Part shown: piece by piece, positions 1 to 63,273 of the stretch | Position numbering within the stretch: the first letter of the stretch is position 1 | Layout of the letters: every line of letters starts with the position of its first letter | Origin: a virus | Taxonomy: Duplodnaviria > Caudoviricetes | IMG/VR virus record: IMGVR_UViG_3300008625_000012 | Coordinates: 1 to 63,273 of that record | Length of the DNA: 63,273 bases | Strand: one strand, 5' to 3' | Made by a program: the position numbers and the translations under genes | Notes under the pieces: model-generated | What the model was told of the DNA's origin: nothing | What the model saw: the letters and a program-made list of their open reading frames with translations, nothing else | Database searches by the model: none

Positions 1-140
1 CGACTATTTGATCGATTTTAGCCGCTGGTTATGGAACTGTGGCCAGCCGTGCTGGTGTCTGCCGGTATCGGGACTAACCTTAGCGGGCGGGCTGGGCAAA
101 AGGCCAACTGGGACAGGTCAGCACTCAAGGGAGATGGGGA

Positions 141-401
141 ATGATGAGTAACCTCACAGAAAAGGTGGCGCGGGCTTTAATGGACCGTATCGGGTGTCCG
201 TTTTCGTATGAGGAAATGCCGCCTGAAACAAAGTCTTTATGGGACGGTCACGCCAAAGCCGCCATCGCCGTTGTGCTGGATGATTTGATGGAGCCATCAG
301 ATAAGATGATTGAGGTGGGAGTGGTCCCGCGAGATGACGAAGGATTAGGGCAAGCGTTCAAAGCCATGATAGTCGCCAAGCGCGAGGAGTTGACGCGCTA
401 G
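141..401 (+). CDS. hypothetical phage protein (KVARAL...AKAAI...EPSDKMI family)
   Basis: 86-aa ORF with GGAG/GGGG SD; motif pattern familiar from small alphaproteobacterial phage proteins. Confidence 0.6.
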   Translation: MMSNLTEKVARALMDRIGCPFSYEEMPPETKSLWDGHAKAAIAVVLDDLMEPSDKMIEVGVVPRDDEGLGQAFKAMIVAKREELTR

Positions 402-418
402 AACAAACTACGTATAAG
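390..418 (+). promoter_or_regulatory. sigma70-like promoter P1 with embedded GAAC-N7-GTAT box
   Basis: TTGACG 390-395, 17-nt spacer, TATAAG 413-418; GAAC 401-404, GTAT 412-415. Confidence 0.65.
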
Positions 419-424
419 AAGTGT

Positions 425-512
425 GCGGCGTGAATGCCCAGAGCGTCGCATATATGGGCACAGCACCGATATGACCCCATTCCCCGGCGTAGTGCTGTGA
501 GCGTCGGGGGCC
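425..512 (+). ncRNA. candidate small structured RNA downstream of P1
   Basis: stems TGCCCA 435-440/TGGGCA 455-460, CACAGCAC 459-466/GTGCTGTG 492-499, CCCCGGCG 482-489/CGTCGGGG 502-509; no convincing ORF. Confidence 0.3.
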
Positions 513-541
513 TTGACATACTAGAACAAACTACGTATATA
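513..541 (+). promoter_or_regulatory. sigma70-like promoter P2, near-duplicate of P1
   Basis: TTGACA 513-518, 17-nt spacer, TATATA 536-541; shares CTAGAACAAACTACGTATA with P1. Confidence 0.65.
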
Positions 542-545
542 GATG

Positions 546-672
546 GGGACGGCCTTTCTCCCAGAACGTCCCGTCGCAGAGGCGCAGCAGGGTTAACCTC
601 CCGTTACCCTACACCCCTCTGGGCCTTAGTGGCCCTTCCCGGCATGGGGCTGTGCATGTCGGGAGATTATTT
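546..672 (+). ncRNA. candidate four-hairpin small RNA downstream of P2
   Basis: stems 546-551/567-572, 578-597/603-620, 621-625/631-635, 637-646/655-664, followed by a T-rich tail. Confidence 0.4.
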
Positions 673-694
673 CCAATAAATCAGTAGAACAAAC

Positions 695-724
695 TTGACA
701 CGTATAGAACATACGTGGGACAAG
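695..724 (+). promoter_or_regulatory. promoter P3 with GAAC-N7-GGAC box
   Basis: TTGACA 695-700, GAAC 707-710, GGAC 718-721; weak -10; ATG at 730 may be leaderless. Confidence 0.45.
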
Positions 725-729
725 GTTGC

Positions 730-921
730 ATGGCTGATCTCTTTCAGGGACCGTATAGATTGACTGGCGAGGAGGCGGGAATAAGCCCCGTTGACGCCTT
801 CAGGAATGACGTTATTGAGGTATGCGCGAAGGTGGCAGAGAGCCTCGACATTGGGCCAGAAGCCGGTGGTGATTACGCTGAAGAGATAGCGGCAGCAATA
901 AGGGCGCTGAAGGTTGACTAG
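730..921 (+). CDS. hypothetical protein
   Basis: ORF ending IEVCAKVAE...EIAAAIRALK, a common small phage protein pattern; start taken at ATG 730. Confidence 0.55.
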   Translation: MADLFQGPYRLTGEEAGISPVDAFRNDVIEVCAKVAESLDIGPEAGGDYAEEIAAAIRALKVD

Positions 922-1057
922 CTTTATTGCCATAGCAGCCGATTGCATTATCATCAGTGTGGCGGTGATGTATGTGCTAAAATTACTCTTTGAAGGATTG
1001 ATCTCGCTCCTCCTGTGGGCGCGGGACACGCTTGATTTTGAAGGGGGCTTTAAGTGA
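914..1057 (+). CDS. small membrane protein (47 aa, not in ORF track)
   Basis: TTG start overlapping the upstream stop, hydrophobic IAIAADCIIISVAVMYVLKLLFEGLISLLLW, stop overlaps next GTG. Confidence 0.45.
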   Translation: MTSFIAIAADCIIISVAVMYVLKLLFEGLISLLLWARDTLDFEGGFK

Positions 1058-1239
1058 TTGGCGTTATTGGCAGGGTGGCGCGTGCCATCACCACGATGAC
1101 CGGGCAGGACTACAAAGACCCGGAGGTCTATAATGAGGCCGCTAAGGCGGTTATTGCTATTGTAAAAGAACATGACCCGGAAATACTGCGCTGGAAACAG
1201 GCCGCAGACCGGGAACATAAGCGGGATTTTGGAGAATAA
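1054..1239 (+). CDS. hypothetical protein (RVARAI...AKAVI motif)
   Basis: GTGA coupling with upstream ORF; similar motif to 141-401. Confidence 0.5.
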   Translation: MIGVIGRVARAITTMTGQDYKDPEVYNEAAKAVIAIVKEHDPEILRWKQAADREHKRDFGE

Positions 1240-1255
1240 CTCAATGGGGGGTATA

Positions 1256-1501
1256 ATGAGCGCGAAGAAGCACTGCACCAAATGCACGATGACGTTCAAT
1301 ATTGGCAAGCCATATCAGGCAAAGACCCAAGGAGAGGTGGATAAGGTGCGCTGTCCTGAATGTAATCTACGGTTCCACCACGCCCAGCGGAGCGCCAAGG
1401 GCACTGACCAGAAGTGTCATGTGTGGACCGATGATGAGCGCGGCCAGTTGCAAAACGGTGCGTTCCCAATTCTGCATAAGGATGACCAGCCTTCAGGGTA
1501 A
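1256..1501 (+). CDS. Zn-ribbon protein
   Basis: CTKC...CPEC pairs; start MSAKKHC at 1256. Confidence 0.5.
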   Translation: MSAKKHCTKCTMTFNIGKPYQAKTQGEVDKVRCPECNLRFHHAQRSAKGTDQKCHVWTDDERGQLQNGAFPILHKDDQPSG

Positions 1502-1645
1502 GCGGTATATTTGCGGCGTCGGTCTTCCTGTGGCTGGTAACGCTGCCGGGACAGGCGCTGGCCCCTGTGCTTTTTGATAATATCCCCCAACCCATACCCC
1601 TCACTGTCAAAGGCGATTATCCCACGGGGGGAGGGTTTCCAAAAT

Positions 1646-2335
1646 ATGCACCAAACTATTAATATTGACCGGCCACCACTGTCGAAGGTGAGGTGGCTGG
1701 CGTCGTTTCCCAAGTCGGGAAATACGTGGGTGCGGATATTTTTGGCAAACCTCATGATTGAAAGAGATCGACCCCTGACGCTCAACGAGGTCTCATCCAT
1801 ACCGTTCTACACTGACGCCAAGCCTGAGACGAGCTGTCAGAAGGAATACATCGGCAAGGCCCACCACCCCTACTCAGAGAAGCGCCACGGCACCAAAAAG
1901 GCCATTTATATAGTCCGCGACCCCGTGGATGTGGTGCCTAGCTGTGCCGCCTTCTTTAACGTAACCATCACCAGAATGGCCGATGAGGTGGCGCGGGACT
2001 GGCCGCGTCATGTGGCCTCTTGGTGGCCGCACACGGAACTTGTTTTGAAGTACGAGAACATGCCGAATAATTTCAAGGAACTCGCCAAGACGCTGGATTT
2101 CCCCCATGACTTTGAAAACGTCATGAGGGCCACGTCATATTCCAGTTTCGACCTTCTGAAGAAAGACGAAACCGAAAACGGCTTCGTGGAAGCCTCAGAC
2201 ACGGGTGGTGAGTTCTTCCGAAAAGGGACTGTCGGTCAAGGCCGCGAGGTCATGACCGACGCCCAAGTCGCAAAGATCGTCCGTGGTGCCGGTGAATGGT
2301 ATGACCGGCTAGGTTATGGTGAGATAGAGCATTGA
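1646..2335 (+). CDS. PAPS-dependent sulfotransferase (Sulfotransfer_1-like)
   Basis: WLASFPKSGNTW 5'-PSB loop, IYIVRDPVD 3'-PB motif, LKYE, C-terminal FFRKGTVG. Confidence 0.9.
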   Translation: MHQTINIDRPPLSKVRWLASFPKSGNTWVRIFLANLMIERDRPLTLNEVSSIPFYTDAKPETSCQKEYIGKAHHPYSEKRHGTKKAIYIVRDPVDVVPSCAAFFNVTITRMADEVARDWPRHVASWWPHTELVLKYENMPNNFKELAKTLDFPHDFENVMRATSYSSFDLLKKDETENGFVEASDTGGEFFRKGTVGQGREVMTDAQVAKIVRGAGEWYDRLGYGEIEH

Positions 2336-2896
2336 GACTGACACAGCGCCCCAAAGCCATTCCCCAATGGTTCCGCCGCCGTCAATCCCAAGCACCTTCT
2401 TCACCCACTCAGGAGACTGACGAGAGCCGTCGTTCGGCTGTATTGTCCAGCCAATCCAGTAAGAAAACGCCTTCCCTATTCCCACGACCCAAAAACCGTT
2501 CTGATAACCCGCAATCTCCAAAGCCCCCCAGACAGGAACCGTGAGAGCAAAGCCCGTGAGGGCCATGCCGAAGAAGTCCCTGCGGAGGTTGCCGCCGTCT
2601 TCCTCTGACATGCCGGGAAGCACATCCAAGAGCGGCGCAAAGAACTCATTGTCCTTGCCGGGGCTGGCCCCGAAGTCCATGTAGGAGCCGTGGCCCATCA
2701 CAATCCCCCACCACGGACAGATGATACCCACCAACATTGCCAGACCAAGAGGGACACCGGCGAGGAACAATGCAAGAACGTAGCAAGCGGCCATCATCAG
2801 CCGCTTCACCACTTTCGGCACGTTGAACCAGTCCGGCCAGCCGCCCTTCATTCTCCCAACCACACCCCCCAGCCCGAAAAGAATTGCTCCAAACAT
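2309..2896 (-). CDS. multi-pass membrane protein
   Basis: start MFGAILFGLGG at 2896 with AAGGAG SD; several hydrophobic segments; GEWLWG near the C-terminus. Confidence 0.7.
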   Translation of the reverse strand: MFGAILFGLGGVVGRMKGGWPDWFNVPKVVKRLMMAACYVLALFLAGVPLGLAMLVGIICPWWGIVMGHGSYMDFGASPGKDNEFFAPLLDVLPGMSEEDGGNLRRDFFGMALTGFALTVPVWGALEIAGYQNGFWVVGIGKAFSYWIGWTIQPNDGSRQSPEWVKKVLGIDGGGTIGEWLWGAVSVSMLYLTIT

Positions 2897-2910
2897 GGTT
2901 AATCTCCTTG

Positions 2911-2950
2911 TTGACAAACACGAACAAAAATGAAACATTAGTGCTATGAT
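2911..2950 (+). promoter_or_regulatory. promoter with GAAC-N7-AAAC box
   Basis: TTGACA 2911-2916, GAAC 2922-2925 (same 5-nt offset as P1/P2), extended -10-like TGCTATGAT 2942-2950. Confidence 0.45.
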
Positions 2951-3125
2951 ATTAGCATATGAATGTAAGGCCCTCCACTCTAAATGGCGGGCATCGGCGT
3001 CATGACCTATCTCCGTTTGGAAAATAGGCTTCCTTAAGGGCAGCAGGGCCGGGGTTTTACTGCAAGGTTGTCCCCTCATGAGCCTGTAAGGTAGCCATCC
3101 GGTGCGTTTTTTAAGGAAACTAGCG

Positions 3126-3218
3126 ATGAGCAACTTCGCAATCGGGCTTTTAGTTGGTATAGTTTGTGTCAGTATGTCGTTTATGACGCTTTGGTATGCA
3201 GGAGTGCTGGCATGGTGA
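3126..3218 (+). CDS. 30-aa single-TM peptide (not in ORF track)
   Basis: TAAGGA SD; MSNFAIGLLVGIVCVSMSFMTLWYAGVLAW; ATGGTGA overlap with the next gene. Confidence 0.45.
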   Translation: MSNFAIGLLVGIVCVSMSFMTLWYAGVLAW

Positions 3219-3502
3219 GCCATGTGGACAAACTGAGAACAGACCCGGCCACAAAAGAGTATCGGGACAACCACGAACGTATTTTTGGGCCTCCAAAGGG
3301 GGCTGGGAAGGTCGATGAGGCCACGCGCCGCCGCATGAGAGCTGAACATCACAATAAATTAGTGGCAGATGGCAAGAAAGACGCCCAATATTACCTCGAC
3401 CATGAGGTCAGGGTGGCACAAAACCCGAATTTTATCGCCCAACCCGACATCACAGAGGAATATCGGCATGGATGGGACGAAATCTTCGGAAAAACCCCCT
3501 AG
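3212..3502 (+). CDS. hypothetical protein with repeated EYR...(W/H)(D/E).IFG motif
   Basis: GGAG SD before ATG 3212; KEYRDNHERIFG and EEYRHGWDEIFG internal repeat. Confidence 0.6.
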   Translation: MVSHVDKLRTDPATKEYRDNHERIFGPPKGAGKVDEATRRRMRAEHHNKLVADGKKDAQYYLDHEVRVAQNPNFIAQPDITEEYRHGWDEIFGKTP

Positions 3503-3580
3503 ATGCCTGTTTTGGAGTAGGGATAAGAAAAAATGCCGATATTCCGTTGTCAAAATGGCCGGACTGGCGTTGTGTAAAGA

Positions 3581-3856
3581 ATGTCCGCACTACAAGAAAG
3601 AGAAGAAGACGAAGCCGAAGATGATGGGTGCCCGCATTGCGACGTAGTGACCCTTTTTCTGGATTATGCTCGTCTGGGATGGGAGGCCCCGGAAATAATC
3701 GCCTCTCTCATGGAAGGTATGGCCTTTTTGGTCGCGTCTGCCCCGGAAGAACACCGGGAGAATATGACACGGGCCATCGAAGACGGGTTTAGCGAGGCCG
3801 TCGATAATTCCGTGGATATAACGATGCTTCATAACTATACCGGAACTGAACATTAA
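3581..3856 (+). CDS. hypothetical acidic protein (CPHC)
   Basis: 91-aa ORF filling the operon space. Confidence 0.5.
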   Translation: MSALQEREEDEAEDDGCPHCDVVTLFLDYARLGWEAPEIIASLMEGMAFLVASAPEEHRENMTRAIEDGFSEAVDNSVDITMLHNYTGTEH

Positions 3857-3874
3857 GGAATGTTCTCTAAAGGG

Positions 3875-3916
3875 TTGACGTTTGGGCATTAAATGTCTAC
3901 AGTTCGTTCCATGTTT
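3875..3916 (+). promoter_or_regulatory. promoter with overlapping GTTC-N7-GTTT box
   Basis: TTGACG 3875-3880, 17-nt spacer, TACAGT 3898-3903; GTTC 3902-3905, GTTT 3913-3916; ATG 3911 at the expected start site. Confidence 0.55.
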
Positions 3917-4483
3917 GAAACAATCCGAACTTTATTCGGCTTCTCCCGGCCTGAGGAAGGCCTCTGCAATGAGGTCACATGGAGGCCGGAGAATGCCATT
4001 GATCGCTGCATAGCGGAAGCGAGGGCCAACGCATTATCAAATCGCATGAACTCGCAGCTTGCGGCAAACAAGGCTCACGCGAAGATGCAGCAGGCACTGA
4101 AGGCGCGTCTTGATCAGGAAGACATAGAACAACAGTTGATGGGGACACAGATGGGTGGTGGAGCAGGATTGGGCGGTCAGCTTGGGGTGGCGGCAATGGC
4201 GACCCAGCCGCTTAGTGATTTACAGGTTGGCCTCAACGCCGTGTATGGCTCCAACGTAGGGACGGGCACCAAATCAAGCGTCAGGATTAGTGTGGGAACG
4301 GCCATAGAAAACGACATCAAGAAACAGGGTGGCGAGGTAAAGGATGCAGACCGTGTGGCACGGGCAGCGGTAAGGGAAATTCGTTCTGTGGGGGACGAGG
4401 TCTTTAAGGCCGCTGGCGTTAAACCTGAGTTTCACAAGGAAACTTTCATTAAAATCATCGATGAGATTATGAAGGGCTTGTAG
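3911..4483 (+). CDS. hypothetical protein
   Basis: long ORF directly downstream of a promoter; C-terminal RVARAAVREIR motif. Confidence 0.65.
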   Translation: MFETIRTLFGFSRPEEGLCNEVTWRPENAIDRCIAEARANALSNRMNSQLAANKAHAKMQQALKARLDQEDIEQQLMGTQMGGGAGLGGQLGVAAMATQPLSDLQVGLNAVYGSNVGTGTKSSVRISVGTAIENDIKKQGGEVKDADRVARAAVREIRSVGDEVFKAAGVKPEFHKETFIKIIDEIMKGL

Positions 4484-4485
4484 CC

Positions 4486-4791
4486 ATGACCCCACGTCAG
4501 AAAGATTGTTTGGATTTTATCAGTAGCCACTGGCTCGAAAAGGGCTACGCACCGTCCTACGACGAGATCAAAGAGGCATTGGGTGCCAAAAGCAAGTCCT
4601 CTGTGGCTGCTTTGGTATCCAAGCTGGAGGAGCGGGGGTATATTCAACGGATGCCCAACCTTGCCCGGTCTATCCGTTTAGTGGCGGCACCACTCCCCCC
4701 AGAGTTGCCGTCGCCGGAAGAGGCCCCCGCTCCTCCAGTAAAAGAAGTCACCGCTTCTGAGGAAATCGAAGAAGCAGCCCCTTGGGACTAA
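4486..4791 (+). CDS. LexA-like winged-helix DNA-binding domain protein lacking the autoprotease domain
   Basis: MTPRQ..LDFI......GYAPSYDEIKEALGAKSKSSV..LV..LEERGYIQR.PN.ARSI matches the alphaproteobacterial LexA N-terminus; followed only by a Pro/Glu-rich tail. Confidence 0.85.
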   Translation: MTPRQKDCLDFISSHWLEKGYAPSYDEIKEALGAKSKSSVAALVSKLEERGYIQRMPNLARSIRLVAAPLPPELPSPEEAPAPPVKEVTASEEIEEAAPWD

Positions 4792-4803
4792 CAGGAGACA
4801 CCA

Positions 4804-4974
4804 ATGAGTACTCTGGATGAAATTGAGTTAGAGTTTGCCAACTGGCAGCAGGAAGACGCAAAGTTTCGTGCTGGCAACAAATCCGCCGGTACCCGCGCCC
4901 GCAAGGCGTTAATGGAACTGACAAAGGCCGCTAAGACACGTCGCAAAGAGATCACCGACATCAAGAACGCCTAG
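4804..4974 (+). CDS. histone H1-like (Hc1-type) small basic protein, 56 aa (not in ORF track)
   Basis: AGGAG SD; MSTLDEIELEFANWQQEDAKFRAGNKSAGTRARKALMELTKAAKTRRKEITDIKNA with GNKSAGTRARKAL signature. Confidence 0.8.
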   Translation: MSTLDEIELEFANWQQEDAKFRAGNKSAGTRARKALMELTKAAKTRRKEITDIKNA

Positions 4975-4992
4975 CCACTTTCCCGCCAACTT

Positions 4993-5023
4993 GCCCCGGA
5001 ACCCTGTTCCGGGGTATTTTTTT
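4993..5023 (+). terminator. Rho-independent terminator
   Basis: GCCCCGGAA ccctg TTCCGGGGT stem followed by a T7 run. Confidence 0.7.
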
Positions 5024-5026
5024 AAA

Positions 5027-7456
5027 ATGATACCGACCAATATTGAAGAATACCTCGACAGGCTGCATGAGCTTCCACCGGAAGAGCAGCGGGACATCCT
5101 GTCGATATTGGACAGGCTGGATACAGCCACGTCCCGCAAGACCGCCAAGATCAGCTTCCTCGACTTCGTAAAGAAGGTGTGGCCCCAGTTCGTAGAGGGC
5201 TATCATCATAAGATTATGGCAGAAGCGTTTGAGCGCGTCGCCAGAGGGGAACTGAAGCGGCTCATTATCAATATGGCCCCGCGCCACACCAAATCAGAGT
5301 TCGCCTCCCACCTGTTCCCGGCGTGGTTTCTGGGGCAGTACCCAGATAAATATGTCATCCAAGCCTCCAACACCGCTGACCTCGCGGTGGACTTCGGGCG
5401 TAAGGTGCGTGACACCATAGGCGACCCGGCGTTTCAGGAGGTCTTTCCCGATGTTGCCATTCACCCGGACGCTGCGGCGGCGGGCAAATGGAAGACCACC
5501 GCCAAGGGGGAGTATTTCGCCATCGGCACGGGCGGCACCCTGACTGGCCGTGGCGGGGATTTAATCATCCTTGATGACCCTCATTCCGAACAAGAGGCGA
5601 AACAAGCTGAAACAAAGCCCGAAATCTACGACAGTGTTTTTGAATGGTATACGTCTGGACCCCGCCAGCGTGTGCAGCCGGGAGCGGCGATTGTCATTGT
5701 TATGTGTATGACCGGGGACACGAACGTCCTGATGGCGGATGGCGTAGAGAAACAGTTGCGCCACCTACGTGCTGGAGATGAGGTAGCTACATACGATAAA
5801 GGGGCATTAACTACCTCAAAAGTAAACAACTGGCGGTCAAGTGGTGTTGATTTTGTATATACAATACAAACACAATCTGGCAATATACTCCGGGCCAACG
5901 GGAGACATCCGTTTCTCGTAGAGAAAAATGGGGTATGTGAATGGAAGCGTCTAAAAGAGTTAAGACCGGGGATGGCGCTTGTCTCACTGAGGGATGTAAT
6001 AGGCCCCCAAGGGCAAAAACCAAGCCCGGTCTCTGTAGTGCATGTACGGCAAAAAAGAGTTACCACAAAAAAAATCCACAGGCACCCTACCGTCCGGTGG
6101 GACACCACGGTAAGTATAAGGGAAAAACTTGCAAGGTGGGCGGGTGCAATAAGCCCGCTTACTCGAATGAAATGTGTAAATCGCACAACAACAGTGTTGC
6201 TTGGGCTTCTGGTAAATATAAGGAAACTTCTGCCCAAAACAGGGCGCGACGGATTAAGCATAGGTACGGCATCACTGTTGATGACTATGATCGAATGGTT
6301 GAGGAGCAAGGCGGAAAATGCGCTGTGTGCGGAAACCCTCCTTCCTCTACCAACACTCGCGCACATTGGAATGGAAAACTATGTATTGACCATTGCCACG
6401 CCACTGGAAAGGTCAGGGGCCTCCTTTGCAACGACTGCAATCTTGCCGTTGGATACGCAAAGTCAGAAAAAACAGCACTGGCAATCGCAGAATACTTCAG
6501 GGTTCACGTTGGACAGAATAGTGGGGATACGGCCTGATGGTGAGGAAGAGGTGTTTGATGTAGAGGTAGACCGTACGGAGAATTTTATCGCTAACGGTGT
6601 GGTGAGCCACAATACCCGCTGGTCCAAGCGCGATCTCACTGGGCGCGTCCTCAAGGCCGCTGCGGAGAAGGACGGGGACGAATGGGAGGTGATTGAGCTT
6701 CCCGCTATATTGCCATCAGGGAAACCAATCTGGCCTGAGTATTGGCCGGAAAAAGAGATACTGGCAATAAAGGATGAGCTTCCCATCCCCAAATGGATGG
6801 CCCAGTATCAGCAGCGCCCCACCGCAGAAGAGGGGGCGTTAATAAAAAGGGAGTGGTGGCAGAGGTGGCCGCACAGGCAAACGCCTCATGTGGAATTTAT
6901 CATCCAATCGTGGGATACGGCGTTTCTCAAGACGGAGCGTTCGGATTACTCAGCCTGCACGACGTGGGGGGTGTTTCTCCACGAACACGAAGAAACCGGC
7001 AATATGATGCCCAATCTGATATTGCTGGACGCCTTCCGCAAACGCATGGAGTTTCCAGAACTCAAGAAGACGGCGTTTGAGATGTATAAGCAGTGGGAGC
7101 CGGAAGCCTTCGTGGTGGAGAAGCGTGCCAGTGGTGCCCCGCTAATATTTGAACTGCGCGAAATGGGCATCCCGGTAGGGGAATTTACGCCCTCAAGAGG
7201 CAACGACAAGATAGCCCGTGTAAATGCTGTTTCCGATTTGTTCGCATCTGGTGTAGTATGGGCACCTGAACACCGGTGGGCAGACGAAGTGATTGAGGAG
7301 TTTGCGGAATTTCCAGCCGGTGAGCATGATGACTATGTGGACAGTTCCACACAGGCCCTGCTACGTTACCGGCAGGGCGGGTTTGTTCAAACGCTTCAGG
7401 ATGAGGAGGAAGAGGATGTCCAGATACTCCCGCTCCCGAAGTATGAATATTATTAG
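5027..7456 (+). CDS. terL: terminase large subunit (intein-containing)
   Basis: LIINMAPRHTKS Walker A variant, LIILDDP Walker B, IVM|TRW coupling motif, SWDTA and HDDYVDS RNase H-like nuclease motifs. Confidence 0.95.
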   Translation: MIPTNIEEYLDRLHELPPEEQRDILSILDRLDTATSRKTAKISFLDFVKKVWPQFVEGYHHKIMAEAFERVARGELKRLIINMAPRHTKSEFASHLFPAWFLGQYPDKYVIQASNTADLAVDFGRKVRDTIGDPAFQEVFPDVAIHPDAAAAGKWKTTAKGEYFAIGTGGTLTGRGGDLIILDDPHSEQEAKQAETKPEIYDSVFEWYTSGPRQRVQPGAAIVIVMCMTGDTNVLMADGVEKQLRHLRAGDEVATYDKGALTTSKVNNWRSSGVDFVYTIQTQSGNILRANGRHPFLVEKNGVCEWKRLKELRPGMALVSLRDVIGPQGQKPSPVSVVHVRQKRVTTKKIHRHPTVRWDTTVSIREKLARWAGAISPLTRMKCVNRTTTVLLGLLVNIRKLLPKTGRDGLSIGTASLLMTMIEWLRSKAENALCAETLLPLPTLAHIGMENYVLTIATPLERSGASFATTAILPLDTQSQKKQHWQSQNTSGFTLDRIVGIRPDGEEEVFDVEVDRTENFIANGVVSHNTRWSKRDLTGRVLKAAAEKDGDEWEVIELPAILPSGKPIWPEYWPEKEILAIKDELPIPKWMAQYQQRPTAEEGALIKREWWQRWPHRQTPHVEFIIQSWDTAFLKTERSDYSACTTWGVFLHEHEETGNMMPNLILLDAFRKRMEFPELKKTAFEMYKQWEPEAFVVEKRASGAPLIFELREMGIPVGEFTPSRGNDKIARVNAVSDLFASGVVWAPEHRWADEVIEEFAEFPAGEHDDYVDSSTQALLRYRQGGFVQTLQDEEEEDVQILPLPKYEYY
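5705..6613 (+). mobile_element. intein (303 aa) in terminase
   Basis: block A CMTGDTNVLMADG, block B NGRHPF, block F/G VFDVEVDRTENFIANGVVSHN followed by +1 Thr; removal restores AIVIVM-TRW. Confidence 0.95.
5941..6537 (+). CDS. endonuclease VII-type HNH homing endonuclease nested in an alternative frame inside the intein
   Basis: YGIT..DYDRM..EQGGKCAVC...IDHCHATGKVRGLLCNDCN; N-terminal C-x4-C...C-x2-(C/H) repeats; GGGG SD-like site upstream. Confidence 0.9.
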   Translation: MEASKRVKTGDGACLTEGCNRPPRAKTKPGLCSACTAKKSYHKKNPQAPYRPVGHHGKYKGKTCKVGGCNKPAYSNEMCKSHNNSVAWASGKYKETSAQNRARRIKHRYGITVDDYDRMVEEQGGKCAVCGNPPSSTNTRAHWNGKLCIDHCHATGKVRGLLCNDCNLAVGYAKSEKTALAIAEYFRVHVGQNSGDTA

Positions 7457-7465
7457 GGGCAAGGC

Positions 7466-10126
7466 ATGGCGATAGATAAGCGGCTGACGCAAGCAGAGAT
7501 CGACGTTGAAGAAAACGACGACGTTGAGGTTGTTCTCCCTGAAGACATAGACACCAGTGGCTTCAGCGAGGAAGAAACAGAGGACGGCGGCGTCGTCGTT
7601 GATTTTGACCCAGAAGCCTCTAACCGTGAGAACAGTGAATTTGAGGCAAATCTCGCTGAACAGATGGACAACGGCGAACTGAAGGCCATCGCCTCAGAAT
7701 TGGTTGAGGCATATAAAGATGACAAGTTGTCCCGTGCGCCGTGGGAGAAGGCTTACATCAAGGGCCTTTCTTTATTGGGAACCCAGATCGAAGAACGCAG
7801 CCAGCCTTGGTCCGGCGCGTCAGGCGTGTTCCACCCCATCCTTACAGAGGCAGTGACGAAGTTCGTGGCAGACGCCATGATGGAGACGTTCCCCTCTGGC
7901 GGGCCAGTATTAACAAAGATCATCGGCAAGTCGGATGCGGAAAAGGTCAAGCAGGCCAAGCGCGTTCAGAAAGACATGAATTACCAGTGTATCGAAGTGA
8001 TGCCGGAATACCGCGACGAACACGAACAGGCGCTATTCCATCTCGCTGTTGGTGGGTCAGTGTTCAAGAAGGTCTACCAAGATGAGCAGCTTGGTCGTCA
8101 GACCGCTCCTTATATTATGGCCGACGACTTCGTTGTCGCCTATGGCACCACAGACCTGAAGACATGCCCCCGCGCCACACACGTTATGAAGATGTGGCCC
8201 AATGATTTACGTAAGGCCCAGTATGCGGGGCGGTTCATCGACGTTGATATTCCCAAGCCAGCCATTGAATACAGCGATGTTGATGAGAAAGAGAATAAGG
8301 TGGCTGGCGAGGCCCCCTCCGCAGAGAGGGATGACCGCCATACGTTGCTGGAGATGCACGTTGACTACGATCTCCCCGGATTTCAGGAAGAAGACGAGGA
8401 TGGTGAGGTAACCGGTATTGAAGTTCCGTATATCATCACCATCGAAAAATCCAGCCAGAAGGTTCTCTCCATATACCGCAACTGGGAAGAGGGCGACGAG
8501 GACAAGGGAAAGGGTGATTTCTTTGTTCAGTACAAGTTTCTCCCCGGTCTTGGCTTCTACGGTATGGGGCTGGTGCATATTCTTGGTGGTATCGCAAAGT
8601 CGGCCACTTCCATTCTGCGTCAGCTTGTTGATGCGGGCACCCTCTCCAACCTCCCCGCTGGCTTAAAGGCCAGAGGATTACGGATAAAGGGCGACGACAG
8701 CCCGTTGAGGCCCGGAGAGTTCCGAGATGTGGACGTGCCCGGTGGTGCCATCAAGGATAATATCACCTTCATTCCGTACAAAGAGCCGTCGAATGTTCTC
8801 TACCAGCTTCTTGGCAACATCGTGGAAGAGGGTAGAAACATTGCCAGCATCGCTGACCTGAAGATTTCAGAGATGGACAATCAGGCTCCTGTTGGGACCA
8901 CATTAGCTATCATCGAACGCGGCATGAAGGTCATGTCCAGCGTCCATGCCCGCATCCATTCCTCAATGAAGAAAGAGTTCAAGATGCTCGTTAAGCTGGT
9001 GGGCACGTACCAGCCAGCAGAATACGAATACGACGTTGAGGATGGTGCCACACGACAGCAGGATTACGACGACAGGGTCGATGTTCTGCCAGTATCCAAT
9101 CCCAACGCCTCCACGATGGCTCAGAGGATTATGCAGAACCAAGCCGTCCTCCAGCTTGCCACCGCCGCCCCACATATTTACGACCTAAAAGAACTGCATC
9201 GGGGGATGATCGACGCTATGGGCGTGGATAACGCCGACAAGATCATCCCGCTGGACGACGAGCGCAAGCCGATGGACCCAGTTGCGGAGAATATGGCAAT
9301 AATGACCGGGAAGCCGGTACAGGCCCATATTCATCAAGACCACGAAAGCCACATTCAGGTTCATGTGGCAGCAGCAGAAGACCCGAAAATTCAGGAAATC
9401 ATGTCCAAGTCTCCCGCCGCCAAGGCAATTGCCGCAGCGGGCGCGGCCCACATACAAGAGCATGTGGCCTTCCAGTATCGCCGGGAAATAGAGAAACAGC
9501 TTGGCGTTCCCATGCCTGACCATGATGAACCACTCCCGGCAGAGGCAGAGGTTATGCTGTCCAAGCTGACCGCAGATGCCGCCGACAAGGTTCTCAAGAA
9601 GGATTTGGCGGAAGCCCAAGCCCAGAAGAACGCACAGGAGCAGAACGACCCGGTTCTCCAGCTTCAGCGTCAGGAGGCCAAGACCAAGGCCGACGAGGTC
9701 AAACGCAAGGGCCTTGCCGACAAGCTCCGCACCATGCTGGGAATGGAACAACTCAAGTCCAAAGAGAATATGTACACGGTGGACAAGCACGCGGAGATCG
9801 AAAAAGGCAAGATCGACATTCTTTTGGAAATCCAGAAGCTGCTCAACGAGGAGGAGCGCACCAAGTCTCAGGAAACTCAGGCCGCAGCGCGTCTTGGGGT
9901 GGATGTGGGGCTTGGCATCGCGGACGACCAGATCGAACGGGAGCGCATTGCCTCACAAGAGAGTATCGCGGAGTTACAGCACGAAGGCACCGTTGAAACG
10001 GCTGAAATTCAGGCCCAGTCTTCAAGGATACAAACGTCGGCAAACCTTGCTGGAAAGTTCATGGACGTTCTTCGTGCTAGAACCCAGCAAGCCCAAAAGG
10101 GGAACAAAGATGAAAATAATGGTTGA
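7466..10126 (+). CDS. portal protein
   Basis: 886-aa ORF right after terminase; FYGMGL, RQLVDAGTLSNLP and GTTLAIIE motifs; coiled-coil C-terminus. Confidence 0.88.
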   Translation: MAIDKRLTQAEIDVEENDDVEVVLPEDIDTSGFSEEETEDGGVVVDFDPEASNRENSEFEANLAEQMDNGELKAIASELVEAYKDDKLSRAPWEKAYIKGLSLLGTQIEERSQPWSGASGVFHPILTEAVTKFVADAMMETFPSGGPVLTKIIGKSDAEKVKQAKRVQKDMNYQCIEVMPEYRDEHEQALFHLAVGGSVFKKVYQDEQLGRQTAPYIMADDFVVAYGTTDLKTCPRATHVMKMWPNDLRKAQYAGRFIDVDIPKPAIEYSDVDEKENKVAGEAPSAERDDRHTLLEMHVDYDLPGFQEEDEDGEVTGIEVPYIITIEKSSQKVLSIYRNWEEGDEDKGKGDFFVQYKFLPGLGFYGMGLVHILGGIAKSATSILRQLVDAGTLSNLPAGLKARGLRIKGDDSPLRPGEFRDVDVPGGAIKDNITFIPYKEPSNVLYQLLGNIVEEGRNIASIADLKISEMDNQAPVGTTLAIIERGMKVMSSVHARIHSSMKKEFKMLVKLVGTYQPAEYEYDVEDGATRQQDYDDRVDVLPVSNPNASTMAQRIMQNQAVLQLATAAPHIYDLKELHRGMIDAMGVDNADKIIPLDDERKPMDPVAENMAIMTGKPVQAHIHQDHESHIQVHVAAAEDPKIQEIMSKSPAAKAIAAAGAAHIQEHVAFQYRREIEKQLGVPMPDHDEPLPAEAEVMLSKLTADAADKVLKKDLAEAQAQKNAQEQNDPVLQLQRQEAKTKADEVKRKGLADKLRTMLGMEQLKSKENMYTVDKHAEIEKGKIDILLEIQKLLNEEERTKSQETQAAARLGVDVGLGIADDQIERERIASQESIAELQHEGTVETAEIQAQSSRIQTSANLAGKFMDVLRARTQQAQKGNKDENNG

Positions 10127-10137
10127 AGGTTTGAACA

Positions 10138-10362
10138 TTGGCCGGTAATATTTTGTCCGCGCTTCGTGAGCGGCTTCGTCGTGACATGAATGAGCGGGCT
10201 GACATCATCTCCACAGGGGGCTGCATGTCGGCGGGTGGCGCGACAGAGGTTGGTATGGAGTACGCCAAGAGTGTCGGCATAATTGAAGGGCTGGCAATGG
10301 CAGAAAGAAGCCTCCTCGACGTTGTTGAAGAGTTAGATAAGCAAGAAGAACTGGATACATGA
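10138..10362 (+). CDS. conserved small head-module protein
   Basis: EY...VGIIEGL..AE pattern between portal and GroES; TTG start. Confidence 0.6.
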   Translation: MAGNILSALRERLRRDMNERADIISTGGCMSAGGATEVGMEYAKSVGIIEGLAMAERSLLDVVEELDKQEELDT

Positions 10363-10754
10363 CAGAAGCAGCCGTTAAATTGGAGGAGGTCGGGCCGTCT
10401 GAAGAGTTGCCTGACAGGGCAGCAAATCAGCTTCCCATCCCCAAGGGCTGGCGCATCCTTATTGCGCTTCCAGAGATTGAGGAAAAAACAACTGGCGGCA
10501 TCATTAAGGCTGATGTCACCAAAGATGTGGAACACACCTCCACCGTTATCGGTCTTGTTCTCGCAATGGGTCCGGAATGTTACACCGACAAAGATCGTTT
10601 CGGCCCAGAGCCGTGGTGTAAGGAGGGCGACTTCGTGTTGATCGGGGCGTACAAGGGGGTTCGTTTCAACATTCACGGCAAAGAGTTCCGTGTTATCAAT
10701 GACGATACGGTTCAGGCTGTCGTGGAAGACCCGCGAGGTTACACAAGAGCATAA
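10359..10754 (+). CDS. groES: GroES/Cpn10-like co-chaperonin
   Basis: PKGWRILI...EEKTTGGII...GLVLAMGP...KEGDFV..Y.G.......EFRVINDD. Confidence 0.9.
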   Translation: MTEAAVKLEEVGPSEELPDRAANQLPIPKGWRILIALPEIEEKTTGGIIKADVTKDVEHTSTVIGLVLAMGPECYTDKDRFGPEPWCKEGDFVLIGAYKGVRFNIHGKEFRVINDDTVQAVVEDPRGYTRA

Positions 10755-11758
10755 TGGCTGAACCAGTGGAAAAACAGGACGAGATGTTTGAGGAACCGGA
10801 AGGTCTACCCGAACCCGAAGCCGAACTTGAGATTGAAGTTCTTGATGACACCCCAGAAGAGGACCGCCAAATGGCGCGGCCCGCCGCTGATCGGGTGGAC
10901 CCGGACAGTGAGGAGTTTGAGGAAGAAATCCAGAATTACTCCGACGCTGCTCAGAAACGAATAAAGGCGCTGAAATACGAGTTCCACGAAGAACGCCGCG
11001 CCAAAGAGGGCGCTCTGCGTCAGAGTGAAGAGGCTGTTAAGTACGCTGAACGTGTAGCAGGGGACAACAACGCTCTCCGCGAAGGTCTGGATAACTCCAA
11101 TGCAGTATTGATTGAGCAATACGGAGCGCGGAGTGACGCTGAACTGGAAGCGGCTCGTAAAGAGTTCAAGGAAGCCTACGAGGGCGGCGAGACAGACGCT
11201 CTTCTGGTGGCGCAGGAAAATCTCAGCAGGCTCCATGCGGAGCGCGTTAAGGCTTTATCTGACGCCGAACGGTTTGAACGCAGCCGCAGGCCAGCACAAG
11301 AGCAGCAGGTCGGACAGCAGCAACAACAGCAACAGCCAGTAGAAGCCGCCCCGCCCGACGCCAAGGCGATGGAGTGGCTTAGAGATAATCCGTGGTTCCA
11401 CCAGCAGGGCCATGAAGAGATGACCGGCTATGCGGTTGGCCTCCATCAGAAACTGGTGATGGGCGGTCTCAATCCGCAGATACATCACGAAGAATATTAC
11501 AACAAGATTAACGAGGGAATGCGGACAGTGTTCCCCGACTACGAATTTTCCAGTGGGCACCAAGGTGGTAACGGGGCATCGACCCCCGCTGCGACCACTG
11601 GGAAGAGACCACCCCCTGTGGGTGGGCCGTCACGGGGCGGTAAACCCCCGCGCAAAGTGCAGCTAACCACCACTCAAGTCGCCCTCGCAAAGCGCCTTGG
11701 GTTGTCTAACAGGCAGTACGCCGCACAGGTCGCAAAGGAAAACATGACCAATGGCTAA
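10754..11758 (+). CDS. capsid scaffolding protein
   Basis: acidic N-terminus, coiled coil, W..DNPWF motif, C-terminal LT..QVALAKRLGL..Y; upstream of the capsid genes. Confidence 0.7.
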   Translation: MAEPVEKQDEMFEEPEGLPEPEAELEIEVLDDTPEEDRQMARPAADRVDPDSEEFEEEIQNYSDAAQKRIKALKYEFHEERRAKEGALRQSEEAVKYAERVAGDNNALREGLDNSNAVLIEQYGARSDAELEAARKEFKEAYEGGETDALLVAQENLSRLHAERVKALSDAERFERSRRPAQEQQVGQQQQQQQPVEAAPPDAKAMEWLRDNPWFHQQGHEEMTGYAVGLHQKLVMGGLNPQIHHEEYYNKINEGMRTVFPDYEFSSGHQGGNGASTPAATTGKRPPPVGGPSRGGKPPRKVQLTTTQVALAKRLGLSNRQYAAQVAKENMTNG

Positions 11759-12227
11759 AGCAAAGCGCACCGCGTCAAAAACGCGAGATAATGAGACACG
11801 CGAAACCGAAGATCGGGAGACACACTACCGTCCCCCGTCTAATTTACCTGACCCGACACCGCAGGATGGCTACGTTTTCCGGTGGGTCCGCACTTCCATG
11901 TTGGGAGATGCTGACAACCGGAACGTATCAATGCGTTACAGAGAAGGCTGGGAACCGTGCTTGGCAGAAGATCATCCAGAGTTGATGATTATGTCAGACC
12001 GGGACACAGACGGCTTTGAGAACAACATTGTCATCGGCGGTTTGATGCTATGCAAATGCTCTACGGAGCGGATGAAGCAGCGAGAAACCTACTACCAAGG
12101 TAAGTCACAGGAACAGGCGGCAAGCGTAGATCAGAATTTCATGCGCGAAAACGACCCCCGGATGCCTCTTCTGGAAACAGAAAGTCGTTCGGAGACAACG
12201 TTTGGCGTTGGCCGCACCAGAGGTTAA
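11751..12227 (+). CDS. conserved head-module protein
   Basis: P..QDGYVFRWVR, REGWEP, GGLMLCK; coupled to the scaffold gene. Confidence 0.7.
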   Translation: MAKAKRTASKTRDNETRETEDRETHYRPPSNLPDPTPQDGYVFRWVRTSMLGDADNRNVSMRYREGWEPCLAEDHPELMIMSDRDTDGFENNIVIGGLMLCKCSTERMKQRETYYQGKSQEQAASVDQNFMRENDPRMPLLETESRSETTFGVGRTRG

Positions 12228-12265
12228 CTTCTGGAGCATAACTTCTTTGTGAAAGGAACAGTAAG

Positions 12266-12844
12266 ATGGCAGCTACAGCAGCCCCTTACGGATTTGTTCC
12301 GGTGAACAGGCTTGGTGGATACGAGAACGGTTCTTTCCGCCAGCTTAAAATGACCAACTCTTATGGCACCTCTATCTTCTTTGGTGACATTGTTGAGCTG
12401 GTCGCAGCCGGAACTATCGAAATCGACACAGCCGCAACCTCGACGCGTCCCATTGGGATTTTTCAGGGTTGTAACTTCACCGACCCCAACCTGAACTACA
12501 AGGTGTTCTCCCAGATGTGGACGGCTTCCACCGTTGCCACAGATATTCTGGCGCACGTTGCTGACGACCCTCGTCAGGTGTTTCAGGTTCAGGGTGAAGG
12601 CTCATTTGCTCAGACCGACCTTGGCTTAAACGCCGAAGTCAGCACGTATGTCGCGGGCAATACAAACATTGGTAAGTCAGTGTTGTCGCTTGAGGCGACC
12701 ACCCCAGCCACCACTGGAACCTTCCCCTTCCGCACCATCGACTTCGTTGATGGACCCTTCAGTTCTGTTGGAGACGCTTTCACTGACATGCTTGTCATCT
12801 GGAATGCCGACATCCATCAGTACGATCTTGCACTCGGCACATAA
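12266..12844 (+). CDS. capsid decoration/minor capsid protein
   Basis: PYGFVP, IFFGD, GIFQG, DDP..VF motifs; immediately upstream of the major capsid gene. Confidence 0.7.
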   Translation: MAATAAPYGFVPVNRLGGYENGSFRQLKMTNSYGTSIFFGDIVELVAAGTIEIDTAATSTRPIGIFQGCNFTDPNLNYKVFSQMWTASTVATDILAHVADDPRQVFQVQGEGSFAQTDLGLNAEVSTYVAGNTNIGKSVLSLEATTPATTGTFPFRTIDFVDGPFSSVGDAFTDMLVIWNADIHQYDLALGT

Positions 12845-12857
12845 GGAGGATTGAGCA

Positions 12858-13778
12858 ATGGCTGCAATTTCAAGAGCGCAATTACTCAAGGAACTCCTGC
12901 CGGGTCTGAACGCCCTGTTTGGCCTTGAGTACGACAAGTACCAAGACGAGCATCTGGAATGTTACGACGCCGAAAGCTCGGAACGTTCCTTTGAAGAAGA
13001 AACGAAACTGTCCGGCTTCGGAGCCGCGCCCGTCAAGACTGAAGGCGGCGCTATCTCCTACGACACGGCGCAGGAGAGTTTCACTCAGCGGTATGACCAT
13101 GAGACGATTGCTATGGGCTTCTCCATCACCGAAGAGGCGATGGAAGACAATCTGTATGACAGTCTGTCCTCACGGTATACCAAGGCTCTCGCCCGTGCGA
13201 TGGCCTACACCAAGGAAGTCAAGGCGATGGTGCCGTTTAACACCGGCTTCACCGCCACCACCGGTTACCTGACCGGCGACGGCGACCAGTTGTTCTCGAC
13301 CTCGCACAGCATTGTGCAGGGCGCGAACCTCTCCAACCGTCCCGCCACGGCAACTGATCTAAACGAAACGTCTATCGAAGACGCGGCTATTCAGATTTCC
13401 AATTGGACTGATGAGCGCGGTCTGCTCGTTGCGTGTCAGCCTGTTAAGCTGGTCATCCCGACCAACTTGCAGTTTGTCGCAACTCGCATCCTGTCTTCCC
13501 AGTACAAGACTGGTGTGGCTGACAACGACGTGAACGCCATCTACCACAACAGCACGGTTCGGGACGGGTATTGCATCAATCATTACCTCACCGACACCAA
13601 TGCGTGGTTCCTGAAGACGGATTGCCCGAACGGATTGAAGTATTTCAATCGCGTTGGACTGTCCACTTCAATGGATGGTGACTTCGACAGTGGCAACGTT
13701 CGCTACAAAGCACGCGAACGTTACAGCTTCGGCGTTTCGGATTATCTTGGCGTATTTGGTTCGCCGGGTTCTTCCTAA
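12858..13778 (+). CDS. major capsid protein (Mu gpT-like HK97 fold)
   Basis: ISRAQLLKELLPGLNALFGLEY N-terminus, KARERYSFG C-terminus, strong TAAGGAGG SD, followed by a terminator. Confidence 0.9.
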   Translation: MAAISRAQLLKELLPGLNALFGLEYDKYQDEHLECYDAESSERSFEEETKLSGFGAAPVKTEGGAISYDTAQESFTQRYDHETIAMGFSITEEAMEDNLYDSLSSRYTKALARAMAYTKEVKAMVPFNTGFTATTGYLTGDGDQLFSTSHSIVQGANLSNRPATATDLNETSIEDAAIQISNWTDERGLLVACQPVKLVIPTNLQFVATRILSSQYKTGVADNDVNAIYHNSTVRDGYCINHYLTDTNAWFLKTDCPNGLKYFNRVGLSTSMDGDFDSGNVRYKARERYSFGVSDYLGVFGSPGSS

Positions 13779-13794
13779 GCGAGAACGCTACGAG

Positions 13795-13822
13795 AAAGGG
13801 GGGCTTCGGCCCCCCTTTTTTT
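13795..13822 (+). terminator. Rho-independent terminator after the capsid gene
   Basis: AAAGGGGGGC TTCG GCCCCCCTTT plus T run. Confidence 0.9.
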
Positions 13823-13829
13823 ATGCGAC

Positions 13830-13865
13830 CACAAGATTTCTTGTGAAGCCATAAGATTTCTTATG
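13830..13865. promoter_or_regulatory. pair of 16-bp palindromic operator-like sites
   Basis: CACAAGATTTCTTGTG 13830-13845 and CATAAGATTTCTTATG 13850-13865, 20 bp apart, abutting ATG 13867. Confidence 0.5.
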
Positions 13866-13866
13866 T

Positions 13867-14433
13867 ATGCCAAAATATATTTTTAAATATCCCAACGTAT
13901 TTATCTCCATCCCAAAGGCGGCGTCATCAACTACGTCCGCAGTTTTACAGCATCATTTGGGCTGGGATGAGACGAACTCTCTTATGGCCGACGACGGCTG
14001 GAACTTCTACGCCCTCATAAGGCACCCCATTGATCGCTGGGTGTCTGGTATGGCTCAGAGGTTCGCCGGGGCGATCTCAGAAAAAGACATCACGAAGAAG
14101 ATGCGCGTCCATCTCGACGCCATCCACGACGACGAGCGGTTATGGGATTACGTGGAGAAAGGGGAGCATGACGTTCATACCCAACGGCAGTCAGCTATCA
14201 TCAGTGGAGCGCCGGACCCGGCCCTGTTTAAGCTGGAGAGCATGGATGCCATGTGGGAGGCGATGGGTGTTGATCTGCCTGAGATGGACAGCGACCACAT
14301 CCACAAGACCAACGGATACCAGAAGGATGTGATGAACCACCTGTCTGAGGCGCTTGAGCGCGTGCCCGCCTACAGGGAGTATCTCCTGAAGTTTTACGAG
14401 GATGACCTGAAATTGTATGAGCAGGCAAAATAA
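13867..14433 (+). CDS. sulfotransferase (Sulfotransfer_2-like)
   Basis: FISIPKAASST, IRHPIDRWVSG, HT.RQS, FYEDDLKLYE. Confidence 0.8.
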   Translation: MPKYIFKYPNVFISIPKAASSTTSAVLQHHLGWDETNSLMADDGWNFYALIRHPIDRWVSGMAQRFAGAISEKDITKKMRVHLDAIHDDERLWDYVEKGEHDVHTQRQSAIISGAPDPALFKLESMDAMWEAMGVDLPEMDSDHIHKTNGYQKDVMNHLSEALERVPAYREYLLKFYEDDLKLYEQAK

Positions 14434-14569
14434 TCATGCACACACCCAGAACAAACATTGGTCAGGTAATATTTAGTGTGGTGTTCCTGAAAGGTTCTGC
14501 TACAATTTAAGGGCATTTGAATGTGGCGGACCTCATGTCTCGTCATGGTTTTAGGAAAGGAACTGTTCA

Positions 14570-15259
14570 ATGCCTACACATTTTACCAACGGCGTATCCA
14601 ACGTCGTTCCGGGCAATCCCCTGTATGAGTTTGGGATGCTCGACCCCACCAAATGGCACGTATTCTGGGACGACTTTGACACCACGCCCATCGCGGCTCA
14701 GTGGACACTGACTGCGACTTCGGCTGGTGCCGGAACCTCTGCCATCACTGTCCCCGACGCCGACGACGGCTTGGCCCGCATCACCACCGCTGGCAACGAC
14801 AACGACGGTATCTTCGCGGAGTGGATTTCTGAAACCTTCCTGCTGGAAGACAACAAGAAGACATTCCTTAAAACCCGTTTTCAGGTTGGCGACGCAACCC
14901 AGTCCGATCTCATCATCGGCCTGCACTCCACGGACACAACTCCGCTGGACGCTACAATGCGTTTCGCGTTTATCTCTGAAGACGCCTCCGCAAGTGTGTT
15001 TTTCAACAACGACGACAACACCACCGACACCGACAGCGCGTCGTTGGCGACGTTGGCCGATGACACGTTTATCACCTTGGCGGCTTACTGGGATGGCATC
15101 TCAACCATCTACACCTACGCCAACGATGTCTTGATCGACAGGATGGAGAGCGTTGATGTCCCCGGTGCGGAGATGGCAGTCGGCTTTGGCTACCTGAACG
15201 GCGCGGCTGGTGCTGAAACCACCGACATCGACTACATCTTCGTCGCTAAAGAGAGGTAG
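14570..15259 (+). CDS. virion structural protein
   Basis: MPTHFTNGV start, beta-rich T/A/D composition, DIDYIFVAKER end; AAGGA SD. Confidence 0.65.
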   Translation: MPTHFTNGVSNVVPGNPLYEFGMLDPTKWHVFWDDFDTTPIAAQWTLTATSAGAGTSAITVPDADDGLARITTAGNDNDGIFAEWISETFLLEDNKKTFLKTRFQVGDATQSDLIIGLHSTDTTPLDATMRFAFISEDASASVFFNNDDNTTDTDSASLATLADDTFITLAAYWDGISTIYTYANDVLIDRMESVDVPGAEMAVGFGYLNGAAGAETTDIDYIFVAKER

Positions 15260-15265
15260 TTTCTC

Positions 15266-15484
15266 ATGCACACCAATCTGATTAAGAAAGACGGTAAATG
15301 GACTGTCGAGTTGATCGGGGGTGACGATGAAGAGACTTTGGTTAAAACCTTCTCTGGTCGTGAACACGCGACAAACCAGATCAGGATGTGGGGTAACGGG
15401 CAGTCCGATATGCCGGTCCTGAAGAAAAAGGGAGCCGCCAAGAAGAAGGCGGCTCCCAAGAAGGCCAAGCCAAAGAAGAAGTAA
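15266..15484 (+). CDS. small protein with Lys/Ala-rich tail
   Basis: GAGG SD; KKKGAAKKKAAPKKAKPKKK. Confidence 0.6.
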   Translation: MHTNLIKKDGKWTVELIGGDDEETLVKTFSGREHATNQIRMWGNGQSDMPVLKKKGAAKKKAAPKKAKPKKK

Positions 15485-15508
15485 CGCTAACATAGAGAGG
15501 ATATAAAG

Positions 15509-16471
15509 ATGTCCCAACCAAAGGTCATCACTCTTGCCCCGAACGCGCTAGACAGGAACGGCATTTCTACGACGGAAACGCTACTTGCCGCACGTTTGGA
15601 TTATCTCATCAACGGCGCTCTTTCCACCGGGTATGACCGGAACGGAATTGCTGCCAGTCAGACACCGACAGACGCGACTGCCATGACGCTTGATGGTGTT
15701 CTTGGCACTGACTTCCGCGACAGGCGCGGTGTTTACATTCTCATCTACGCTGCGGCTGACGACACAGGACGCACATTCACTGTGGTCGGTGAGGATTTGC
15801 AGGGCAATTACCTCACTGAGGACATCACTGGTCCGGGGCTGGGTCTAATTGTTCTTGGTTCAACCAAGTTCTACAGCGTCGCGTCGGTAACGCCGGATGC
15901 CGCCACGGCGGGAGCGATTGAGATCGGCGTCAACGGATACTGCGATTTCACAGCCACCCCGCAGCATGTGGCAATGTATTCCGCAGGAAACGACACCGGC
16001 GACACCTACACGCCCCGTGGTTATGATCGTTACGGCGTCGAACTGACCGACAGCATCACCGGGGCCAACGCCAGTACCAGCACCACCCAAGACGCCAACT
16101 TTGCATGGGTTGACCGCATTACGTCGAGCGGAGCGTCTGCGGGCGCTGTTGAGGCCGGGGTTGACGGTTTGTGCGAGAGTGGGTGGTTCCTTCTCAATTA
16201 TCGCGGGCCAGATTTTAACGTGGCGATTGGCTGCGACGTATCCTCTGGAGCGTCGCTGACGTACGCCATGCAGCACACTTTCAGTAATGTTCTCGCCAGC
16301 GGCTTCCAAGAGGCCAGTGGAGAGGTTGTCCTGACCCATGACACGATCACCGGCGAAACTGGCAGCACGGACGGCAACTACACCAACCCGCCAGTCGCCA
16401 CCAGATTGGCAATCACCGCCCATACGTCGGGCAGTGCGAACGCGAGGATTATCCACGCGGGGAGGTCGTAA
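15509..16471 (+). CDS. virion structural protein
   Basis: 320-aa T/A/G-rich ORF with internal repeat (FTVVGED/YTPRGYD...ITG.). Confidence 0.65.
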   Translation: MSQPKVITLAPNALDRNGISTTETLLAARLDYLINGALSTGYDRNGIAASQTPTDATAMTLDGVLGTDFRDRRGVYILIYAAADDTGRTFTVVGEDLQGNYLTEDITGPGLGLIVLGSTKFYSVASVTPDAATAGAIEIGVNGYCDFTATPQHVAMYSAGNDTGDTYTPRGYDRYGVELTDSITGANASTSTTQDANFAWVDRITSSGASAGAVEAGVDGLCESGWFLLNYRGPDFNVAIGCDVSSGASLTYAMQHTFSNVLASGFQEASGEVVLTHDTITGETGSTDGNYTNPPVATRLAITAHTSGSANARIIHAGRS

Positions 16472-17067
16472 TGGGGATTAGCAGCGTTGGCATCGTCTCA
16501 GCGCCCATCTTTCTGGATAGCAACTTCCAGATTTTGGACGACGCTGACCAGACCGCAAAACTCCAGACCGCAGTCAACGTTGGCACGGCAGGAACAAACG
16601 TCACTGCCGTTGAGTATGGTGCTGGGCAGGAGCATGTCACAAAACTGACCCTCGCCAGTGTAGGCTACACCATCGGTGATACAGCCTCTCTTGCGGATGG
16701 CGCACTGATATACACACTTCCTGCCGGGGCCTTGGTTGTAAGGATGGCGTCGATCAGTGTCGGCGTTTCCCTAACCACCGGAACGCCCACAACCGACACC
16801 CCTGACGTGGGGCTGGGGACTGTTATAGGGACAGGGGCCGTCGCCACGCTGGATGGCACCGCCACCTTTGAAAATATTTTGACCGGGCAAACCGCAGCAG
16901 ATGTTGCTGGCACTGCAACCGTTAAGACGGTGCAAACCTCATTAGCGATTGAGGCGGCTGACGCACACACTGTTCATTTCAATATCGCGGACGCTTGGGC
17001 CAACGTAGACGACACCGCTGCCACGGCATCGGGGACTGTCTGGTTGGGCTGGACGTTTCTGGCTTAG
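16471..17067 (+). CDS. virion structural protein
   Basis: T/A/G-rich 198-aa ORF, TAATG coupling. Confidence 0.6.
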   Translation: MGISSVGIVSAPIFLDSNFQILDDADQTAKLQTAVNVGTAGTNVTAVEYGAGQEHVTKLTLASVGYTIGDTASLADGALIYTLPAGALVVRMASISVGVSLTTGTPTTDTPDVGLGTVIGTGAVATLDGTATFENILTGQTAADVAGTATVKTVQTSLAIEAADAHTVHFNIADAWANVDDTAATASGTVWLGWTFLA

Positions 17068-17079
17068 AGAGGAAAAGGT

Positions 17080-17646
17080 ATGCCTAAGAAAAATCTACTG
17101 AACGTCTCCCATGACATGGTCTCTATTTCCATGACCGACCTACTTACTCTTCTGGGAAGCCCAAAGAAGACCCAGCAGGCTCTGGTTGATCTTGAGAAGG
17201 CGTCGAAGAAAGCTGACAAGGCCCGCAAGGCGCTTGAGAAGGCTGAAAGCGAGCAGGTAGCGCGGATGGACGCTGAAGAACGCAAGCGTGAGAATGACAT
17301 CAAGGCCATCCACAAAGACAAGGAGGCCCTCGCCAATGCGTGGGCTGAACTGGAAAAGACCACGGCCAACCAGAACGCTGGCGTCCAAGACGCCCGTAAG
17401 GCCCTTCGCCGCGACCAAGCGGAGTTTAAGGAAATCCAGAAGGCCCATGCCATGCAGGCAGAGCATCTTGAAAACTCCCGCGATCTGCTCCAGCGAGAGC
17501 AGGAGAAGGTGAATGGTCAGGTGGCAGAGGCCCGCCGCGAGGCGATTGCTGATCGCAAGGCCGCTGAAGCCGCTAAGGAAGAGGCCAAGAAGTTCAACAA
17601 GGAAGCTAATCGTAAGATTGCTGACATGAGGAAGCTGGTGGCGTAA
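17080..17646 (+). CDS. coiled-coil protein
   Basis: A/E/K-rich heptads; GAGG SD. Confidence 0.65.
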   Translation: MPKKNLLNVSHDMVSISMTDLLTLLGSPKKTQQALVDLEKASKKADKARKALEKAESEQVARMDAEERKRENDIKAIHKDKEALANAWAELEKTTANQNAGVQDARKALRRDQAEFKEIQKAHAMQAEHLENSRDLLQREQEKVNGQVAEARREAIADRKAAEAAKEEAKKFNKEANRKIADMRKLVA

Positions 17647-19211
17647 TGGCTCTGACCGGGGTTAGCCGAACAGACGAACATGATATTTTGCCAAACACTG
17701 CGTTTGGCGAACTGTCTGTTGCTGAGAACACCCCGCAAGTCCAGATCAAGTTTCCCCACGGCGTTATTGACGATGAGATTGAGGCGTTTGCAAACAAGGT
17801 AAGCGCCGGTAGCGCCATCACATCGTCAAACGGCACAGTCACAGTGACTTGCGCTAATGTTGCTGATGCGTTCTGCCAGATCAGAACGCGAGATGTTATC
17901 CGCTACGGCCCCGGTCAGGGAGCGAGGGCACGCTTCACTGCTGGCTTCTCAGGTGGCACAGCCAACAGCACGCTGTTCGCTGGGGCGGGCGACGACGATG
18001 AGGCCATCGGGGTCGGGCATAGCGGAACAAGGTTCGGCTTCAGGCATCTCTATTTCGGAGAGCTTGAGGTCCGTGAGTTACAGATCACCTCTGCTGCTGA
18101 CGCCGGGGGCGGCGATTTTGTTATCACGCTTGATGGCGTTGCAACTACAATCACAGTTGGCGCGGCTGCCACTATCCCTGAGATCGTCGCCGCCATTGTC
18201 GCTACCAGCTTCCTCGACAAGGCGCGAGGCTGGGAGGTCTTTACCGGCAATGCTGATGTTGTAGAGTTCGTGTCTCTGGTGGCTGAGAACGCCGCCGGGA
18301 CGTTCTCTGCTGTTGACACCGATAGCGGCGTGACCTTTGGGACGTTTGAACAGGCCACAACGACTGTTCTTGGGGTCGCTCCAACGGAACACTTTACCGC
18401 CCAAGAGGATTGGGACGACCCGTGCGATGGCACCGGGGCAAGCGGGATTAACCTATCATCTGGGGCCGACACCACGCTCCCGTTCTCCCAAGCCCTAGAG
18501 AGCCTTAATGTCTGGGATATTCCTATCCAATATCTCGGCGGCGGCAACATTGTTCTGAAAATGGAGAACAAAGAGACAGGCAAGTTCACGCCGGTTCACA
18601 TGATGAAACACGCCGGTGCCAACGGCGGCACGGGCCGCGCCACGTTCCGCAACACCACATTCAACCTGACATTAATTGCCAAGACGGAAACTGGCTATAG
18701 TGGCGGGACGCAAACCGTCAAGACGGCCTCAATGGGGGGCTTTATCGAAGGGCAGGAGACCACCAAAGGACTGCGCCACTCCGTTAAGAACACCAAGACA
18801 ACCAACGGCACAACCCTGACCAGCGTGATGCTCATCCACAATGACATCAAGTTTCAAAGCACACGCAACAAGACCTTCGTTTATCCTGATCTTCTCACCT
18901 TCGCTTCAGAAGCGACCAAGACAGTTACGCTTTCTGTTATTAAAAACCCGACACAGGTGGCAGGGGGCGTCTCCTACGCCAACGTGGACAGCGCAAATTC
19001 GGCGATACTGCAAGACACAGCGGGCACCACGATCACGGGCGGCGAGGAAATACTCACGTTCACGCAGTCTGGGGCTGGCTCACAGGTGATCGACCTAAAG
19101 GCTCTTAATTTGTTCCTGCGGCCCGTCGATGTTTGGGCTTTCGGCATGACGCTTTCGAGCGGCTCCGATGCGCCGGTCACTGTGGGCCTTAGCTGGCTGG
19201 AGCGACTATGA
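17646..19211 (+). CDS. virion structural/fiber protein
   Basis: 521-aa beta-rich ORF (TAFGEL, RYGPGQG, W.ER end). Confidence 0.65.
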   Translation: MALTGVSRTDEHDILPNTAFGELSVAENTPQVQIKFPHGVIDDEIEAFANKVSAGSAITSSNGTVTVTCANVADAFCQIRTRDVIRYGPGQGARARFTAGFSGGTANSTLFAGAGDDDEAIGVGHSGTRFGFRHLYFGELEVRELQITSAADAGGGDFVITLDGVATTITVGAAATIPEIVAAIVATSFLDKARGWEVFTGNADVVEFVSLVAENAAGTFSAVDTDSGVTFGTFEQATTTVLGVAPTEHFTAQEDWDDPCDGTGASGINLSSGADTTLPFSQALESLNVWDIPIQYLGGGNIVLKMENKETGKFTPVHMMKHAGANGGTGRATFRNTTFNLTLIAKTETGYSGGTQTVKTASMGGFIEGQETTKGLRHSVKNTKTTNGTTLTSVMLIHNDIKFQSTRNKTFVYPDLLTFASEATKTVTLSVIKNPTQVAGGVSYANVDSANSAILQDTAGTTITGGEEILTFTQSGAGSQVIDLKALNLFLRPVDVWAFGMTLSSGSDAPVTVGLSWLERL

Positions 19212-19438
19212 GAGCGAAGAGGAATTATCGCAAGGAGTATGACGATTACCATGCCAAGCCTGAGCAGAAGAAGAACCGCGCCTCACGCAACAAGGTCAGG
19301 CGGCAGGCTATTTCATCTGGGAAGGTGAGTAAGGGCGACAGATCGAAGGAGGTTGACCATAAAGATGGCAACCCACGTAACAATTCACCGGCCAATCTTC
19401 AGGTGGTGTCGAGATCGAAGAACAGGAGTAAGCAGTAA
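19208..19438 (+). CDS. small HNH endonuclease
   Basis: RNYRKEY...VDHKDGNPRNNSPANLQV.SRSKNR. Confidence 0.85.
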   Translation: MRAKRNYRKEYDDYHAKPEQKKNRASRNKVRRQAISSGKVSKGDRSKEVDHKDGNPRNNSPANLQVVSRSKNRSKQ

Positions 19439-19728
19439 TGGGTAATCTTGGCAAAAAACTGACGGCTGGCGTCGAAAGCACGATGTACCAGCAACAAGAC
19501 CACCCCACGAAGGACAACACTGGGACTGACGTTAAGCGTGACGGGAAGGTTGTCCAGCTACAGCCGGATGATTTTGAAAAGCGTAGAATTTTTGCCGACC
19601 ATAAGGAAAAAAACATCCCCAAGATGAACCGTGGTCAGAATTATGGGCGAAGAAAGTCGAGCGTCGGCCCTAGCGCCATGAAAAAAGAGGGCCTTGCGCG
19701 TGGCCGCAGAGGAAAACAGAGGAAGTAA
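19438..19728 (+). CDS. small basic protein
   Basis: TAATG coupling; ends GLARGRRGKQRK. Confidence 0.55.
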   Translation: MGNLGKKLTAGVESTMYQQQDHPTKDNTGTDVKRDGKVVQLQPDDFEKRRIFADHKEKNIPKMNRGQNYGRRKSSVGPSAMKKEGLARGRRGKQRK

Positions 19729-19943
19729 TGGGTGAGCGCCGCTTAGTAAGTGAGAAAACCACACGGGCCTACTCCGGGGATAAGCCGTCAGAGGCTCAGT
19801 GGCAGGAGATTGAGGTTGAGGGGGATGCCTTTGCCACTAGGGCGACACAAGAAGGAAGGCAGCGCGATTTAATGGCTGAAGGCAGAAGAAGATTGGAAGA
19901 GTTAAGGGCCAGTGAAGGCCGAAGAGGAAAGCCAAGGAAGTGA
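19728..19943 (+). CDS. small protein
   Basis: TAATG coupling; ends EGRRGKPRK, similar to the previous gene. Confidence 0.5.
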   Translation: MGERRLVSEKTTRAYSGDKPSEAQWQEIEVEGDAFATRATQEGRQRDLMAEGRRRLEELRASEGRRGKPRK

Positions 19944-19953
19944 GGGAATTACC

Positions 19954-20310
19954 ATGATGAAGAAGTCGATGAAGAAAAAGAGTAAGCCGCAGAACAAGAA
20001 GAAGTACGCGGGCGGCGGGGCCATAGGCTCCCCCGGCTCACCGTCAGGCGGGGCACCGTTCTTCGTAGGCGGTGATTTCCTGCGCCAGCTTCTACAGAGC
20101 AGCGGCGTAGACCCGCAGCTTCTTAATAGGCTTCAGCGGCAAGGATTGGGCAACCGAGGCCCTGCCGGACGGTTTGACCACCCCACGGTCATCCCGGCAG
20201 CGAAGGTGCCGCAGGCTAAGACGGCCACAAAGGCTGGTAAACATGGTGGCATGGTCAGCCGTGGTTATGGCATTGCCAGATCACCCAAAGGGAAGAAGAG
20301 CTACAGCTAA
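19954..20310 (+). CDS. small basic protein with YAGGG/HGGMV motifs
   Basis: GAGG SD; HGGMVSRGYGIAR C-terminus. Confidence 0.55.
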   Translation: MMKKSMKKKSKPQNKKKYAGGGAIGSPGSPSGGAPFFVGGDFLRQLLQSSGVDPQLLNRLQRQGLGNRGPAGRFDHPTVIPAAKVPQAKTATKAGKHGGMVSRGYGIARSPKGKKSYS

Positions 20311-21015
20311 ATGGCCGCTCCAACCACATCAGGGACAGTAGCTTTTAAGCTGGACATCCTCCAAATCTGTGAGGAGGCATACGAGCGTGCCGGTCTTGAG
20401 ATGCGGACGGGTTACGACCTCCGCACGGCCAGACGCAGCCTTAACCTGCTTACTCTGGAGTGGTTGAACCGTGGCCTGAACCTGTGGACGGTCAAAGAGG
20501 CTTCGATTGATCTTGTTAGCGGCACCAAGACGTATTCCTTGGCCGACGACTGTATTGATGTTCTTGACGCGGTCATCCGCGATGGAACTGGCAATACGAC
20601 GCAGACTGACTTCTCCCTCACGCGCCTGTCGGTCAGCACGTATGCCCAGACCTCAAACAAGAACACCAACTCTCGCCCGACAAGTATGTATATCGACAGG
20701 CAGAACCGGCCCACAGTGACGCTTTACCCAGAGCCTGACGACAGCACGCAGGACTTTGTTTACTGGTATGTGCGCCGCATCGAAGACCTTGGTGACAATA
20801 CTAACAACAACGATATGCCGGAACGCGCTGTTCCCGCCCTTATTGCGGGGCTGTCTTTCTACATCGCACTAAAGAGACCCGAACTTGAGGCCCGCATTCC
20901 TGTTCTCAAGTCGCACTACGAAGAGCAGTACGAACTGATGGCGTCAGAAGATCGCTCCAAGGCGTCGCTGCTGTTCTCGCCGCTACAGGACTTTATCGAC
21001 GTGGATTTGACATGA
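20311..21015 (+). CDS. head-tail adaptor-like virion protein
   Basis: TSGT..F.LD...EEAYERAG, TARRSLNLL..EW.NRGLNLWT; position in the structural module. Confidence 0.7.
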   Translation: MAAPTTSGTVAFKLDILQICEEAYERAGLEMRTGYDLRTARRSLNLLTLEWLNRGLNLWTVKEASIDLVSGTKTYSLADDCIDVLDAVIRDGTGNTTQTDFSLTRLSVSTYAQTSNKNTNSRPTSMYIDRQNRPTVTLYPEPDDSTQDFVYWYVRRIEDLGDNTNNNDMPERAVPALIAGLSFYIALKRPELEARIPVLKSHYEEQYELMASEDRSKASLLFSPLQDFIDVDLT

Positions 21016-21338
21016 GTAAGCATTTTGCAGCAGGCAAACACGCTTTTGGGTTTTGCGACAGATGCGGCTTCCGCTATCCGCTGTCTGCCCTTGTTTGGGA
21101 GATGGAGGACAAGCGCCGCAACGGCTTGCGCGTCTGCAAGGATGTCTGTGTTGACCCAGATCATCCACAGCTTCAGTTGGGCCGGTTCAGGATTTTCGAC
21201 CCACAGACGCTGGATAACCCACGCCCTGATCTTGCAAAGACGGAAAGTCAGAGCCTGTTTGGGTGGTCCCCGGTGGGCGATGCGGTCAGCATGAAGATGA
21301 CCATGAGTATTGGCTCAGTAACTGTTACGACATCATAG
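21012..21338 (+). CDS. conserved Zn-binding structural-module protein
   Basis: CDRCGFRY...VCK..CVDPDHPQL, PRPD. Confidence 0.7.
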   Translation: MSKHFAAGKHAFGFCDRCGFRYPLSALVWEMEDKRRNGLRVCKDVCVDPDHPQLQLGRFRIFDPQTLDNPRPDLAKTESQSLFGWSPVGDAVSMKMTMSIGSVTVTTS

Positions 21339-21347
21339 GAGAGAGAA

Positions 21348-21653
21348 ATGGCACAGTCAGTGTTTAAGGGCAAAAAGCGTAGCCCAAAGAAGGGCGGAAG
21401 AAGCTCTTATAGCCCAAAGCAAACTTTCACCAGCGGCGATGGTGAAACCCGCGTCCGTGGGACTTTTAAGGAGGGCGGCGACACAATTCATTACAGTGAG
21501 CCAGCGAAAAAGGACGCCAAGGGCAACTATGAAACAATGAAGGGCTACAGCGACGGAGGAATGGTCAAGATGGGCGTCAAGCCGACCAACCAGTCCACCG
21601 TTAAAGCTACGGGCATGGGCGCTGCAACACGCGGCGGAAACTTCAAGGTCTAG
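21348..21653 (+). CDS. small basic protein with YSDGGMV motif
   Basis: AGGAG SD; GMGAATRG C-terminus. Confidence 0.6.
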   Translation: MAQSVFKGKKRSPKKGGRSSYSPKQTFTSGDGETRVRGTFKEGGDTIHYSEPAKKDAKGNYETMKGYSDGGMVKMGVKPTNQSTVKATGMGAATRGGNFKV

Positions 21654-21656
21654 TCG

Positions 21657-22292
21657 ATGAACTACACTGAACTCAAAGCGTCTATCCAGACGTATACGGA
21701 GAACACAGAGACGGACTTCGTCGCTGAGATACCCACCTTTGTCAAACAGACAGAGGACCGTATCCAGCACATCGTCCAGCTTCCGATGTTCCGTAAAACG
21801 TCTACGGCGTCACTGACGGCATCCAACAGGTTTCTCAACGCTCCGTCTGACTTTGTTTCAGTGTTTTCGATGGCTGTGCTTGATGCCTCGTCCAATTATT
21901 TCTTTCTCCTGAACAAGGACGTTGATTTCATCCGGCAGGCGTACGATCAGACCACCACTGAGGGCCAGCCGCGCTATTACGCTCTGTGGGACCACGACAC
22001 ATTTATTGTCGCTCCCACGCCTTCTGCTGCGCTGTCAATTCAGCTTAATTATTTCTACAAGCCGGAAAGCATCGTCACCGCGTCCACCACATGGCTTGGC
22101 GACGAGGCAGAGGCTGCAATGCTCTACGGATGTCTGGTTGAGGCTTACGTCTTCATGAAGGGCGAGCAAGACCTCATTCAGTTGTATGACGGGCGCTTCA
22201 AAGAGGCGCTGGTCAAACTCAAGGAACTTGGGGACGGAAAGAACCGTCAAGATATGTATCGAACAGGGCAAGTTAGGGTACCCGTGCAATGA
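21657..22292 (+). CDS. head-tail connector/tail tubular protein
   Basis: MNYTEL...I..YTE, G.PRYYA, APTP, TTWLG, LYG.L.EA..FMK. Confidence 0.75.
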   Translation: MNYTELKASIQTYTENTETDFVAEIPTFVKQTEDRIQHIVQLPMFRKTSTASLTASNRFLNAPSDFVSVFSMAVLDASSNYFFLLNKDVDFIRQAYDQTTTEGQPRYYALWDHDTFIVAPTPSAALSIQLNYFYKPESIVTASTTWLGDEAEAAMLYGCLVEAYVFMKGEQDLIQLYDGRFKEALVKLKELGDGKNRQDMYRTGQVRVPVQ

Positions 22293-22561
22293 CGCTCAAC
22301 TTAGGCGTAGATATGGAGATTGGGGAAGTGCTGGTTCACGCCACCGAGAACAGGGGGCACTCAGCGGAAGAACTCACCGAAATGGCCTTATCCAAGATCA
22401 TTTTGGTGGGAGACGACGCTCCAGAGCCAATAAGGGCACAGGCACTGGCTTACAAAGAGAGGCTCCGTGGTGTATTGTTGTTCTATATGCGCCAAGCAAT
22501 GTTGAGCGAGCGAGTAACAATGAGGGCCGAAATAGCGGCTGAACTAGAGGAGACAAGGTAA
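22289..22561 (+). CDS. hypothetical protein
   Basis: coupled ORF; T.NRGHS.EEL, I..QA.A(Y)K. Confidence 0.6.
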   Translation: MTLNLGVDMEIGEVLVHATENRGHSAEELTEMALSKIILVGDDAPEPIRAQALAYKERLRGVLLFYMRQAMLSERVTMRAEIAAELEETR

Positions 22562-22992
22562 TGGCTATCACACAGGCCCTCTGCACAAGTTTCAAACAGG
22601 AAATTCTTGTTGCGGAACACGACCTCACACTGTCCACGGGGCATACAATCAGGGCTGCGCTTTACACCAGTTCAGCAACGCTCAGTGCGGCCACCACGGC
22701 ATACGCCACCACCAACGAGGCGTCCGGCACCGGCTACACCGCCGGAGGGAATGCGCTGACCAACGTCACGCCGACCACGTCAGGCACCACGGCGCTGACC
22801 GACTTTGCCGATACGACATGGTCAACGTCTACGGTCACGGCGCGAGGGGCGCTTATCTACAACGATACCCACGCCTCCAACGCCTCTATTTTAGTTCTGG
22901 ACTTCGGCTCAGATAAGTCTTCGACGGCAGGGGATTTCACAATTCAGTTCCCGGCAGCAGACGCCAGCAACGCGATCATCAGGATTGCGTAG
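22561..22992 (+). CDS. conserved virion protein
   Basis: MAITQALCTSFKQE, GYTAGG..L, TARGALIYN, VLDFG.DK, AIIRIA. Confidence 0.75.
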   Translation: MAITQALCTSFKQEILVAEHDLTLSTGHTIRAALYTSSATLSAATTAYATTNEASGTGYTAGGNALTNVTPTTSGTTALTDFADTTWSTSTVTARGALIYNDTHASNASILVLDFGSDKSSTAGDFTIQFPAADASNAIIRIA

Positions 22993-23014
22993 GTAATAGA
23001 GAGGACAGCATGGC

Positions 23015-23311
23015 ATGGTTTGGGGCGGTTCAACTTGGGGTCATTCGATATGGGGTTTCTCCACAACGAATGTTCCGGTTACTGGCGCGGCTGGAACGGC
23101 TTCGGTTGGCGATGAAACTGTTGTCGCCCAGAACCTTGTCGCGGTCACTGGCTTTGGTCTTACGGGAAGCGTTGGGACAGCCACTGGGCATGGGGGGCTT
23201 ATTGTCAGCCCGACAGGGCTTAGTATGACAATGTCGTCAGGAGAAGAAATAATTTGGGGTGGCATCGACAGCGCCGTGTCGGTCACTTGGACAGAAACGG
23301 CTACCTCGTAG
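23015..23311 (+). CDS. small G/T-rich virion protein
   Basis: WG...WG...WG N-terminal repeat and V.G...T..VG repeats. Confidence 0.6.
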   Translation: MVWGGSTWGHSIWGFSTTNVPVTGAAGTASVGDETVVAQNLVAVTGFGLTGSVGTATGHGGLIVSPTGLSMTMSSGEEIIWGGIDSAVSVTWTETATS

Positions 23312-23323
23312 GAGAAAAGAAAA

Positions 23324-24604
23324 ATGGCATCAACAGCATCAGACTTAATCAAGTTTGAGAAAATGGCTACCGGTGAGAAATCCGGTACGTGGGGCACACT
23401 CGCCAACCAAGCCATGTCTCGACTTGAAGAGGCTATTGCCGACATCACCAACATCAGCCTCAACGCTCTTGGTGGTGCAAATTACACGCTGGATGACACC
23501 CAGTATCTGGAACATGACGACGCCACCCCGGCGCAGGAAAGCCATGTGGCTGTGATTAAGGCCACCGGCACGCTGGATGCGGCTGAGAAGATCATTGTTC
23601 CGCTGAGAAACAAGACGTGGTGGATTTGGAACGCCACCAGTGGAGCCTTCGCCGTAACAGTTGGCGGGTCATCAGGGAACACGGTTACTGTCCCGCAAGG
23701 CTTCCAGATGGCGGTTGTCTGCGATGGCACCAATGTCGAGGCTCTCACGGCCCCTGTGGATGAAGATGGAGCGCCTCAACCGGCGTCTGCCACCGTCTCA
23801 GGTGCTGTGGAACTCGCCACCAACGCTGAAACGGTCACGGGCACCGACACCGGCAGGGCGACCACCCCAGCCAACATTACAGCCAAGATGGCTGCTCCCG
23901 GCACTATCGGCGGCACCACCCCGGCTGGCACGACATTCACCACCATTAAGGCCAACACGTCTCTGGAACTGGCGACTGGCGCGATTGTCACCGGAATTTT
24001 AGACGAAGACGGGATGGGGACGGACAGCGCAACTCAACTTGCCACCCAGCAGAGTATCAAGGCCTACGCAGATGCTGTCGGTAAGGGCGTTTTCCAGTTC
24101 CCTATCAGCGCGGCCATGCTCACACCGACGACTACGGCTGGCTGCGCTGCTGCGGCACAGACAGAGACCACCACCAACAAGATCAATTATGACTACCTTG
24201 CCTTCGACGCCTCGACGGAAGAGCACGCCTATATCCTGATTTCTCTACCAAAGGCATACAACGCCAGCACCGTCACAGTTTCCTTTAAGTGGACCCATCC
24301 TGCCACCGCGACAAACTTTGGTGTGGTGTGGGGCTGTGAGATTTTAGCTCTCGCTAATGATGACGCTCTGGATACCGCAGTCGGGACCGAAATTACAGTA
24401 ACAGACACGGGCGGAACGACTGAAGACCTCTACTCATCGTCCGCGACGGCGGCTATAACGCCATCTGGAACGGCTGCAAAAGAGGACTTGTTCTTTATCC
24501 AGATCACGCGGGTGGCTGCCAACGGTTCTGATACCATGACGGTGGACGCCCACCTGATCGAATGCATATTAACCTTTACAGTGGATGCACAAACCGATGC
24601 CTAG
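23324..24604 (+). CDS. tail fiber protein
   Basis: ATGEKSGTWG N-terminus, GAVELATNAE, ATQQSIKAY fiber motifs. Confidence 0.75.
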   Translation: MASTASDLIKFEKMATGEKSGTWGTLANQAMSRLEEAIADITNISLNALGGANYTLDDTQYLEHDDATPAQESHVAVIKATGTLDAAEKIIVPLRNKTWWIWNATSGAFAVTVGGSSGNTVTVPQGFQMAVVCDGTNVEALTAPVDEDGAPQPASATVSGAVELATNAETVTGTDTGRATTPANITAKMAAPGTIGGTTPAGTTFTTIKANTSLELATGAIVTGILDEDGMGTDSATQLATQQSIKAYADAVGKGVFQFPISAAMLTPTTTAGCAAAAQTETTTNKINYDYLAFDASTEEHAYILISLPKAYNASTVTVSFKWTHPATATNFGVVWGCEILALANDDALDTAVGTEITVTDTGGTTEDLYSSSATAAITPSGTAAKEDLFFIQITRVAANGSDTMTVDAHLIECILTFTVDAQTDA

Positions 24605-25109
24605 TAGATTGCTCACGGCAGGTCGTGTCGGGAAGCGGGCTGGTGGAGGTTATTCAATAACCAAGGTCATTATCTATAGCCCGAACAACGCCTCGTTTAA
24701 TAGCGGGGATGAGGCGAATAACTGGAAGCTGCAAGGTTCGAACAATAATTCCGCATGGACGGACCTGACTGGAGTCCTATCCGCCGCTGGCGGGAACAGT
24801 GTCGTGGAGACCATTACCGATTCCTCGGAGATAACGAATACAAATCTCTTTAATTACCATCGCGCCGTTTTCCAAGGCAACGGATCGCAACAGGTGCATT
24901 GCGCGGAAATAGAGTTTTTTCAGGGGGCCGGAAAAACGCAAATCGCTCAAGGCGACGGAACTGCTATCGGCGGCATGACCGACAGCGGGGGATTAGCATC
25001 AGCATTCAACGGAACGAAGCATGACGCGAACTCTTCCAGTGCCACGAAAACTCCCGGCACATCAGGGTATAGCGCGGATAACACAGTAGGAAAATCATGG
25101 GGTTTGTAG
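24597..25109 (+). CDS. discoidin/F5-8-like tail-tip domain protein
   Basis: WKLQGSNNNSAWTDL, YHR, CAEIEFF, SAFNG. Confidence 0.55.
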   Translation: MPSRLLTAGRVGKRAGGGYSITKVIIYSPNNASFNSGDEANNWKLQGSNNNSAWTDLTGVLSAAGGNSVVETITDSSEITNTNLFNYHRAVFQGNGSQQVHCAEIEFFQGAGKTQIAQGDGTAIGGMTDSGGLASAFNGTKHDANSSSATKTPGTSGYSADNTVGKSWGL

Positions 25110-25227
25110 ATGGATAGCATGTCCGCCGCTCTGCAAACCGATTTAACCGTAGATGTAAACTGGACGGGCACCCCCGACAATGGGGGCACCGCATGGGCCT
25201 CTTGGGATAAAGCATAGGAGGAAGAAA

Positions 25228-25719
25228 ATGCCAAAATTAGCACTCGTTAAAACAGACGATACCCCTGCGGTTCTTCTTCGCATAGAAGACCACCCAACCG
25301 CACCGACGATCCCGGCTCATAAAAGCGGGGCATTTAAATGGGTTCCTCTGGTCAAGGTTCCGGGCGGCACTGACAAGCTCAGTGATGATGGCCTTTTTTG
25401 GGAACGGGGAGTAGCACTCCCCTCACTTGTGGACGAGCGCACCAACCATTACCTAGCAGCCGACGTTGAATATGTGAGACGCTCTCTACTTGCTGCGGAG
25501 GGGGTCACTGTAGGGTTGGGGAAGGTGAGGGGCGGCACCCCGCAAGCCCGCCTGATCGCCTTGTCGATCAAGGCCAGTAATGCTGGGGACGTGCCGCTGT
25601 CAAACGCTCTAGCCGCTGTTCACGACAAGCTGGAGGCCCTTAAGGATAAGATTGAGGCTGCTGCCACCATCAGGGCGATCAAGGCCATCGACCCCTCAGA
25701 GGATGGGCATTGGATTTAA
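25228..25719 (+). CDS. putative tail fiber assembly protein
   Basis: AGGAGG SD; ends KDKIEAAATI.AIKAI..W, typical of fiber chaperones. Confidence 0.55.
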   Translation: MPKLALVKTDDTPAVLLRIEDHPTAPTIPAHKSGAFKWVPLVKVPGGTDKLSDDGLFWERGVALPSLVDERTNHYLAADVEYVRRSLLAAEGVTVGLGKVRGGTPQARLIALSIKASNAGDVPLSNALAAVHDKLEALKDKIEAAATIRAIKAIDPSEDGHWI

Positions 25720-25985
25720 TGAAAGAGCGCCTAGCAGTCGTTGAAGAAAAGGTGAGTGACCATGCTACACGCATCGGCGTCGTAGAGGCGCATATCACCA
25801 ATGGGGCGCGGGCGTTTGAGCGCGTCGAGGGGGTGATTGAAAATCTCGCTCACGATCTCAAGCGCCACATGATGCGAGAGGAAGGCAAGACGTGGAAGAT
25901 CATGGCGTGGCTCATTGTCTCGATGGGCGGCGGGTTGATTGGGATGGGAGTTTACCTGTTCAGGATGGGTGTGGAGATACATTGA
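25719..25985 (+). CDS. coiled-coil plus C-terminal TM protein (XhlA/holin-like)
   Basis: ERLAVVEE coiled coil then a hydrophobic tail. Confidence 0.55.
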   Translation: MKERLAVVEEKVSDHATRIGVVEAHITNGARAFERVEGVIENLAHDLKRHMMREEGKTWKIMAWLIVSMGGGLIGMGVYLFRMGVEIH

Positions 25986-26219
25986 ATGGATGCAGTCATC
26001 TACTTCTGCTTCGTCATGTCGGCGACCTGTCTCGCAGACCCAAATACCCTTACTGTTGAAGTGGAGAATAACACTCTTTGCACCAAGGTAGCTCAGATTG
26101 CTGCGGCCCGCTTCCTCCCCGACAGGGCGAACTTTTTGGGCTTCCGATGTGGAAATCAGTTCTACGGCCCGCCGCCGCAGCCGTCAGTAATAGTGCCAGA
26201 CGATGGGACACTAGGATGA
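25986..26219 (+). CDS. small Cys-containing protein
   Basis: 77-aa ORF between coupled genes. Confidence 0.45.
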   Translation: MDAVIYFCFVMSATCLADPNTLTVEVENNTLCTKVAQIAAARFLPDRANFLGFRCGNQFYGPPPQPSVIVPDDGTLG

Positions 26220-26530
26220 GTTTTTTAGAGAAGAAGGCCAAAATGATTTACACAGTTCTTGGCGCTGGCGGCATCATCCTTGCCACATTCCTTGGTGGGC
26301 ACGAAGCCCTGAGAGAGTGGGAAGAAGTTGATGTGCGGGTAGCCACAAATGAAGAGGGCATCGTCCAGCAGCGCGTGGATTGGCTGGAACAGAGAATGTA
26401 CGATCTCTATGACCGTGAAGTGGAAGGCCGCGCCACCCCCCGCGACAAGAGCAAATACCACAGGCTGGAGCGTGAGATTGAAGTCCAAGAACGCAAACTG
26501 AGAGACATCCAACAGCGAGACGGTAAGTGA
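26216..26530 (+). CDS. N-terminal TM plus coiled-coil protein (lysis module)
   Basis: start MSFLEKK overlapping the upstream stop. Confidence 0.55.
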   Translation: MSFLEKKAKMIYTVLGAGGIILATFLGGHEALREWEEVDVRVATNEEGIVQQRVDWLEQRMYDLYDREVEGRATPRDKSKYHRLEREIEVQERKLRDIQQRDGK

Positions 26531-26925
26531 TTTATGAACACTGGAAGCAAGTCCCCAGAACCGTACGCGCATGGCCTTGGAGGTTCTTCACCCCCAAGGA
26601 AATTGCTTGCCGTGGCACCGGGCGGCTTATCATCGTTCCTGAGTTCCTTGATGGCCTTGACGCTCTTAGGGGGAATTTGGGTCACAGCCTTATTGTACTG
26701 TCTGCTTATCGTAGTTCCTATCATAACGCTAGGGTGGGTGGAGCGGTGTTTTCGCGCCATCTTTTTGGAGACGCGGCAGACCTATCTATAGTTGGACGGG
26801 ACAGGCTCAAGATGGACGAAGCGGCAAAGGGTGTTGGGTTTACCGGGTTTGGTTATTACAAGACGTTTCTGCACATCGACATGGGCAGAGCGCGTTACTG
26901 GGGAGCGGAGAACTGGAATGTTTGA
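26527..26925 (+). CDS. peptidase M15-family endolysin
   Basis: FTPKEIAC, SAYRS..HNARVGGA..SRHL.G.AAD, FLHID. Confidence 0.9.
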   Translation: MIYEHWKQVPRTVRAWPWRFFTPKEIACRGTGRLIIVPEFLDGLDALRGNLGHSLIVLSAYRSSYHNARVGGAVFSRHLFGDAADLSIVGRDRLKMDEAAKGVGFTGFGYYKTFLHIDMGRARYWGAENWNV

Positions 26926-27370
26926 TTTATTGGCGACGGTGTTCACTGGCGGGGCAACTGGGATTATTGGTTCAATTATAGGCAAGGCTTTTTCTTTCGT
27001 CGATATGTGGGCAGAAGAGAAAAAGGCAAATAATGAACACAAACGAACGCAGGAACTTCTTCGGCTTCAGAACGAGTTGGGCGCGGCTGAAAATGAAAGA
27101 GAAATGGCTGTTGCTGAAGCTAACGCAGCGGCTGACGCCAGAAGAGCGTCATACAACCATGATGCGGGTATTGGAGTTTCTAGCACATGGGTTGTTGACG
27201 TTCTGCGTCTTGTTCGGCCAATACTTACGCTTACTCTGATCGTGCTTATGGGCGTGATCTACTTTAATTCTGATATGGGCGGACGCTTAACCATTGAAAC
27301 GTCCGTTGTTTATATGACCAGTTCGGCGGTGCTGTGGTGGTTTGGTGACAGGGCGATGCGGAAAAAATAA
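26918..27370 (+). CDS. 3TM holin-like protein
   Basis: N-terminal G-rich helix, VRPILT, WWFGDR; adjacent to the endolysin. Confidence 0.7.
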   Translation: MFDLLATVFTGGATGIIGSIIGKAFSFVDMWAEEKKANNEHKRTQELLRLQNELGAAENEREMAVAEANAAADARRASYNHDAGIGVSSTWVVDVLRLVRPILTLTLIVLMGVIYFNSDMGGRLTIETSVVYMTSSAVLWWFGDRAMRKK

Positions 27371-29259
27371 TGCCTCTAGTTAAGCTCAGATTTGCCCCCG
27401 GCGTCGATAAGGAGGGCACCAGCTATACGCCGCCAATCTCTAACGCGCAGCAGTCGGGGGCGTCTGCTGGTGCGTGGTATGACACCGACAAAGTGAGGTT
27501 CAGGATGGGTGTGCCTGAGAAGATCGGTGGTTGGGTCAGGCGAACCACATCCGCGTTCATAGGCAACTGTCGCGCCCTGCTGCCTTGGACATCTCTGTCT
27601 GGTTTGGAGTACGTTGGCATCGGGACGCAGAAAAAGCTGTATATTGAAGAGGGCGGCATCCCACAGGACGTTACCCCCATCAGGGCCTCCTCGACCATCA
27701 ACAACAATCCTTTTGCTGTCACCAGTGGGTCACCGACTGTGACCGTCACGGATACTTCTCATGGCTCTGTTGAGGGGGACTACGTGACGTATTCCGGGGC
27801 CACGGCCACGGGCGGCATCACTGCGGCCCAGTTGAACACAGAGCATGTGATCGTCACTGTTACTGACGGCAACACCTACACCTTCACCGCAGCAGCAAAT
27901 GCCTCATCGTCTACGTCTGGGGGCGGAGCGTCTGTGACAGCGGAATACCAGATTAACGTCGGTCTGGATAATGCTGTGGGTGGCGCGGGTTGGGGCGCTG
28001 ATACGTGGGGCAGTGACACATGGGGAACGTCAGCGTCAGTGACCGTGACAACCATTCTCAGGACGTGGTCGTTTTCAACGTTTGGCGAAGACCTGATAGC
28101 CTGTATCTATGACGGTGGTATTTTCCAGTGGGACACGTCGGCTGGAACCGGCACCCGCGCTGTAAATCTCACGTCACTATCTGGGGCGGCTGACGTTCCA
28201 ACAGTTTGCCGACGAATAGTGGTGGCAGCAGAGAGCAGGCATCTTCTGGCACTGGGATGTGACCCCACTGGAGGAGGTGGCGTCCAAGACACGCTTCTTA
28301 TCAGGTGGCCCGACGCTGAGACGCTGACCGACTGGACCCCAGACACAGAAAACTCGGCAGGGTCGCTGCGTCTCAGTACTGGCTCAGAAATAGTCACTGG
28401 GCTTGCCACCAAGCGCGATACGCTGGTGTGGACTGACATCAGCCTCAACAGCGTCACATATGTTGGCCCGCCGTTCTTCTTTGGCACACGCCTGCTGGCG
28501 ACCAACATCAGCATCATGGGGCCAAACGCCGCTATTCAGGCAGATGACATCGTCTACTGGATGGGCTGGGAGCAGTTTTATATCTACGACGGCAGCGTCA
28601 AGACCCTTCCCTGCACGTTGCGGGCGCATGTGTTTGATAACATCAACCGCGAACAGGTGCAGAAGATCGTCGTTGGTATCAACCGTGGCGACAGCGAGGT
28701 AATCTGGTTCTACCCCACCACCACTGACGAGGTGGACAGTTACGTGGTCTATAATTATTCCCAACAGATTTGGTATCACGGCACGATGGTCCGCACAGCG
28801 TGGTATGACAGAACGTTCACTGAGTATCCTATTGCGGCATACACAGACGGGTATCTGTATCACCATGAGCTTGGTTGCGACGACGGCTCAACCACGCCGT
28901 TTAGCGCCATCAACGCTCATGCCGAAAGCACGGAGTTTGAATTATTCCCCGGAGATGGCTATCAGTTTGGCTTCGTGAGGCGGCTAATCCCAGATGTTAC
29001 GTTTGAAGGCTCTGATGGAGACACCCCGACAGTATCAATCACGGTCACGCCAAAGGACTTCCCCGGATTTTCTGATGGCACGGGAGATGCCAGTTCAATA
29101 GCCCGCTCCGCAAGCACGCCAGTGGAACTCTACACCAAGCAGGCCCATATCAGGCTGCGCGGCAGGTCGGTTAGATATAGAATTGAAAGCACAACCACCG
29201 GAACATTCTGGCGTGAGGGCACGCCACGGCTTGAGGTAAGGGCGGACGGTAGACGATGA
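27370..29259 (+). CDS. tail nozzle/packaged-DNA stabilization protein (P22 gp10-like)
   Basis: W.D.DKVRFR.G.PEKIGGW, LIRW.D.E, beta-propeller-like composition, RLRGR, DGRR end. Confidence 0.75.
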   Translation: MPLVKLRFAPGVDKEGTSYTPPISNAQQSGASAGAWYDTDKVRFRMGVPEKIGGWVRRTTSAFIGNCRALLPWTSLSGLEYVGIGTQKKLYIEEGGIPQDVTPIRASSTINNNPFAVTSGSPTVTVTDTSHGSVEGDYVTYSGATATGGITAAQLNTEHVIVTVTDGNTYTFTAAANASSSTSGGGASVTAEYQINVGLDNAVGGAGWGADTWGSDTWGTSASVTVTTILRTWSFSTFGEDLIACIYDGGIFQWDTSAGTGTRAVNLTSLSGAADVPTVCRRIVVAAESRHLLALGCDPTGGGGVQDTLLIRWPDAETLTDWTPDTENSAGSLRLSTGSEIVTGLATKRDTLVWTDISLNSVTYVGPPFFFGTRLLATNISIMGPNAAIQADDIVYWMGWEQFYIYDGSVKTLPCTLRAHVFDNINREQVQKIVVGINRGDSEVIWFYPTTTDEVDSYVVYNYSQQIWYHGTMVRTAWYDRTFTEYPIAAYTDGYLYHHELGCDDGSTTPFSAINAHAESTEFELFPGDGYQFGFVRRLIPDVTFEGSDGDTPTVSITVTPKDFPGFSDGTGDASSIARSASTPVELYTKQAHIRLRGRSVRYRIESTTTGTFWREGTPRLEVRADGRR

Positions 29260-29567
29260 GCCATTCTTCAGTGTCCCATGTCGCTATCCCACGCCTTCCC
29301 CGCCCCACTCAGGGGAGGACAGACCAGCAATATGTTGACCAGTTGGTGGAGGCTTTAGAGGTGGCATTGGACGTAATCAACACTCAGCAGCGACGTTCTT
29401 TTGCCGAAATTAGCCTTTCAGACCTTCAGGGGCATGGTGCCAATTTAAGGATTGGCGATGTGTTTGAAGATGGTGGTATATTAAAGGTTGTCCGAGCAGG
29501 AGAGGCTTACGCTGCCAGCTTCATAGGCACAACGGCAATCGGCACCGTAACAGTACTAACGCCGTAG
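29256..29567 (+). CDS. small tail protein
   Basis: ATGA coupling; RLP.P..Y..QL; ends IGTVTV. Confidence 0.6.
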   Translation: MSHSSVSHVAIPRLPRPTQGRTDQQYVDQLVEALEVALDVINTQQRRSFAEISLSDLQGHGANLRIGDVFEDGGILKVVRAGEAYAASFIGTTAIGTVTVLTP

Positions 29568-29576
29568 GGGTTTACA

Positions 29577-30872
29577 ATGACTGACATGAAAGCCGCAGTA
29601 GAGAAAGTTAAGGGCGCTGGACGTTACGGGGACAGCGTCCTCATGCACGTCAATCCTATTGAAGTGGAGATGCTGCACAACGCATCTCCCACCGGCCTCA
29701 CGATCAATCCTGAAACAGGACAGCCCGAAGCATTCCTACCCATACTGGGCGCTCTCGCCGGTGGTTTTTTTGGCCCGTCGATGTTTGGCGCTGGTACAGC
29801 CCTTGGCCTTTCGTCGCTTGGCGCTACAGCCCTTGGCGCTGGTCTTGGCTCGTTCGGTGGGCATCTAGCCCAAGGCGATAGCTTTGGTCGGTCCCTCTTG
29901 GGCGGTGTGACGAGCGGTGCCTTGAGTTATGGTGTTGGGTCGCTGTTTAATGGGATGTCTGATGCAGCAGCAAGCGCCATTTCCCCAACCAACGCAGGAA
30001 CACTAGCAAACACAGGAAATGTGGCGGGGGCCGGGGCCAGCCCAGCATTTGGAGGCACAGGCGGCATAGCCAACTATGCGGGTTCTCCTCTCGCGCTACA
30101 AGAAGCAGCGAGTAGTATCTCCGTCCCCGGAGGAAGCCTTCCAACCGGGTCGATTGGCGCTCCTGCTGCTGCGTCCAACGTTATTCCTAATACGGCTAAT
30201 TTATCGTCCTCTATCCAGCCCGGAGCGCCAACATTCTCCAGCAAGCTAGACGCCATTCAGCAGGCGGCGGCACTGCCAGACAGTGGCTATGGCGATCTTC
30301 TTAGTAAGGGTTTTGCAAGGACAGACGGCCTTGGTAAGGCTGCGCTTCTTACTGGCGGTGTGGGCACTCTCGCTGGTGGCCTCAACCAACAGCCGCAGTT
30401 TGGACAGCCGCAAATCCCGCAGCCCGATGAGGAGCCGTGGATTGATGAGCAGTTCCCAACGCTACGCACGCGGAATACCCCACCGGCAGGGTTTAGGCCC
30501 GGTTTTGACCCAGAGTTTGCCAACTTCGCACCCATCGCCCGCCCCCGCAATGCGGCCCAAGGCGGGCTTGTGAGAAGGGGTTACGCCAGAGGCGGCGCAG
30601 TTGTCCCCGCCACCCCAATCTCATCTATAGACCCCCTCGCTGGCGGTCAGGGCGTCGCAGACGCAGCGGCACTTGCACAACAGCCCGGTGCGCCGGGGCC
30701 GCTGGACCGCGCCACCGCAGGTCTCCAGCAGGCGCAGACACAACAGCCGTTCGCTGGCACTATTGGCGCGGCAATACCGGGCGGGCCTCTTGGGCAGCGG
30801 TTGTTCCAAGGCAACGGTCTCCCCTCCCCACAACGGCCAGAAGACGCTGGCATCATTCAGGGGTTCAACTGA
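29577..30872 (+). CDS. internal virion/ejection protein
   Basis: GRYGDSVLMHVNP.EV..L...TINPETG.PEAF then a G/A-rich hydrophobic region. Confidence 0.7.
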   Translation: MTDMKAAVEKVKGAGRYGDSVLMHVNPIEVEMLHNASPTGLTINPETGQPEAFLPILGALAGGFFGPSMFGAGTALGLSSLGATALGAGLGSFGGHLAQGDSFGRSLLGGVTSGALSYGVGSLFNGMSDAAASAISPTNAGTLANTGNVAGAGASPAFGGTGGIANYAGSPLALQEAASSISVPGGSLPTGSIGAPAAASNVIPNTANLSSSIQPGAPTFSSKLDAIQQAAALPDSGYGDLLSKGFARTDGLGKAALLTGGVGTLAGGLNQQPQFGQPQIPQPDEEPWIDEQFPTLRTRNTPPAGFRPGFDPEFANFAPIARPRNAAQGGLVRRGYARGGAVVPATPISSIDPLAGGQGVADAAALAQQPGAPGPLDRATAGLQQAQTQQPFAGTIGAAIPGGPLGQRLFQGNGLPSPQRPEDAGIIQGFN

Positions 30873-31372
30873 TGACACCAGAACAGCAACTAGCCATCCA
30901 GTCCCAAGCGGCCCAGCGTAGTCCGCAGCGGCAGCAGCCGTTAGCGCGAGACCCAATCGTAGCTGGCGCTATCGCTGCCATCGCGGGTACCCATCCGCAG
31001 CCGCAGCAGGCCATACAGGCGTTTATTCAGGTCTACGGTCAGCAGGCGTTCGCCCAGCTTCGTCAGGAGATCATTGCAGTGTCGTCTCTCACCCAAAGAG
31101 GCTCTTCCGGCGTAGGGAGCCTTGTGCAAGGCCCCGGCGACGGACTGAGTGACAATGTGCCAGCCAACATTGAAGGCCAAGAGCCTGTGGCTCTGTCAGA
31201 TGGCGAGGTGATTGTGCCTGCGGATGTAGTTAGTGGTCTTGGAAACGGCTCTTCTGAAGCAGGGGCGCAGGAACTGGAGAGGATGGGAGAGGGCGTCAGA
31301 AAGCAGCGCACCGGCACCAAGAACCAGCCCGGACCTATCAACGCTGAAGCTGCCCTGTCGAGGCTTGGATGA
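30872..31372 (+). CDS. internal virion protein
   Basis: GPGDGLSDNVPA...LSDGE..VPADVVSGLGNGSSEAGA. Confidence 0.7.
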   Translation: MTPEQQLAIQSQAAQRSPQRQQPLARDPIVAGAIAAIAGTHPQPQQAIQAFIQVYGQQAFAQLRQEIIAVSSLTQRGSSGVGSLVQGPGDGLSDNVPANIEGQEPVALSDGEVIVPADVVSGLGNGSSEAGAQELERMGEGVRKQRTGTKNQPGPINAEAALSRLG

Positions 31373-31818
31373 CCTACACCGTAGCTCGTATCCCCAACGA
31401 AGTGTTGGATATGGTGGACGAAGACGCCAGACGACTTTTGGTGCCTGCCTTGGAAAGATCAGAGGCTCGCTTCAAGATTGACGATGTCATGGCTGGCCTG
31501 TTCGGCGGGCAGTTTACGCTCTGGTTTGCCTTCGATGACAAAAACACCCCTGTTGGCGCGGTGGTCACGTCTATTGAGCAGTACCCACAGAGGAAGATGG
31601 TCAATCTTCTGTATTGCGGCGGCGACGACCTTGAGGGCTGGCACGAAGAAATGCTGGACACGCTGGAAAAACATATGTGGGAAAACGATTGTCGTGGGTT
31701 GGAAGTTGTTGGCCGCTATGGCTGGCAGAGGTTCCTCAAGAAACACGGCTGGGAAGCGCGCTATGTGGTGTGTGAGAAAATATTTGATGAGAAAGAGGAG
31801 GCACAGGATGTGGCCTAA
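31369..31818 (+). CDS. GNAT-like (acetyltransferase-fold) protein
   Basis: GA.VT.I..YP, CGG, C..LE..GR.GW.R; usual position before podovirus ejection proteins. Confidence 0.6.
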   Translation: MTYTVARIPNEVLDMVDEDARRLLVPALERSEARFKIDDVMAGLFGGQFTLWFAFDDKNTPVGAVVTSIEQYPQRKMVNLLYCGGDDLEGWHEEMLDTLEKHMWENDCRGLEVVGRYGWQRFLKKHGWEARYVVCEKIFDEKEEAQDVA

Positions 31819-31820
31819 AC

Positions 31821-32828
31821 ATGGGTAAGGGCGGCGGCAGCGGCGGCGGACAAGCGCCAGCGCCACCCCCGTCGACATCAACGGTAAATCAGTCTAATCT
31901 GCCTGATTACGCCAAGCCCTTCTTCACACGCCTCATGGAGCGCGGCGAGGAAGAAAGCAACGCGCCTTACATCCCGTATGAGGGGCAGCGGCTTGCTGAC
32001 TTCAGTTCAGACACACAGGCTGGGTTTCAGGACATCCGCGACATCGCCTCATCGGGTGTCCCAGCGGCCTTCACTAATGCTGAAACTGCCTTAACTGGCA
32101 TTGCTGGACAAGACCCGCTGGCGCAGCAGGCGCAGTTTGCCGACACCGGAAATTTCACCGACGCTGGTGTGGCTGCAAGCTACATGAACCCCTACACACA
32201 AAACGTGCTGGACACGCAACAGGCGCGTCTCCAGCAGCGGTTCAACGAGCAACAGCTTGGCCGTGAGGCGCAGGCTGTGCAGGCCGGGGCGTTCTCAAAC
32301 GACAGGCGCAACGTTCAAGAGGGCATCGCCCAGCGTGAGTTCGATATCCAGCAGAACGAAATCGAACAGCGGGCATTGCAGGCAGCATATGAAAGCGGTG
32401 CCAACATCTTCAATGCTGACCGCGCAGCAGACATTCAGAACAGGGCCTTAAACACAGAGGTGTTTGCTGGCAACCAGCAGCGCGGCATCGAATATGATCG
32501 CAATGCACTGGCCGCAGCAGAGCAGCTTCGGGCGCAGGGCCTTGCAAGCGATGAGTTGTCCTTCGGACGGGCTAAAAGTCTGGCTGGTGTCGGTGGTGCG
32601 TTTGACGACCAGACGCAGCAGTCACTGGACATTGGTTACACGGACTTCATCAACCAGCGTGATTTCCCACGCAACCAGTTAAATTATTACGGCGGTATCC
32701 TGCATGGTGTGCCGATTTCGCCACAACAGGAAACAACCACGTTCCAAGCTCCCCCGTCACAACTGAGCCAGCTTCTTGGCCTTGGTGTTGGTGGGCTTGG
32801 GTTGGCGCAGGCATTATCAGCGGGCTAG
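31821..32828 (+). CDS. DNA ejection protein
   Basis: MGKGGGSG start, YMNPYTQNV, AGAF, Q-rich helices, hydrophobic G-rich C-terminus. Confidence 0.7.
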   Translation: MGKGGGSGGGQAPAPPPSTSTVNQSNLPDYAKPFFTRLMERGEEESNAPYIPYEGQRLADFSSDTQAGFQDIRDIASSGVPAAFTNAETALTGIAGQDPLAQQAQFADTGNFTDAGVAASYMNPYTQNVLDTQQARLQQRFNEQQLGREAQAVQAGAFSNDRRNVQEGIAQREFDIQQNEIEQRALQAAYESGANIFNADRAADIQNRALNTEVFAGNQQRGIEYDRNALAAAEQLRAQGLASDELSFGRAKSLAGVGGAFDDQTQQSLDIGYTDFINQRDFPRNQLNYYGGILHGVPISPQQETTTFQAPPSQLSQLLGLGVGGLGLAQALSAG

Positions 32829-32832
32829 GCTT

Positions 32833-34929
32833 ATGAGTATTGTTCAGCAAGCAGAGACACTCAAAGACGTAAGTGACAAGCGCATCCAGCAGGAGATGCA
32901 GCAGCCCACCGGGCAGTTTCCGCTGTATCTGGTCACATCTGAGGCCAAGCGCCGTGCTGATCTGCGTCAACGGTTCAAGGCTGAAAAAGCAGAAGCCCCC
33001 CAGACCACCGTGCAAGAAGAATTAATGGCTAAACTGGCCCAGCAGACCCAGACCCCCGGACTTCCGCAGGGCGCTGGGGCGCAGGGTCTTGGCTCCGTGC
33101 AGCCGCCACAGCAGCACCCGCAGCAAGCACCTCCGCGCATCCCCCCACAGGCTGCCCCGTCTCTGCCGCCGTCTCAGAACCCCCGTGGCTTCGCTCAGGG
33201 CGGCATGGTGCGTGGATACGCCGGTGGCGGCAATATCCGCACCCAGAACACCCCCGCAGCCAGTTTCCAGCACGGCCTACAGAACCAGTTTTCATTCTTC
33301 GGCCCCCGTGGTCCAAACATCATTGAGCGCGGAGAGGGTCAGCCGATCAGCGGCAGTGGTCAGGTAAGCGGCATTATGTCTGCATTTCAGCAGCAATCCC
33401 CGCTTGTCTATCGGTTGCTTGGCGATCAGATACAGGCCCAGTTGACGGCGTCTCCTGAATTTGGCGCACAGCCTCCACTGGCCGCATCAGCGCCGCCCAT
33501 TGCGCGGCAGGTCACCGCTGCCCCCACTGGCTTCAGGCCCGGTTTCCAGTCAGAGTTCAGTCATTTCCGTGGCGAAGACCCCAAGAACAAGGCTGCTCAG
33601 GGCGGGATGGTGAGGGGGTTTCAGGGGGGTGATATTATTACGCCGAAGAATGAAAACTGGTTCTGGTCGCCATACGACCCATTCTTTAAGCACCCAACCA
33701 CCGCCTTAACACCGCCGGACGTGGGTAAAAACCGTTCTTTTATGGAACGATACGGTGAATTGCCGTCCAAGCTGTCCGCCCTATTTGACGCTCCTCGTTC
33801 AAAGCCACAAACTCAGCAGCAAGTTGACAAACTTCCGGGGTCGCGTGATGCCACTAACGCGCCTAGCAACGACACGCCATATCTTACTGTGCCATACAGC
33901 TCCCCGTGGCCCGTAGGTCTGGACGAATTTAGCAATCCAATTGATGTGGATGGGCAGGGTTTTTATGCTGGAACCTCTGATTACAAGGAGCGCACCGCCG
34001 CCGTAGCTCCTGACGATCTTGAATACATCGACCCAAGACCAGTGCCGGAAATCCTAGACACGGATAGCTTTGAGAGCCTCCATAAGTCCCGCGCCGATGA
34101 ACTGGCCCAAGAGCGCGGCGACCCGTATGCCAAGTTTGCTGACATCATGGCTGCGCGGGCAGAGAGTGTTGGGGACGATGCTACGAAGAACAAGTGGATG
34201 GCGCTTGCTGAAGCCGGGTTCGCCATCGCCGCTGGTGAAAGCCAGTATGCAATGACCAATATAGGAAAGGGTGCCGGGGTGGGCGTCAAGGCGCTTAAAG
34301 AAAGCAATGCCGCAATTCAGGCGAGGAAAGACAAAAACCTTGCTCTTAATATGCAGCTTTCCGCAGCACAGCAGTCTCACAAGAGCGAGATGGACAGGCT
34401 TGCCACTGCCCACGCTAACGGTGAAATCAGCACCCAGCAATACAATGCCGGTCTGGCGCTTAAGAGAAACGAAGCTGAAAACACTCGTATTCGCATACTC
34501 AACCAGAACCGGGCCGCAAAACGTAGCTCTGAGTTTGAGCAGTACAAACTTAATGTTGCCCGCGAAGAGAAGGCTCTCGACAGGCAGGAACTGGAACTCA
34601 ACCGCCAGAGCGCGGAGAGGATTGCCGATATAGGGGCTTCGGTTAAGGCGAAGAAAACCGCCCTCATAGCATGGTCCGCTGCCCTCAAGAAAGCAGACGC
34701 AGATCGTGACCCAACAACCGGCCTGTATGATGCTGAGAGCCTGAACATGATTAGGGCCAATTATATTGACGCCGGTGGTAGTCAGCTATTCCTTCCCTCG
34801 CTTATGGAGTTGCTGGAGGGGCCTGACAGGGTCACCGCCGGTGCCAGAATGGGCATTGAACTTCCAAAGGGAGCGGATGGCGCTTACCAGTATGGTAACA
34901 AACCGTATAGGCCCGCAAAGCCACAATAA
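32833..34929 (+). CDS. DNA ejection protein
   Basis: Q/P-rich N-terminus, repeated AQGGMVRG, AL.EAGFAI, coiled coil. Confidence 0.7.
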   Translation: MSIVQQAETLKDVSDKRIQQEMQQPTGQFPLYLVTSEAKRRADLRQRFKAEKAEAPQTTVQEELMAKLAQQTQTPGLPQGAGAQGLGSVQPPQQHPQQAPPRIPPQAAPSLPPSQNPRGFAQGGMVRGYAGGGNIRTQNTPAASFQHGLQNQFSFFGPRGPNIIERGEGQPISGSGQVSGIMSAFQQQSPLVYRLLGDQIQAQLTASPEFGAQPPLAASAPPIARQVTAAPTGFRPGFQSEFSHFRGEDPKNKAAQGGMVRGFQGGDIITPKNENWFWSPYDPFFKHPTTALTPPDVGKNRSFMERYGELPSKLSALFDAPRSKPQTQQQVDKLPGSRDATNAPSNDTPYLTVPYSSPWPVGLDEFSNPIDVDGQGFYAGTSDYKERTAAVAPDDLEYIDPRPVPEILDTDSFESLHKSRADELAQERGDPYAKFADIMAARAESVGDDATKNKWMALAEAGFAIAAGESQYAMTNIGKGAGVGVKALKESNAAIQARKDKNLALNMQLSAAQQSHKSEMDRLATAHANGEISTQQYNAGLALKRNEAENTRIRILNQNRAAKRSSEFEQYKLNVAREEKALDRQELELNRQSAERIADIGASVKAKKTALIAWSAALKKADADRDPTTGLYDAESLNMIRANYIDAGGSQLFLPSLMELLEGPDRVTAGARMGIELPKGADGAYQYGNKPYRPAKPQ

Positions 34930-34947
34930 GCCCACAGGAGCCTAGCC

Positions 34948-37900
34948 GTGCAGCGGTATGAAATAGACGGTGTGGGCCTTATGGACTTCCCCGACGAAAT
35001 GTCGGAAGAAGACATCGCGGCCACCATTGAAACAGAAATTCTCCCAAGCGCCGACCTTGAAAACCCCGACCCTGAGATGGTCGCGCTGCGGCCTGACCTA
35101 TTTCCAGACATCAACCGTGGGTCACTCTTCGGCGGCATCGGCAGCGGTGCGGAGCGCCTAAGTAGGGTTCCTGAAAACATCGGCGCAGCCGTAGGCCGGG
35201 ACGAAGAAGACCTCTTCTCTCTCAAAGACCAGATGGCTGCGGACGATCAAGATCATATATATCGGGCCAATCTTGACGACGCTGTGGGGCAGTTCCAACG
35301 TGGTGATTACACCGGCTCTGCCAGCACGTTCTTTCTGGACATCATCCCGCAGACGCTGGGCGAGAGCCTACCTGATTTAGGCATCATGGCCTCTGGTGCT
35401 TTCGCTGGCGCTAAGGCTGGTGCCGTGTTCGGCGCTCCCGGCGCAGCTATCGGCGCAGCCGTAGGCGGCATCCTTGCTGGAACACCGTCGTTTGTCGGCC
35501 AGCATGTTGAGCGGCAGGTCAGGGAAGGAAATATCACCGACCCGGAGGACATCGACACTGCCAGTGCTGTGGGCACTGGTGTTGTCTCTGCCGCCCTTGA
35601 ATACGCCATATTCCCAATCCTTGCCCGCACCCCCGGCATCAGGGCGTTAAAGCCAGAGACCATCTCTGCGATGCTCAAGAGAGGGGCCAATCTTCTTTCC
35701 ACCAAGGAGGGGGCAAAAATACTTGGAAAAGCCTCTCTTATCGGTGGGGCGACAGAAACGGTCACTGAAACAGGCCAACAGGTTCTTGAGAGAGCGCAGG
35801 CTGGCCTGACCATTGACCCTGAAGACGAGCAGGCGCTTGGTGAATACATAGAAAGTGCGGTTCTTGGCGGTGCCTTGGGCATGATCTTCGGTGCCGGTGC
35901 TGGCACTTTTGGTGTTGCAAGGACACGTAAGGCTGGACACGCCTTCAACGAGATGGCCGAAGAACAAAGAATAGAGCTAGAGGCTGCGGCGGCGGAGGCG
36001 GAGCGCAGGAGAGCCATCGGCCTTGGGATTATCCCAAACCAAGAAATCTTATCCTTGACTGCCCGCCCAGAGCTTATGCCAGACACAGACCTGATGCCTG
36101 TGGAGGACGGTGACCGCGACCTGAATATGTCGGAGGCTGTTGAGGGTGGTGTTAACAGGACTGAGGCCCAATTCAAAAGAGACGCCGACCAACGCCTTAT
36201 TGACGAGGCGATGGACCCCAAGAACGAAAATCAAACGCCAGAACAGGCCAATGCAGCAAGCCTGTTTAAGGCGGCACGCGAGAGCCTACATGGGATGCGC
36301 TTCACTCCAGCGGAACTGGAGACGGCAGGGGCATCCAATATTGCTCAGGCAGTAGCTGATATGGAGGCCGGTCAAGGCAACCTCACCGTCGAGCAGGACG
36401 GTTTCACCATCGAAGAACTGGAGGAGCAGGGCCGTGTCCGTGGAGTGGACCCTGAAGTGCTGTCTGGTGAGCTACAGGCGCTGCGTCAGCTTCGTCGCCC
36501 TGAGACAGAGCGTGTCAATAATGTCACAGAGCCTGAGATCATCGAACTAGCCAAAGAGAAGAACGTCCTCACCGGCACCAAGTCTTTTGATGCGCTGGTG
36601 AAATACGTCACTGGCGCAGACAGGCTCTCCAAGGCATCGCCGTTCCGTCTGGCTCTTATGAGGGACACCCTTCGGCGGGTCGCGCCGTTTGAGACCCTAG
36701 ACAACCTCCTTGATGTTAGGGAAGAGAACTACACCCACGAAGATTTCAACAGGGCAGTTCAGATCGTTCTCAACAACAAGCAGGGTAAGGGAAAGACACC
36801 CAAGTTTAATAGGGCAGAACTGAAGCGCAATTTCCCAGACCTCAATATGAAGGACATCGCGCAGATACGTGAAGAGATGATACGTATCGGCCTTGTGAGA
36901 CAATCTGACGGTAGGGTGACGCATGAACTGATGCGGCCAGAGTTTATTCCACCGACCACGCCGGTCAAAGGTCCGACGCCTATCATCGAAGAGGGCCGTG
37001 AGGTTGATTACGAGGTAAGAGGCTCAGACGGTAAGCATGTGGTTGTCGCAAAAGAGCGCACCCCTGACCCCACCAAGACTGGAAAGATACAGGAAACGCA
37101 CATCCCGTTTGAGGAGGTCATCAGCATCCATGATGATGCCGATGGCGCTGAACTGGCGGCGCATAAATACCGCAACGGCCTGTCGTCTGTTAATCCAGAT
37201 GGGACGTATGCCAAACGTGAAGACGACGCTGGCCTGACTGATGTTGATCTTCGCTCTACCACGCCAACCGAAAAAGAAGTGCGGCAGTACAAAGCGTGGA
37301 AGGACCGCACCGGCAGGGCTGGGGTCCGCCTGACAAGTCAGCAGGTCAAGAACATCACGGAGGCCCTTAACAACAACAAGACGCAGCAGCTTCTGGCCGC
37401 TGTTGGAATTAATGCAGAGGTCGTTCAAGACCTTTCAAGGTTCCTGACGCAAGAAGAAAAGGACGCTGATGTCAGGTCGCCAGAGGGTGCGTGGGACAGC
37501 AACAACGAGGTCATACTGCTGGCAATCGACACTGCCATTGATGGTCTTGGGAACAGCATAACAGAAGAGGCGCTTGAGCAGGCCGCCATGGAAAACCTAG
37601 CGCGGGTTTTGTCTCATGAGCAAATCCACGCCCTCCGTGAAAAGAAAATCATCTCAGAAGATGACTTTAGGGTGCTTAAAAGATACGTGGAGAAAACTCG
37701 CCGCCCGCCTGAGTTATCAGCCCACCTTGGATGGACGCCGGGTGTTCTTCCAAACATGACCTACCTTGAAGAGGCGAGGATTGTTTATGCCGGTGAAGTA
37801 GCCAAGAACGTAACTAGGCTTAAGGCCAGAGGTAAATCAAGGGCGGAAATAAAAAGATACAACGAGGACTTTCTCAGGGAAGAGGCGGTTGCTGAAGCGT

Positions 37901-40900
37901 TCCGTGACTGGGCGAAGGACAAGACGCTTATCAACGGACGGCCTGAGAGTATTTTCCGAAAAATAATCAGGTTCATCATGACCCTTGGCGGGCTGCTCTA
38001 CGACAACGGCGTAAGATCAGCAGAGGACATCTTCAACCTCATCGAAGAGGGCACCTTGGATGGAGGCCCCGCCACCACTGCTGGCCCCCCCGACATTGAG
38101 ACCGGCCCCAAGTTCTCCATCGCTGGCCCAGCCATCAAGTATGACGGCAAGGTCTACTCTGTAAAGAACCCCATCGCCAACCACAACCAGATAGACATTC
38201 CGGGCGTCGAGAGCGTCTTTGAGGCAGAGAAGAGCGGCAGGCCGTTTATTGAGGGCTTCATAACTGACCGGGGCAAGTTCATCAGGCGTGACGATGCGTT
38301 TGATGAAGCTGCCGTCAGTGGGCAACTGACCAAAGAAGGCCAGACGGCGCGGCGGTATATGCAGCACCCCGACCTCATCACGCCGTATATCCGGTTCAAC
38401 GATGAGAGTGACGCCAGTTATTCCATAGCGCCTAACTTTGACGCCCTTGGGTTCTCAAGTCAGGCGTATGAGGCGGTTCGCAACTTCGGTGAGGAGAGCG
38501 GCACCGGGAAGATGTGGAAGCAACATCTGGCTAAAAACGCCAAGCCAGCGGAGCTTGACACTATCGTCGGCCTTGAGGAGATGCTTGCTGGCGTCGAGGG
38601 GCGCATCAGCAAGAAAGACATGCTCGACTTCATCAACCAGCGTGGCCTGAAGCTGGATGAGGTTGTGTTGGGCACAAAGAAGTTTGAGCTGCCAGACGGC
38701 ATGAAGATCATTCCCTTCGGGAGCCTAAACGTAGAGCAGTTCGATAAAGTTAGTGATCTTGGCGGCTTTAGGGATGACCCAAGAACCGGCTTGGTTATAG
38801 AGGAATTTTACGTTTTTCAAGGTGGGCGCTATGTCACAAGTTACCCGACCCGTGCAAACGCTGAACAAGACCTTCATCAAGTCTTAGCGGGGAGCGGCGG
38901 CACCAAGTTCCGTCATTATACTCTCCCCGGAGGAAGGAGCCACAGAGAGTTCTACATAACCCTCCCCAGCCCAACCACATCGGATGAGTTCGCATCATTC
39001 AACACCACGATTAAGGATTGGCTGGTTCCACCCTCGCATCGTATTGAAGACGCAGAGGCCGACAACCGACTTGTTCTAAGGGTGCGTGTCAGTGATCGCA
39101 TTATTGACGGTAAGAGCGTCCTGTTTATAGAGGAGCTACAGGGAGACCGTCAGCAAGCGGCAAAGGTGAAGGGCGGGTTTCAGTTGGAGAAAACTTTCAA
39201 CGACCTGTCTCCAGCAGACCAGACGATCTACAACCGTATGCAAGAGCTGGAAAAGATTGGCGCTCGAACAAATCAACAAGAGCGCGATGAATATGTAGCC
39301 CTTGCAGAAGCCGCCGGTGTCACTCCCGCTAGAGGCTCTATCGCCATGCTTGAAGGCGAGAGCCGCATACCGCCTATCCCGTGGGAGAAAGACAGCGAGT
39401 GGGGCCGGTTGGGTATGAAGCGGGTGATAATGAAGGCGGTTGAAGAAGGCTACGACAGTGTCGCATGGACGCCGGGTGCAACCCAGATAAGCCGCTACGA
39501 AGGCTCCGGCCATGTCATCAACGATGTTTTGTTAATGAATATGTCTTCTAGCTTTTCCGCAGAAGACGTAAAAATCATCACCAAGAAAGTGCGTGACGAA
39601 GGGCCGACTACATATACGCTGTCTGTTGAGGGCGTTGCAGGTCTAGAAGAGCCTATTCGCGCCCACCTGCTTACGGACGGCACATGGATAACGGCGCACA
39701 CAAGGAAGTCGCTTACGCTGGGGAGTGATGTGCTTGAATTAGGGAGGGTGTCCTCAATAGAAGATGTTGAGGCCATAATCAGGCACATGCTCAATGAGGA
39801 GCCTGAATTTTCTGGCGATCATTACGCGGTGGTGATTACAGACGAAGTGGGCGTGGACGTCTCACTTCCTAACGGTGGTCACTATGCAACAGAGAATGAA
39901 ATACGTGCGTTCTTAGGCGGCAAGGTTGCCAATGAACTCTTCAGTGAAGAAAACAGGAAAAAACTGGACAACAAAGAGCATGTTGAACTTAACAACGCAG
40001 ACACCACCGTTGGCGGTAAGGGGCTGGTTCAGTTTTATGACGACATTCTCACTAGCATTGCAAATAAGATCGGCAAGCGGTTCGGTGCGAAAGTCAAGCG
40101 AGGACGCCTTGAACGCAGGGGCGGTGGAAAATTCGACGCAATCCCCGATGCCGTTAGGATGAAGCGTGAGATGTGGCGTCTCCCCATCCCCAAGAAAATG
40201 AGCGACACCGTCAAGAAGGAGGGCTTCGCCAAGTTCTCCATTGCTCCACCAATAAACACGCGGGGCTGGAAGGACTGGTGGAAAGACAGCAAGGCTGTTG
40301 ACGGTGACGGCAATCCTATGGAGATGTATCGCGGGCTGCGTAGATACCCACATGCTGCCGGTAGACCGGTGCAGAAAGGCATCAGGTCCACGGAGAGCTA
40401 CACCTCAAGTACAGATGTGGCTAACATCTATGCATCAAGCCAAACTGGCGAACATGAATACGCCTTCACCACGGGGTCAAACATTAGAAAGGCGTATCTG
40501 TCTGTCCAGAACCCACTCGATTGGGCGAACGCAAGCGGTGCAGCTATAAACTTAGAGACAGTGGCGTCTCAGCTTAAGCTGTACAACGAATATGGGCACA
40601 TTGACCTTGATGGGGCCAAGGCCATCGGTGAGATACTGGACGAGCTTTCAACGCGAGAAAATATGGGAGTGATCGAAGGTAACTTCACCGCAGGAACCAC
40701 GTATGGCCTTACTGCGATTGACACGGCAGAGGCCGCTCAAGAGACATTTGATGAGCTTGAAATAAATCTCAAAGAGGCCCACCGCGTCTATGACGAAGAC
40801 CCATCGGTAGCGAACGGTAAAAATGTCGATACTGCGTCTAGAGAAATTACTGACTTCATGATGGCCGTGGAAATAGACGCTTATATACTGGCCGACCTTG

Positions 40901-43900
40901 AGCAGGTAACAGACTTAGCCAAAGCCGCTGGCTATGATGGTATCAAGCATAACGACGTTATCAACGCTGGCCTGCGGAGAGGGCAGGCACTTTTGGGAAA
41001 ATCTCCAGAGGAGTTGGAGGGCGTGGAGAGGTCTGGCAATGATCGCATCAATGTGACATGGCGACCCTTCCATGACTTCCAGTCCAAGTCACCATTCATC
41101 GACACCTTTGAAAGCGGCGAACTGGAGGAGAGCGGTGAGGCTAAGTTCTCCATCAGAGGCCCCGCCATCAAATATAAAGGGCAAGTCTACTCCTCCTCAG
41201 ATGTGAACGCCTCACACTACGAAATAGAGCTACCGGAGGGCGTTGACGTCTGGGATGCTGAGATAACGGACCCAAGTTACAAAGAGGGGTTCATGACCTC
41301 CAAGGGTCGTTTTGTTACACGCGAACAGGCGTTCGAGGAGGCGCGTGTAAGCGGCCAGTTGAACGCTCATGGTATAAACGCCAGCAAGGCGTATACGCCA
41401 GCCCTAATCACACCGTATATCCACACAGAGTTTAGCGGCGGCAAGTTCTCGTTGTCAGCGCCGACCATGATGCGCTACGCGGTGGACGTCAGGCGTCCCG
41501 GCAAGAAGACTATCACCAGACAGTTTATGGCCCCCAGCCTCACGGAGGCGCAGAAGATCGCCTACGGGTCAACGGCCTTAAATCGCGGTGCGTCTGAGCT
41601 AGTCAATATTAGATTAGACGACCCGGCGTTTGATGAGGGCGGGCACAAGAAATCCATCCGTGGGTGGAGAAGAAAATGGGACGCTGGAAACGACCAAGAG
41701 AAATACTTGGACGCCACATCATTTATCCGCATGTCCTCACGGGAGGACGACACAGAAATACCCGGTGTGGAAAATGCCATCGGCAGGATTTATGTCGGCC
41801 CCGACCCGTACTCGCTTGTTCTTATGAAGGGTCACGCCGATGAGTTCGGCAACGGCTTTGGTCTGGACCACATCGTTGACAAACTTGAGCGGTTCGACGG
41901 CGGGGCAGAGGAGTTCCGCGACAAACTTACCCAGATGATTGACGCTATGGGGCAGAAGAAAGTTCGTCTGTTCCCCTACAGACCGCAAAACCGTGAGACG
42001 TCAAACAAGCTGGACTGGACAGTTCTCTGGAAAGACTACGACGGCGGCGGGACGCTCTACCGCATGGGCGTGGAGTTGTGGACATCAGACAAAGACAGGG
42101 TCACCTACGCAGCCATAACCACGTTCTTCCCGGTTGATGCCAAGGCAGAGGAGCGCGAGAGGGCGTCTCAGGCCAAAAGAGAGAGCAGCCGCCGCAGGAA
42201 AGAAGCGACGCAAGATCGCAAGAAGGGCGCAGCGCGGCGCTCTATAGCCCCCGCCATAGTTCCAGAAGGTGAGGTCGCCATAAGGGCCGTCTCGCGTGAG
42301 AAAAGCGGCATATACAAAGGCGCACCCATTGCCAGCGGTATGACCCCACGGGAAGTGACCAAGCTGGTCAATAAGCTCACCAAGCAAGCATTGTCTGAAG
42401 TGGCTGTGTATGAGGAAAGCCAGTACTGGTATGAGAACGCTGGCATGGTGATACGGACCCTCTCCTCTGGCAACCAGAAGGTCATGGAAGACATGTTGCG
42501 TATTGTCGCCTACCTGTCGGCTGACAACTCACTTGGTTCCAATATTGCCGCAGCAATAGATACCGCGTATGACATCGCCGTGAATGGGAATATGACTGTT
42601 GGGCGGGGAAGATACATAAACGTAGCCCTTGAGCGCCTCCCGTTGGCAATTGCCGCAGAAAAGTTCGACAGTAGGCTCGACGGTGTAAGCGACAAGGTTA
42701 TGTCCTTCTACAGGAACATGCGCGACCCGGCCTATGGCACTAATGATTTTGCTGGAGAAAGCACGCTTGATAAATGGATGCACCGGGCCTTCGGCTTCAA
42801 AGTAACTGGGGATGAGAAATTTACACCAACGCAATACGCCTTTGGCCGGATGGTCATGCAGCGTGTGGCGAATAAACTTTCCAAGAAATTAGGAAGAACC
42901 GTCTTGCCGCGCCAAGCTCAGGCCATGATATGGACGGCAGAGCGCAACAAGGATGTCGAGCCAGCCAACGCAACGATGGTCGGGTTTGAGCATTATTTTG
43001 ACCGCCACGATGCCGTAATCACATGGGAAGCCAACCCGTCAGTCGTGACTGATCTGTTCCCTGAGATTGCCAGCCAGCCGATGCATGTGCAGAAGGAGTT
43101 CGCCAAACAAGCGTATGAGCTTATTACATCCGGGGGGCAAGACATCCTGCTCCACAAGATCGGCGGCGCTCCACTATACGCATCCATGCCCGGAACAGGC
43201 GGCTACGCTGGGGATGTATCGCCAAACATCACCACACACGTTATGTTGCCGCGCTCTGCCGACAAGTCTTACGACACAACAGCCGCTGACTTGTATGCCG
43301 CTGTGATTGGATATATATACAATCAGAACGCGGTGGCATGGCATCGGGCAGACCCGACGCTTAAGGCCAGTGTGTCCAACGTTGGCGTAAGGGCAGTGGT
43401 TGAAAGCGGCAGTGTTGACCCGACAGAGCTTTACAGGTTCGTCCGCACCCACATGGCATCGTCTGACTTCTCGCTTGTTCCAACGCTGGACGGTAAGATG
43501 GAGTTCCGGTTCATAAACTTTAACTCAAAGACAAAAGACAACCCTGATGGGATGCCTGACAGGTCGTATGTTGCGGCCTTGGAAAAAGCCCTGAAGAGGT
43601 TCCCCGGAAACGTCACGTTCAGAATTAAAGATTTTAAGTCCACCGGCGGCTACATAGAAAACAACTGGCAGGAGGATAAAAATGGCGAAGGTTATAAACG
43701 ACGGATCAGCGAAGCCGGACGACCCGATCTACTCAACTGGGCCGATGGTCGGAGGCAAGCGTTTCACAAACTTGTTAAAGACTGGCAGGCAAAAATCGAC
43801 CCCAAAGCAGCCCTTAGCAGAGATGGTGGAAGAGATGTTAATCAGGGAGACGTCCAAGAAATCCAACTCCCGCCGATAGAGCCTGACGGCACTGTCAGGC

Positions 43901-46900
43901 TCACCCACTGGAGCGAGAGCGAAAAGATCAAGAACGTGCTTCCCAAGAGGCACGGCACAGGCGTCCCCGGCGAAGAAAGTCGTCGCAAGCGCACATACCC
44001 CAAAGAGTGGGTAGACCGCTCATACTACGGCGTCGGCGTCGGCAAGCCCGGTGGCTACAAGAAAGAATTAAAGCTGGGGAGCGAGACGTATGTGGGGTAT
44101 GTCCCGTTTGAGAAATTATATGACATCAACGGTGACGATGGCGTTTCCCCCGGCAGTATCAAGGCCAAGGCAGCGGCCAAGTGGGGTAATGACGTTGGCG
44201 GTAGGATAACTGAGGTTGAGAAGCTGGCGAAGGCCGCTGGCTACCACGGTTACTGGGGCCACCACCCCAACGGCATTGTCGCAGCAATGTTCAGGCCGCT
44301 GAAGGTCGAGAAGACAGAGCCGGAAGGCAAGTTCTCCATTGCCCCGCCAATAGACAGCGCGGCGTTCTGGAGCTGGTTTTCGGAGAGCGAGGTCATGAAC
44401 GAAGACGGCACTCCATTGCTGCTCTACCACGGCACCCCGAAGGACTTTGATGAGTTCGATACGGATATTATTTTCTTCTCTGAAAGCCCAGCGGTGGCTG
44501 AGTTTTTTGCTGACCTCCACATGGAAAATCGGGAAAACACCGAGGACGCGCAGCGGATTATCCCCGCGTATCTGTCAGTTCAGAAGCTGTGGGATTTCCG
44601 CAAGGAAGAACACATAGACCTAATCAGGGAGTGGGCAAACGACCAAGAGGAACTTGTCGGGCAGGAGGGCTACGCCAAGCTACTTATAAGAGACGCCTCA
44701 AGGGGCGACTGGGACACAATTGAAGACCCTGATTTCTTGGATTTCATACGGGAGAGGGGGTTTGACGGCTTCACCGTTATAGAGATCAACTCTAACTTTG
44801 CTGATACGCTTGAAGCGGACGACCCAAGGCGGAGCTTCTTGGCCGTCAACTACGGAGTTTTCTCGCCCTCTCAGGTCAAGTCTCCGTTCAACGAAGACTT
44901 CGACGTGAATGACCTCAAGCACTCCATTGCCCCGCCCCGCAACAGGACGGCACCACCGCCATCCGCTCCAGCCGCGCCTCCTGCCCCCCCAACCCAGCCC
45001 GCCACTGTTGATGAGGATGCATTTATAAGAAGTTTCACTGAGGCCGACAGGACGATCTGGAAAAGAATGAAAAACGCCATAAAGAGGCAGCTTGCTCCGG
45101 GCGGCGTTCTTCCAAGGATTGCCTTCGATCTGAAGCTGTTCCGCGACAGTAAATTACGTGTGGTGGACGACATCGCAGCGCGGACGCTAAGAACGATGGA
45201 GGTCGCAATGAAAAGGGTCTTCCGCAGGCCCTATGAAAAACTTACTGATGAGGAACTGATTGCCATTAACTCCGCGCTGCGTGGAGACAGCCTTGGTGAT
45301 TTACCGGTTCCGATCAAAGAGGCTGTGGCAAAGATGCGCTTGGACATCGACGCCATGTCTGATGAGTTCATCGCTATCATGGAGGCCGACATCGCTGAAC
45401 TGGAGGCTCAGAACAACCCTGACGCCGCTGCGAGGGCGCAGCTTCTCAGGGATGTTGTGGTTGGGAACAAGGGTGAATATCTCACGCGCTCATATAAGAT
45501 GTTCGATGACCCCACATGGTTCAGTAAAATACCAGAAGGCGTGCTGCGTACGGCCCACCGGTATCTTGTCACGCAGAACGGTGGTGATGTTGAGGCAGCC
45601 AGCCGTGTATTATCGACGCTGGTGAAGGGCGACAGAACGGCCTACATCGGAGTGTCGGCGCTCATAAAAGAAAGCACTCTTGGCGCAAAAGACCTGACCA
45701 TCCTCATGAAGCGAAAGAATATTGCCCCGGAAATACGGGCGGTGATGGGCGAATACACTGACCCGATGCACAACTATGCCCGGACAATGTTGAAGATGTC
45801 CCGGCTCATCTATAACACCAACTTCCTCAACAGCCTCAAGGAGGCTGGGCTTGGTGAGTTCATGTGGGAAGAGAACGAACGCCCAGCAGAGGCGACGGTT
45901 CAGATGGCTGGCACCAACTCCAAGGTTCTTGAGCCGCTAAACAATCTCTGGACAACGCCAGAGGTCAAAGCCGCGTTCAAGGATATTCTGGGTAAGTACA
46001 ATCTCCCCAACTGGATTGGAAACTTAGTCGGCTTGAACGGCGTGGTGAAGGCGGGCAAGATTGTTTACTCGCCGCCCACACAGATCAGAAACGTTCTATC
46101 CGCCACGTTCTTCGGTATCATGGGTGGCGGGGTAAAAGTGAAGGAGATTATCCCGGCAGCAGCCATGATCTGGGACCAGATAAACGCCAGAGAGGGAAAC
46201 AGGGCGGCGGCGTATCGCCACTATGTGGACGTCGGCCTGTTGCAGGATAACCCCAACGCTGGCTTGGTGCAGGACTTGATGCAAGACGGAAGCAGTCTTC
46301 TTTCTGCGCTTGAGTGGAAGATGGAGAGCGTGCTTGGTGAAAAGACAGCCGCGACCATAACCGGCAAGGCAAAGAAATTTAACAAGATTGTCACCAACTT
46401 CTATCGTGGCGGCGATGATGTGTGGAAGATCATTATCTTTGAAAGCCAGCTTGCCGATTACATGAACGCCACTGGCATGGCCCGTGAAGAAGCAGAGCCG
46501 ATTGTTGCGAAGCGCGTCAGGGACACGGTGCCCACCTATTCACTGGTCGGCCCCGGCATGAAGCGTCTTGGTAGGTTCCCGCTTCTTGGGCCGTTCGTGG
46601 CGTTCTCTTCTGAGGTCATACGCACCAATAAGAACAACCTCAAACTGATCGCATCAGACCTTAAAGACCCGCGCCTCAAGCGGCTGGCCTACAAGCGTAT
46701 TATCGGAACAATAGTCGCTCACGCATGGGCCAAGGCGCTTATGACCTTATCGCTGACCGCGTTCGGCATCAGTGACGACGAGGAAGAAAGTGTGCGGCGG
46801 CTAGGTGTTGGGCCGTGGTCGAAAAACGCTGACTTATTGTTCTTGGGGCGTGACAAAAACGGCCAGCTTGAGACAGTCGATTTGTCGTTTGTTGACCCAT

Positions 46901-47706
46901 ACAATATTTTCCACAAGCCACTCACAGCCATTCTTCGTAACCAGCCTTGGGAAACAGGCTTTGCGGAAGCTGTGGCCGAGACATTCATGCCGTTCGTGCA
47001 GCCTGATATTGCTGCCAGCGCAATCTACGAGGCAGTGTCTAACCAGAAGATACGTAGTGGTGCGCCAATATATAACTCGGAGGCACCGGGCAGCGAACAG
47101 GCGGCGGCAATCGCTGAACATCTGTTCTTCCAGATGGGTCCGGGCGTTCTCCTGCCGACACGTAAAATAGTGAAGGCCCTGAAGGGTGACCGCGACCCAA
47201 CCGGAAGAACGTATGATATGAACAACGAGGTTATGGGGATGTTCGGCCTTCGGATTAAAACGTTCGACCCGAAGTATTCTCTGTATTTCAGGGTGGGGGA
47301 TTTCACTGAGGCTTTGGGTAAGGCCAACTCGTATCTCTACAACGTGGCGGCTGATATAGACCCGGTGTCGTCTGGGGATTTAGAGGAAGCCTTCTCGCAA
47401 GCCAACAAGATACGCCTACGTGCCTACGACGACATGGCTGAGATTATCAGCGCGGCAAAAAGCACCGGGCTTAGTTACAATGACATCAAGAGGGTTTTAC
47501 AGGTGTCTGGCGTATCGAAGAAATACGCCAATGCGTTGGCCCGTGGCAAGGAAGCGCCCAAGTGGAAGATCGGGAAGACCTTCCTCAAGGGCGCTACCAA
47601 GCGTGCCAAGTTGTTGATCGATAGAGAGACCGCTACTGAGCTGCGGAAACGACGTCGGGCTGTAAAATCTTTTGCACGGACGTCGCAGCGGCAAACTCTT
47701 CAATAA
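34948..47706 (+). CDS. giant (4252 aa) polyvalent ejection protein: HExxH metallopeptidase, ADP-ribosyltransferase-like and other effector cassettes
   Basis: G/A-rich N-terminal hydrophobic region; HEQIH 37615-37629 with downstream EEAVAE; PLLLYHGT..FFS..AYLS..GFDG..QVKS ART signature; repeated KFSI linkers; last gene of the structural arm. Confidence 0.85.
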   Translation: MQRYEIDGVGLMDFPDEMSEEDIAATIETEILPSADLENPDPEMVALRPDLFPDINRGSLFGGIGSGAERLSRVPENIGAAVGRDEEDLFSLKDQMAADDQDHIYRANLDDAVGQFQRGDYTGSASTFFLDIIPQTLGESLPDLGIMASGAFAGAKAGAVFGAPGAAIGAAVGGILAGTPSFVGQHVERQVREGNITDPEDIDTASAVGTGVVSAALEYAIFPILARTPGIRALKPETISAMLKRGANLLSTKEGAKILGKASLIGGATETVTETGQQVLERAQAGLTIDPEDEQALGEYIESAVLGGALGMIFGAGAGTFGVARTRKAGHAFNEMAEEQRIELEAAAAEAERRRAIGLGIIPNQEILSLTARPELMPDTDLMPVEDGDRDLNMSEAVEGGVNRTEAQFKRDADQRLIDEAMDPKNENQTPEQANAASLFKAARESLHGMRFTPAELETAGASNIAQAVADMEAGQGNLTVEQDGFTIEELEEQGRVRGVDPEVLSGELQALRQLRRPETERVNNVTEPEIIELAKEKNVLTGTKSFDALVKYVTGADRLSKASPFRLALMRDTLRRVAPFETLDNLLDVREENYTHEDFNRAVQIVLNNKQGKGKTPKFNRAELKRNFPDLNMKDIAQIREEMIRIGLVRQSDGRVTHELMRPEFIPPTTPVKGPTPIIEEGREVDYEVRGSDGKHVVVAKERTPDPTKTGKIQETHIPFEEVISIHDDADGAELAAHKYRNGLSSVNPDGTYAKREDDAGLTDVDLRSTTPTEKEVRQYKAWKDRTGRAGVRLTSQQVKNITEALNNNKTQQLLAAVGINAEVVQDLSRFLTQEEKDADVRSPEGAWDSNNEVILLAIDTAIDGLGNSITEEALEQAAMENLARVLSHEQIHALREKKIISEDDFRVLKRYVEKTRRPPELSAHLGWTPGVLPNMTYLEEARIVYAGEVAKNVTRLKARGKSRAEIKRYNEDFLREEAVAEAFRDWAKDKTLINGRPESIFRKIIRFIMTLGGLLYDNGVRSAEDIFNLIEEGTLDGGPATTAGPPDIETGPKFSIAGPAIKYDGKVYSVKNPIANHNQIDIPGVESVFEAEKSGRPFIEGFITDRGKFIRRDDAFDEAAVSGQLTKEGQTARRYMQHPDLITPYIRFNDESDASYSIAPNFDALGFSSQAYEAVRNFGEESGTGKMWKQHLAKNAKPAELDTIVGLEEMLAGVEGRISKKDMLDFINQRGLKLDEVVLGTKKFELPDGMKIIPFGSLNVEQFDKVSDLGGFRDDPRTGLVIEEFYVFQGGRYVTSYPTRANAEQDLHQVLAGSGGTKFRHYTLPGGRSHREFYITLPSPTTSDEFASFNTTIKDWLVPPSHRIEDAEADNRLVLRVRVSDRIIDGKSVLFIEELQGDRQQAAKVKGGFQLEKTFNDLSPADQTIYNRMQELEKIGARTNQQERDEYVALAEAAGVTPARGSIAMLEGESRIPPIPWEKDSEWGRLGMKRVIMKAVEEGYDSVAWTPGATQISRYEGSGHVINDVLLMNMSSSFSAEDVKIITKKVRDEGPTTYTLSVEGVAGLEEPIRAHLLTDGTWITAHTRKSLTLGSDVLELGRVSSIEDVEAIIRHMLNEEPEFSGDHYAVVITDEVGVDVSLPNGGHYATENEIRAFLGGKVANELFSEENRKKLDNKEHVELNNADTTVGGKGLVQFYDDILTSIANKIGKRFGAKVKRGRLERRGGGKFDAIPDAVRMKREMWRLPIPKKMSDTVKKEGFAKFSIAPPINTRGWKDWWKDSKAVDGDGNPMEMYRGLRRYPHAAGRPVQKGIRSTESYTSSTDVANIYASSQTGEHEYAFTTGSNIRKAYLSVQNPLDWANASGAAINLETVASQLKLYNEYGHIDLDGAKAIGEILDELSTRENMGVIEGNFTAGTTYGLTAIDTAEAAQETFDELEINLKEAHRVYDEDPSVANGKNVDTASREITDFMMAVEIDAYILADLEQVTDLAKAAGYDGIKHNDVINAGLRRGQALLGKSPEELEGVERSGNDRINVTWRPFHDFQSKSPFIDTFESGELEESGEAKFSIRGPAIKYKGQVYSSSDVNASHYEIELPEGVDVWDAEITDPSYKEGFMTSKGRFVTREQAFEEARVSGQLNAHGINASKAYTPALITPYIHTEFSGGKFSLSAPTMMRYAVDVRRPGKKTITRQFMAPSLTEAQKIAYGSTALNRGASELVNIRLDDPAFDEGGHKKSIRGWRRKWDAGNDQEKYLDATSFIRMSSREDDTEIPGVENAIGRIYVGPDPYSLVLMKGHADEFGNGFGLDHIVDKLERFDGGAEEFRDKLTQMIDAMGQKKVRLFPYRPQNRETSNKLDWTVLWKDYDGGGTLYRMGVELWTSDKDRVTYAAITTFFPVDAKAEERERASQAKRESSRRRKEATQDRKKGAARRSIAPAIVPEGEVAIRAVSREKSGIYKGAPIASGMTPREVTKLVNKLTKQALSEVAVYEESQYWYENAGMVIRTLSSGNQKVMEDMLRIVAYLSADNSLGSNIAAAIDTAYDIAVNGNMTVGRGRYINVALERLPLAIAAEKFDSRLDGVSDKVMSFYRNMRDPAYGTNDFAGESTLDKWMHRAFGFKVTGDEKFTPTQYAFGRMVMQRVANKLSKKLGRTVLPRQAQAMIWTAERNKDVEPANATMVGFEHYFDRHDAVITWEANPSVVTDLFPEIASQPMHVQKEFAKQAYELITSGGQDILLHKIGGAPLYASMPGTGGYAGDVSPNITTHVMLPRSADKSYDTTAADLYAAVIGYIYNQNAVAWHRADPTLKASVSNVGVRAVVESGSVDPTELYRFVRTHMASSDFSLVPTLDGKMEFRFINFNSKTKDNPDGMPDRSYVAALEKALKRFPGNVTFRIKDFKSTGGYIENNWQEDKNGEGYKRRISEAGRPDLLNWADGRRQAFHKLVKDWQAKIDPKAALSRDGGRDVNQGDVQEIQLPPIEPDGTVRLTHWSESEKIKNVLPKRHGTGVPGEESRRKRTYPKEWVDRSYYGVGVGKPGGYKKELKLGSETYVGYVPFEKLYDINGDDGVSPGSIKAKAAAKWGNDVGGRITEVEKLAKAAGYHGYWGHHPNGIVAAMFRPLKVEKTEPEGKFSIAPPIDSAAFWSWFSESEVMNEDGTPLLLYHGTPKDFDEFDTDIIFFSESPAVAEFFADLHMENRENTEDAQRIIPAYLSVQKLWDFRKEEHIDLIREWANDQEELVGQEGYAKLLIRDASRGDWDTIEDPDFLDFIRERGFDGFTVIEINSNFADTLEADDPRRSFLAVNYGVFSPSQVKSPFNEDFDVNDLKHSIAPPRNRTAPPPSAPAAPPAPPTQPATVDEDAFIRSFTEADRTIWKRMKNAIKRQLAPGGVLPRIAFDLKLFRDSKLRVVDDIAARTLRTMEVAMKRVFRRPYEKLTDEELIAINSALRGDSLGDLPVPIKEAVAKMRLDIDAMSDEFIAIMEADIAELEAQNNPDAAARAQLLRDVVVGNKGEYLTRSYKMFDDPTWFSKIPEGVLRTAHRYLVTQNGGDVEAASRVLSTLVKGDRTAYIGVSALIKESTLGAKDLTILMKRKNIAPEIRAVMGEYTDPMHNYARTMLKMSRLIYNTNFLNSLKEAGLGEFMWEENERPAEATVQMAGTNSKVLEPLNNLWTTPEVKAAFKDILGKYNLPNWIGNLVGLNGVVKAGKIVYSPPTQIRNVLSATFFGIMGGGVKVKEIIPAAAMIWDQINAREGNRAAAYRHYVDVGLLQDNPNAGLVQDLMQDGSSLLSALEWKMESVLGEKTAATITGKAKKFNKIVTNFYRGGDDVWKIIIFESQLADYMNATGMAREEAEPIVAKRVRDTVPTYSLVGPGMKRLGRFPLLGPFVAFSSEVIRTNKNNLKLIASDLKDPRLKRLAYKRIIGTIVAHAWAKALMTLSLTAFGISDDEEESVRRLGVGPWSKNADLLFLGRDKNGQLETVDLSFVDPYNIFHKPLTAILRNQPWETGFAEAVAETFMPFVQPDIAASAIYEAVSNQKIRSGAPIYNSEAPGSEQAAAIAEHLFFQMGPGVLLPTRKIVKALKGDRDPTGRTYDMNNEVMGMFGLRIKTFDPKYSLYFRVGDFTEALGKANSYLYNVAADIDPVSSGDLEEAFSQANKIRLRAYDDMAEIISAAKSTGLSYNDIKRVLQVSGVSKKYANALARGKEAPKWKIGKTFLKGATKRAKLLIDRETATELRKRRRAVKSFARTSQRQTLQ
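38110..44937 (+). repeat. nine copies of a (K/R/S)-(F/Y/K/H/R)-S-(I/L) linker, mostly followed by A-P, in the giant protein
   Basis: codon starts 38110 KFSIAGP, 38416 SYSIAP, 40231 KFSIAPP, 41143 KFSIRGP, 41443 KFSLSAP, 41647 KKSIRG, 42235 RRSIAP, 44329 KFSIAPP, 44917 KHSIAPP; DNA AAGTTCTCCAT in four copies. Confidence 0.8.
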
Positions 47707-48445
47707 CGAGAACAAACTCTGCCGGAAGATACGACAAGGTCTTGTCCTGTATCTCGTTGGGCACGCCGAATATTGTCTCAGCAATACCTCCAGTGATACA
47801 GGCCACGGTGTCAGTGTCGCCACCGATAGAGACAGCATTGCGGATGGCGTCTTCAAAGCTCTCCGCTTCCAAGGCACAGGTGATGGCCTGTGGCACCGTT
47901 CCCTGACACGACACATCAAATTCGTAGTCAGGGCGTATCTCATCCACTGACCGTGAGAGGTCATAATCAAAGTTCTCTTCGATGTGCTGCCTGATGTCTT
48001 CAGGCGACGCACCGCAGCGAGCAAGCCATATAGCCACGGCTGTGGCCTGTGCCCCCTTGATGCCTTCAGGATGACTGTGGGTCACCTCCGCAGACCGCTT
48101 CGCTAGATCACGCACACCGTTTTCATCAGGGAGGTCAATGAAGCCAACCGGACTAACCCGCATGGCTGACCCGTTGCCCCAACTGTCGTAGGGCTTGCGC
48201 TCCCACTGCTGTGCCCAGTCGAGCATCATGGAGCCGTAACCCCTGTTGGGGAACCTGAGCGTGTACGTCCCGATGGCTGAAGCGAGGTCTTTGTCTTCGC
48301 TCAACAGCCAGTCTGCGATGGCGATGGTGTGGACTGTGTCGTCGGTGAACGTGCATTCTTCACCAAACAACTCGAAATCCTTGGTCTTGATATTGTTCCA
48401 TTCGTAGATGGAACCGATGATGTCTCCTGTGATTGCTCCAATCAT
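47633..48445 (-). CDS. ADP-ribosylglycohydrolase (DraG/ARH family)
   Basis: GAITGDIIG, FTDDT, GNGSAMRVSP, THSHPE, GGDTDT. Confidence 0.95.
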   Translation of the reverse strand: MIGAITGDIIGSIYEWNNIKTKDFELFGEECTFTDDTVHTIAIADWLLSEDKDLASAIGTYTLRFPNRGYGSMMLDWAQQWERKPYDSWGNGSAMRVSPVGFIDLPDENGVRDLAKRSAEVTHSHPEGIKGAQATAVAIWLARCGASPEDIRQHIEENFDYDLSRSVDEIRPDYEFDVSCQGTVPQAITCALEAESFEDAIRNAVSIGGDTDTVACITGGIAETIFGVPNEIQDKTLSYLPAEFVLVIEEFAAATSVQKILQPDVVSAAQ

Positions 48446-48461
48446 GATTTTTCTCCCTTTG

Positions 48462-48803
48462 TTAATCCCACGGCATTACGCCAACGTAATACAGCGGGGA
48501 GTTATGAGCGTGTGACGTCTTCTTTTTCATCTGACCTATGCGGCCAGTCTTCTGTAACAACCCTCTTCTTATTGCGGTGTTTATCAGAGCGCCCCAGACA
48601 TTCTGGTGATGTGGCTGACCAATCTTCGGGGCGATCATTCTCTGGATGTCTTCGCCGGTCACTTCAGCCTTGGTTGAAATATTGGCTATCTCTTCCAGCG
48701 CCAGCACCATCCACTCCCTGCTGTTATCGCCAACAATCTTGAGTTCTTCGTCGCGGGCGTTTCTGCTTTGCAGCACATCGAATATGTCCTGCTGCTCCTT
48801 CAT
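48462..48803 (-). CDS. hypothetical protein
   Basis: VTGEDI...PHHQNVWGA..A...G; coupled in the operon. Confidence 0.6.
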   Translation of the reverse strand: MKEQQDIFDVLQSRNARDEELKIVGDNSREWMVLALEEIANISTKAEVTGEDIQRMIAPKIGQPHHQNVWGALINTAIRRGLLQKTGRIGQMKKKTSHAHNSPLYYVGVMPWD

Positions 48804-49153
48804 CCAAGTAAGTCCCTCTTTATTCGCTGGGCAATATCCTCGCCCATTGTTCCACCCGTCGCCATCGTCAGTGTTAATCGAGAGTTCTTAGCCACACGGC
48901 TGCACGCGTCTTCCACTCCAGCAGCGTAGCTCCGATCATCAGTTTCCATATCATCCATCTTTGGTGGAGCCTCCGTCTGCTCCTGTGGAACAGAAAGCGC
49001 AGCCGCAACCGCAGCCCTAACGAAGCTGGCAGGGGACATTCTTTGGTCATTGGCAAACCTTTTCAGCGCGGTGATTGTTTCGACGGGGAAGACAACATTG
49101 TACGTCTGCGTCTCACCCTTCAGCTTTTGTGGTCGGTATTTCGACGGGGGCAT
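48800..49153 (-). CDS. ribbon-helix-helix DNA-binding protein
   Basis: YNVVFP.ETITALK.FA....MSPASFVRAAV. Confidence 0.6.
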   Translation of the reverse strand: MPPSKYRPQKLKGETQTYNVVFPVETITALKRFANDQRMSPASFVRAAVAAALSVPQEQTEAPPKMDDMETDDRSYAAGVEDACSRVAKNSRLTLTMATGGTMGEDIAQRIKRDLLG

Positions 49154-49346
49154 CTGCTATCCTCTCCTCTTGTCGGCGCATGTGATAAATCAGTTCGGTG
49201 AGCAACGTCTGTGCTGTTTCGCGGGTGATTGACAAGTCCATTACCTTGCCGTCAGTTCCTATGATCTTGGCGTGGCACACAAAGTCGGTGTTCTCTGAAT
49301 GAGACACGATAATAAACGGCTGGTCGCTTGGCGTCGTCACTCTCAT
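49113..49346 (-). CDS. hypothetical protein
   Basis: TAATG coupling with the upstream gene. Confidence 0.5.
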   Translation of the reverse strand: MRVTTPSDQPFIIVSHSENTDFVCHAKIIGTDGKVMDLSITRETAQTLLTELIYHMRRQEERIADAPVEIPTTKAEG

Positions 49347-49783
49347 TATTCAAGACCCGCGTTATACCGGTCACGCAGCTTGAGAAAATCTTCTCTGGCG
49401 GCGTGGTTCTCAGTGAGTTCGGTCCGGCTTCCAATGCCCAGAATAATGCACAACTGTCTGGCGCACTCTTCGTGGTCAACAACGAACGTGTCTGAACACT
49501 CGCTGATGAATGTTTGGAACTGTGGGTCACGGCACAGGATGCCAGCCTGTTGGATGGCCCTCTTACCAGCCTCCACCGCGTTGGGCGGGATGGGCTGTTC
49601 CTCATCATTCAACGCCACCATCGCCACACCGTAGCGGGTGCCGGTCCATGTCTCCCACAGAGGGGCAACCGCTTGCGTGTCTGATGGATGGACAACCAGC
49701 GTCACGATGGTCCCGTCTTTGCCCTGCTTGAGGGAAATCTTCTTCGCCTCAAAGCTGATGGACGCCTCTTTAACTTCAGTCAT
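49346..49783 (-). CDS. conserved phage protein
   Basis: AGILCRDPQFQ...LGIGSRTEL..N..A. Confidence 0.65.
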   Translation of the reverse strand: MTEVKEASISFEAKKISLKQGKDGTIVTLVVHPSDTQAVAPLWETWTGTRYGVAMVALNDEEQPIPPNAVEAGKRAIQQAGILCRDPQFQTFISECSDTFVVDHEECARQLCIILGIGSRTELTENHAAREDFLKLRDRYNAGLE

Positions 49784-50052
49784 TGCGGGTACTCCTTCAT
49801 ATACCTGTCAAGATCGCGGTCATACCCTTGCTCTGTTTCCCCAGCGAGGCCACATCGCCCAAGATCGGGGTTCCCCTCGTTGGAGGTTCTAAAGTCCCAC
49901 CGCCACATCATGCACTCAGCCGCAAGGCATGGAATAAAGTTTATTTTGCCGTCTTCGTGCCACCGATTGTACGAAGAGGTTTCGGCGGCAGTCGCTCCAT
50001 TAACGTGACGCGCCATTGGACACCACCTCTTCTTTGCTTCGTCTTCAGTCAT
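49780..50052 (-). CDS. Cys-rich phage protein
   Basis: MTEDEAKKRWCPMAR...CLAAECMMWRW...GRCGLAG. Confidence 0.7.
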   Translation of the reverse strand: MTEDEAKKRWCPMARHVNGATAAETSSYNRWHEDGKINFIPCLAAECMMWRWDFRTSNEGNPDLGRCGLAGETEQGYDRDLDRYMKEYPQ

Positions 50053-50392
50053 CTGTTTCCTCCCCGGCCAGCGCCTTCATCCTGTCAGCGCACTCCTTGA
50101 TAAAACCTTGGTAGCGGTGGTTCTCAACGACGGGAACGCCGTTCTTATCCACCATCCCTGCCCGGTCACGGCAGAGCGCGTTGTAAACCTCAATTATTGC
50201 CAGACCGGTGTCGTTGATCTCGCCGTTCGCAGGGAGAAACAACTGAAGCCCATCTTCCTCAGTGAGGACCAGCGCAACGTCATTGGCATCCAGCGAAGTC
50301 GTGCTGTGCATCACGCTATCCGGCCCCGGTCTCAAAACAGTGTAAGCGTCGAGGAAATCTCCGAAGAGGGCATCGACGTATTTGTTTTCCAT
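50045..50392 (-). CDS. hypothetical protein
   Basis: coupled ORF. Confidence 0.55.
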   Translation of the reverse strand: MENKYVDALFGDFLDAYTVLRPGPDSVMHSTTSLDANDVALVLTEEDGLQLFLPANGEINDTGLAIIEVYNALCRDRAGMVDKNGVPVVENHRYQGFIKECADRMKALAGEETDD

Positions 50393-50613
50393 CAGTTCGG
50401 TCTCCCGTCAGTTGGCGTTGCGGCGGCGATAATCGTCGCCTTGATATTCTTTACGTCTTCAGCCAGCGCGTCTTGCCAGCCAAACATCCAGAACCACATA
50501 TCGCCGTCAACATTGTTCCGCAAATACGGATTGGACGTTAATGGAAACCCCTGCTCGTAGGCGTTGTGGCCTTCATGATATTCTTTCGTCACATATTTTT
50601 TGTGCTCGACCAT
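50392..50613 (-). CDS. Rmf/CrpP-like small protein
   Basis: YHEGHNAY..G.....NPY......W..GWQDA. Confidence 0.6.
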   Translation of the reverse strand: MVEHKKYVTKEYHEGHNAYEQGFPLTSNPYLRNNVDGDMWFWMFGWQDALAEDVKNIKATIIAAATPTDGRPN

Positions 50614-50876
50614 TCCTTAAATTCTCTCTCCGACCACTCCACCGGGTCCACCGCATGTCTTTCCCAGAACCGATACTCGTTGCCACCGGCGTGGAGTTCC
50701 ATGTGATGGGGATGGCAGAGCGGCACGGCGTGCTTGTCACCCGATCTCAACTTCCCTCCCCGCCCACCGACTATCATCAGATGATGAGCTTCGGCGGGGT
50801 GTCTGCAAACCAGACACGGCAGGGAGCGGATGTGGTTGAGATATGCTAGAAGGGCACCTCGCCGCCTTCGTCCCAC
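50589..50876 (-). CDS. DUF968-like HNH/Zn-finger protein
   Basis: YL..IRSLPCLVC...EAHH...D..AVPLC..HH.ELH; start uncertain. Confidence 0.7.
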   Translation of the reverse strand: MGRRRRGALLAYLNHIRSLPCLVCRHPAEAHHLMIVGGRGGKLRSGDKHAVPLCHPHHMELHAGGNEYRFWERHAVDPVEWSEREFKEWSSTKNM

Positions 50877-51190
50877 GGGTCAGAGTTCCCCTGCGGGGCT
50901 GGGGCATCGAAGTCACCGCCTCCACCGCCTTGATTGTTCTTGGCCTTCCAGTCGGCCTGTTCCTTCTCATGGACAGACCACTCAGTCAGGGCCAACGAAA
51001 GAAACGGACCCTTGCGGCCCTCACGGCGGAATGCCGCCACCTTCATCTTCACATCCTTGTTGGCCTGAACGGCCTCAACCAACAGCCGCATGTCGTTCTT
51101 GGTGATGGTAATATCACCTTGGTAAACAGGAGCCTTGGGGTTCTGGCTCTCAACCTTAAACATTGCCCCACCTGATCTGTCGTATGCCAT
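50846..51190 (-). CDS. single-stranded DNA-binding protein
   Basis: GAMFK...P.Y.G.I, FLSL, G-rich linker and acidic DEGGEVPF tail; next to ERF. Confidence 0.7.
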   Translation of the reverse strand: MAYDRSGGAMFKVESQNPKAPVYQGDITITKNDMRLLVEAVQANKDVKMKVAAFRREGRKGPFLSLALTEWSVHEKEQADWKAKNNQGGGGGDFDAPAPQGNSDPWDEGGEVPF

Positions 51191-51191
51191 T

Positions 51192-52052
51192 TTATTTCCC
51201 TTTCGTTGAAACGGCGGTTTGGTGTTCCTTAAACATGGCAACGAGATTTTCGTGCAGCTTCGGGTCGCCACCCTTCAGGAGTTCAATGGCCTTGATGTTC
51301 TTCGACCAGAAGGCCCGTGTGTCTTTGACGTTTTTGCAGTGCGGGATAAACTTCTCAAAGACGGTGTAGATGAGTTCCCAGTTCGCCACGTCCGGGTCTT
51401 TGATCTCCCGCAGTGTGACGGTCCCATCCTTATCTTTCTCAACGTAGTCGTCGGCGTCGAAGTCAGCCCCATTGCCCGGTTTAGGGGGTTCCTCACCTAC
51501 CGGAGGGGGTGTGACTTCAGCCTCTGCCGCGCTCTCAGCGGCCTGTTTTTCGGCCTTTTCGAGGTTCTTCGGCGGCTCCACCTTCTCAGGGGTCTCGCCG
51601 GTTCCGAAGTCCTGATCTGCTGCGTCGGCATCTTTCTCGCCGGTCACCACCTTAAACGCTTTCCGCATGAACAGCTTCTCAGCGTAGCTGGCAGCCGACC
51701 CCGATGTCTGGGCACCCTGTAGTGGGTGGTAGATACTGATACGGTCATACACGGGGACCACTTCGCCAGTTCCATGAAACATGGAAAACACGTAATCGAA
51801 TTTGATGGCCTGTTTGTTGTGCCCGACATCCACGATCTCAGAACTGACCTCTTTGCAGAACCACGACAGGTCGTTTGCCGTCGCCACCTGCGCCACGATC
51901 TCGTAATATTTATCGATGGACACGTAGGCGTAGTTCTGAAACTCGTTGGTGCCTTCCTTCCCCAGCACACCAAGAGACTTCTGCACTGCCAATACTGCTA
52001 GGGCAATGCTCTCCGGTATGTTGGCGTCACTGATAATAACTTCGTCGGTCAT
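51192..52052 (-). CDS. erf: ERF-family ssDNA annealing protein
   Basis: KEGTNEFQNYAY.S.D, QTSGSAASYAEK, EKDAD. Confidence 0.8.
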   Translation of the reverse strand: MTDEVIISDANIPESIALAVLAVQKSLGVLGKEGTNEFQNYAYVSIDKYYEIVAQVATANDLSWFCKEVSSEIVDVGHNKQAIKFDYVFSMFHGTGEVVPVYDRISIYHPLQGAQTSGSAASYAEKLFMRKAFKVVTGEKDADAADQDFGTGETPEKVEPPKNLEKAEKQAAESAAEAEVTPPPVGEEPPKPGNGADFDADDYVEKDKDGTVTLREIKDPDVANWELIYTVFEKFIPHCKNVKDTRAFWSKNIKAIELLKGGDPKLHENLVAMFKEHQTAVSTKGK

Positions 52053-52184
52053 TCTTTTTCTCCTTCAAGATGGTCGCCTATTGCTGCGAGAGCGTGAGCG
52101 ATGTCTATAAAAACTAATCTTCGGCACAGTTTTCCGAAATTATCTTCCTTGTCCAGCCAGACGATATAGCCGTTTTCAGCATGT

Positions 52185-53096
52185 TCAATCCTTGCCTTTC
52201 TCATCCCACTTCTCCTTTTCTTTCTGCCACTGGCCGCACCACGGGGCTACCCCGCACCAGTTTCCTGAACATCGCGCCGGTGCCTTTTGGCGCAGGACAA
52301 CTTCATAGTCGTCCGGGTTTTTCATCTTTTTAAGCGCGGCCTGAGCCTTCTTCTCCGTATCCTCCACCTTTGCGGCACGCTGACCGCCCTTCTTCATGAC
52401 CGCGTATGTGCCGGGATACAGCCACCGATCTCTGTCGGTGCATAGGGGGAGGTCTTCTCCCCACTCCTGAGCGCGGCGTGCATCCTGATGAGCCGCCACC
52501 CGGCCCTCAATAAACTCCCTTTGTTCGTCTTCTGTCCATAGTGGGATGTCCACTGGGACCGATGAGGCTGGGGGATAATTCTCCTGCTTACCGACAAGCC
52601 CCTGCGTAAAATCCTTCACAAATATCACCACCTGAAGCTCATCAACGTAGAGGTCTTGGCATGTTCTTAAGAGGTAGGCGTAGCAGTTCAACTGCTCTTC
52701 CCAGTCGAGGAAATCGCCCTTCTGATATTTGTAAGCCTTGGTGAATTTGTAGTCTGTGATGGAAACCATGTTCCCCTTACGGACCACGTCTATTCCACCT
52801 TTGACTTTCCACCCAGCCACGTCAATAATGAGATTGAGTTCGGCTATATGTTCCTGATCTGCTCCTTCTTCCATAATTTTATGGATGACGGTTCCAAGAA
52901 TTGCCCACAACCGATCAGAAACATCCTCTTCGATCTCATGAAAATGTTTCTTTCTGAGGATGGATATGCGCGGTGATTTAATGATCTCAGTGACGGACAT
53001 GTCAGCTTCCCCACGCGTTTCAGCGTACTCAGCGCGCTGCTTCTCGTAGAGATTTATGAGCGTCTGAGGCAGGTCGTATTTGTTTGTGAGTTTCAT
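52185..53096 (-). CDS. Cas4-like PD-(D/E)XK exonuclease
   Basis: MKLTNKYDLP, SVT.I..PR, GT.IH, G.ID, TDYK, QLNCYAYL, C-terminal Cys cluster. Confidence 0.8.
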   Translation of the reverse strand: MKLTNKYDLPQTLINLYEKQRAEYAETRGEADMSVTEIIKSPRISILRKKHFHEIEEDVSDRLWAILGTVIHKIMEEGADQEHIAELNLIIDVAGWKVKGGIDVVRKGNMVSITDYKFTKAYKYQKGDFLDWEEQLNCYAYLLRTCQDLYVDELQVVIFVKDFTQGLVGKQENYPPASSVPVDIPLWTEDEQREFIEGRVAAHQDARRAQEWGEDLPLCTDRDRWLYPGTYAVMKKGGQRAAKVEDTEKKAQAALKKMKNPDDYEVVLRQKAPARCSGNWCGVAPWCGQWQKEKEKWDEKGKD

Positions 53097-53118
53097 TCTT
53101 CCCCCTTCTCCAGTGCCA

Positions 53119-53140
53119 GAACACACATAGAATATACACT
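53119..53140. promoter_or_regulatory. divergent intergenic site with GAAC-N7-GAAT box and -10-like TACACT
   Basis: GAAC 53119-53122, GAAT 53130-53133, TACACT 53135-53140. Confidence 0.45.
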
Positions 53141-53152
53141 AAAGGAACTGAT

Positions 53153-53545
53153 ATGGCAATAAGAAAATTCGACCCTTCAAAAAAACCCATCGCTCACTTC
53201 TCTGCCATTGGCGAGCCAGCATCTAAGTCCAATCAACGTCGGCTTGTTGCCATCAGGGGGAGAACGCGGTTTATTAAATCCAAGAAGGCGCTGGACTTTG
53301 TTCGTGCTTTCGTCGCCCAATGTCCTACTTTTGACCCACTGCCAGAGGACGATCTCATTATTGCCATCGAAATCCATTACGCATCGCGCCGTCCCGATCT
53401 GGATGAAAGCATCATCTTGGATGCGATGCAAGGCATGGTCTACAAGAACGACAGGCAGATTAAGGAGAAACACATCTACTGGGCACTGGACCGGGAAAAT
53501 CCGCGTGTGGAAATCAAAATATGGAGTTTAGAGAAATCTTCTTGA
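53153..53545 (+). CDS. rusA: RusA-like Holliday junction resolvase
   Basis: GEPASKSN, RRPDLD...ILDAMQG.VYKNDRQI, NPRVEI. Confidence 0.88.
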   Translation: MAIRKFDPSKKPIAHFSAIGEPASKSNQRRLVAIRGRTRFIKSKKALDFVRAFVAQCPTFDPLPEDDLIIAIEIHYASRRPDLDESIILDAMQGMVYKNDRQIKEKHIYWALDRENPRVEIKIWSLEKSS

Positions 53546-53571
53546 CGACTGAAAAGCACAAGGTCTAGTAT
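53542..53571 (+). promoter_or_regulatory. promoter for the primase-helicase leader
   Basis: TTGACG 53542-53547, 18-nt spacer, TAGTAT 53566-53571. Confidence 0.5.
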
Positions 53572-53582
53572 CAGCGTTCGCC

Positions 53583-53617
53583 AAAAAGAAACGGCCCCGT
53601 GTTAGCGGGACCGTTTC
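53583..53617 (-). terminator. Rho-independent terminator on the minus strand
   Basis: GAAACGGTCCCG...CGGGGCCGTTTC TTTTT; the one C/A mismatch on + is a G-U pair on -. Confidence 0.7.
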
Positions 53618-53680
53618 GGGGGGGATAATCTAGCCCTCTGGCAAAGGCCAACCAACAACACCCTGCGAGAATGTGTCGAT
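53583..53680 (-). ncRNA. candidate ~100-nt antisense RNA
   Basis: minus-strand promoter TTGACG(53715-53710)-17-TAGGGT(53692-53687); minus-strand terminator stem 53588-53617 plus T run. Confidence 0.5.
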
Positions 53681-53811
53681 GCCGAAACCCTACATACCAA
53701 AGAACATTCCGTCAACAAAAAAAGCACCGATCTGTGCATATTTTGTTCATGGAACAGACGTGCTACTTTTGTGCGTCATTGCCGGTTGGCATGGGTTTTG
53801 CAGTTTATACT

Positions 53812-53956
53812 CTTTGCTACAAACACGCTGCTACAACTACGTCTTTGTAGCGAAGCGTCTTTGTAGCAAAGCTCCAATTAATATACCGTTTGATACGATG
53901 GAGAAGCGTTTACGTTTCTCCATCGTATACGTTTCTCCAACGTGTACTACGTTGGA
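53812..53956. repeat. three consecutive long inverted repeats before the primase-helicase
   Basis: 53812-53871 (~60-nt hairpin), 53893-53928, 53936-53956. Confidence 0.75.
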
Positions 53957-53967
53957 AGGGGGAATTT

Positions 53968-55767
53968 ATGGCTGACGCAAAAAAGGATTTCATACGCGCT
54001 GCGGCGATTTCACTGAACAGCGAACAGGGCCGTGTGAAATGCCCGTATTGTTCTCATGAAAGAAAGAACAAACATGATACCTCACTGAGCATCTCAGTGG
54101 ACGGCAAGGGTGCGACGTTTAATTGCTGGCATTGCAGTGAGACTGGGCATGTTTGGCTAGATGAGGCGGTGGTGGTAAATCCGCTGAAGGAAGCCAAGCC
54201 CGTCAAGATCGTGGCAGGGGAGTTGTCGGAGGTATCGCAGAGGTTTCTCAGGCATCGTGGCATAAACATTGACACGGCAATAGGCTTGGGCCTGTTCAGC
54301 GGGATGCGCTACTCCCGCAAAGAGCAGGGCGAGGTGGAGGCAATCGGTTTTCCGTACCGCAACGCCGACAGCGTTTACGCAGTGAAATATCGCTGCATCG
54401 AACCAAAGGATTTTTCATGGGAAGGTTCGCCATCAAGCCTCTGGGGGATAGAGCGCGTCGAGCTGGAGAGTTTCGATGGGTCGGCGCTGCCGGTGATTAT
54501 CTGTGAGGGAGAGATAGACGCGCTGACGCTCAACGACTGCGGCGTGATGAACGCCACGTCAGTTCCAAACGGCGCACCGGGGAAGGTGAAGGAGGGAAAG
54601 ATAAATCCCAAGCTGGATAAGGCGTTTGCGTACTTATGGGAGGCGCGGGACACACTGGCTGCGGCAGAAAAAATCATCATATGCGCTGACGCTGATGAAC
54701 CGGGTGAGGCTCTGGCCGAAGAGATTGCGCGTCGTGTTGGGAGAGCGAAGTGCTGGCGGGTTGAATATCCCGAAGACTGCAAAGACATCAACGATGTGCT
54801 GATGAAGCATGGTCGTGATGAGGTCGCCTTGGTCATCGACAGAGCGACACCTTGGCCTGTTGCTGGGTTATTTCAAGCGGAACATTATCGTGAACGCGTC
54901 GAGGAACTTTACCTCTCTGGCCCCGGCAAAGGCGAGACTACAGGGTTCGTGGACGTGGATGATATTTATACGATTGCGGGTGGCTTTGTCAGCATCGTCA
55001 CTGGCATCCCCGGCTCTGGCAAGTCAGAGTTTGTAGATCAGATCATGGTCAACATGGCAAAACTTCTGGGATGGAAGTTCGCCGTGTGTTCATTTGAGAA
55101 CCCGCCAGACTTTCACATTCCAAAGTTGGTCGAGAAATACTTAGAGAAGCCCTTCTTCTCAGGCCCCACACCAAGGATGAGCAACACCGAAAGGGATGAT
55201 GGGTTCGGCTGGGTGAATGACCACTTCGCGTTTATGGACCACGCTGACGGCGAGCCAGCCACCATCGATAATATTCTGGAGCGAGCATCGGCGGCGGTTT
55301 TACGGCTGGGCGTCAGGGGGCTGGTGATTGACCCGTTCAACTACATTGAGATTGATGATAGAGATAACACTGAGACCAATCTCATATCTGACATGCTGAC
55401 CAAGCTGCGGTTTTTTGCCGTCAGTCACGACGTCCATGTTTGGTTTGTTGCCCATCCACGTATTCTAAGATCAGACGGCGGTAGCGGTATTCCAATTCCC
55501 AAGGGCTATGATATTTCAGGCTCGGCTGCTTGGTTCTCCAAGGCTGACTTCGGTGTGACGCTGGCCCGCCCGTGGATGCATTCGCCTATTGTGGCTGATG
55601 ATTTTGGCAACAAGGCGCACCTGATGCAGAAAGACGATAGCGTTGAAGTCCACGTTTGGAAGTGCCGGTTTAAGTGGTTGGGCACGGTAGGCACGGCCAA
55701 GCTACAATATTGTCCGGCCAATGGTTGTTACAGTCAGCACGTTGACTGGGATGACGTCACCATATGA
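53968..55767 (+). CDS. primase-helicase (T7 gp4/Twinkle-like)
   Basis: CPYC...CWHC Zn finger, ICEGEIDAL and DADEPG TOPRIM, KDIND, TGIPGSGKS Walker A, VIDP Walker B, VAHP, YDISGS. Confidence 0.92.
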   Translation: MADAKKDFIRAAAISLNSEQGRVKCPYCSHERKNKHDTSLSISVDGKGATFNCWHCSETGHVWLDEAVVVNPLKEAKPVKIVAGELSEVSQRFLRHRGINIDTAIGLGLFSGMRYSRKEQGEVEAIGFPYRNADSVYAVKYRCIEPKDFSWEGSPSSLWGIERVELESFDGSALPVIICEGEIDALTLNDCGVMNATSVPNGAPGKVKEGKINPKLDKAFAYLWEARDTLAAAEKIIICADADEPGEALAEEIARRVGRAKCWRVEYPEDCKDINDVLMKHGRDEVALVIDRATPWPVAGLFQAEHYRERVEELYLSGPGKGETTGFVDVDDIYTIAGGFVSIVTGIPGSGKSEFVDQIMVNMAKLLGWKFAVCSFENPPDFHIPKLVEKYLEKPFFSGPTPRMSNTERDDGFGWVNDHFAFMDHADGEPATIDNILERASAAVLRLGVRGLVIDPFNYIEIDDRDNTETNLISDMLTKLRFFAVSHDVHVWFVAHPRILRSDGGSGIPIPKGYDISGSAAWFSKADFGVTLARPWMHSPIVADDFGNKAHLMQKDDSVEVHVWKCRFKWLGTVGTAKLQYCPANGCYSQHVDWDDVTI

Positions 55768-56483
55768 CGCATCCGTTTGAAGTCTTCGGCGGAAAATTAT
55801 CCGATAGCCTGCTTGTGGCGGATGGGTTTGCGTTGGACGCCAAAGAAATATCAGAAAAAATTATCTCGCTCAGGGATGAGTGGACAGACCGGGGCCATTT
55901 CTGGACGCTTGGAACGTCGGCCTATATAGGTGGCACGCACGACGGCGTGATGGACATCCTGAGAAAAAACGAGATGCTTCTTGAGAATTTCAAAGACGTT
56001 CTGCTGAAGGCGTTTCAGATCATAGGCGTCGCGGCCAAGTCCAATGTTCATCCATTAATCGGCGCAGGGCTTCCCGGCTTCCACATAGTAAGCAACCGGG
56101 CCAACGGTAAGTCAGGAATGTTTCATGTGGACATCCCGTACCAGAATGTAAAATGGCCGGGGCCGTTCGTGCGCCCCTTCACTTTCACGACGCTACTTGC
56201 TGCCCCACAGGTCGGCGCTGGCCTATGGTACTGGGATGACATGGGTATCGAAGAGGGTGCGGAGATCATCGAAGCCACGCGCAATGATACGGGCACGGCA
56301 GAGACCCCTGAAGAGGGTCGCGCCTTGTTGGAGTACGAGATCGGGAAGACCTACATACATTCAGGTCGGTTCCCTCATGCGATTGCGGATATGGGGGAGA
56401 TGGAAGAAGATGAATACAGGATTACCTTGCAGGGCCACGGGGCTTTTCTTCCAGAAGAAGATCGCATTGCTGTATATTTTTGA
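55764..56483 (+). CDS. 2OG-Fe(II) oxygenase-like protein
   Basis: PGFHI, HVD (HxD), G.GL, PHAI, RITLQGHG. Confidence 0.7.
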   Translation: MTHPFEVFGGKLSDSLLVADGFALDAKEISEKIISLRDEWTDRGHFWTLGTSAYIGGTHDGVMDILRKNEMLLENFKDVLLKAFQIIGVAAKSNVHPLIGAGLPGFHIVSNRANGKSGMFHVDIPYQNVKWPGPFVRPFTFTTLLAAPQVGAGLWYWDDMGIEEGAEIIEATRNDTGTAETPEEGRALLEYEIGKTYIHSGRFPHAIADMGEMEEDEYRITLQGHGAFLPEEDRIAVYF

Positions 56484-56646
56484 TGCAGCTTTCCAGCACA
56501 TCCAGACGACGCTCAATGTCAAGGCGTCTCTTTTCGGAGAATGCAGCACCACCTGCTGACATGACGGCGGGCACAGCAGCGCAACTCCCAAGGCCAACGG
56601 CCATGAGGATTACGAGCAGCAAAAAGACGGCTATGAAATTCTGCAT
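56422..56646 (-). CDS. small lipoprotein
   Basis: hydrophobic signal peptide with LGSC lipobox. Confidence 0.55.
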   Translation of the reverse strand: MQNFIAVFLLLVILMAVGLGSCAAVPAVMSAGGAAFSEKRRLDIERRLDVLESCIKNIQQCDLLLEEKPRGPAR

Positions 56647-56727
56647 GGCGCACCATAACAGATTAAGTATTGGCTAGAAAATAATAAAGGGGGGTATGCC
56701 GGTGAACACCGGACTTGACTGAAATCG

Positions 56728-56758
56728 AGGGGGCGACACACACGCGTGTCGCCCCCTC
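56728..56758. terminator. GC-rich hairpin, probable terminator or processing site
   Basis: GAGGGGGCGACAC ... GTGTCGCCCCCTC just past the stop of 56764-57015. Confidence 0.55.
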
Positions 56759-56763
56759 ACCTT

Positions 56764-57015
56764 TCAGTTATCCCGCCACCCAAGGAAGGTGTCGGGTAGG
56801 GCGTCGAGCTTCTTCTGCCCTGCCTTGCTGATAACGGCCCCGTCTTTCTTGAGGCACATCAGCAAGACCTCTTTCGTGGACCCAACATACGAGGTAGCGG
56901 CCCATCGGGGTTTCCCGATATTGCCGTCCTGTTTCTTTTGGACAATCCACTGTTGCTCATCTGAAGATACGCGCCAGTCAGACGACAGCGGTAGCTCCAG
57001 AATTTTCTTCACCAT
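56764..57015 (-). CDS. conserved small phage protein
   Basis: WRV.SD..QWIVQ...W....Y...L...L......LDALPDTF..W. Confidence 0.6.
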   Translation of the reverse strand: MVKKILELPLSSDWRVSSDEQQWIVQKKQDGNIGKPRWAATSYVGSTKEVLLMCLKKDGAVISKAGQKKLDALPDTFLGWRDN

Positions 57016-57202
57016 TTTGGTTGCCCTCCTCTCTTGAGTTTAATCCACGTTGGATGAAGTAGAGAGCCTGTCCTGTGACGGTTCGACATTCTCTCGCTGC
57101 GACATCGGTCAGCCGCTCGTAATCCTCTTTCGGGATTATCACGGTGGCCCTGACCGAATTGGGTGCGGCCCTTTTCTTTGGGCCTGATTTACTCCCGGCC
57201 AT
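56978..57202 (-). CDS. ribbon-helix-helix regulator
   Basis: VRATVIIPKEDYERL..VA.RE.RTV..QA.Y.I.RGL. Confidence 0.65.
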   Translation of the reverse strand: MAGSKSGPKKRAAPNSVRATVIIPKEDYERLTDVAARECRTVTGQALYFIQRGLNSREEGNQNGEENSGATAVV

Positions 57203-57207
57203 AAGCC

Positions 57208-57603
57208 CTAACCTCTACCCTGAGCGATGGCTGACCGAAGAGAGCTTTCAACCGTGCCACGGCGGGTCTTCAGCTTGATGAGTTCCTCGCGTGTGAGGCC
57301 AAGGTTACTCAGGGTGGCGTTGATGTCGATCACACCGTTTACACTGTCCCACACAAGACGTGCGTCCTGATAACGTGCGGGGCGCTCCCTGTTCACCTCG
57401 TAGGTGCCGCGCTTCCTGTGGGGCCTACGCTTCCTGTAGGGTCCACGGGGTCCACGGATTTTCTTGGCCGCATGGGCGTGGCCGTTGGACACGACCTTGG
57501 TCGTGATGGTCAGGTCTGTCGGGTTCAACAGGGCGAGGGCTGAAAACACATCTTCGGTTGAGGATGTGGTGGTGAGGTCGATGGTGATGCGTTGTTTCGG
57601 CAT
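57208..57603 (-). CDS. basic hypothetical protein
   Basis: AGGAG SD; Arg-rich RGPRGPYRKRRPHRKRG. Confidence 0.55.
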   Translation of the reverse strand: MPKQRITIDLTTTSSTEDVFSALALLNPTDLTITTKVVSNGHAHAAKKIRGPRGPYRKRRPHRKRGTYEVNRERPARYQDARLVWDSVNGVIDINATLSNLGLTREELIKLKTRRGTVESSLRSAIAQGRG

Positions 57604-57764
57604 TAGCTTTCTCCTACGATTTTAGAGACGGTCTTGATGGGCACGATGCCCCGGATGATGAGTTCCTCGACAATCCATCGCCAGCTAATGGTGCTGGCTT
57701 GGTGCTTATTGAAGAACGCTTCGATCTGTTCTGATGAAACAGATGGCTTGGTTTTTTTGGTCAT
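57603..57764 (-). CDS. 53-aa protein (not in ORF track)
   Basis: AGGAGG SD; TAATG coupling to the next gene. Confidence 0.5.
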   Translation of the reverse strand: MTKKTKPSVSSEQIEAFFNKHQASTISWRWIVEELIIRGIVPIKTVSKIVGES

Positions 57765-57804
57765 AAGACCTCCTTTTTGGTTGAACTATTTTAGGAACTA
57801 AGTC

Positions 57805-57831
57805 ATCCTGCCTATGCTCCGCATAGGCAGG
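57805..57831. terminator. hairpin between early genes
   Basis: TCCTGCCTATG/CATAGGCAGGA 11-bp stem. Confidence 0.45.
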
Positions 57832-57850
57832 ACGCAGTTGGCATACATTC

Positions 57851-58093
57851 CTAAGTGGCTTTCTCTAGTTCACGCCGCAGTTCACGCCGCCCCCACGCTT
57901 CGATAAACAGGTCCGCGTCTTCGCGGCTGGTGAAGGTGGCGATGTAGTTGTCGTCGTCGTCGTAGATGCCGTAATCTCCGTTGCTCTCCCCGACGATGCG
58001 GGGGACATTCTTCAAGGTGTCAACGAAAAGCTCCTGAAAACTTTCCTCTGCAAGGGCGAGTGCTTCGGCGGTAATTACAGGGTGTATTCTCAT
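57851..58093 (-). CDS. hypothetical early protein
   Basis: GAGGGA SD before MRIHPV; IATFTSREDADLFI. Confidence 0.55.
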   Translation of the reverse strand: MRIHPVITAEALALAEESFQELFVDTLKNVPRIVGESNGDYGIYDDDDNYIATFTSREDADLFIEAWGRRELRRELEKAT

Positions 58094-58095
58094 AA

Positions 58096-58323
58096 TTATC
58101 CCTCTCTGTTTTCGATGATGGTTGCGAAATGGCGCAGGGCGGCGGGTAAGCCTTCCTCCACCTTGATGGTGTCTTGGTCGGTAAAGCCACAGAGCGGTTT
58201 CCACCCATGACCCACCCAAAGCGCGTAGGCGTCGTCGCCGTCAGCGTCTTCGATGATGGTCACTTGGTAGTTGAAGATGGTGCCTACTTCTTCATGGTCG
58301 AAGTCGATTGCCACACCGGTCAT
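58096..58323 (-). CDS. hypothetical early protein
   Basis: ATGA coupling; GAGGA SD. Confidence 0.55.
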   Translation of the reverse strand: MTGVAIDFDHEEVGTIFNYQVTIIEDADGDDAYALWVGHGWKPLCGFTDQDTIKVEEGLPAALRHFATIIENREG

Positions 58324-58622
58324 GATGTCTTCCTCGCGTATTCACGCTTATTGCGGTTGATGAGACGGATGCGCTCTGCGGCCATAGCGAAGACCTTGGA
58401 CATGGTCAGGGCGAGAGCCTCTTCAGTGACGCCCTTATCTTCGCCGTTGGTGCCGCCAGACCCATAGCTGAGTTCAGCCTTTCCGTTACCAAGGTCATAA
58501 ACAGTGACGATGTCGCTGGTCCAGTGGGTGGCCGCGCTGTACTCGTATGCGATATGAGTGCTGTGTTTCTTTGAGTTGTCCCAGCGGCGAACACTGACTG
58601 GGAAGGCTTTGGCTTTGGTCAT
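58320..58622 (-). CDS. hypothetical early protein
   Basis: AAGGAG SD. Confidence 0.6.
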   Translation of the reverse strand: MTKAKAFPVSVRRWDNSKKHSTHIAYEYSAATHWTSDIVTVYDLGNGKAELSYGSGGTNGEDKGVTEEALALTMSKVFAMAAERIRLINRNKREYARKTS

Positions 58623-58780
58623 GATTTTTCTCCTTTGGGGGGAGGCCCCCAGAAAATGGTTTCAGATGTACCGACAAGTTGCTTCTCGCGGTTGCGGTCA
58701 TACTTGACCTTGTTTTTGGTGATGCGCTTCCGATATTTGGGCGAGCGCAGGTCTTTGGCAAAGTCGTTTTTGCGGGACAT
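58619..58780 (-). CDS. 53-aa basic protein with ArfA-like motif (not in ORF track)
   Basis: AGGAGG SD; MSRKNDFAKDLRSPKYRKRITKNKVKYDR; ATGA overlap with the next gene. Confidence 0.55.
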   Translation of the reverse strand: MSRKNDFAKDLRSPKYRKRITKNKVKYDRNREKQLVGTSETIFWGPPPKGEKS

Positions 58781-58804
58781 GATGCCCTCCTTTTGATGAT
58801 AGGA

Positions 58805-59116
58805 TTAAACGCTGGTGAAGCCCTTGATGCTGAAACGGGATGACGGGTCGCTGGCGTAGTGACCCAGCATGAAAAGCTCAAGGGCGGTTCTGTTGATCTC
58901 TTTTTCGGCGGCCCTGATCTCGCGTGCGCTCAGTTCGCCGTCATGAGAAATGTTTTCAGGCGACAGGTCGTCCTCCAGATAGTCATAGATTTGCTGCGCC
59001 TGTTCCTTGGTGAGGGTGTCGAGGGACAACTGATGGTCGGCAGCACGCCAGACATTCAGGTTCTCGACGTAACATTGTAGGCGCGTCTTTCCTTTGCGTG
59101 TGCGGCGGGTGGACAT
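58805..59116 (-). CDS. conserved early phage protein
   Basis: LSPENISHDGELS motif; GGAGG SD within the repeated leader. Confidence 0.7.
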   Translation of the reverse strand: MSTRRTRKGKTRLQCYVENLNVWRAADHQLSLDTLTKEQAQQIYDYLEDDLSPENISHDGELSAREIRAAEKEINRTALELFMLGHYASDPSSRFSIKGFTSV

Positions 59117-59144
59117 GATTGCCTCCAGTATTGGCGGGTGAATG

Positions 59145-59381
59145 TTAAATCTCTCTTCCTTCGGCTTCGGCTTTCTCCGCTTCATCGCGGACGGCGAACA
59201 CCTCTTCGACGGTGAGGTCGAGGCCAAGAAAAAAGTTGATGTCGGTTCTCAGGATATGAATGGATTTCGTCTCCAGCCATTCGGCCAGAAGCGGAAGTCC
59301 AAACCATTCACAAAAATCAGCCACGTAAGAAACGGTGGCGCTGCGGGTGATGGCGATGGTCTGAAAAATAAATGCGATCAT
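59145..59381 (-). CDS. hypothetical early protein
   Basis: GGAGA SD before MIAFIF. Confidence 0.45.
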   Translation of the reverse strand: MIAFIFQTIAITRSATVSYVADFCEWFGLPLLAEWLETKSIHILRTDINFFLGLDLTVEEVFAVRDEAEKAEAEGREI

Positions 59382-59391
59382 TGGTCTCTCC

Positions 59392-59583
59392 CTAATGAAT
59401 TGTCGGCATGGTGCAATGGCGCTCTTCGATGAGGAGGAGGGCGTGGCGAACGAACGCTCCCTCAAATCCCCAGACCTCACCTGTGTCGATGAGGGTTTGC
59501 CATGCCTCGAAATACTGCTCTTCGCTGCTGGCCTTTTCAGCGCCTTCAGCGATCAGCGTGGCGTCGTAAACAGTCATGCTCAT
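59392..59583 (-). CDS. conserved small phage protein
   Basis: A..IAEG...SEEQ..EAWQ.LIDTG.VW..EG.F.R.A..LIE. Confidence 0.7.
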   Translation of the reverse strand: MSMTVYDATLIAEGAEKASSEEQYFEAWQTLIDTGEVWGFEGAFVRHALLLIEERHCTMPTIH

Positions 59584-59648
59584 GTGAATGCCTCCAGTAC
59601 TGGTTGGGAAATATGGGGCCGGGATTTCTCCCGGCCCCGGTGAGGTGC

Positions 59649-61178
59649 TTAGTTGTCGCCCTTAAACTTGACGGCAACACAATCCCCGAAGGGAGGAGGA
59701 CCGCCCCAGAAGGCTCCAGTTGACGCCCAGATTACTGGAACGTCGGGGTCTTCGGGGTAGTCGTCGCAGCCGCCATCGGTGAAGATGACGATCACATCGA
59801 AGTCGTCGATGACGCCCGCTTCCTTCGCTTTCTTGAAGGGTGCGCGGAAGTCCGTCCCGCCAGCGCGTGTCCGTTGGGTCGGAGCCTCATCACCTCTTTC
59901 GAGAACGACAGGCTCATCAGCCTCGCAGTCGAACTGGATGAAGGTAACGGTCTCCGGTTCCAAGTCTTCCACGATATTGATGAAGTCACCGGTGAACTGG
60001 ACGTACTCTTCGTTAGAGACGGAGCCAGAGGCATCGGTGAACACAGCGACATGACCCAAGCCTTCGCGCACCTGAGAGGGCATCACAATGTCGCTCTCCA
60101 GATGAAAACGATTGGGCTTGTCGAAGCTCATATCGCTGGGGATGGTGTCGGTCAGCATATCGGGCATGACCTCCTGCCAGTCCCTCGACGGTGAGACGAT
60201 TTCTTCGATCAACTGGCCGAAGGGACCGGGCAACTGTCCACGGCCCTTGGCGATGTTGGCCGCTTCGTTGATGTCGCTGTTGACCTTTCTTTCGGCTTCA
60301 GCTTTTTCTTCTTCGGACAGGCTCTCACCTTTTTCGTTGGTGGCGTCTTCGACCTTGCCCCACGGGCAGTCGTATTTGCGAGGCTGGCCGTCGTCGTCGC
60401 CGGTGTCGTCGGTATCGCCGGTGTCACCGTCTTCTTCGTCACCGTCATCACCGTCGTCGCCGTCGTCACCGTCATCTTCGTCGCCGTCGTCACTGCCGGT
60501 GTCGCCGTCATCACCGTCGTCGTCGCCGTCGTCGTCGCCGTCGTCAGGTGACTTGCCGCCTTCGGCCTCGCCGTCGTCGCCGGGTCTGCCGGGTTCGCCG
60601 TCGTCACATGGACGGCCCGGAGGCTGCGGAGGCTGCGGAGGCTCTTCCTGTTCAAGGATGGCGTAAACCTCATCGGTGGACAGGCCCAGATATTTCGGCT
60701 CAAACAGGCCGTCTTCCGGCATGGTGTATTCCGGCTGAGAGTGATGGCGGCAATAGTTGAGGATTGTCTCACGGTCATATCCCCGGAAATCATCATCGCT
60801 CATGTTGCCTTCCATGCCCATGCGAACGAGCAGGGCGTTGATGACAAAGTCACCGGCGGCATTCCAGAGATACGGGTCTTTGCTGCCACGGCGCAGGTGA
60901 TGCTTAAGAACGACGTGCATGATCTCATGCAGGATAACGAACGTCGTCTTGGCCTGAGAAGACTTCAGGACAAAGTTGATGGAATAAACGAGATGCTTAC
61001 CATCTGTGCGCATAGTGCCGTGGTCCTGAACTACCCGGACAAGGCCAAGCAACAGGGTGGCGAAGAAGCCCTGATGGCGCATGATGAACTTCGTAGACAC
61101 GCCCATCTTTTCGAGGGCCTGACGGGCCTCTGCTTCGGTAGGAACGTGGACTGGTTCAACTGGCATAACTGAGGTCAT
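59649..61178 (-). CDS. metallopeptidase-vWA protein (DUF2201-type) with D/G-rich linker
   Basis: T..TDG, HEIMH, WN.A.D.VIN, DASGS MIDAS, GGTDF, FTDG. Confidence 0.9.
   Translation of the reverse strand: MTSVMPVEPVHVPTEAEARQALEKMGVSTKFIMRHQGFFATLLLGLVRVVQDHGTMRTDGKHLVYSINFVLKSSQAKTTFVILHEIMHVVLKHHLRRGSKDPYLWNAAGDFVINALLVRMGMEGNMSDDDFRGYDRETILNYCRHHSQPEYTMPEDGLFEPKYLGLSTDEVYAILEQEEPPQPPQPPGRPCDDGEPGRPGDDGEAEGGKSPDDGDDDGDDDGDDGDTGSDDGDEDDGDDGDDGDDGDEEDGDTGDTDDTGDDDGQPRKYDCPWGKVEDATNEKGESLSEEEKAEAERKVNSDINEAANIAKGRGQLPGPFGQLIEEIVSPSRDWQEVMPDMLTDTIPSDMSFDKPNRFHLESDIVMPSQVREGLGHVAVFTDASGSVSNEEYVQFTGDFINIVEDLEPETVTFIQFDCEADEPVVLERGDEAPTQRTRAGGTDFRAPFKKAKEAGVIDDFDVIVIFTDGGCDDYPEDPDVPVIWASTGAFWGGPPPFGDCVAVKFKGDN
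60385..60610 (-). repeat. low-complexity DDG/DGD codon repeat
   Basis: DDGDDDGDDDGDDGDTGSDDGDEDDGDDGDDGDDGD linker. Confidence 0.8.
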
Positions 61179-61265
61179 GATTTCTCTCCAGTATTGGCTG
61201 GTTAATGATGAAACTGATTTGGTGATAGGAGAAAACAGGGGGGAGGAAAATCCTCCCCCCCGAAA

Positions 61266-62246
61266 TTAGGCTGCGTCGGCGTCGCTGCCAAACACGTCAT
61301 TGAGGTCATCCAAGATTTCCTTGGCATCCTCAGTGACGGTCTCGCGTGCCTTCGCGGCCTCTGCCTCACGGCGTGCCTTGGGCCGCTTGTCTCCCGGTCC
61401 AGAGCGTTTCTTACCGCGCAGCCCTTCGGCCTCGACAACGGTGAGCTTGGCGGCGATTTTCTGCGCCAGCTTGTCGAGTTTGGGGTCGCCGGTAATGTTC
61501 AGGCCCGGTAGGGCGTCGGCCAGCGTAGCCATGTTGCCAACAAGACTGTCTTTGAAAGACCGGTCCCGTTTCTTGCCGGGGTTCTCATCCCCGAAGGTCT
61601 CCAGCTTCTCGACCATATTCTCCAGCGCGGAGCGAATGGTTTTGTGGGTCTCTTCGGTGAGAATTTTAGTGCGCTTCTCATCAAGGGACTTGGCGTCGGC
61701 CACGATCTTGTCGGTGCGTTCCTGATCGAGATCGATGATGGTGTTGGTGCGATCAGGCAGTACTTCCGTTTCGATCACAACCGAAAAGGCACGGCGCACG
61801 GCATCCTCTGAGGGGTAGAGGCTCTCATCGAAGAGGTCGCCCAGCTTGACCTGAGCTTCCAGCTTGAGGTCGGCATACGCACCAACAAATTCCTCAACTG
61901 CCTCGTTAAATTCCGCGATCAGGGCCTCCACGGTTTCCAGCCATTGGGCGTACCGCTTGGTGGCGATGATGCGGAAACCGTCATCCTGCCACGCGCCGGT
62001 GGCCGACAGGTGGTAGTTACGAATGACGCCCTTGATCTTTTTGATTTTCTTGTAGAGGCTGTTCTTGCCGTTGATGATGGTCTTTACCACAGAGACCAAA
62101 TCCTCATCGGCATTGTGCCTCTGGGCGGCCTTGGCGGTGGCCTCCTTGTCTTTCTTGGTGATGCCAAGAATTTTGGTGGACACCTTCACAAGGATGGCAC
62201 GTTTGCGAAGGTCATAGGTGTCTGAAGAGTTGGAACGTCGGGCCAT
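61266..62246 (-). CDS. DUF3150-like protein of the AAA/vWA module
   Basis: W.D.G.RI, LGDLFDESLYP, F.DSL..N......LP.LNIT.DP.L; position between AAA and vWA genes. Confidence 0.65.
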   Translation of the reverse strand: MARRSNSSDTYDLRKRAILVKVSTKILGITKKDKEATAKAAQRHNADEDLVSVVKTIINGKNSLYKKIKKIKGVIRNYHLSATGAWQDDGFRIIATKRYAQWLETVEALIAEFNEAVEEFVGAYADLKLEAQVKLGDLFDESLYPSEDAVRRAFSVVIETEVLPDRTNTIIDLDQERTDKIVADAKSLDEKRTKILTEETHKTIRSALENMVEKLETFGDENPGKKRDRSFKDSLVGNMATLADALPGLNITGDPKLDKLAQKIAAKLTVVEAEGLRGKKRSGPGDKRPKARREAEAAKARETVTEDAKEILDDLNDVFGSDADAA

Positions 62247-62318
62247 GATTGCTCCTCCAGTGTTGGTCGGTAAATGATGAGGGGGCGAAGATGATAGGAT
62301 GATCTTCGCCCCCGGTGA

Positions 62319-63272
62319 TTAGACGGCGAATGAGCCGTGCTTGCTGCGCCACGTCGAGAACGCGACGGTTTCCTGTAGGTCAGGATGGTTGGCTATAACG
62401 TCCAGCGCCCATGTGGTCTGGAAATCTTCGGGCAACCGTTCGATATAGGTGATGACGGCGGGGATGTTATCCTCCGTCAATTGCTTACCGGCGCACATGC
62501 CGATCAGGGCATACGTGGCGGCGACGGCGCTCTCTTCGCCGGGGGTTGGGATGGTCGCGCCTTCGGGGTCTTTGACGATTTTCCTGAAGGACGTGATCTG
62601 CGTGCATATCTTGAGATATGTCAGCAACTCAGCGGCCACCTCGACGGACAGGATGGCACCTAGCTGTATCTCCAGCAGGGCGGGGTCATCCACCTCTTGG
62701 ACTTCCCGGTCAGCAGCCACAAGTGAGCGCGGGGTGGAGAAGGCAATGTCGCCTTTCTCATAGCCCATGAGATGCTCTTCCTTGAGGCGGGCGAACCCGG
62801 CTACCCGGCCATCAGAACCCAGCGAGTGAAGATGGGCAGCGAAGTCATCGGGATGCGGCACTACTTCGTAATTGGCGAAGCGGTCATAGATCTGTGCGCC
62901 AATCTTGTTGGTCGCCGCATTGTCACATTTCCGATTGCCGGTGGCGACTATCTGCCACCCGTCAGGGAACGTGTAACTGTCGCCAATGTGCCCGCCCAGA
63001 AATATCTGGGACAGGGCGTTGGTGACGGAGGGATAACCCTGCGGAAGCTCATCAAAGTTGATGACGCCGCGCACGCCGTGGCGATTGACGTTGGGCAGCA
63101 CAGAGTTGGCGAGGAAGCGCGTGACCTCTTCCTCCTTGTCAGTGATGGGTGCGCCCTTGACGTCGAGGGCATCCATCAGGGCGGTGCGGAAATCGATGTA
63201 TCCGAAGACCTTAGTCACGTCGGCAGGGACGGGGTCCACGCCAACATGGTAGAGGTCCAGCCCAAGGCGCTC
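62319..63272 (-). CDS. MoxR-like AAA+ ATPase (5' end beyond the window)
   Basis: DVKG.P, INFDE Walker B, IVATGNR sensor-1, DRF, TPRS; frame open to the window edge. Confidence 0.85.
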   Translation of the reverse strand, partial: ERLGLDLYHVGVDPVPADVTKVFGYIDFRTALMDALDVKGAPITDKEEEVTRFLANSVLPNVNRHGVRGVINFDELPQGYPSVTNALSQIFLGGHIGDSYTFPDGWQIVATGNRKCDNAATNKIGAQIYDRFANYEVVPHPDDFAAHLHSLGSDGRVAGFARLKEEHLMGYEKGDIAFSTPRSLVAADREVQEVDDPALLEIQLGAILSVEVAAELLTYLKICTQITSFRKIVKDPEGATIPTPGEESAVAATYALIGMCAGKQLTEDNIPAVITYIERLPEDFQTTWALDVIANHPDLQETVAFSTWRSKHGSFAV

Positions 63273-63273
63273 T

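Follow-up and report, generated by a model that had tools for sequence, protein, structure and literature searches.

The window analyzed here is the entire 63,273 nucleotides of a virus known from IMG/VR (Duplodnaviria; Caudoviricetes; record IMGVR_UViG_3300008625_000012). It carries a gene for the large subunit of the terminase (TerL), whose product matches PHROG 38 (terminase large subunit, E 4e-97) and the Pfam family Terminase_6C (E 6.9e-9). At the IVM|TRW motif of TerL, this gene is interrupted by an intein, whose borders read IVIVM|CMTGDT...VVSHN|TRWSK. Within the intein, in a different reading frame, lies a second gene, which encodes an endonuclease. Table 1 lists the features of the locus.

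Table 1. Features of the interrupted terminase gene and of the endonuclease gene nested within it (positions in the window).
Feature	Position	Strand	Remarks
TerL precursor ORF	4991..7456	+	821 aa as listed, from TTG
Class-1 intein, 303 aa	5705..6613	+	TerL residues 239-541; Cys1, His302-Asn303, then Thr+1 (codon 6614-6616)
N-terminal splicing lobe, intein residues 1-98	5705..5998	+	AlphaFold pLDDT >90; dN/dS 0.16 (codons 1-75)
Shine-Dalgarno-like GGGG	5930-5933	+	Intein Gly76 codon and first base of Val77 codon; 7 nt before ATG
Homing endonuclease ORF (putative function), 198 aa	5941..6537	+	Frame +2 relative to TerL; ATG start, TGA stop across Pro277-Asp278 codons
Two Cys-rich zinc-finger-like modules, endonuclease residues 14-35 and 64-82	5980..6186	+	Invariant Cys in alignment A2
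In-frame linker, intein residues 99-264	5999..6496	+	pLDDT ~30; dN/dS 1.34; no Pfam match
Endonuclease VII/HNH catalytic core, endonuclease residues 103-186	6247..6498	+	Pfam and T4 endonuclease VII alignment
C-terminal splicing lobe, intein residues 265-303, ...EEVFDVEVDRTENFIANGVVSHN	6497..6613	+	pLDDT >90
C-extein of TerL, begins TRWSKRDLTG	6614..7456	+	Intein-less alleles run QPGAAIVIVM|TRWSKRDLTG uninterrupted

The intein has the marks of class 1: a cysteine as the N-terminal nucleophile, a His-Asn pair at its C-terminus, and a threonine at +1. All three are kept in the 92 of 92 relatives from IMG/VR whose inteins are in frame. The Pfam profile Intein_splicing matches with 60.6 bits against a cut-off of 35.8 (E 2e-16), covering intein residues 10-303 with a large gap inside. 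When the relatives are aligned (alignment A3), the invariant columns are confined to residues 1-93 and 272-303. Among the invariant residues is His68, the histidine of block B. The motif of this block is TxxH; the third residue before His68 is here Asn65, not Thr. A first, sequence-only reading of this DNA had proposed an intein at IVM|TRW from the pattern C1...HN/T+1, and both of its borders are upheld by the ORF list and the Pfam match.

That reading had also seen no endonuclease motif in the center of the intein frame. Indeed, the linker residues find no Pfam family even at E <= 10. AlphaFold models the two splicing lobes with high confidence and the 166-aa linker with very low confidence (Table 1). 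A Foldseek search with the model returns mini-intein folds only (NpuDnaB, Ssp DnaB and Mtu RecA; E to 1.8e-9, target TM to 0.9). An endonuclease hidden in the intein frame is therefore ruled out. The linker would be a part of the TerL precursor translation that is kept free of stop codons, is otherwise unconstrained, and is predicted to be disordered. Nor is this a split intein within a fractured gene; a single continuous ORF of 821 aa holds both lobes, and 92 of 93 relatives have no stop in the intein frame.

The endonuclease lies in the +2 frame. Its ORF matches the Pfam family Endonuclease_7 (PF02945) over residues 103-186, scoring 72.5 bits where the cut-off is 23.6 (E 2.7e-20), and the endonuclease VII group of PHROGs (E 7.9e-30). 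The sequence-only reading was thus correct in placing here a gene for an endonuclease VII/HNH protein with its own ATG and its own SD-like GGGG. A profile of the family (alignment A2, 39 sequences) matches T4 endonuclease VII (1e7d, E 2.5e-5), with the motifs C..C, DH.H and C..CN aligned. The corresponding residues, C127/C130, D150-H151-x-H153 and C163/C166-N167, are invariant in all 39 sequences. In the T4 enzyme, these residues are the zinc ligands and the His/Asn metal site of a beta-beta-alpha-Me core. Glu65, which is important in T4 endonuclease VII, has Val170 as its counterpart in the alignment of the 1e7d profile. The AlphaFold model of the endonuclease has a mean pLDDT of 83.5. Foldseek places T4 endonuclease VII (1e7l) at the top of the matches to this model and also finds Hpy99I, in both cases weakly (E 9e-3 to 4e-2, TM ~0.3, 78 columns).

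Ahead of this core lie the two Cys-rich modules, in which C14, C19, C32, C35, C64, C69 and C79 are invariant (A2). Pfam offers a weak match to Zf_WRKY19 at residues 61-82, and the modules may well bind DNA. The shorter endonucleases of actinophages and prophages align from residue 45-57 on, and have the second of the modules only. Free-standing relatives of the enzyme are found in bacterial contigs (L184-L186, 36-41% identity); these do not establish a donor. Within the 63-kb record itself, no second, free-standing paralog that might have served as donor was found. Gene callers normally miss an endonuclease gene nested in this way and label the intein as endonuclease-free; surveys of intein mobility are therefore biased.

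How might such a gene be started? Its ATG overlaps the intein codon for Trp80 (5942-5944). A start codon overlaps this invariant Trp codon in 90 of 90 sequences, which comprise 69 from the family (ATG in 64, GTG in 5) and 21 distant relatives (ATG in 15, GTG in 6). Upstream, GGAG or GGGG stands at -11 in 65 of the 69 family sequences. Both the SD-like motif and the start codon lie in codons that are constrained by the intein, so part of their conservation may be owed to the intein protein. Synonymous third positions argue otherwise. The Gly codon at the motif is GGA or GGG in 66 of 69 sequences and GGT or GGC in none, whereas these two make up 299 of 567 Gly codons in the rest of the splicing lobes. 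A further candidate, a regulatory RNA hairpin that masks the SD-like motif and the start, gained no support. RNAalifold, run on 27 sequences, pairs the HPFL codons with the SD/ATG region in a weak helix (-5.0 kcal/mol); covariation in it amounts to a double change in one of ten pairs, with both arms constrained by protein, and the window sequence folds no better than its shuffles (z +0.51).

The pattern of substitution distinguishes the two frames. Within the overlap, the endonuclease frame has a dN/dS of 0.12 and the intein frame one of 1.34, while the N-terminal splicing lobe gives 0.16; purifying selection in the +2 frame had been predicted by the sequence-only reading. Nucleotide diversity at the first, second and third positions of the endonuclease codons is 0.30, 0.23 and 0.52. 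Translated in the endonuclease frame, the family sequences share an amino-acid identity of 0.64; for the intein frame the figure is 0.39, and for the third frame, which is non-coding, 0.36. Purifying selection thus sits on the endonuclease frame, and the intein frame is free to evolve in the overlap, provided that it remains free of stops. In the first 19 and the last 12 codons of the endonuclease, where these overlap the folded splicing lobes, the variability follows the phase of the intein frame instead.

The description "fully dual-coding," which had been given to this stretch, therefore needs qualification. Both frames are open, as had been said. Only some 33 codons, at the two ends, both belong to the folded part of one protein and lie inside the other ORF; in the middle, the intein frame is otherwise unconstrained. 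For the study of overlapping genes, this makes a clean natural example, where one frame is selected as a protein and the other is selected only for openness, and where the hand-over between frames coincides with the edges of folded domains.

The openness itself is actively maintained. The intein frame has no stop in any of the 69 unique family sequences, where about 2.6 per sequence are expected across the family. For the window sequence alone, synonymous resampling of the 198-aa ORF creates an average of 2.1-3.0 intein-frame stops, with a probability of 0.03-0.09 of creating none; the third frame of the window overlap has 21. The avoidance can be followed to individual codons of the endonuclease. 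Those of the form NTA are followed by a pyrimidine in 209 of 209 cases, those of the form NTG never precede an A (0/175), and none of I, M, T, N or K ever comes directly after Met (0/175, against a background of 24%). The endonuclease frame, measured directly, is open for at least 188 codons in all 69 unique sequences. In 9 of 97 endonuclease alignments, a crude test had suggested that a stop was overrun; these cases merely end a few codons before the end of the window ORF.

This architecture is not peculiar to one phage. An endonuclease match was found at 97 IMG/VR loci, 93 of which have complete N- and C-terminal lobes. The endonuclease is offset by +2 in every one of the 93, and the two lobes are in one frame, without a stop, in 92; at the exception, L123, they are in different frames. 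Identical nesting is seen at 18 of 22 loci in genomes or MAGs (as prophage or in a MAG), which come from several phyla. Their taxa include Microbacteriaceae, Mycolicibacterium, Geobacteraceae, Caulobacteraceae, Bradyrhizobium, Oribacterium, Dysosmobacter, Chloroflexota and Opitutaceae, among others. The off-frame layout is also found in Gordonia phage Affeca and in the Mycobacterium phages Phlyer and Chandler. Thus, the out-of-frame endonuclease of an intein is a design conserved across phyla, and not a curiosity of actinophages.

Within the family, the distribution is sporadic. None of the 23 closest exteins (73-90% identity) carries this intein, and TerLs that bear it begin at 65% extein identity. 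Among 80 TerL loci, 59 have an intein-less site with identical protein sequence. Decayed forms occur as well: L036 is a deletion derivative, L181 has an interrupted endonuclease frame, and L180 is a frame-broken copy in a chromosome. Sporadic distribution and decay fit a homing cycle. They fit long residence, with loss from relatives, equally well as a recent transfer into this phage. As the nearest endonuclease among the sampled relatives (L084) is 68% identical, a recent transfer is not demonstrated.

The sequence-only reading had expected such an arrangement to be rare rather than unprecedented, and this proved to be so, since the off-frame endonuclease of actinophage TerL inteins is described by Gosselin et al. 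(bioRxiv 10.1101/2025.01.02.630785). The actinophage group corresponds, in the account of Kelley et al. (2016, PMC5050341), to their TerL6-f inteins. The window intein aligns with these over 100% of its length at 31-38% identity, and its endonuclease is 49% identical to that of Phlyer (E 4e-49). The actinophage inteins likewise sit ahead of TRW in the ATPase C-motif. Also shared are the location of an Endonuclease VII-like ORF within the endonuclease region of the intein in frame 3 (+2), by which the preprint describes the type, and a start codon that overlaps the invariant Trp codon. By its frame, and by homology of both intein and endonuclease, the window element belongs to the out-of-frame type of Gosselin et al. 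It differs, however, in several respects. The window virus is not an actinophage; it is uncultured, and its portal protein is closest (~40%) to those of Pelagibacter, Synechococcus and Planktothrix phages. Its endonuclease is ~45 residues longer and has the extra Cys-rich module. Its ORF starts with ATG rather than GTG, with a clear GGAG-type motif upstream. The text of the preprint, supplements aside, does not mention ribosome, start codon or metagenome.

Other known systems resemble this one in part. In the cyanobacterial dnaX intein, as Phillips et al. present it (bioRxiv 10.64898/2026.09.14.751524), a contiguous intein overlaps, in the +2 frame, an ORF for its endonuclease. The endonuclease frame there shows a low dN/dS and the extein/intein frame a raised one, and the distribution is sporadic, with mini-intein alleles alongside. 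There, however, the enzyme is of the LAGLIDADG type rather than Endonuclease VII/HNH, and the gene is dnaX, in cellular genomes rather than in phage. The ShiLan-type insertion, reported from phage DNA methylases by Arsenault et al. (2025, PMC11855218), also places a hidden out-of-frame HNH gene in a stop-free insertion within a phage gene. By their report, it has no splicing domains and the insert remains in the protein, whereas the window insert is a bona fide intein; further, no ribosome-binding site was found and those authors propose leaderless-type initiation, whereas the window family keeps an SD-like motif. The fractured genes of Dassa et al. (2009, PMC2677866) have a separately translated, free-standing endonuclease gene between the two halves of a split intein. 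As described there, the host gene is two ORFs and splicing is in trans; the intein frame of the window has no stop, and splicing would be in cis. The window element is, then, a further member of a widespread family that has recently been described.

What the element does can be proposed from these comparisons. Very probably, it is a mobile TerL intein whose Endonuclease VII-type HNH homing endonuclease has an overlapping gene of its own in the +2 frame instead of forming an in-frame domain. Ribosomes translating TerL would read through the insert to give a precursor with two HINT lobes joined by 166 disordered residues of essentially arbitrary sequence. Protein splicing would then remove the insert and rejoin IVM to TRW, in the ATPase coupling motif, to give an active terminase. 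The window intein presumably splices, by analogy with the homologous intein of Chandler gp6, which has the same architecture and for which Kelley et al. (2016, PMC5050341) report splicing of the TerL6-f intein in a MIG reporter assay. Independently, ribosomes would initiate internally, at the SD-like motif and ATG written in the conserved codons for Gly76 and Trp80, and so release a free endonuclease of 198 aa. In a mixed infection, TerL alleles that lack the intein would presumably be cut by this enzyme close to the IVM|TRW codons, after which repair would copy the element in. Its probable role in homing, that is, in cutting the intein-less allele, is suggested by the sporadic distribution and the purifying selection.

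The endonuclease might instead be made by programmed -1/+2 frameshifting, or by transcriptional slippage, so that it would be joined to the N-extein and the N-terminal splicing lobe. Its ORF does lie inside an actively translated gene, and runs of A6 (6051-6056) and A8 (6067-6074) are present within the window overlap. In the endonuclease frame, however, a TGA directly precedes the window ATG, and in several relatives this frame is open for 0-6 codons ahead of the start. Therefore, a shift is possible only after the start, and the N-terminus would be lost. Informal inspection of the alignments of relatives did not find the A-runs, and the exact placement of ATG or GTG, together with the motif at -11, is what internal initiation predicts. 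A frameshifted product is accordingly very improbable. The homopolymer runs might also suggest that an error of sequencing or assembly has shifted an endonuclease that is truly in frame with the intein. This is next to inconceivable and is already effectively refuted; the same +2 offset recurs in all 93 independent metagenomic loci, in 18 genome loci, and in finished genomes of cultured phages, and avoidance of intein-frame stops at the level of codons would not arise in a frame that was never read.

One might also suppose that the element in the window is a resident relic, whose intein still splices and whose endonuclease is inactive, or without targets, and decaying. The distance to the nearest sampled endonuclease and the decay products elsewhere in the family would accord with this. 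The window ORF is nevertheless intact, and departs at none of the columns that are invariant in 39 of 39 relatives, among them those of the Cys ligands and the DH.H / C..CN core. Low dN/dS in the endonuclease frame is family-wide, and the same data contain plenty of intein-less alleles whose protein site is identical. A relic is thus unlikely, if a little less so than a frameshift.

It remains to ask how an off-frame layout arose. The sequence-only reading had proposed that a free-standing endonuclease gene invaded a mini-intein. As worded, this finds no support, since distant relatives share the offset and the start, and since the sole mini-intein found, L036 (152 aa, at the same site), is not ancestral. 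In its +2 frame, the first ~30 residues of the endonuclease run directly into the C-terminal tail. The DNA of L036 corresponds to that of L014 at 1-324 and 774-879 (84-87%); it is, therefore, derived by deletion from a full element. The architecture was inherited with a large family, and is neither a local accident nor a fresh invasion in the window phage. Any invasion by an endonuclease gene would be ancient and earlier than this phage, because the frame offset and the placement of the start are common to relatives in mycobacteriophages, whose endonucleases are 49% identical.

We lean slightly toward the view that the two genes are an ancient, co-adapted overlapping pair rather than a tolerated accident. 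The reasons are that the ribosome-binding site and start of the endonuclease are written in conserved intein codons, that each protein, where folded, is overlapped only by disordered stretches of its partner, that the endonuclease sequence is shaped to create no intein-frame stop, and that the package has spread over the terminases of phages whose hosts belong to at least five bacterial phyla. T4 endonuclease VII is a dimer. It may be speculated that an enzyme of this type cannot work as an in-frame domain of an intein, and that this is why the frame was never restored. Should co-adaptation be the correct view, a polypeptide of ~166 residues, unconstrained in sequence, would be translated in every terminase precursor, only to be discarded.

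As a source of tools, the family provides, in many natural versions, splicing domains that tolerate a long and arbitrary linker, as well as what would be site-specific HNH enzymes directed at a conserved terminase motif.

The sequence-only reading had placed an intein in the gene for the terminase large subunit (TerL), with an endonuclease hidden inside it in a different reading frame. Here, the intein, the nested ORF, their domain matches and a GGGG motif are all present, so that observation holds in each of its details. The intein begins with Cys and ends with His-Asn, followed by Thr (IVIVM/CMTGDT...VVSHN/TRWSK), and its Pfam Intein_splicing match is confined to its two ends. The nested ORF scores 72.5 bits against Pfam Endonuclease_7 (cut-off 23.6), finds further matches in several endonuclease VII families of PHROG, and has GGGG 7 nt 5' of its ATG.

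The terminase gene of the window and the two elements inside it
Feature	Position	Strand	Evidence
Terminase large subunit ORF, 821 aa	4991..7456	+	PHROG 38, E 4e-97; Pfam Terminase_6C, E 6.9e-9
Intein, TerL residues 239-541	5705-6613	+	Pfam Intein_splicing, E 2e-16
Endonuclease ORF, 198 aa, ATG start, frame +2 inside the intein	5941..6537	+	Pfam Endonuclease_7

The element is real, yet its architecture is already in print. The text of a preprint on actinophages terms the out-of-frame arrangement in TerL previously unreported, and proposes that a free-standing endonuclease gene integrated (Gosselin et al., bioRxiv 10.1101/2025.01.02.630785). The strings "ribosom", "start codon" and "metagenom" are absent from its main text; the supplements may name members that bear on the breadth claimed here. 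In B3 and B4 mycobacteriophages, TerL6-f inteins sit in the ATPase C-motif, and that of Chandler gp6 was shown to splice (Kelley et al. 2016, PMC5050341); the nested endonuclease ORF of Chandler was confirmed here. Related cases are a dnaX intein of cyanobacteria, whose LAGLIDADG gene lies off-frame (bioRxiv 10.64898/2026.09.14.751524), and a hidden HNH insertion in ShiLan (PMC11855218). In the published literature searched, the architecture was not found described outside actinophages and cyanobacteria. What the present analysis adds is its breadth beyond actinophages, the numbers put to frame-specific selection and stop avoidance, the start signals lying within conserved intein codons, and the derived, non-ancestral status of the only mini-intein seen.

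Structure prediction bears on which frame holds the endonuclease. An AlphaFold2 model of the nested product, built on an alignment of 39 relatives, has a mean pLDDT of 83.5, falling below 50 only at residues 1-10 and 196-198. The family profile matches T4 endonuclease VII (1e7d, E 2.5e-5), its Cys pairs and DH.H / C..CN core falling in register, residues that are unchanged in 39/39 sequences; T4 endonuclease VII is also the top Foldseek hit of the model, as a weak match (E 9e-3). The in-frame intein model exceeds a pLDDT of 90 at residues 1-98 and 265-303, and lies near 30 at 99-264. A Foldseek comparison finds it to resemble mini-intein splicing domains and nothing else, and Pfam returns no family for the central 166 residues even at E <= 10. 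Therefore, no folded endonuclease is seen in the intein frame, and the off-frame reading survives.

Selection can be read from the same nucleotides in three frames, here in 69 unique sequences aligned by endonuclease protein. Diversity at endonuclease codon positions 1/2/3 is 0.30/0.23/0.52, the signature of a coding endonuclease frame; variability peaks at the site that serves as codon position 2 in the intein frame. Pairwise amino-acid identity averages 0.64 for the endonuclease frame, 0.39 for the intein frame and 0.36 for the third, where each sequence has some 13 stops. Purifying selection had been expected in the +2 frame, and was found: Nei-Gojobori dN/dS, computed for pairs sharing 70-95% identity (180 of 2346), is 0.12 there (124 pairs with usable dS) versus 1.34 in the intein frame of the overlap. 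Outside the overlap, the value for the N splicing lobe is 0.16. At both ends of the nested ORF the phase of variability switches to the intein frame, over endonuclease codons 1-19 (intein residues 80-98) and over the last 12 codons (just 4 alignment columns kept).

The intein frame is, moreover, actively kept open. Synonymous-codon resampling of the window ORF yields a mean of 2.1-3.0 intein-frame stops, with P(zero) 0.03-0.09; family-wide, about 2.6 are expected versus none observed in 69/69. Leu, Val and Ile codons ending in TA are followed by a pyrimidine in 209/209 cases, and endonuclease codons ending in TG by A in 0/175. Met followed by Ile, Met, Thr, Asn or Lys would force an intein-frame TGA, and such pairs number 0/175 in the endonuclease, the background being 24%. 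The need for read-through therefore shapes the endonuclease at two levels, codon choice and protein sequence.

The nested ORF could be entered by internal initiation or by frameshifting. Of the 69 sequences, 64 start it with ATG and 5 with GTG (15 and 6 in 21 more distant members), and the start codon always overlaps the invariant intein Trp80 codon, as xxR-TGG. GGAG/GGGG stands at -11 in 65 of the 69 and at -9 in 2, with none in 2; the Gly codon that supplies it is GGA or GGG in 66/69 and never GGT or GGC, the codons used at 299/567 other Gly positions of the splicing lobes. A start codon and a Shine-Dalgarno-like motif are, in other words, embedded within conserved intein codons. In the window, an endonuclease-frame TGA lies immediately 5' of the ATG. 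These placements favour internal initiation over frameshifting as the probable route to the predicted product.

The family extends far beyond actinophages. Used as a tblastn query against cultured phages, the intein matched 39 records, which without exception belong to Mycobacterium, Mycolicibacterium or Gordonia phages; the matches always lie within TerL, with at least 80% of the intein covered in 36 (31-38% identity). Gordonia phage Affeca and Mycobacterium phages Phlyer and Chandler carry an off-frame Endonuclease VII-like ORF of 151-152 aa inside the intein, that of Phlyer sharing 49% identity with the window ORF (E 4e-49). The window virus itself is not an actinophage. The window is the whole of a 63,273-bp IMG/VR record, of estimated completeness 100, and its portal is nearest (~40% identity) to those of Pelagibacter phage HTVC023P and Synechococcus and Planktothrix phages.

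From IMG/VR, 80 of 600 stretches matching the TerL query and 80 of 152 endonuclease relatives were kept; some contigs were common to both. Unique intein DNAs number 68, and 69 once the window is counted. An endonuclease homologue occurs in 97 of the 160 kept loci, 93 of them with complete N and C splicing lobes. In all 93 the offset is +2 and Thr follows the intein, and in 92 the lobes share a frame without intervening stop, from a Cys start to a His-Asn end. The sole exception (L123, insert of 898 nt, 2265-3162) has its lobes in different frames. A scan of one genome per species gave 22 loci, 18 with identical nesting within long TerL-like ORFs; their titles name Microbacteriaceae, Mycolicibacterium, Geobacteraceae, Caulobacteraceae, Gallionellaceae, Bradyrhizobium, Oleiphilaceae, Oribacterium, Dysosmobacter, Clostridiaceae, Chloroflexota/Anaerolineae, Opitutaceae, Saccharimonadales, Vulcanimicrobiota and others. 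Among the remaining loci of the 22, three (L184-L186) are free-standing endonuclease relatives at 36-41% identity.

Occupancy of the site is sporadic. It is uninterrupted in 59 of the 80 kept TerL loci, mostly as QPGAAIVIVM/TRWSKRDLTG; among these 80, none of the 23 TerLs nearest the window (73-90% extein identity) has this intein, and the first to bear it stands at 65%. The nearest endonuclease among the relatives kept is 68% identical to the window ORF; either the donor has escaped sampling or the element has long resided in the window lineage. In one locus (L036, 2049-2504) the same position in the C-motif is occupied by a mini-intein of 152 aa, which might be taken for the ancestral form. 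Its DNA corresponds, however, to positions 1-324 and 774-879 of a full element (L014), and its +2 frame joins the endonuclease N-terminus to the C-terminal tail. It is thus a deletion derivative of an L014-like full element, which lost about 450 nt internally, with remnants of both endonuclease ends still legible. The sole mini-intein found is therefore derived and not ancestral. Sporadic occupancy and this derivative fit a homing cycle; they are silent on the original capture of the endonuclease gene. Translation of the nested ORF is predicted, as are the endonuclease's cleavage site and splicing of the window copy.

Apparent decay or error states are the L123 locus, a frame-broken chromosomal copy on a 911-kb alphaproteobacterial MAG contig (L180, 2141-2963), and one of the 18 nested genome loci (L181, 2501-2935), where the intein frame is open and the endonuclease frame open for just 115 codons. 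In the window, runs of A6 (6051-6056) and A8 (6067-6074), possible hot spots of slippage or sequencing error, lie in the dual-frame region; both frames are nonetheless intact.

Comparison of window 5941-6100 with actinophage and prophage relatives shows two endonuclease lengths: a long form of about 190-200 aa with two Cys-rich modules, in the aquatic-phage group that includes the window, and a short one of about 150 aa with a single module, which most prophages share with actinophages. The in-frame linker grows in step, still stop-free. An unusually long member (L119, 2118-3140) has an intein of 341 aa and a nested ORF of about 236 aa.

Two relatives of the window TerL (L027, 1528-4017; L105, 579-4034) carry an unrelated second intein at the Walker B site (DDPH/...THN/SEQ), of about 319 aa, with Ala first and, by eye, LAGLIDADG-like motifs; L105 combines it with the off-frame-endonuclease intein in one TerL of 1152 codons. 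Another (L067, 1459-3981) has an intein-like insert in the P-loop region between PPRH and TKSE, ending VVTHN/T. With the C-motif, intein sites in this terminase family therefore number at least three. Just 5' of the window TerL, a small ORF (4486-4791, +) has an N-terminus that by eye resembles the LexA type of winged-helix DNA-binding domain, and may encode a small terminase subunit or a regulator.

Follow-up and report, generated by a model that had tools for sequence, protein, structure and literature searches.

The window, by which we mean the whole 63,273-nt stretch of phage DNA analyzed here, contains a giant ORF of 4252 aa (34948..47706, + strand) that starts with GTG and is read in frame 0. 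The source of this ORF is an uncultured marine phage. The ORF closes the structural block and is preceded by a homolog of DNA-ejection proteins (31821–32828) and an ORF of 717 aa. The N- and C-terminal parts of its product match the virion-structural families phrog_6958 (1.6e-15) and phrog_22602 (1e-57). Judged from these sequence features the product is probably a virion-associated polyvalent protein, which would be ejected into the host together with the DNA. A hydropathy scan of the N-terminal scaffold shows Gly/Ala-rich hydrophobic segments at aa 159–183, 207–225 and 305–323; the C-terminal scaffold has a hydrophobic segment at aa 3918–3936. The latter scaffold is 27% identical to annotated structural proteins of the Cellulophaga phages phi18:3, phi19:3 and phi13:2 and 36% identical to a protein of Pseudoalteromonas phage vB_Pun_Y3. 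LPD38 was not detected by Pfam in the giant protein, although distant homologs do carry it. The features are listed below; scores refer to the position matrix and endpoints to the homology blocks described in the next section.

34948..37284, + strand: N-terminal scaffold, aa 1–779; full-length alignment to 13 homologs, 29–51% identity
37285..37986, + strand: zincin-like metallopeptidase domain, aa 780–1013; HEQIH at 37615–37629, EEAVAE at 37879–37896
37987..38109, + strand: flexible tail from peptidase to first junction, aa 1014–1054; pLDDT below 50 (model residues 235–282)
38110..38130, + strand: junction 1, KFSIAGP, aa 1055; score 25.4, 7 block endpoints, pLDDT about 35
38110..38415, + strand: cassette S1, 102 aa; paralog of S4 (49% identity over 94 aa, E=1e-27)
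38416..38433, + strand: junction 2, SYSIAP, aa 1157; score 15.7, 6 block endpoints
38416..40230, + strand: cassette S2, 605 aa; weak match to phrog_7348, internal block boundary at aa 1517–1544
39550..39564, + strand: SFSAE, aa 1535–1539, possible decayed junction; 6 block endpoints at aa 1517–1544
40231..40251, + strand: junction 3, KFSIAPP, aa 1762; score 31.2, 4 block endpoints
40231..41142, + strand: cassette S3, 304 aa, divergent ART-like; ART-PolyVal at 18.1 bits, below the 31.2-bit cut-off
41143..41163, + strand: junction 4, KFSIRGP, aa 2066; score 15.0, 1 block endpoint
41143..41442, + strand: cassette S4, 100 aa; paralog of S1
41443..41463, + strand: junction 5, KFSLSAP, aa 2166, weak variant; score -2.4, 11 block endpoints, pLDDT about 34
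41443..42234, + strand: cassettes S5 (68 aa) and S6 (196 aa); one predicted folded unit, aa 2173–2429, pLDDT about 90
41647..41664, + strand: junction 6, KKSIRG, aa 2234, weak variant within the confident unit; score -1.5, 2 block endpoints
42235..42252, + strand: junction 7, RRSIAP, aa 2430; score 9.0, 9 block endpoints, pLDDT about 28
42235..44328, + strand: cassette S7, 698 aa; DUF7178 at aa 2488–2668, internal block boundary at aa 2946–2964
44329..44349, + strand: junction 8, KFSIAPP, aa 3128; score 22.0, 16 block endpoints
44329..44916, + strand: cassette S8, 196 aa, polyvalent-protein-type ADP-ribosyltransferase; PF18760 at 59.2 bits (cut-off 31.2), aa 3151–3317
44917..44937, + strand: junction 9, KHSIAPP, aa 3324; score 10.3, 8 block endpoints
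44917..47703, + strand: C-terminal scaffold, aa 3324–4252; 40–52% identity in homologs, phrog_22602 at 1e-57

A repeated peptide at the cassette junctions

The preliminary description had read nine related linkers behind the peptidase domain. All nine are in frame, with the peptides as quoted there, and the unit sizes of 102, 605, 304, 100, 68, 196, 698 and 196 aa follow from their positions. A search for AAGTTCTCCAT, the DNA that four copies were said to share, finds it at four places in the window and no others: 38110, 40231, 41143 and 44329. KFSI is found 4 times in the giant protein compared to 0.04 expected, a count unmatched in 5000 residue shuffles, and a loose motif pattern gives 9 matches against 0.34 expected, the maximum in 5000 shuffles being 4. 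A position matrix trained on 29 motif instances from homologs only, leaving out the window protein, ranked the nine sites 1–9 in that protein. Seven of them score at least 9.0, the 95th percentile of shuffle maxima being 8.9; the weak sites under this line are aa 2166 (KFSLSAP) and aa 2234 (KKSIRG). As had been noticed before, the scaffold regions are free of the motif, with no significant matrix score in aa 1–1054 or aa 3340–4252. A six-frame search of the window for the strict core [FY]S[IV]A[PG] gives 4 hits, all of them within the giant ORF, and the loose pattern has no match in the 17 other ORFs of at least 300 aa (8169 aa in total, capsid and portal included). The giant protein represents a known class, the polyvalent proteins, and the junction signal in it is real.

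The consensus [KRSQ]-[FY]-S-[IV]-A-[PG] recurs in 14 homologous giant proteins, each of which has 2–5 copies. In a set of 50 unique instances, drawn from 15 proteins of the family, the Ser is found in 50/50 and F or Y at position 2 in 39/50, positions 4–6 read [IV]-A-P, and the flanks are rich in G, P, D and E and show no conservation. The first junction of one relative (L052) reads KFAIAGP, with Ala in place of Ser.

We also determined where homology between the giant proteins begins and ends. For the window protein, 64 of 115 block endpoints fall on a motif compared to 9.9 expected. When all proteins are compared with each other, a motif is no more than 5 aa away from 22% of block starts and from 2% of random positions, with modal offsets of 0 for starts and +5 for ends. 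The recurrence of the motif in homologs together with these endpoints indicates a central region of shuffled cassettes delimited by the motif peptide, and the cassette reading of the preliminary description is borne out in that breakpoints of gain, loss and reordering map onto the motif. Its statement that every copy sits at a domain boundary is correct in terms of homology blocks: all nine copies have at least one endpoint at -10 to +12 aa. In the fold models three of the four assessable copies (aa 1055, 2166 and 2430) lie in low-confidence linkers with pLDDT 28–35 adjoining units at about 90, whereas the copy at aa 2234 is modelled as coil with pLDDT about 80. Homologs have K[FY]S[IV]R[RKS]W at this position; the copy itself lies in a confidently modelled stretch and may be inaccessible to cleavage. 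Two further block boundaries (aa 1517–1544 and 2946–2964) have no canonical motif, and SFSAE at aa 1535–1539 may be a decayed copy.

On the basis of sequence, the central region is a series of eight interchangeable cassettes: two ART-like, one with DUF7178 (PF23802 at 32 bits, cut-off 27), two copies of a 100-aa module, and others. The motif stands ahead of each cassette, in most cases within a flexible linker. Between paralogous cassettes the similarity starts with the first residue of the motif: the S1–S4 alignment begins at the motif K, and S3 and S8 are 26% identical over 126 aa (E=4e-9) from the motif on. Other cassettes following a motif are unrelated in sequence. S2 has no match in Pfam or PDB; for the S5/S6 unit a language model gave a weak lead to PBECR nuclease families (scores 0.82–0.85).

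The preliminary description had also suggested a role of the motif at the DNA level, and codon usage supports this idea. The motif Ser is encoded by TCC in 7/9 window copies compared to 14% of the Ser codons of the gene (P=3e-5), and the four KFSI copies have identical codons (P=3e-4). None of 15 genomes mixes the two Ser codon classes, TCN and AGY, at the motif (permutation P=5e-6), and TCC is over-used at the motif Ser (21/45, 8.0 expected). This uniformity within genomes points to copying of junction DNA. Between genomes the class differs, with AGY in L001 and L043 and TCN elsewhere. The peptide is conserved while codons differ between genomes, and by this comparison the motif is under selection at the protein level.

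The metallopeptidase and its tail

The peptidase signature described earlier was found as HEQIH at aa 890–894 and EEAVAE at aa 978–983, the latter being invariant in the family alignment. Across 30 sequences the H, E and H residues as well as EEAxAExFRDW are invariant, and the domain is read as a gluzincin-type metallopeptidase. An AlphaFold2 model has a core with pLDDT >90. Its closest structural neighbors are M34-type zincins with weak Z scores (anthrax lethal factor 7.3, PPEP-2 6.7, PPEP-3 6.5); ArdC reaches 5.0, zincin matches overall remain weak (Z 5.0–7.5), and Foldseek returned no match at E<=0.001. The solved folds nearest to the model are zincins that cleave peptides, which we count toward a possible cleaving function.

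In 18/30 relatives, which include clades only 22–30% identical, a first motif copy ([FYML]-S-x) lies 19–32 residues past the last zincin helix. Such a match is found in 18% of random 40-aa windows (P=4e-7, relatedness ignored). In the single-chain AlphaFold2 model the tail and the motif are disordered, with no docking in the active-site cleft.

The motif is also linked to the type of peptidase. The ratio of observed to expected [KR][FY]S is 2.83 for the 60 proteins that have the same peptidase type. It falls to 1.55 for 102 proteins that have some other HExxH and to 1.05 for 85 that have none, an association that is confounded by shared ancestry. No enrichment was seen in relatives sharing only the C-terminal scaffold (L006–L019, vB_Pun_Y3), nor in 6/6 LPD38-type giant proteins of cultured phages. 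Four of these six are devoid of HExxH, which fits the link; the two that have it, MinM2 and X14, count against it. Residues after the Ser follow the peptidase clade: IAP accompanies HEQIH, [KR]R accompanies HEMIH or HETIH, and AV accompanies HEIIH (L040). Other polyvalent proteins show a related junction, F-D-x-x-N-P-D-I-R-F-S.

Possible functions of the motif

Our best reading is that the protein's own metallopeptidase recognizes the motif and cleaves there; we give it about an even chance of being correct. The support is circumstantial: the linker placement, the first copy on the peptidase tail and the HExxH-linked enrichment, taken from sequences and models, are consistent with it. Points against it are the undocked tail and motif, the confidently modelled copy at aa 2234, the two block boundaries that have no canonical motif, the Ala in L052, the shared ancestry behind the HExxH association, MinM2 and X14, the weak zincin matches, and the zincin-bearing proteins that travel intact (see below). 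Of the original interpretation, the cassettes and the DNA-level idea are supported, whereas cleavage in cis is backed by circumstantial evidence only. In the proposed course of events the polyvalent protein would be packaged in the virion and then ejected into the host. The peptidase would cut its own C-terminal tail first, at the first motif copy, and the other junctions next. Cleavage, within the capsid or after ejection, would release the cassettes from two membrane-active scaffolds. Cassettes are exchanged at the same junctions, the junction DNA being copied or homogenized within a genome.

A less likely explanation is a non-proteolytic short linear motif in a protein that stays uncut, either a chaperone-binding element for DnaK-type refolding of modules after tail passage or a docking element contacting a capsid or ejectosome partner. 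The position in disordered linkers, the basic-aromatic-small-aliphatic pattern and the undocked motif in the single-chain model would suit such an element. Passages of Iyer et al. 2017 (PMC5512222) further describe zincin-bearing polyvalent proteins that are delivered uncleaved; N4 vRNAP, ArdC and TraC1 have a zincin domain and yet are packaged or transferred intact. However, an invariant Ser (50/50) is unexpected for chaperone binding, a partner is not known, and the fixed copy on the peptidase tail and the clade-dependent residues after the Ser would be left unexplained.

We consider it improbable that another protease cuts at the motif, be it an unrecognized prohead protease that trims the protein as the head matures or a host protease, itself conserved, that acts once the protein has been ejected. 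Internal and ejected phage proteins are often cut by a prohead protease at short repeated sites, as by T4 gp21; the motif lies in flexible linkers, and an ORF between the portal and capsid genes (10754–11758) has no assigned function. However, the head module contains no recognized prohead protease family, and among window ORFs of at least 300 aa, capsid and portal included, only the giant ORF carries the motif. The motif is also missing in relatives that share the C-terminal scaffold and have no zincin of this type, and the first copy has a fixed place on the zincin tail.

Still less probable is a mere footprint of recombination at microhomology, carried along with cassettes and functionless in the protein. 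The 11-mer identical in four copies, the uniform Ser codon class and the TCC excess described above would fit, as would the Erf-like annealing protein and the exonuclease encoded within the window. Yet the peptide is kept where the DNA varies (Ser as AGY or TCN, K as AAG or AAA, K replaced by R, S or Q, I and V alternating), the shared DNA spans just 11–14 nt, the flanks are not conserved, and related motifs survive in proteins only 22–30% identical. Very improbable, finally, is a structural element inherited from one ancestral module, with the motif as initial strand or cap in the fold of each cassette: alignments of paralogous cassettes do start exactly at the motif and the copy at aa 2234 lies in a confidently modelled region, but copies of the motif also stand behind the peptidase and ahead of the C-terminal scaffold, cassettes behind it are unrelated in sequence, and its absence in 10/13 inspected proteins from ART-type cassettes at or near the protein start, together with pLDDT 28–35 in 3/4 assessable copies, marks it as a feature of junctions and not part of a fold.

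Comparison with known systems

The layout resembles that of MARTX toxins, which have conserved membrane-translocation termini, swappable central effectors and internal protease cuts between the effectors. Shared features are the huge single polypeptide, conserved terminal regions, an effector array and a protease of its own. MARTX toxins, however, are secreted bacterial toxins that target eukaryotic cells, and their protease is an inositol-hexakisphosphate-activated cysteine protease cutting after Leu, whereas the phage protein has a zincin, the site K-F-S-I-A-P, a phage particle as the presumed carrier and an unrelated sequence. In polymorphic toxins short peptides mark the junction to the toxin, VENN in CdiA and PxxxxDPxGL in Rhs, the Rhs motif being an autoproteolysis site as well. 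As here, a short conserved peptide bounds variable cassettes and coincides with recombination breakpoints; CdiA and Rhs proteins, in contrast, have one junction and one C-terminal toxin each, compared to nine junctions and eight cassettes in series, and differ in motif and protease. Viral polyproteins and the T4 head likewise combine repeated short sites with a virus-encoded protease freeing functional units. The T4 prohead protease is a separate head protein whose site is also present in capsid proteins, whereas the motif described here is confined to one ORF carrying its own protease.

The closest description is that of zincin polyvalent proteins (Iyer, Burroughs, Anand, de Souza, Aravind 2017, J Bacteriol; PMC5512222). 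In the passages retrieved from that paper these are giant multidomain proteins encoded beside virion genes, as here, and combine a zincin HExxH with a polyvalent-type ART and uncharacterized domains; the zincins are proposed to process polyvalent proteins into functional units. The same source gives the ART Alt of T4 as packaged and injected with the DNA. Its retrieved passages contain no cleavage site or inter-domain motif, and in its main text "cleavage site" occurs only in references and "linker", "interdomain" and "boundar" 0 times; here, unlike in those passages, we define a specific junction peptide and show that cassette breakpoints map to it. According to a recent preprint (bioRxiv 10.64898/2026.04.10.717836), phi24B gp47 is a 2811-aa LPD38-type polyvalent protein with a metallopeptidase domain that proteomics shows to be abundant in the virion. 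The cryo-EM density does not include it, and a role as an ejection protein has been proposed. By this description it is like the giant protein in size class and metallopeptidase; tblastn did not detect it as a homolog.

The motif was not found in the literature searched. Processing of polyvalent proteins by zincins is already in print, and the new element is the site itself, which, with junction DNA copied or homogenized in each genome, marks the boundaries of modules in protein and DNA.

Genomic setting of the giant ORF

The window is a complete virus record of 63,273 bp. On its plus strand it encodes terminase, portal, an HK97-type capsid protein and virion proteins, and this structural block ends with a homolog of DNA-ejection proteins (31821–32828), followed by a 717-aa ORF and then by the giant ORF of 4252 aa (34948–47706). 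PHROGs annotated as virion structural protein match the first 1054 and the last 929 residues of the giant ORF. Its C-terminal part shows 27% identity to annotated structural proteins of the Cellulophaga phages phi18:3, phi19:3 and phi13:2 and 36% identity to a protein of Pseudoalteromonas phage vB_Pun_Y3. Hydrophobic Gly/Ala-rich segments are present in the N-terminal (aa 159–183, 207–225 and 305–323, within window 34948–35920) and C-terminal scaffold (aa 3918–3936), which suggests that both ends could insert into membranes. From family annotation and gene order we infer that the giant protein is packaged and ejected and carries effectors in its middle part. A megablast search of the region against deposited phages gave no match.

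Pfam recognised only the polyvalent-type ADP-ribosyltransferase ART-PolyVal (PF18760) and DUF7178 in the giant ORF. The first covers aa 3151–3317 in S8, the last of the eight cassettes S1–S8 between the repeated junctions, and with 59.2 bits against a gathering threshold of 31.2 this cassette belongs to the family. Cassette S3 reached 18.1 bits, below the 31.2-bit threshold, and does not qualify alone. DUF7178 was found at aa 2488–2668 with 32 bits (cut-off 27). Sequence searches of the PDB with S2, S4–S6 and S7 returned nothing below E=0.1. None of the LPD families passes Pfam in the giant ORF; LPD38 is present in the distant homologs P0016, P0020 and P0022. Since a predicted zincin peptidase, ART-PolyVal, DUF7178 and at least four further unrelated cassettes are found in it, the chain holds several domains of disparate predicted activity in the sense of Iyer et al. 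(2017). It is phage-encoded in a context implying delivery with the DNA, and we add it to the polyvalent-protein class as a new member.

Tail to tail with the giant ORF and overlapping its last 74 nt lies a gene for an ADP-ribosylglycohydrolase (47633–48445, minus strand; PF03747 at 1.2e-37, phrog_6572 at 5.8e-49), which could reverse or limit ADP-ribosylation by injected ART cassettes. Directly after the capsid gene a 188-aa ORF (13867–14433, plus strand) matches the sulfotransferase family PF03567 (4.5e-06, 27.4 bits, cut-off 22), which is unusual within a head module.

The junction motif and the cassette mosaic

In the preliminary description nine copies of a K-F-S-I-A-P type motif were placed at apparent domain boundaries in the middle of the protein and none was noticed in the scaffolds. 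All nine (named by their first residue: 1055, 1157, 1762, 2066, 2166, 2234, 2430, 3128 and 3324) are in frame at the codons given and separate units of the sizes claimed, and the peptidase motifs HEQIH and EEAVAE described with them are present at aa 890 and aa 978. KFSI occurs four times with 0.04 expected and a loose pattern nine times with 0.34 expected; the observed counts were never reached in 5000 shuffles of the protein. With a position matrix trained on 29 instances from homologs only, the nine claimed sites rank 1 to 9 in the window protein. Seven of them exceed the 95th percentile of the shuffle maxima, while copies 2166 and 2234 are weak variants. No scaffold position obtained a significant matrix score, in agreement with the claimed absence. 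The strict core occurs nowhere else in the six frames of the window, and the loose pattern has no match in the 17 other ORFs of at least 300 aa.

A search of 5.8 billion proteins identified 24 relatives of 2374–4230 aa beyond the window's own record. The middle part of each of the 14 closer ones has two to five copies of [KRSQ]-[FY]-S-[IV]-A-[PG]; the ten distant relatives have none or one. All 50 unique motif instances have the Ser; K, R or S stands at position 1 in 48 of them and F or Y at position 2 in 39, and the A and P further on are found in 35 and 32, respectively. The 15 residues upstream show no conservation and abound in G, P, D and E.

The scaffolds of the relatives align end to end and the middle is a mosaic, in which the same cassettes recur in varying order and number. 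When 15 proteins were compared all against all, 22% of the 517 block starts were at most 5 aa away from a motif, compared to 2% of random positions, and the modal offset of homology blocks from the motif is 0 for starts and +5 for ends. Judged by homology blocks, the motif does sit at domain boundaries: in the window protein, 64 of the 115 endpoints between aa 1000 and 3400 fall within −10 to +12 aa of the copies, with 9.9 expected, and each of the nine copies has at least one. S1 and S4 (49% identity) are paralogs, as are S3 and S8 (26% identity), and both alignments start at the K of the motif. Boundary clusters without a canonical motif were found at aa 1517–1544, beside SFSAE at 1535, and at aa 2946–2964. 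No stand-alone homologs of S4 (64–205 aa) were found. Three of 13 inspected proteins beginning with an ART-type cassette (P0060, P0167 and P0147) have a motif-like string before it and the other ten have no motif there. Because these ten N-terminal cassettes lack it, the motif belongs to the junctions and not to the fold. LPAPE repeats in three relatives (L007, L008 and L010) were considered as a junction motif and rejected as a local low-complexity patch.

An AlphaFold2 model of aa 780–1075, based on a 30-sequence alignment, predicts a helical-plus-sheet core (pLDDT > 90) and a disordered tail at aa 1014–1061, which includes junction 1 (pLDDT about 35) and is not docked on the enzyme. HEQIH (aa 890–894) and E978/E979 in EEAVAE are invariant in the 30 sequences and lie on predicted helices, giving the HExxH helix and downstream Glu of a predicted gluzincin; either Glu may be the metal ligand. 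VIA-align of the peptidase model retrieved anthrax lethal factor (Z 7.3, rmsd 4.7, 163 aligned), the Pro-Pro endopeptidases PPEP-2 (Z 6.7) and PPEP-3 (Z 6.5), and ArdC (Z 5.0); most top rows are zincins, but all Z scores are below 8 and thus weak. A Foldseek search of the PDB found no structure at E≤0.001 with this model or with a second one of 1196 aa (aa 2150–3345). The second model contains one confident unit, aa 2173–2429, between junctions 2166 (pLDDT 34) and 2430 (pLDDT 28). Junction 2234 is a coil inside this unit with a pLDDT of about 80, and the ART part, between copies 3128 and 3324, is poorly predicted (pLDDT 30–40). The location of the motif in linkers is therefore borne out by the models in part: three of the four assessable copies lie in low-pLDDT stretches, probably flexible linkers, whereas copy 2234 lies in an ordered region. 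Cassettes S5 and S6 (aa 2166–2429, window 41443–42234) fold together as one confident unit, for which the ESM Atlas gave a weak protein-language-model lead to PBECR nuclease families (scores 0.82–0.85).

Association of the junction with the peptidase

Junction 1 lies on the tail of the peptidase domain, and a similar string recurs in the same place in an alignment of 30 peptidase domains that takes in clades only 22–30% identical. The last helix has a conserved Ile, and in 18 of the 30 [FYML]-S-[IVLRKAM] follows it at a distance of 19–32 residues; with a background of 18% of random 40-aa windows this corresponds to P=4e-7, relatedness ignored. Six more carry the near variants KFAIAGP, RSSISPR, KMHSRRAT or MQSRRAT, the last in three sequences. 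The residues after the Ser go with the peptidase clade: IAP with HEQIH, [KR]R with HEMIH or HETIH, and AV with HEIIH (L040). The closest relative of the peptidase region, L052 (2607–3521), reads KFAIAGP at junction 1, with Ala for the otherwise invariant Ser. In the HEMIH/HETIH clade (L024–L033) the junction is often doubled in tandem as [KR][FY]S[KR]R[FY]S, for example RFSRRYSATAP. Examples of the doubled junction are:

L025, aa 1278–1286: doubled junction
L029, aa 2321–2329: doubled junction

Among 247 proteins, the enrichment of [KR][FY]S is 2.83-fold for the window peptidase type (60 proteins), 1.55-fold for proteins with another HExxH (102) and 1.05-fold for those with no HExxH (85), all such comparisons of motif and peptidase being confounded by common descent. 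Five permuted tripeptides, used as a control, showed no such enrichment. Relatives sharing only the C-terminal scaffold (L006–L019 and vB_Pun_Y3) are not enriched for [KR][FY]S. The same was found for six LPD38-type proteins of cultured phages (PTXU04, Vibrio 1.232.O, MinM2, phiARM81mr, Pascal and X14) from 52 records, with zero to two copies each; HExxH is present in two of the six. As none is enriched for the motif, these proteins were dropped as a laboratory model. The window peptidase region had no tblastn match in 50,697 phage records, and a cultured phage with the window peptidase type was not found.

In vB_Pun_Y3 (L114) the giant gene is annotated as two CDS, 2284–12549 and 12575–15658, 25 nt apart, the first of which stops within the stretch aligning to the beginning of the C-terminal scaffold. 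The split may be genuine gene fission, or it may be an artefact of sequencing or annotation. A connection with the motif was rejected, as the split is inside the C-terminal scaffold and not at a motif, and the protein has no motif.

Proposed processing and recombination, and a possible wider junction

The giant ORF contains an internal predicted protease domain and a repeated conserved site in probably accessible linkers. Its most economical reading, to which we give an even chance, is that of a self-processing polyprotein, in which effectors would be freed from two membrane-active scaffolds by cuts that the zincin makes in its own tail and at the other junctions. Zincins of the lethal-factor type favour hydrophobic residues at P2 and P1', and on this analogy a cut between Ser and Ile of K-F-S-I-A-P would be a plausible, if speculative, register. 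We infer proteolysis, its timing and delivery for an uncultured phage. Self-processing would make concrete a proposal of Iyer et al. (2017, PMC5512222), in the available text of which processing of polyvalent proteins by zincins is suggested and no site is named.

Several observations speak against self-processing: the tail is undocked in the model, one copy lies in an ordered region, two block boundaries have no motif, L052 has Ala for Ser at junction 1, and for several polyvalent proteins with a zincin, travel in uncleaved form is reported (Iyer et al. 2017, PMC5512222, available text). A non-proteolytic docking or chaperone motif seems unlikely to us. Still less likely is cleavage by another protease: in the ORFs between portal and capsid genes no protease was recognised with PHROG and Pfam, two ORFs there matching no family, and the motif is not shared with other head proteins as in prohead-type processing (0 matches in the 17 other ORFs of at least 300 aa).

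At the DNA level, the motif Ser codon in the window is TCC in seven of nine copies compared to 14% of the gene's Ser codons (P=3e-5), and the four KFSI copies have identical K, F and S codons (P=3e-4). Over 15 genomes TCC is used in 21 of 45 unique junctions, with 8.0 expected. All seven AGY serines belong to two genomes, where they fill every copy (L001 3/3, L043 4/4), and the TCN/AGY class is uniform within each of the 15 genomes (permutation P=5e-6, anti-conservative because some are close relatives). The peptide stays the same in genomes that use different codons, so selection acts on the protein; since codons agree within genomes, junction DNA has been copied or homogenised. A pure recombination scar, which would account for the second point and not for the first, is improbable, and a structural element is more improbable still. 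Within-genome homogenisation is in keeping with cassettes being inserted or duplicated through the junction. At 51192–53126 (minus strand) the phage encodes an exonuclease and an Erf-like single-strand annealing protein, a recombination pair that could act on short junction homologies. Two further candidates were rejected: a ribosome-stalling motif, suggested by likeness to arrest peptides and poly-Pro, because the second Pro is unconserved across homologs, and self-cleavage by a Ser nucleophile (N-to-O shift), because no conserved fold surrounds the motif.

Polyvalent proteins retrieved through the ART cassette are without the window peptidase type, and many repeat a F-D-P-x-N-P-D-I-R-F-S-x-A consensus. 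In P0037 we counted eight copies of the PDIRFSx type and in P0040 five of PDIRFSR; P0059 has RFSIAPP and PDIRFSVEPV in one protein. Repeats of (N)PDIRFS, up to eight, are found in unrelated polyvalent proteins (P0037, P0040, P0049, P0059 and others). Upstream of several junctions the window family reads F-N-x-D-F-D-x-x-D-x-K-F-S, so that on sequence grounds the two junctions look like the same theme, with (N)PDIRFS perhaps as the general form and the window junction as one version of it. We tentatively suggest, as a possibility well short of probable, that a widespread polyvalent junction code is built around [KR]-[FY]-S, with the form K-F-S-I-A-P here and F-D-x-x-N-P-D-I-R-F-S in many unrelated polyvalent proteins, and serves as cleavage site of co-evolving zincins and as DNA crossover point for inserting and duplicating cassettes and for trading them between phages.

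New here are the junction motif, the finding that it maps to breakpoints, its position on the peptidase tail and the homogeneity of its codons. A full-text literature search found no paper naming a cleavage or junction motif in polyvalent proteins, although the supplementary domain alignments of Iyer et al. (2017) may show it at domain edges; PDIRFS, DIRFS, DIRYS, KFSIAP, RFSIAP and NPDIRF are printed in no relevant paper found. Few weapons of phages and plasmids are as large and as little understood as polyvalent proteins, and zincin domains have been thought since 2017 to cut them into working parts at an unnamed site. A defined junction peptide opens this idea to direct experiment and provides a sequence rule for splitting giant ORFs into single effectors for functional screens. 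In function, the giant ORF presumably comes closest to MARTX toxins and to the junction motifs of polymorphic toxins.

The homogeneity of junction DNA suggests how effector arrays get rebuilt so quickly. If the junction code is real, a single injected polyprotein would in effect contain an integron-like cassette system, and effector boundaries and mature effectors could be read from the sequences of thousands of giant phage and plasmid proteins that are so far uncharacterised. If the PDIRFS junction works alike, the rule would extend well past this marine phage group.
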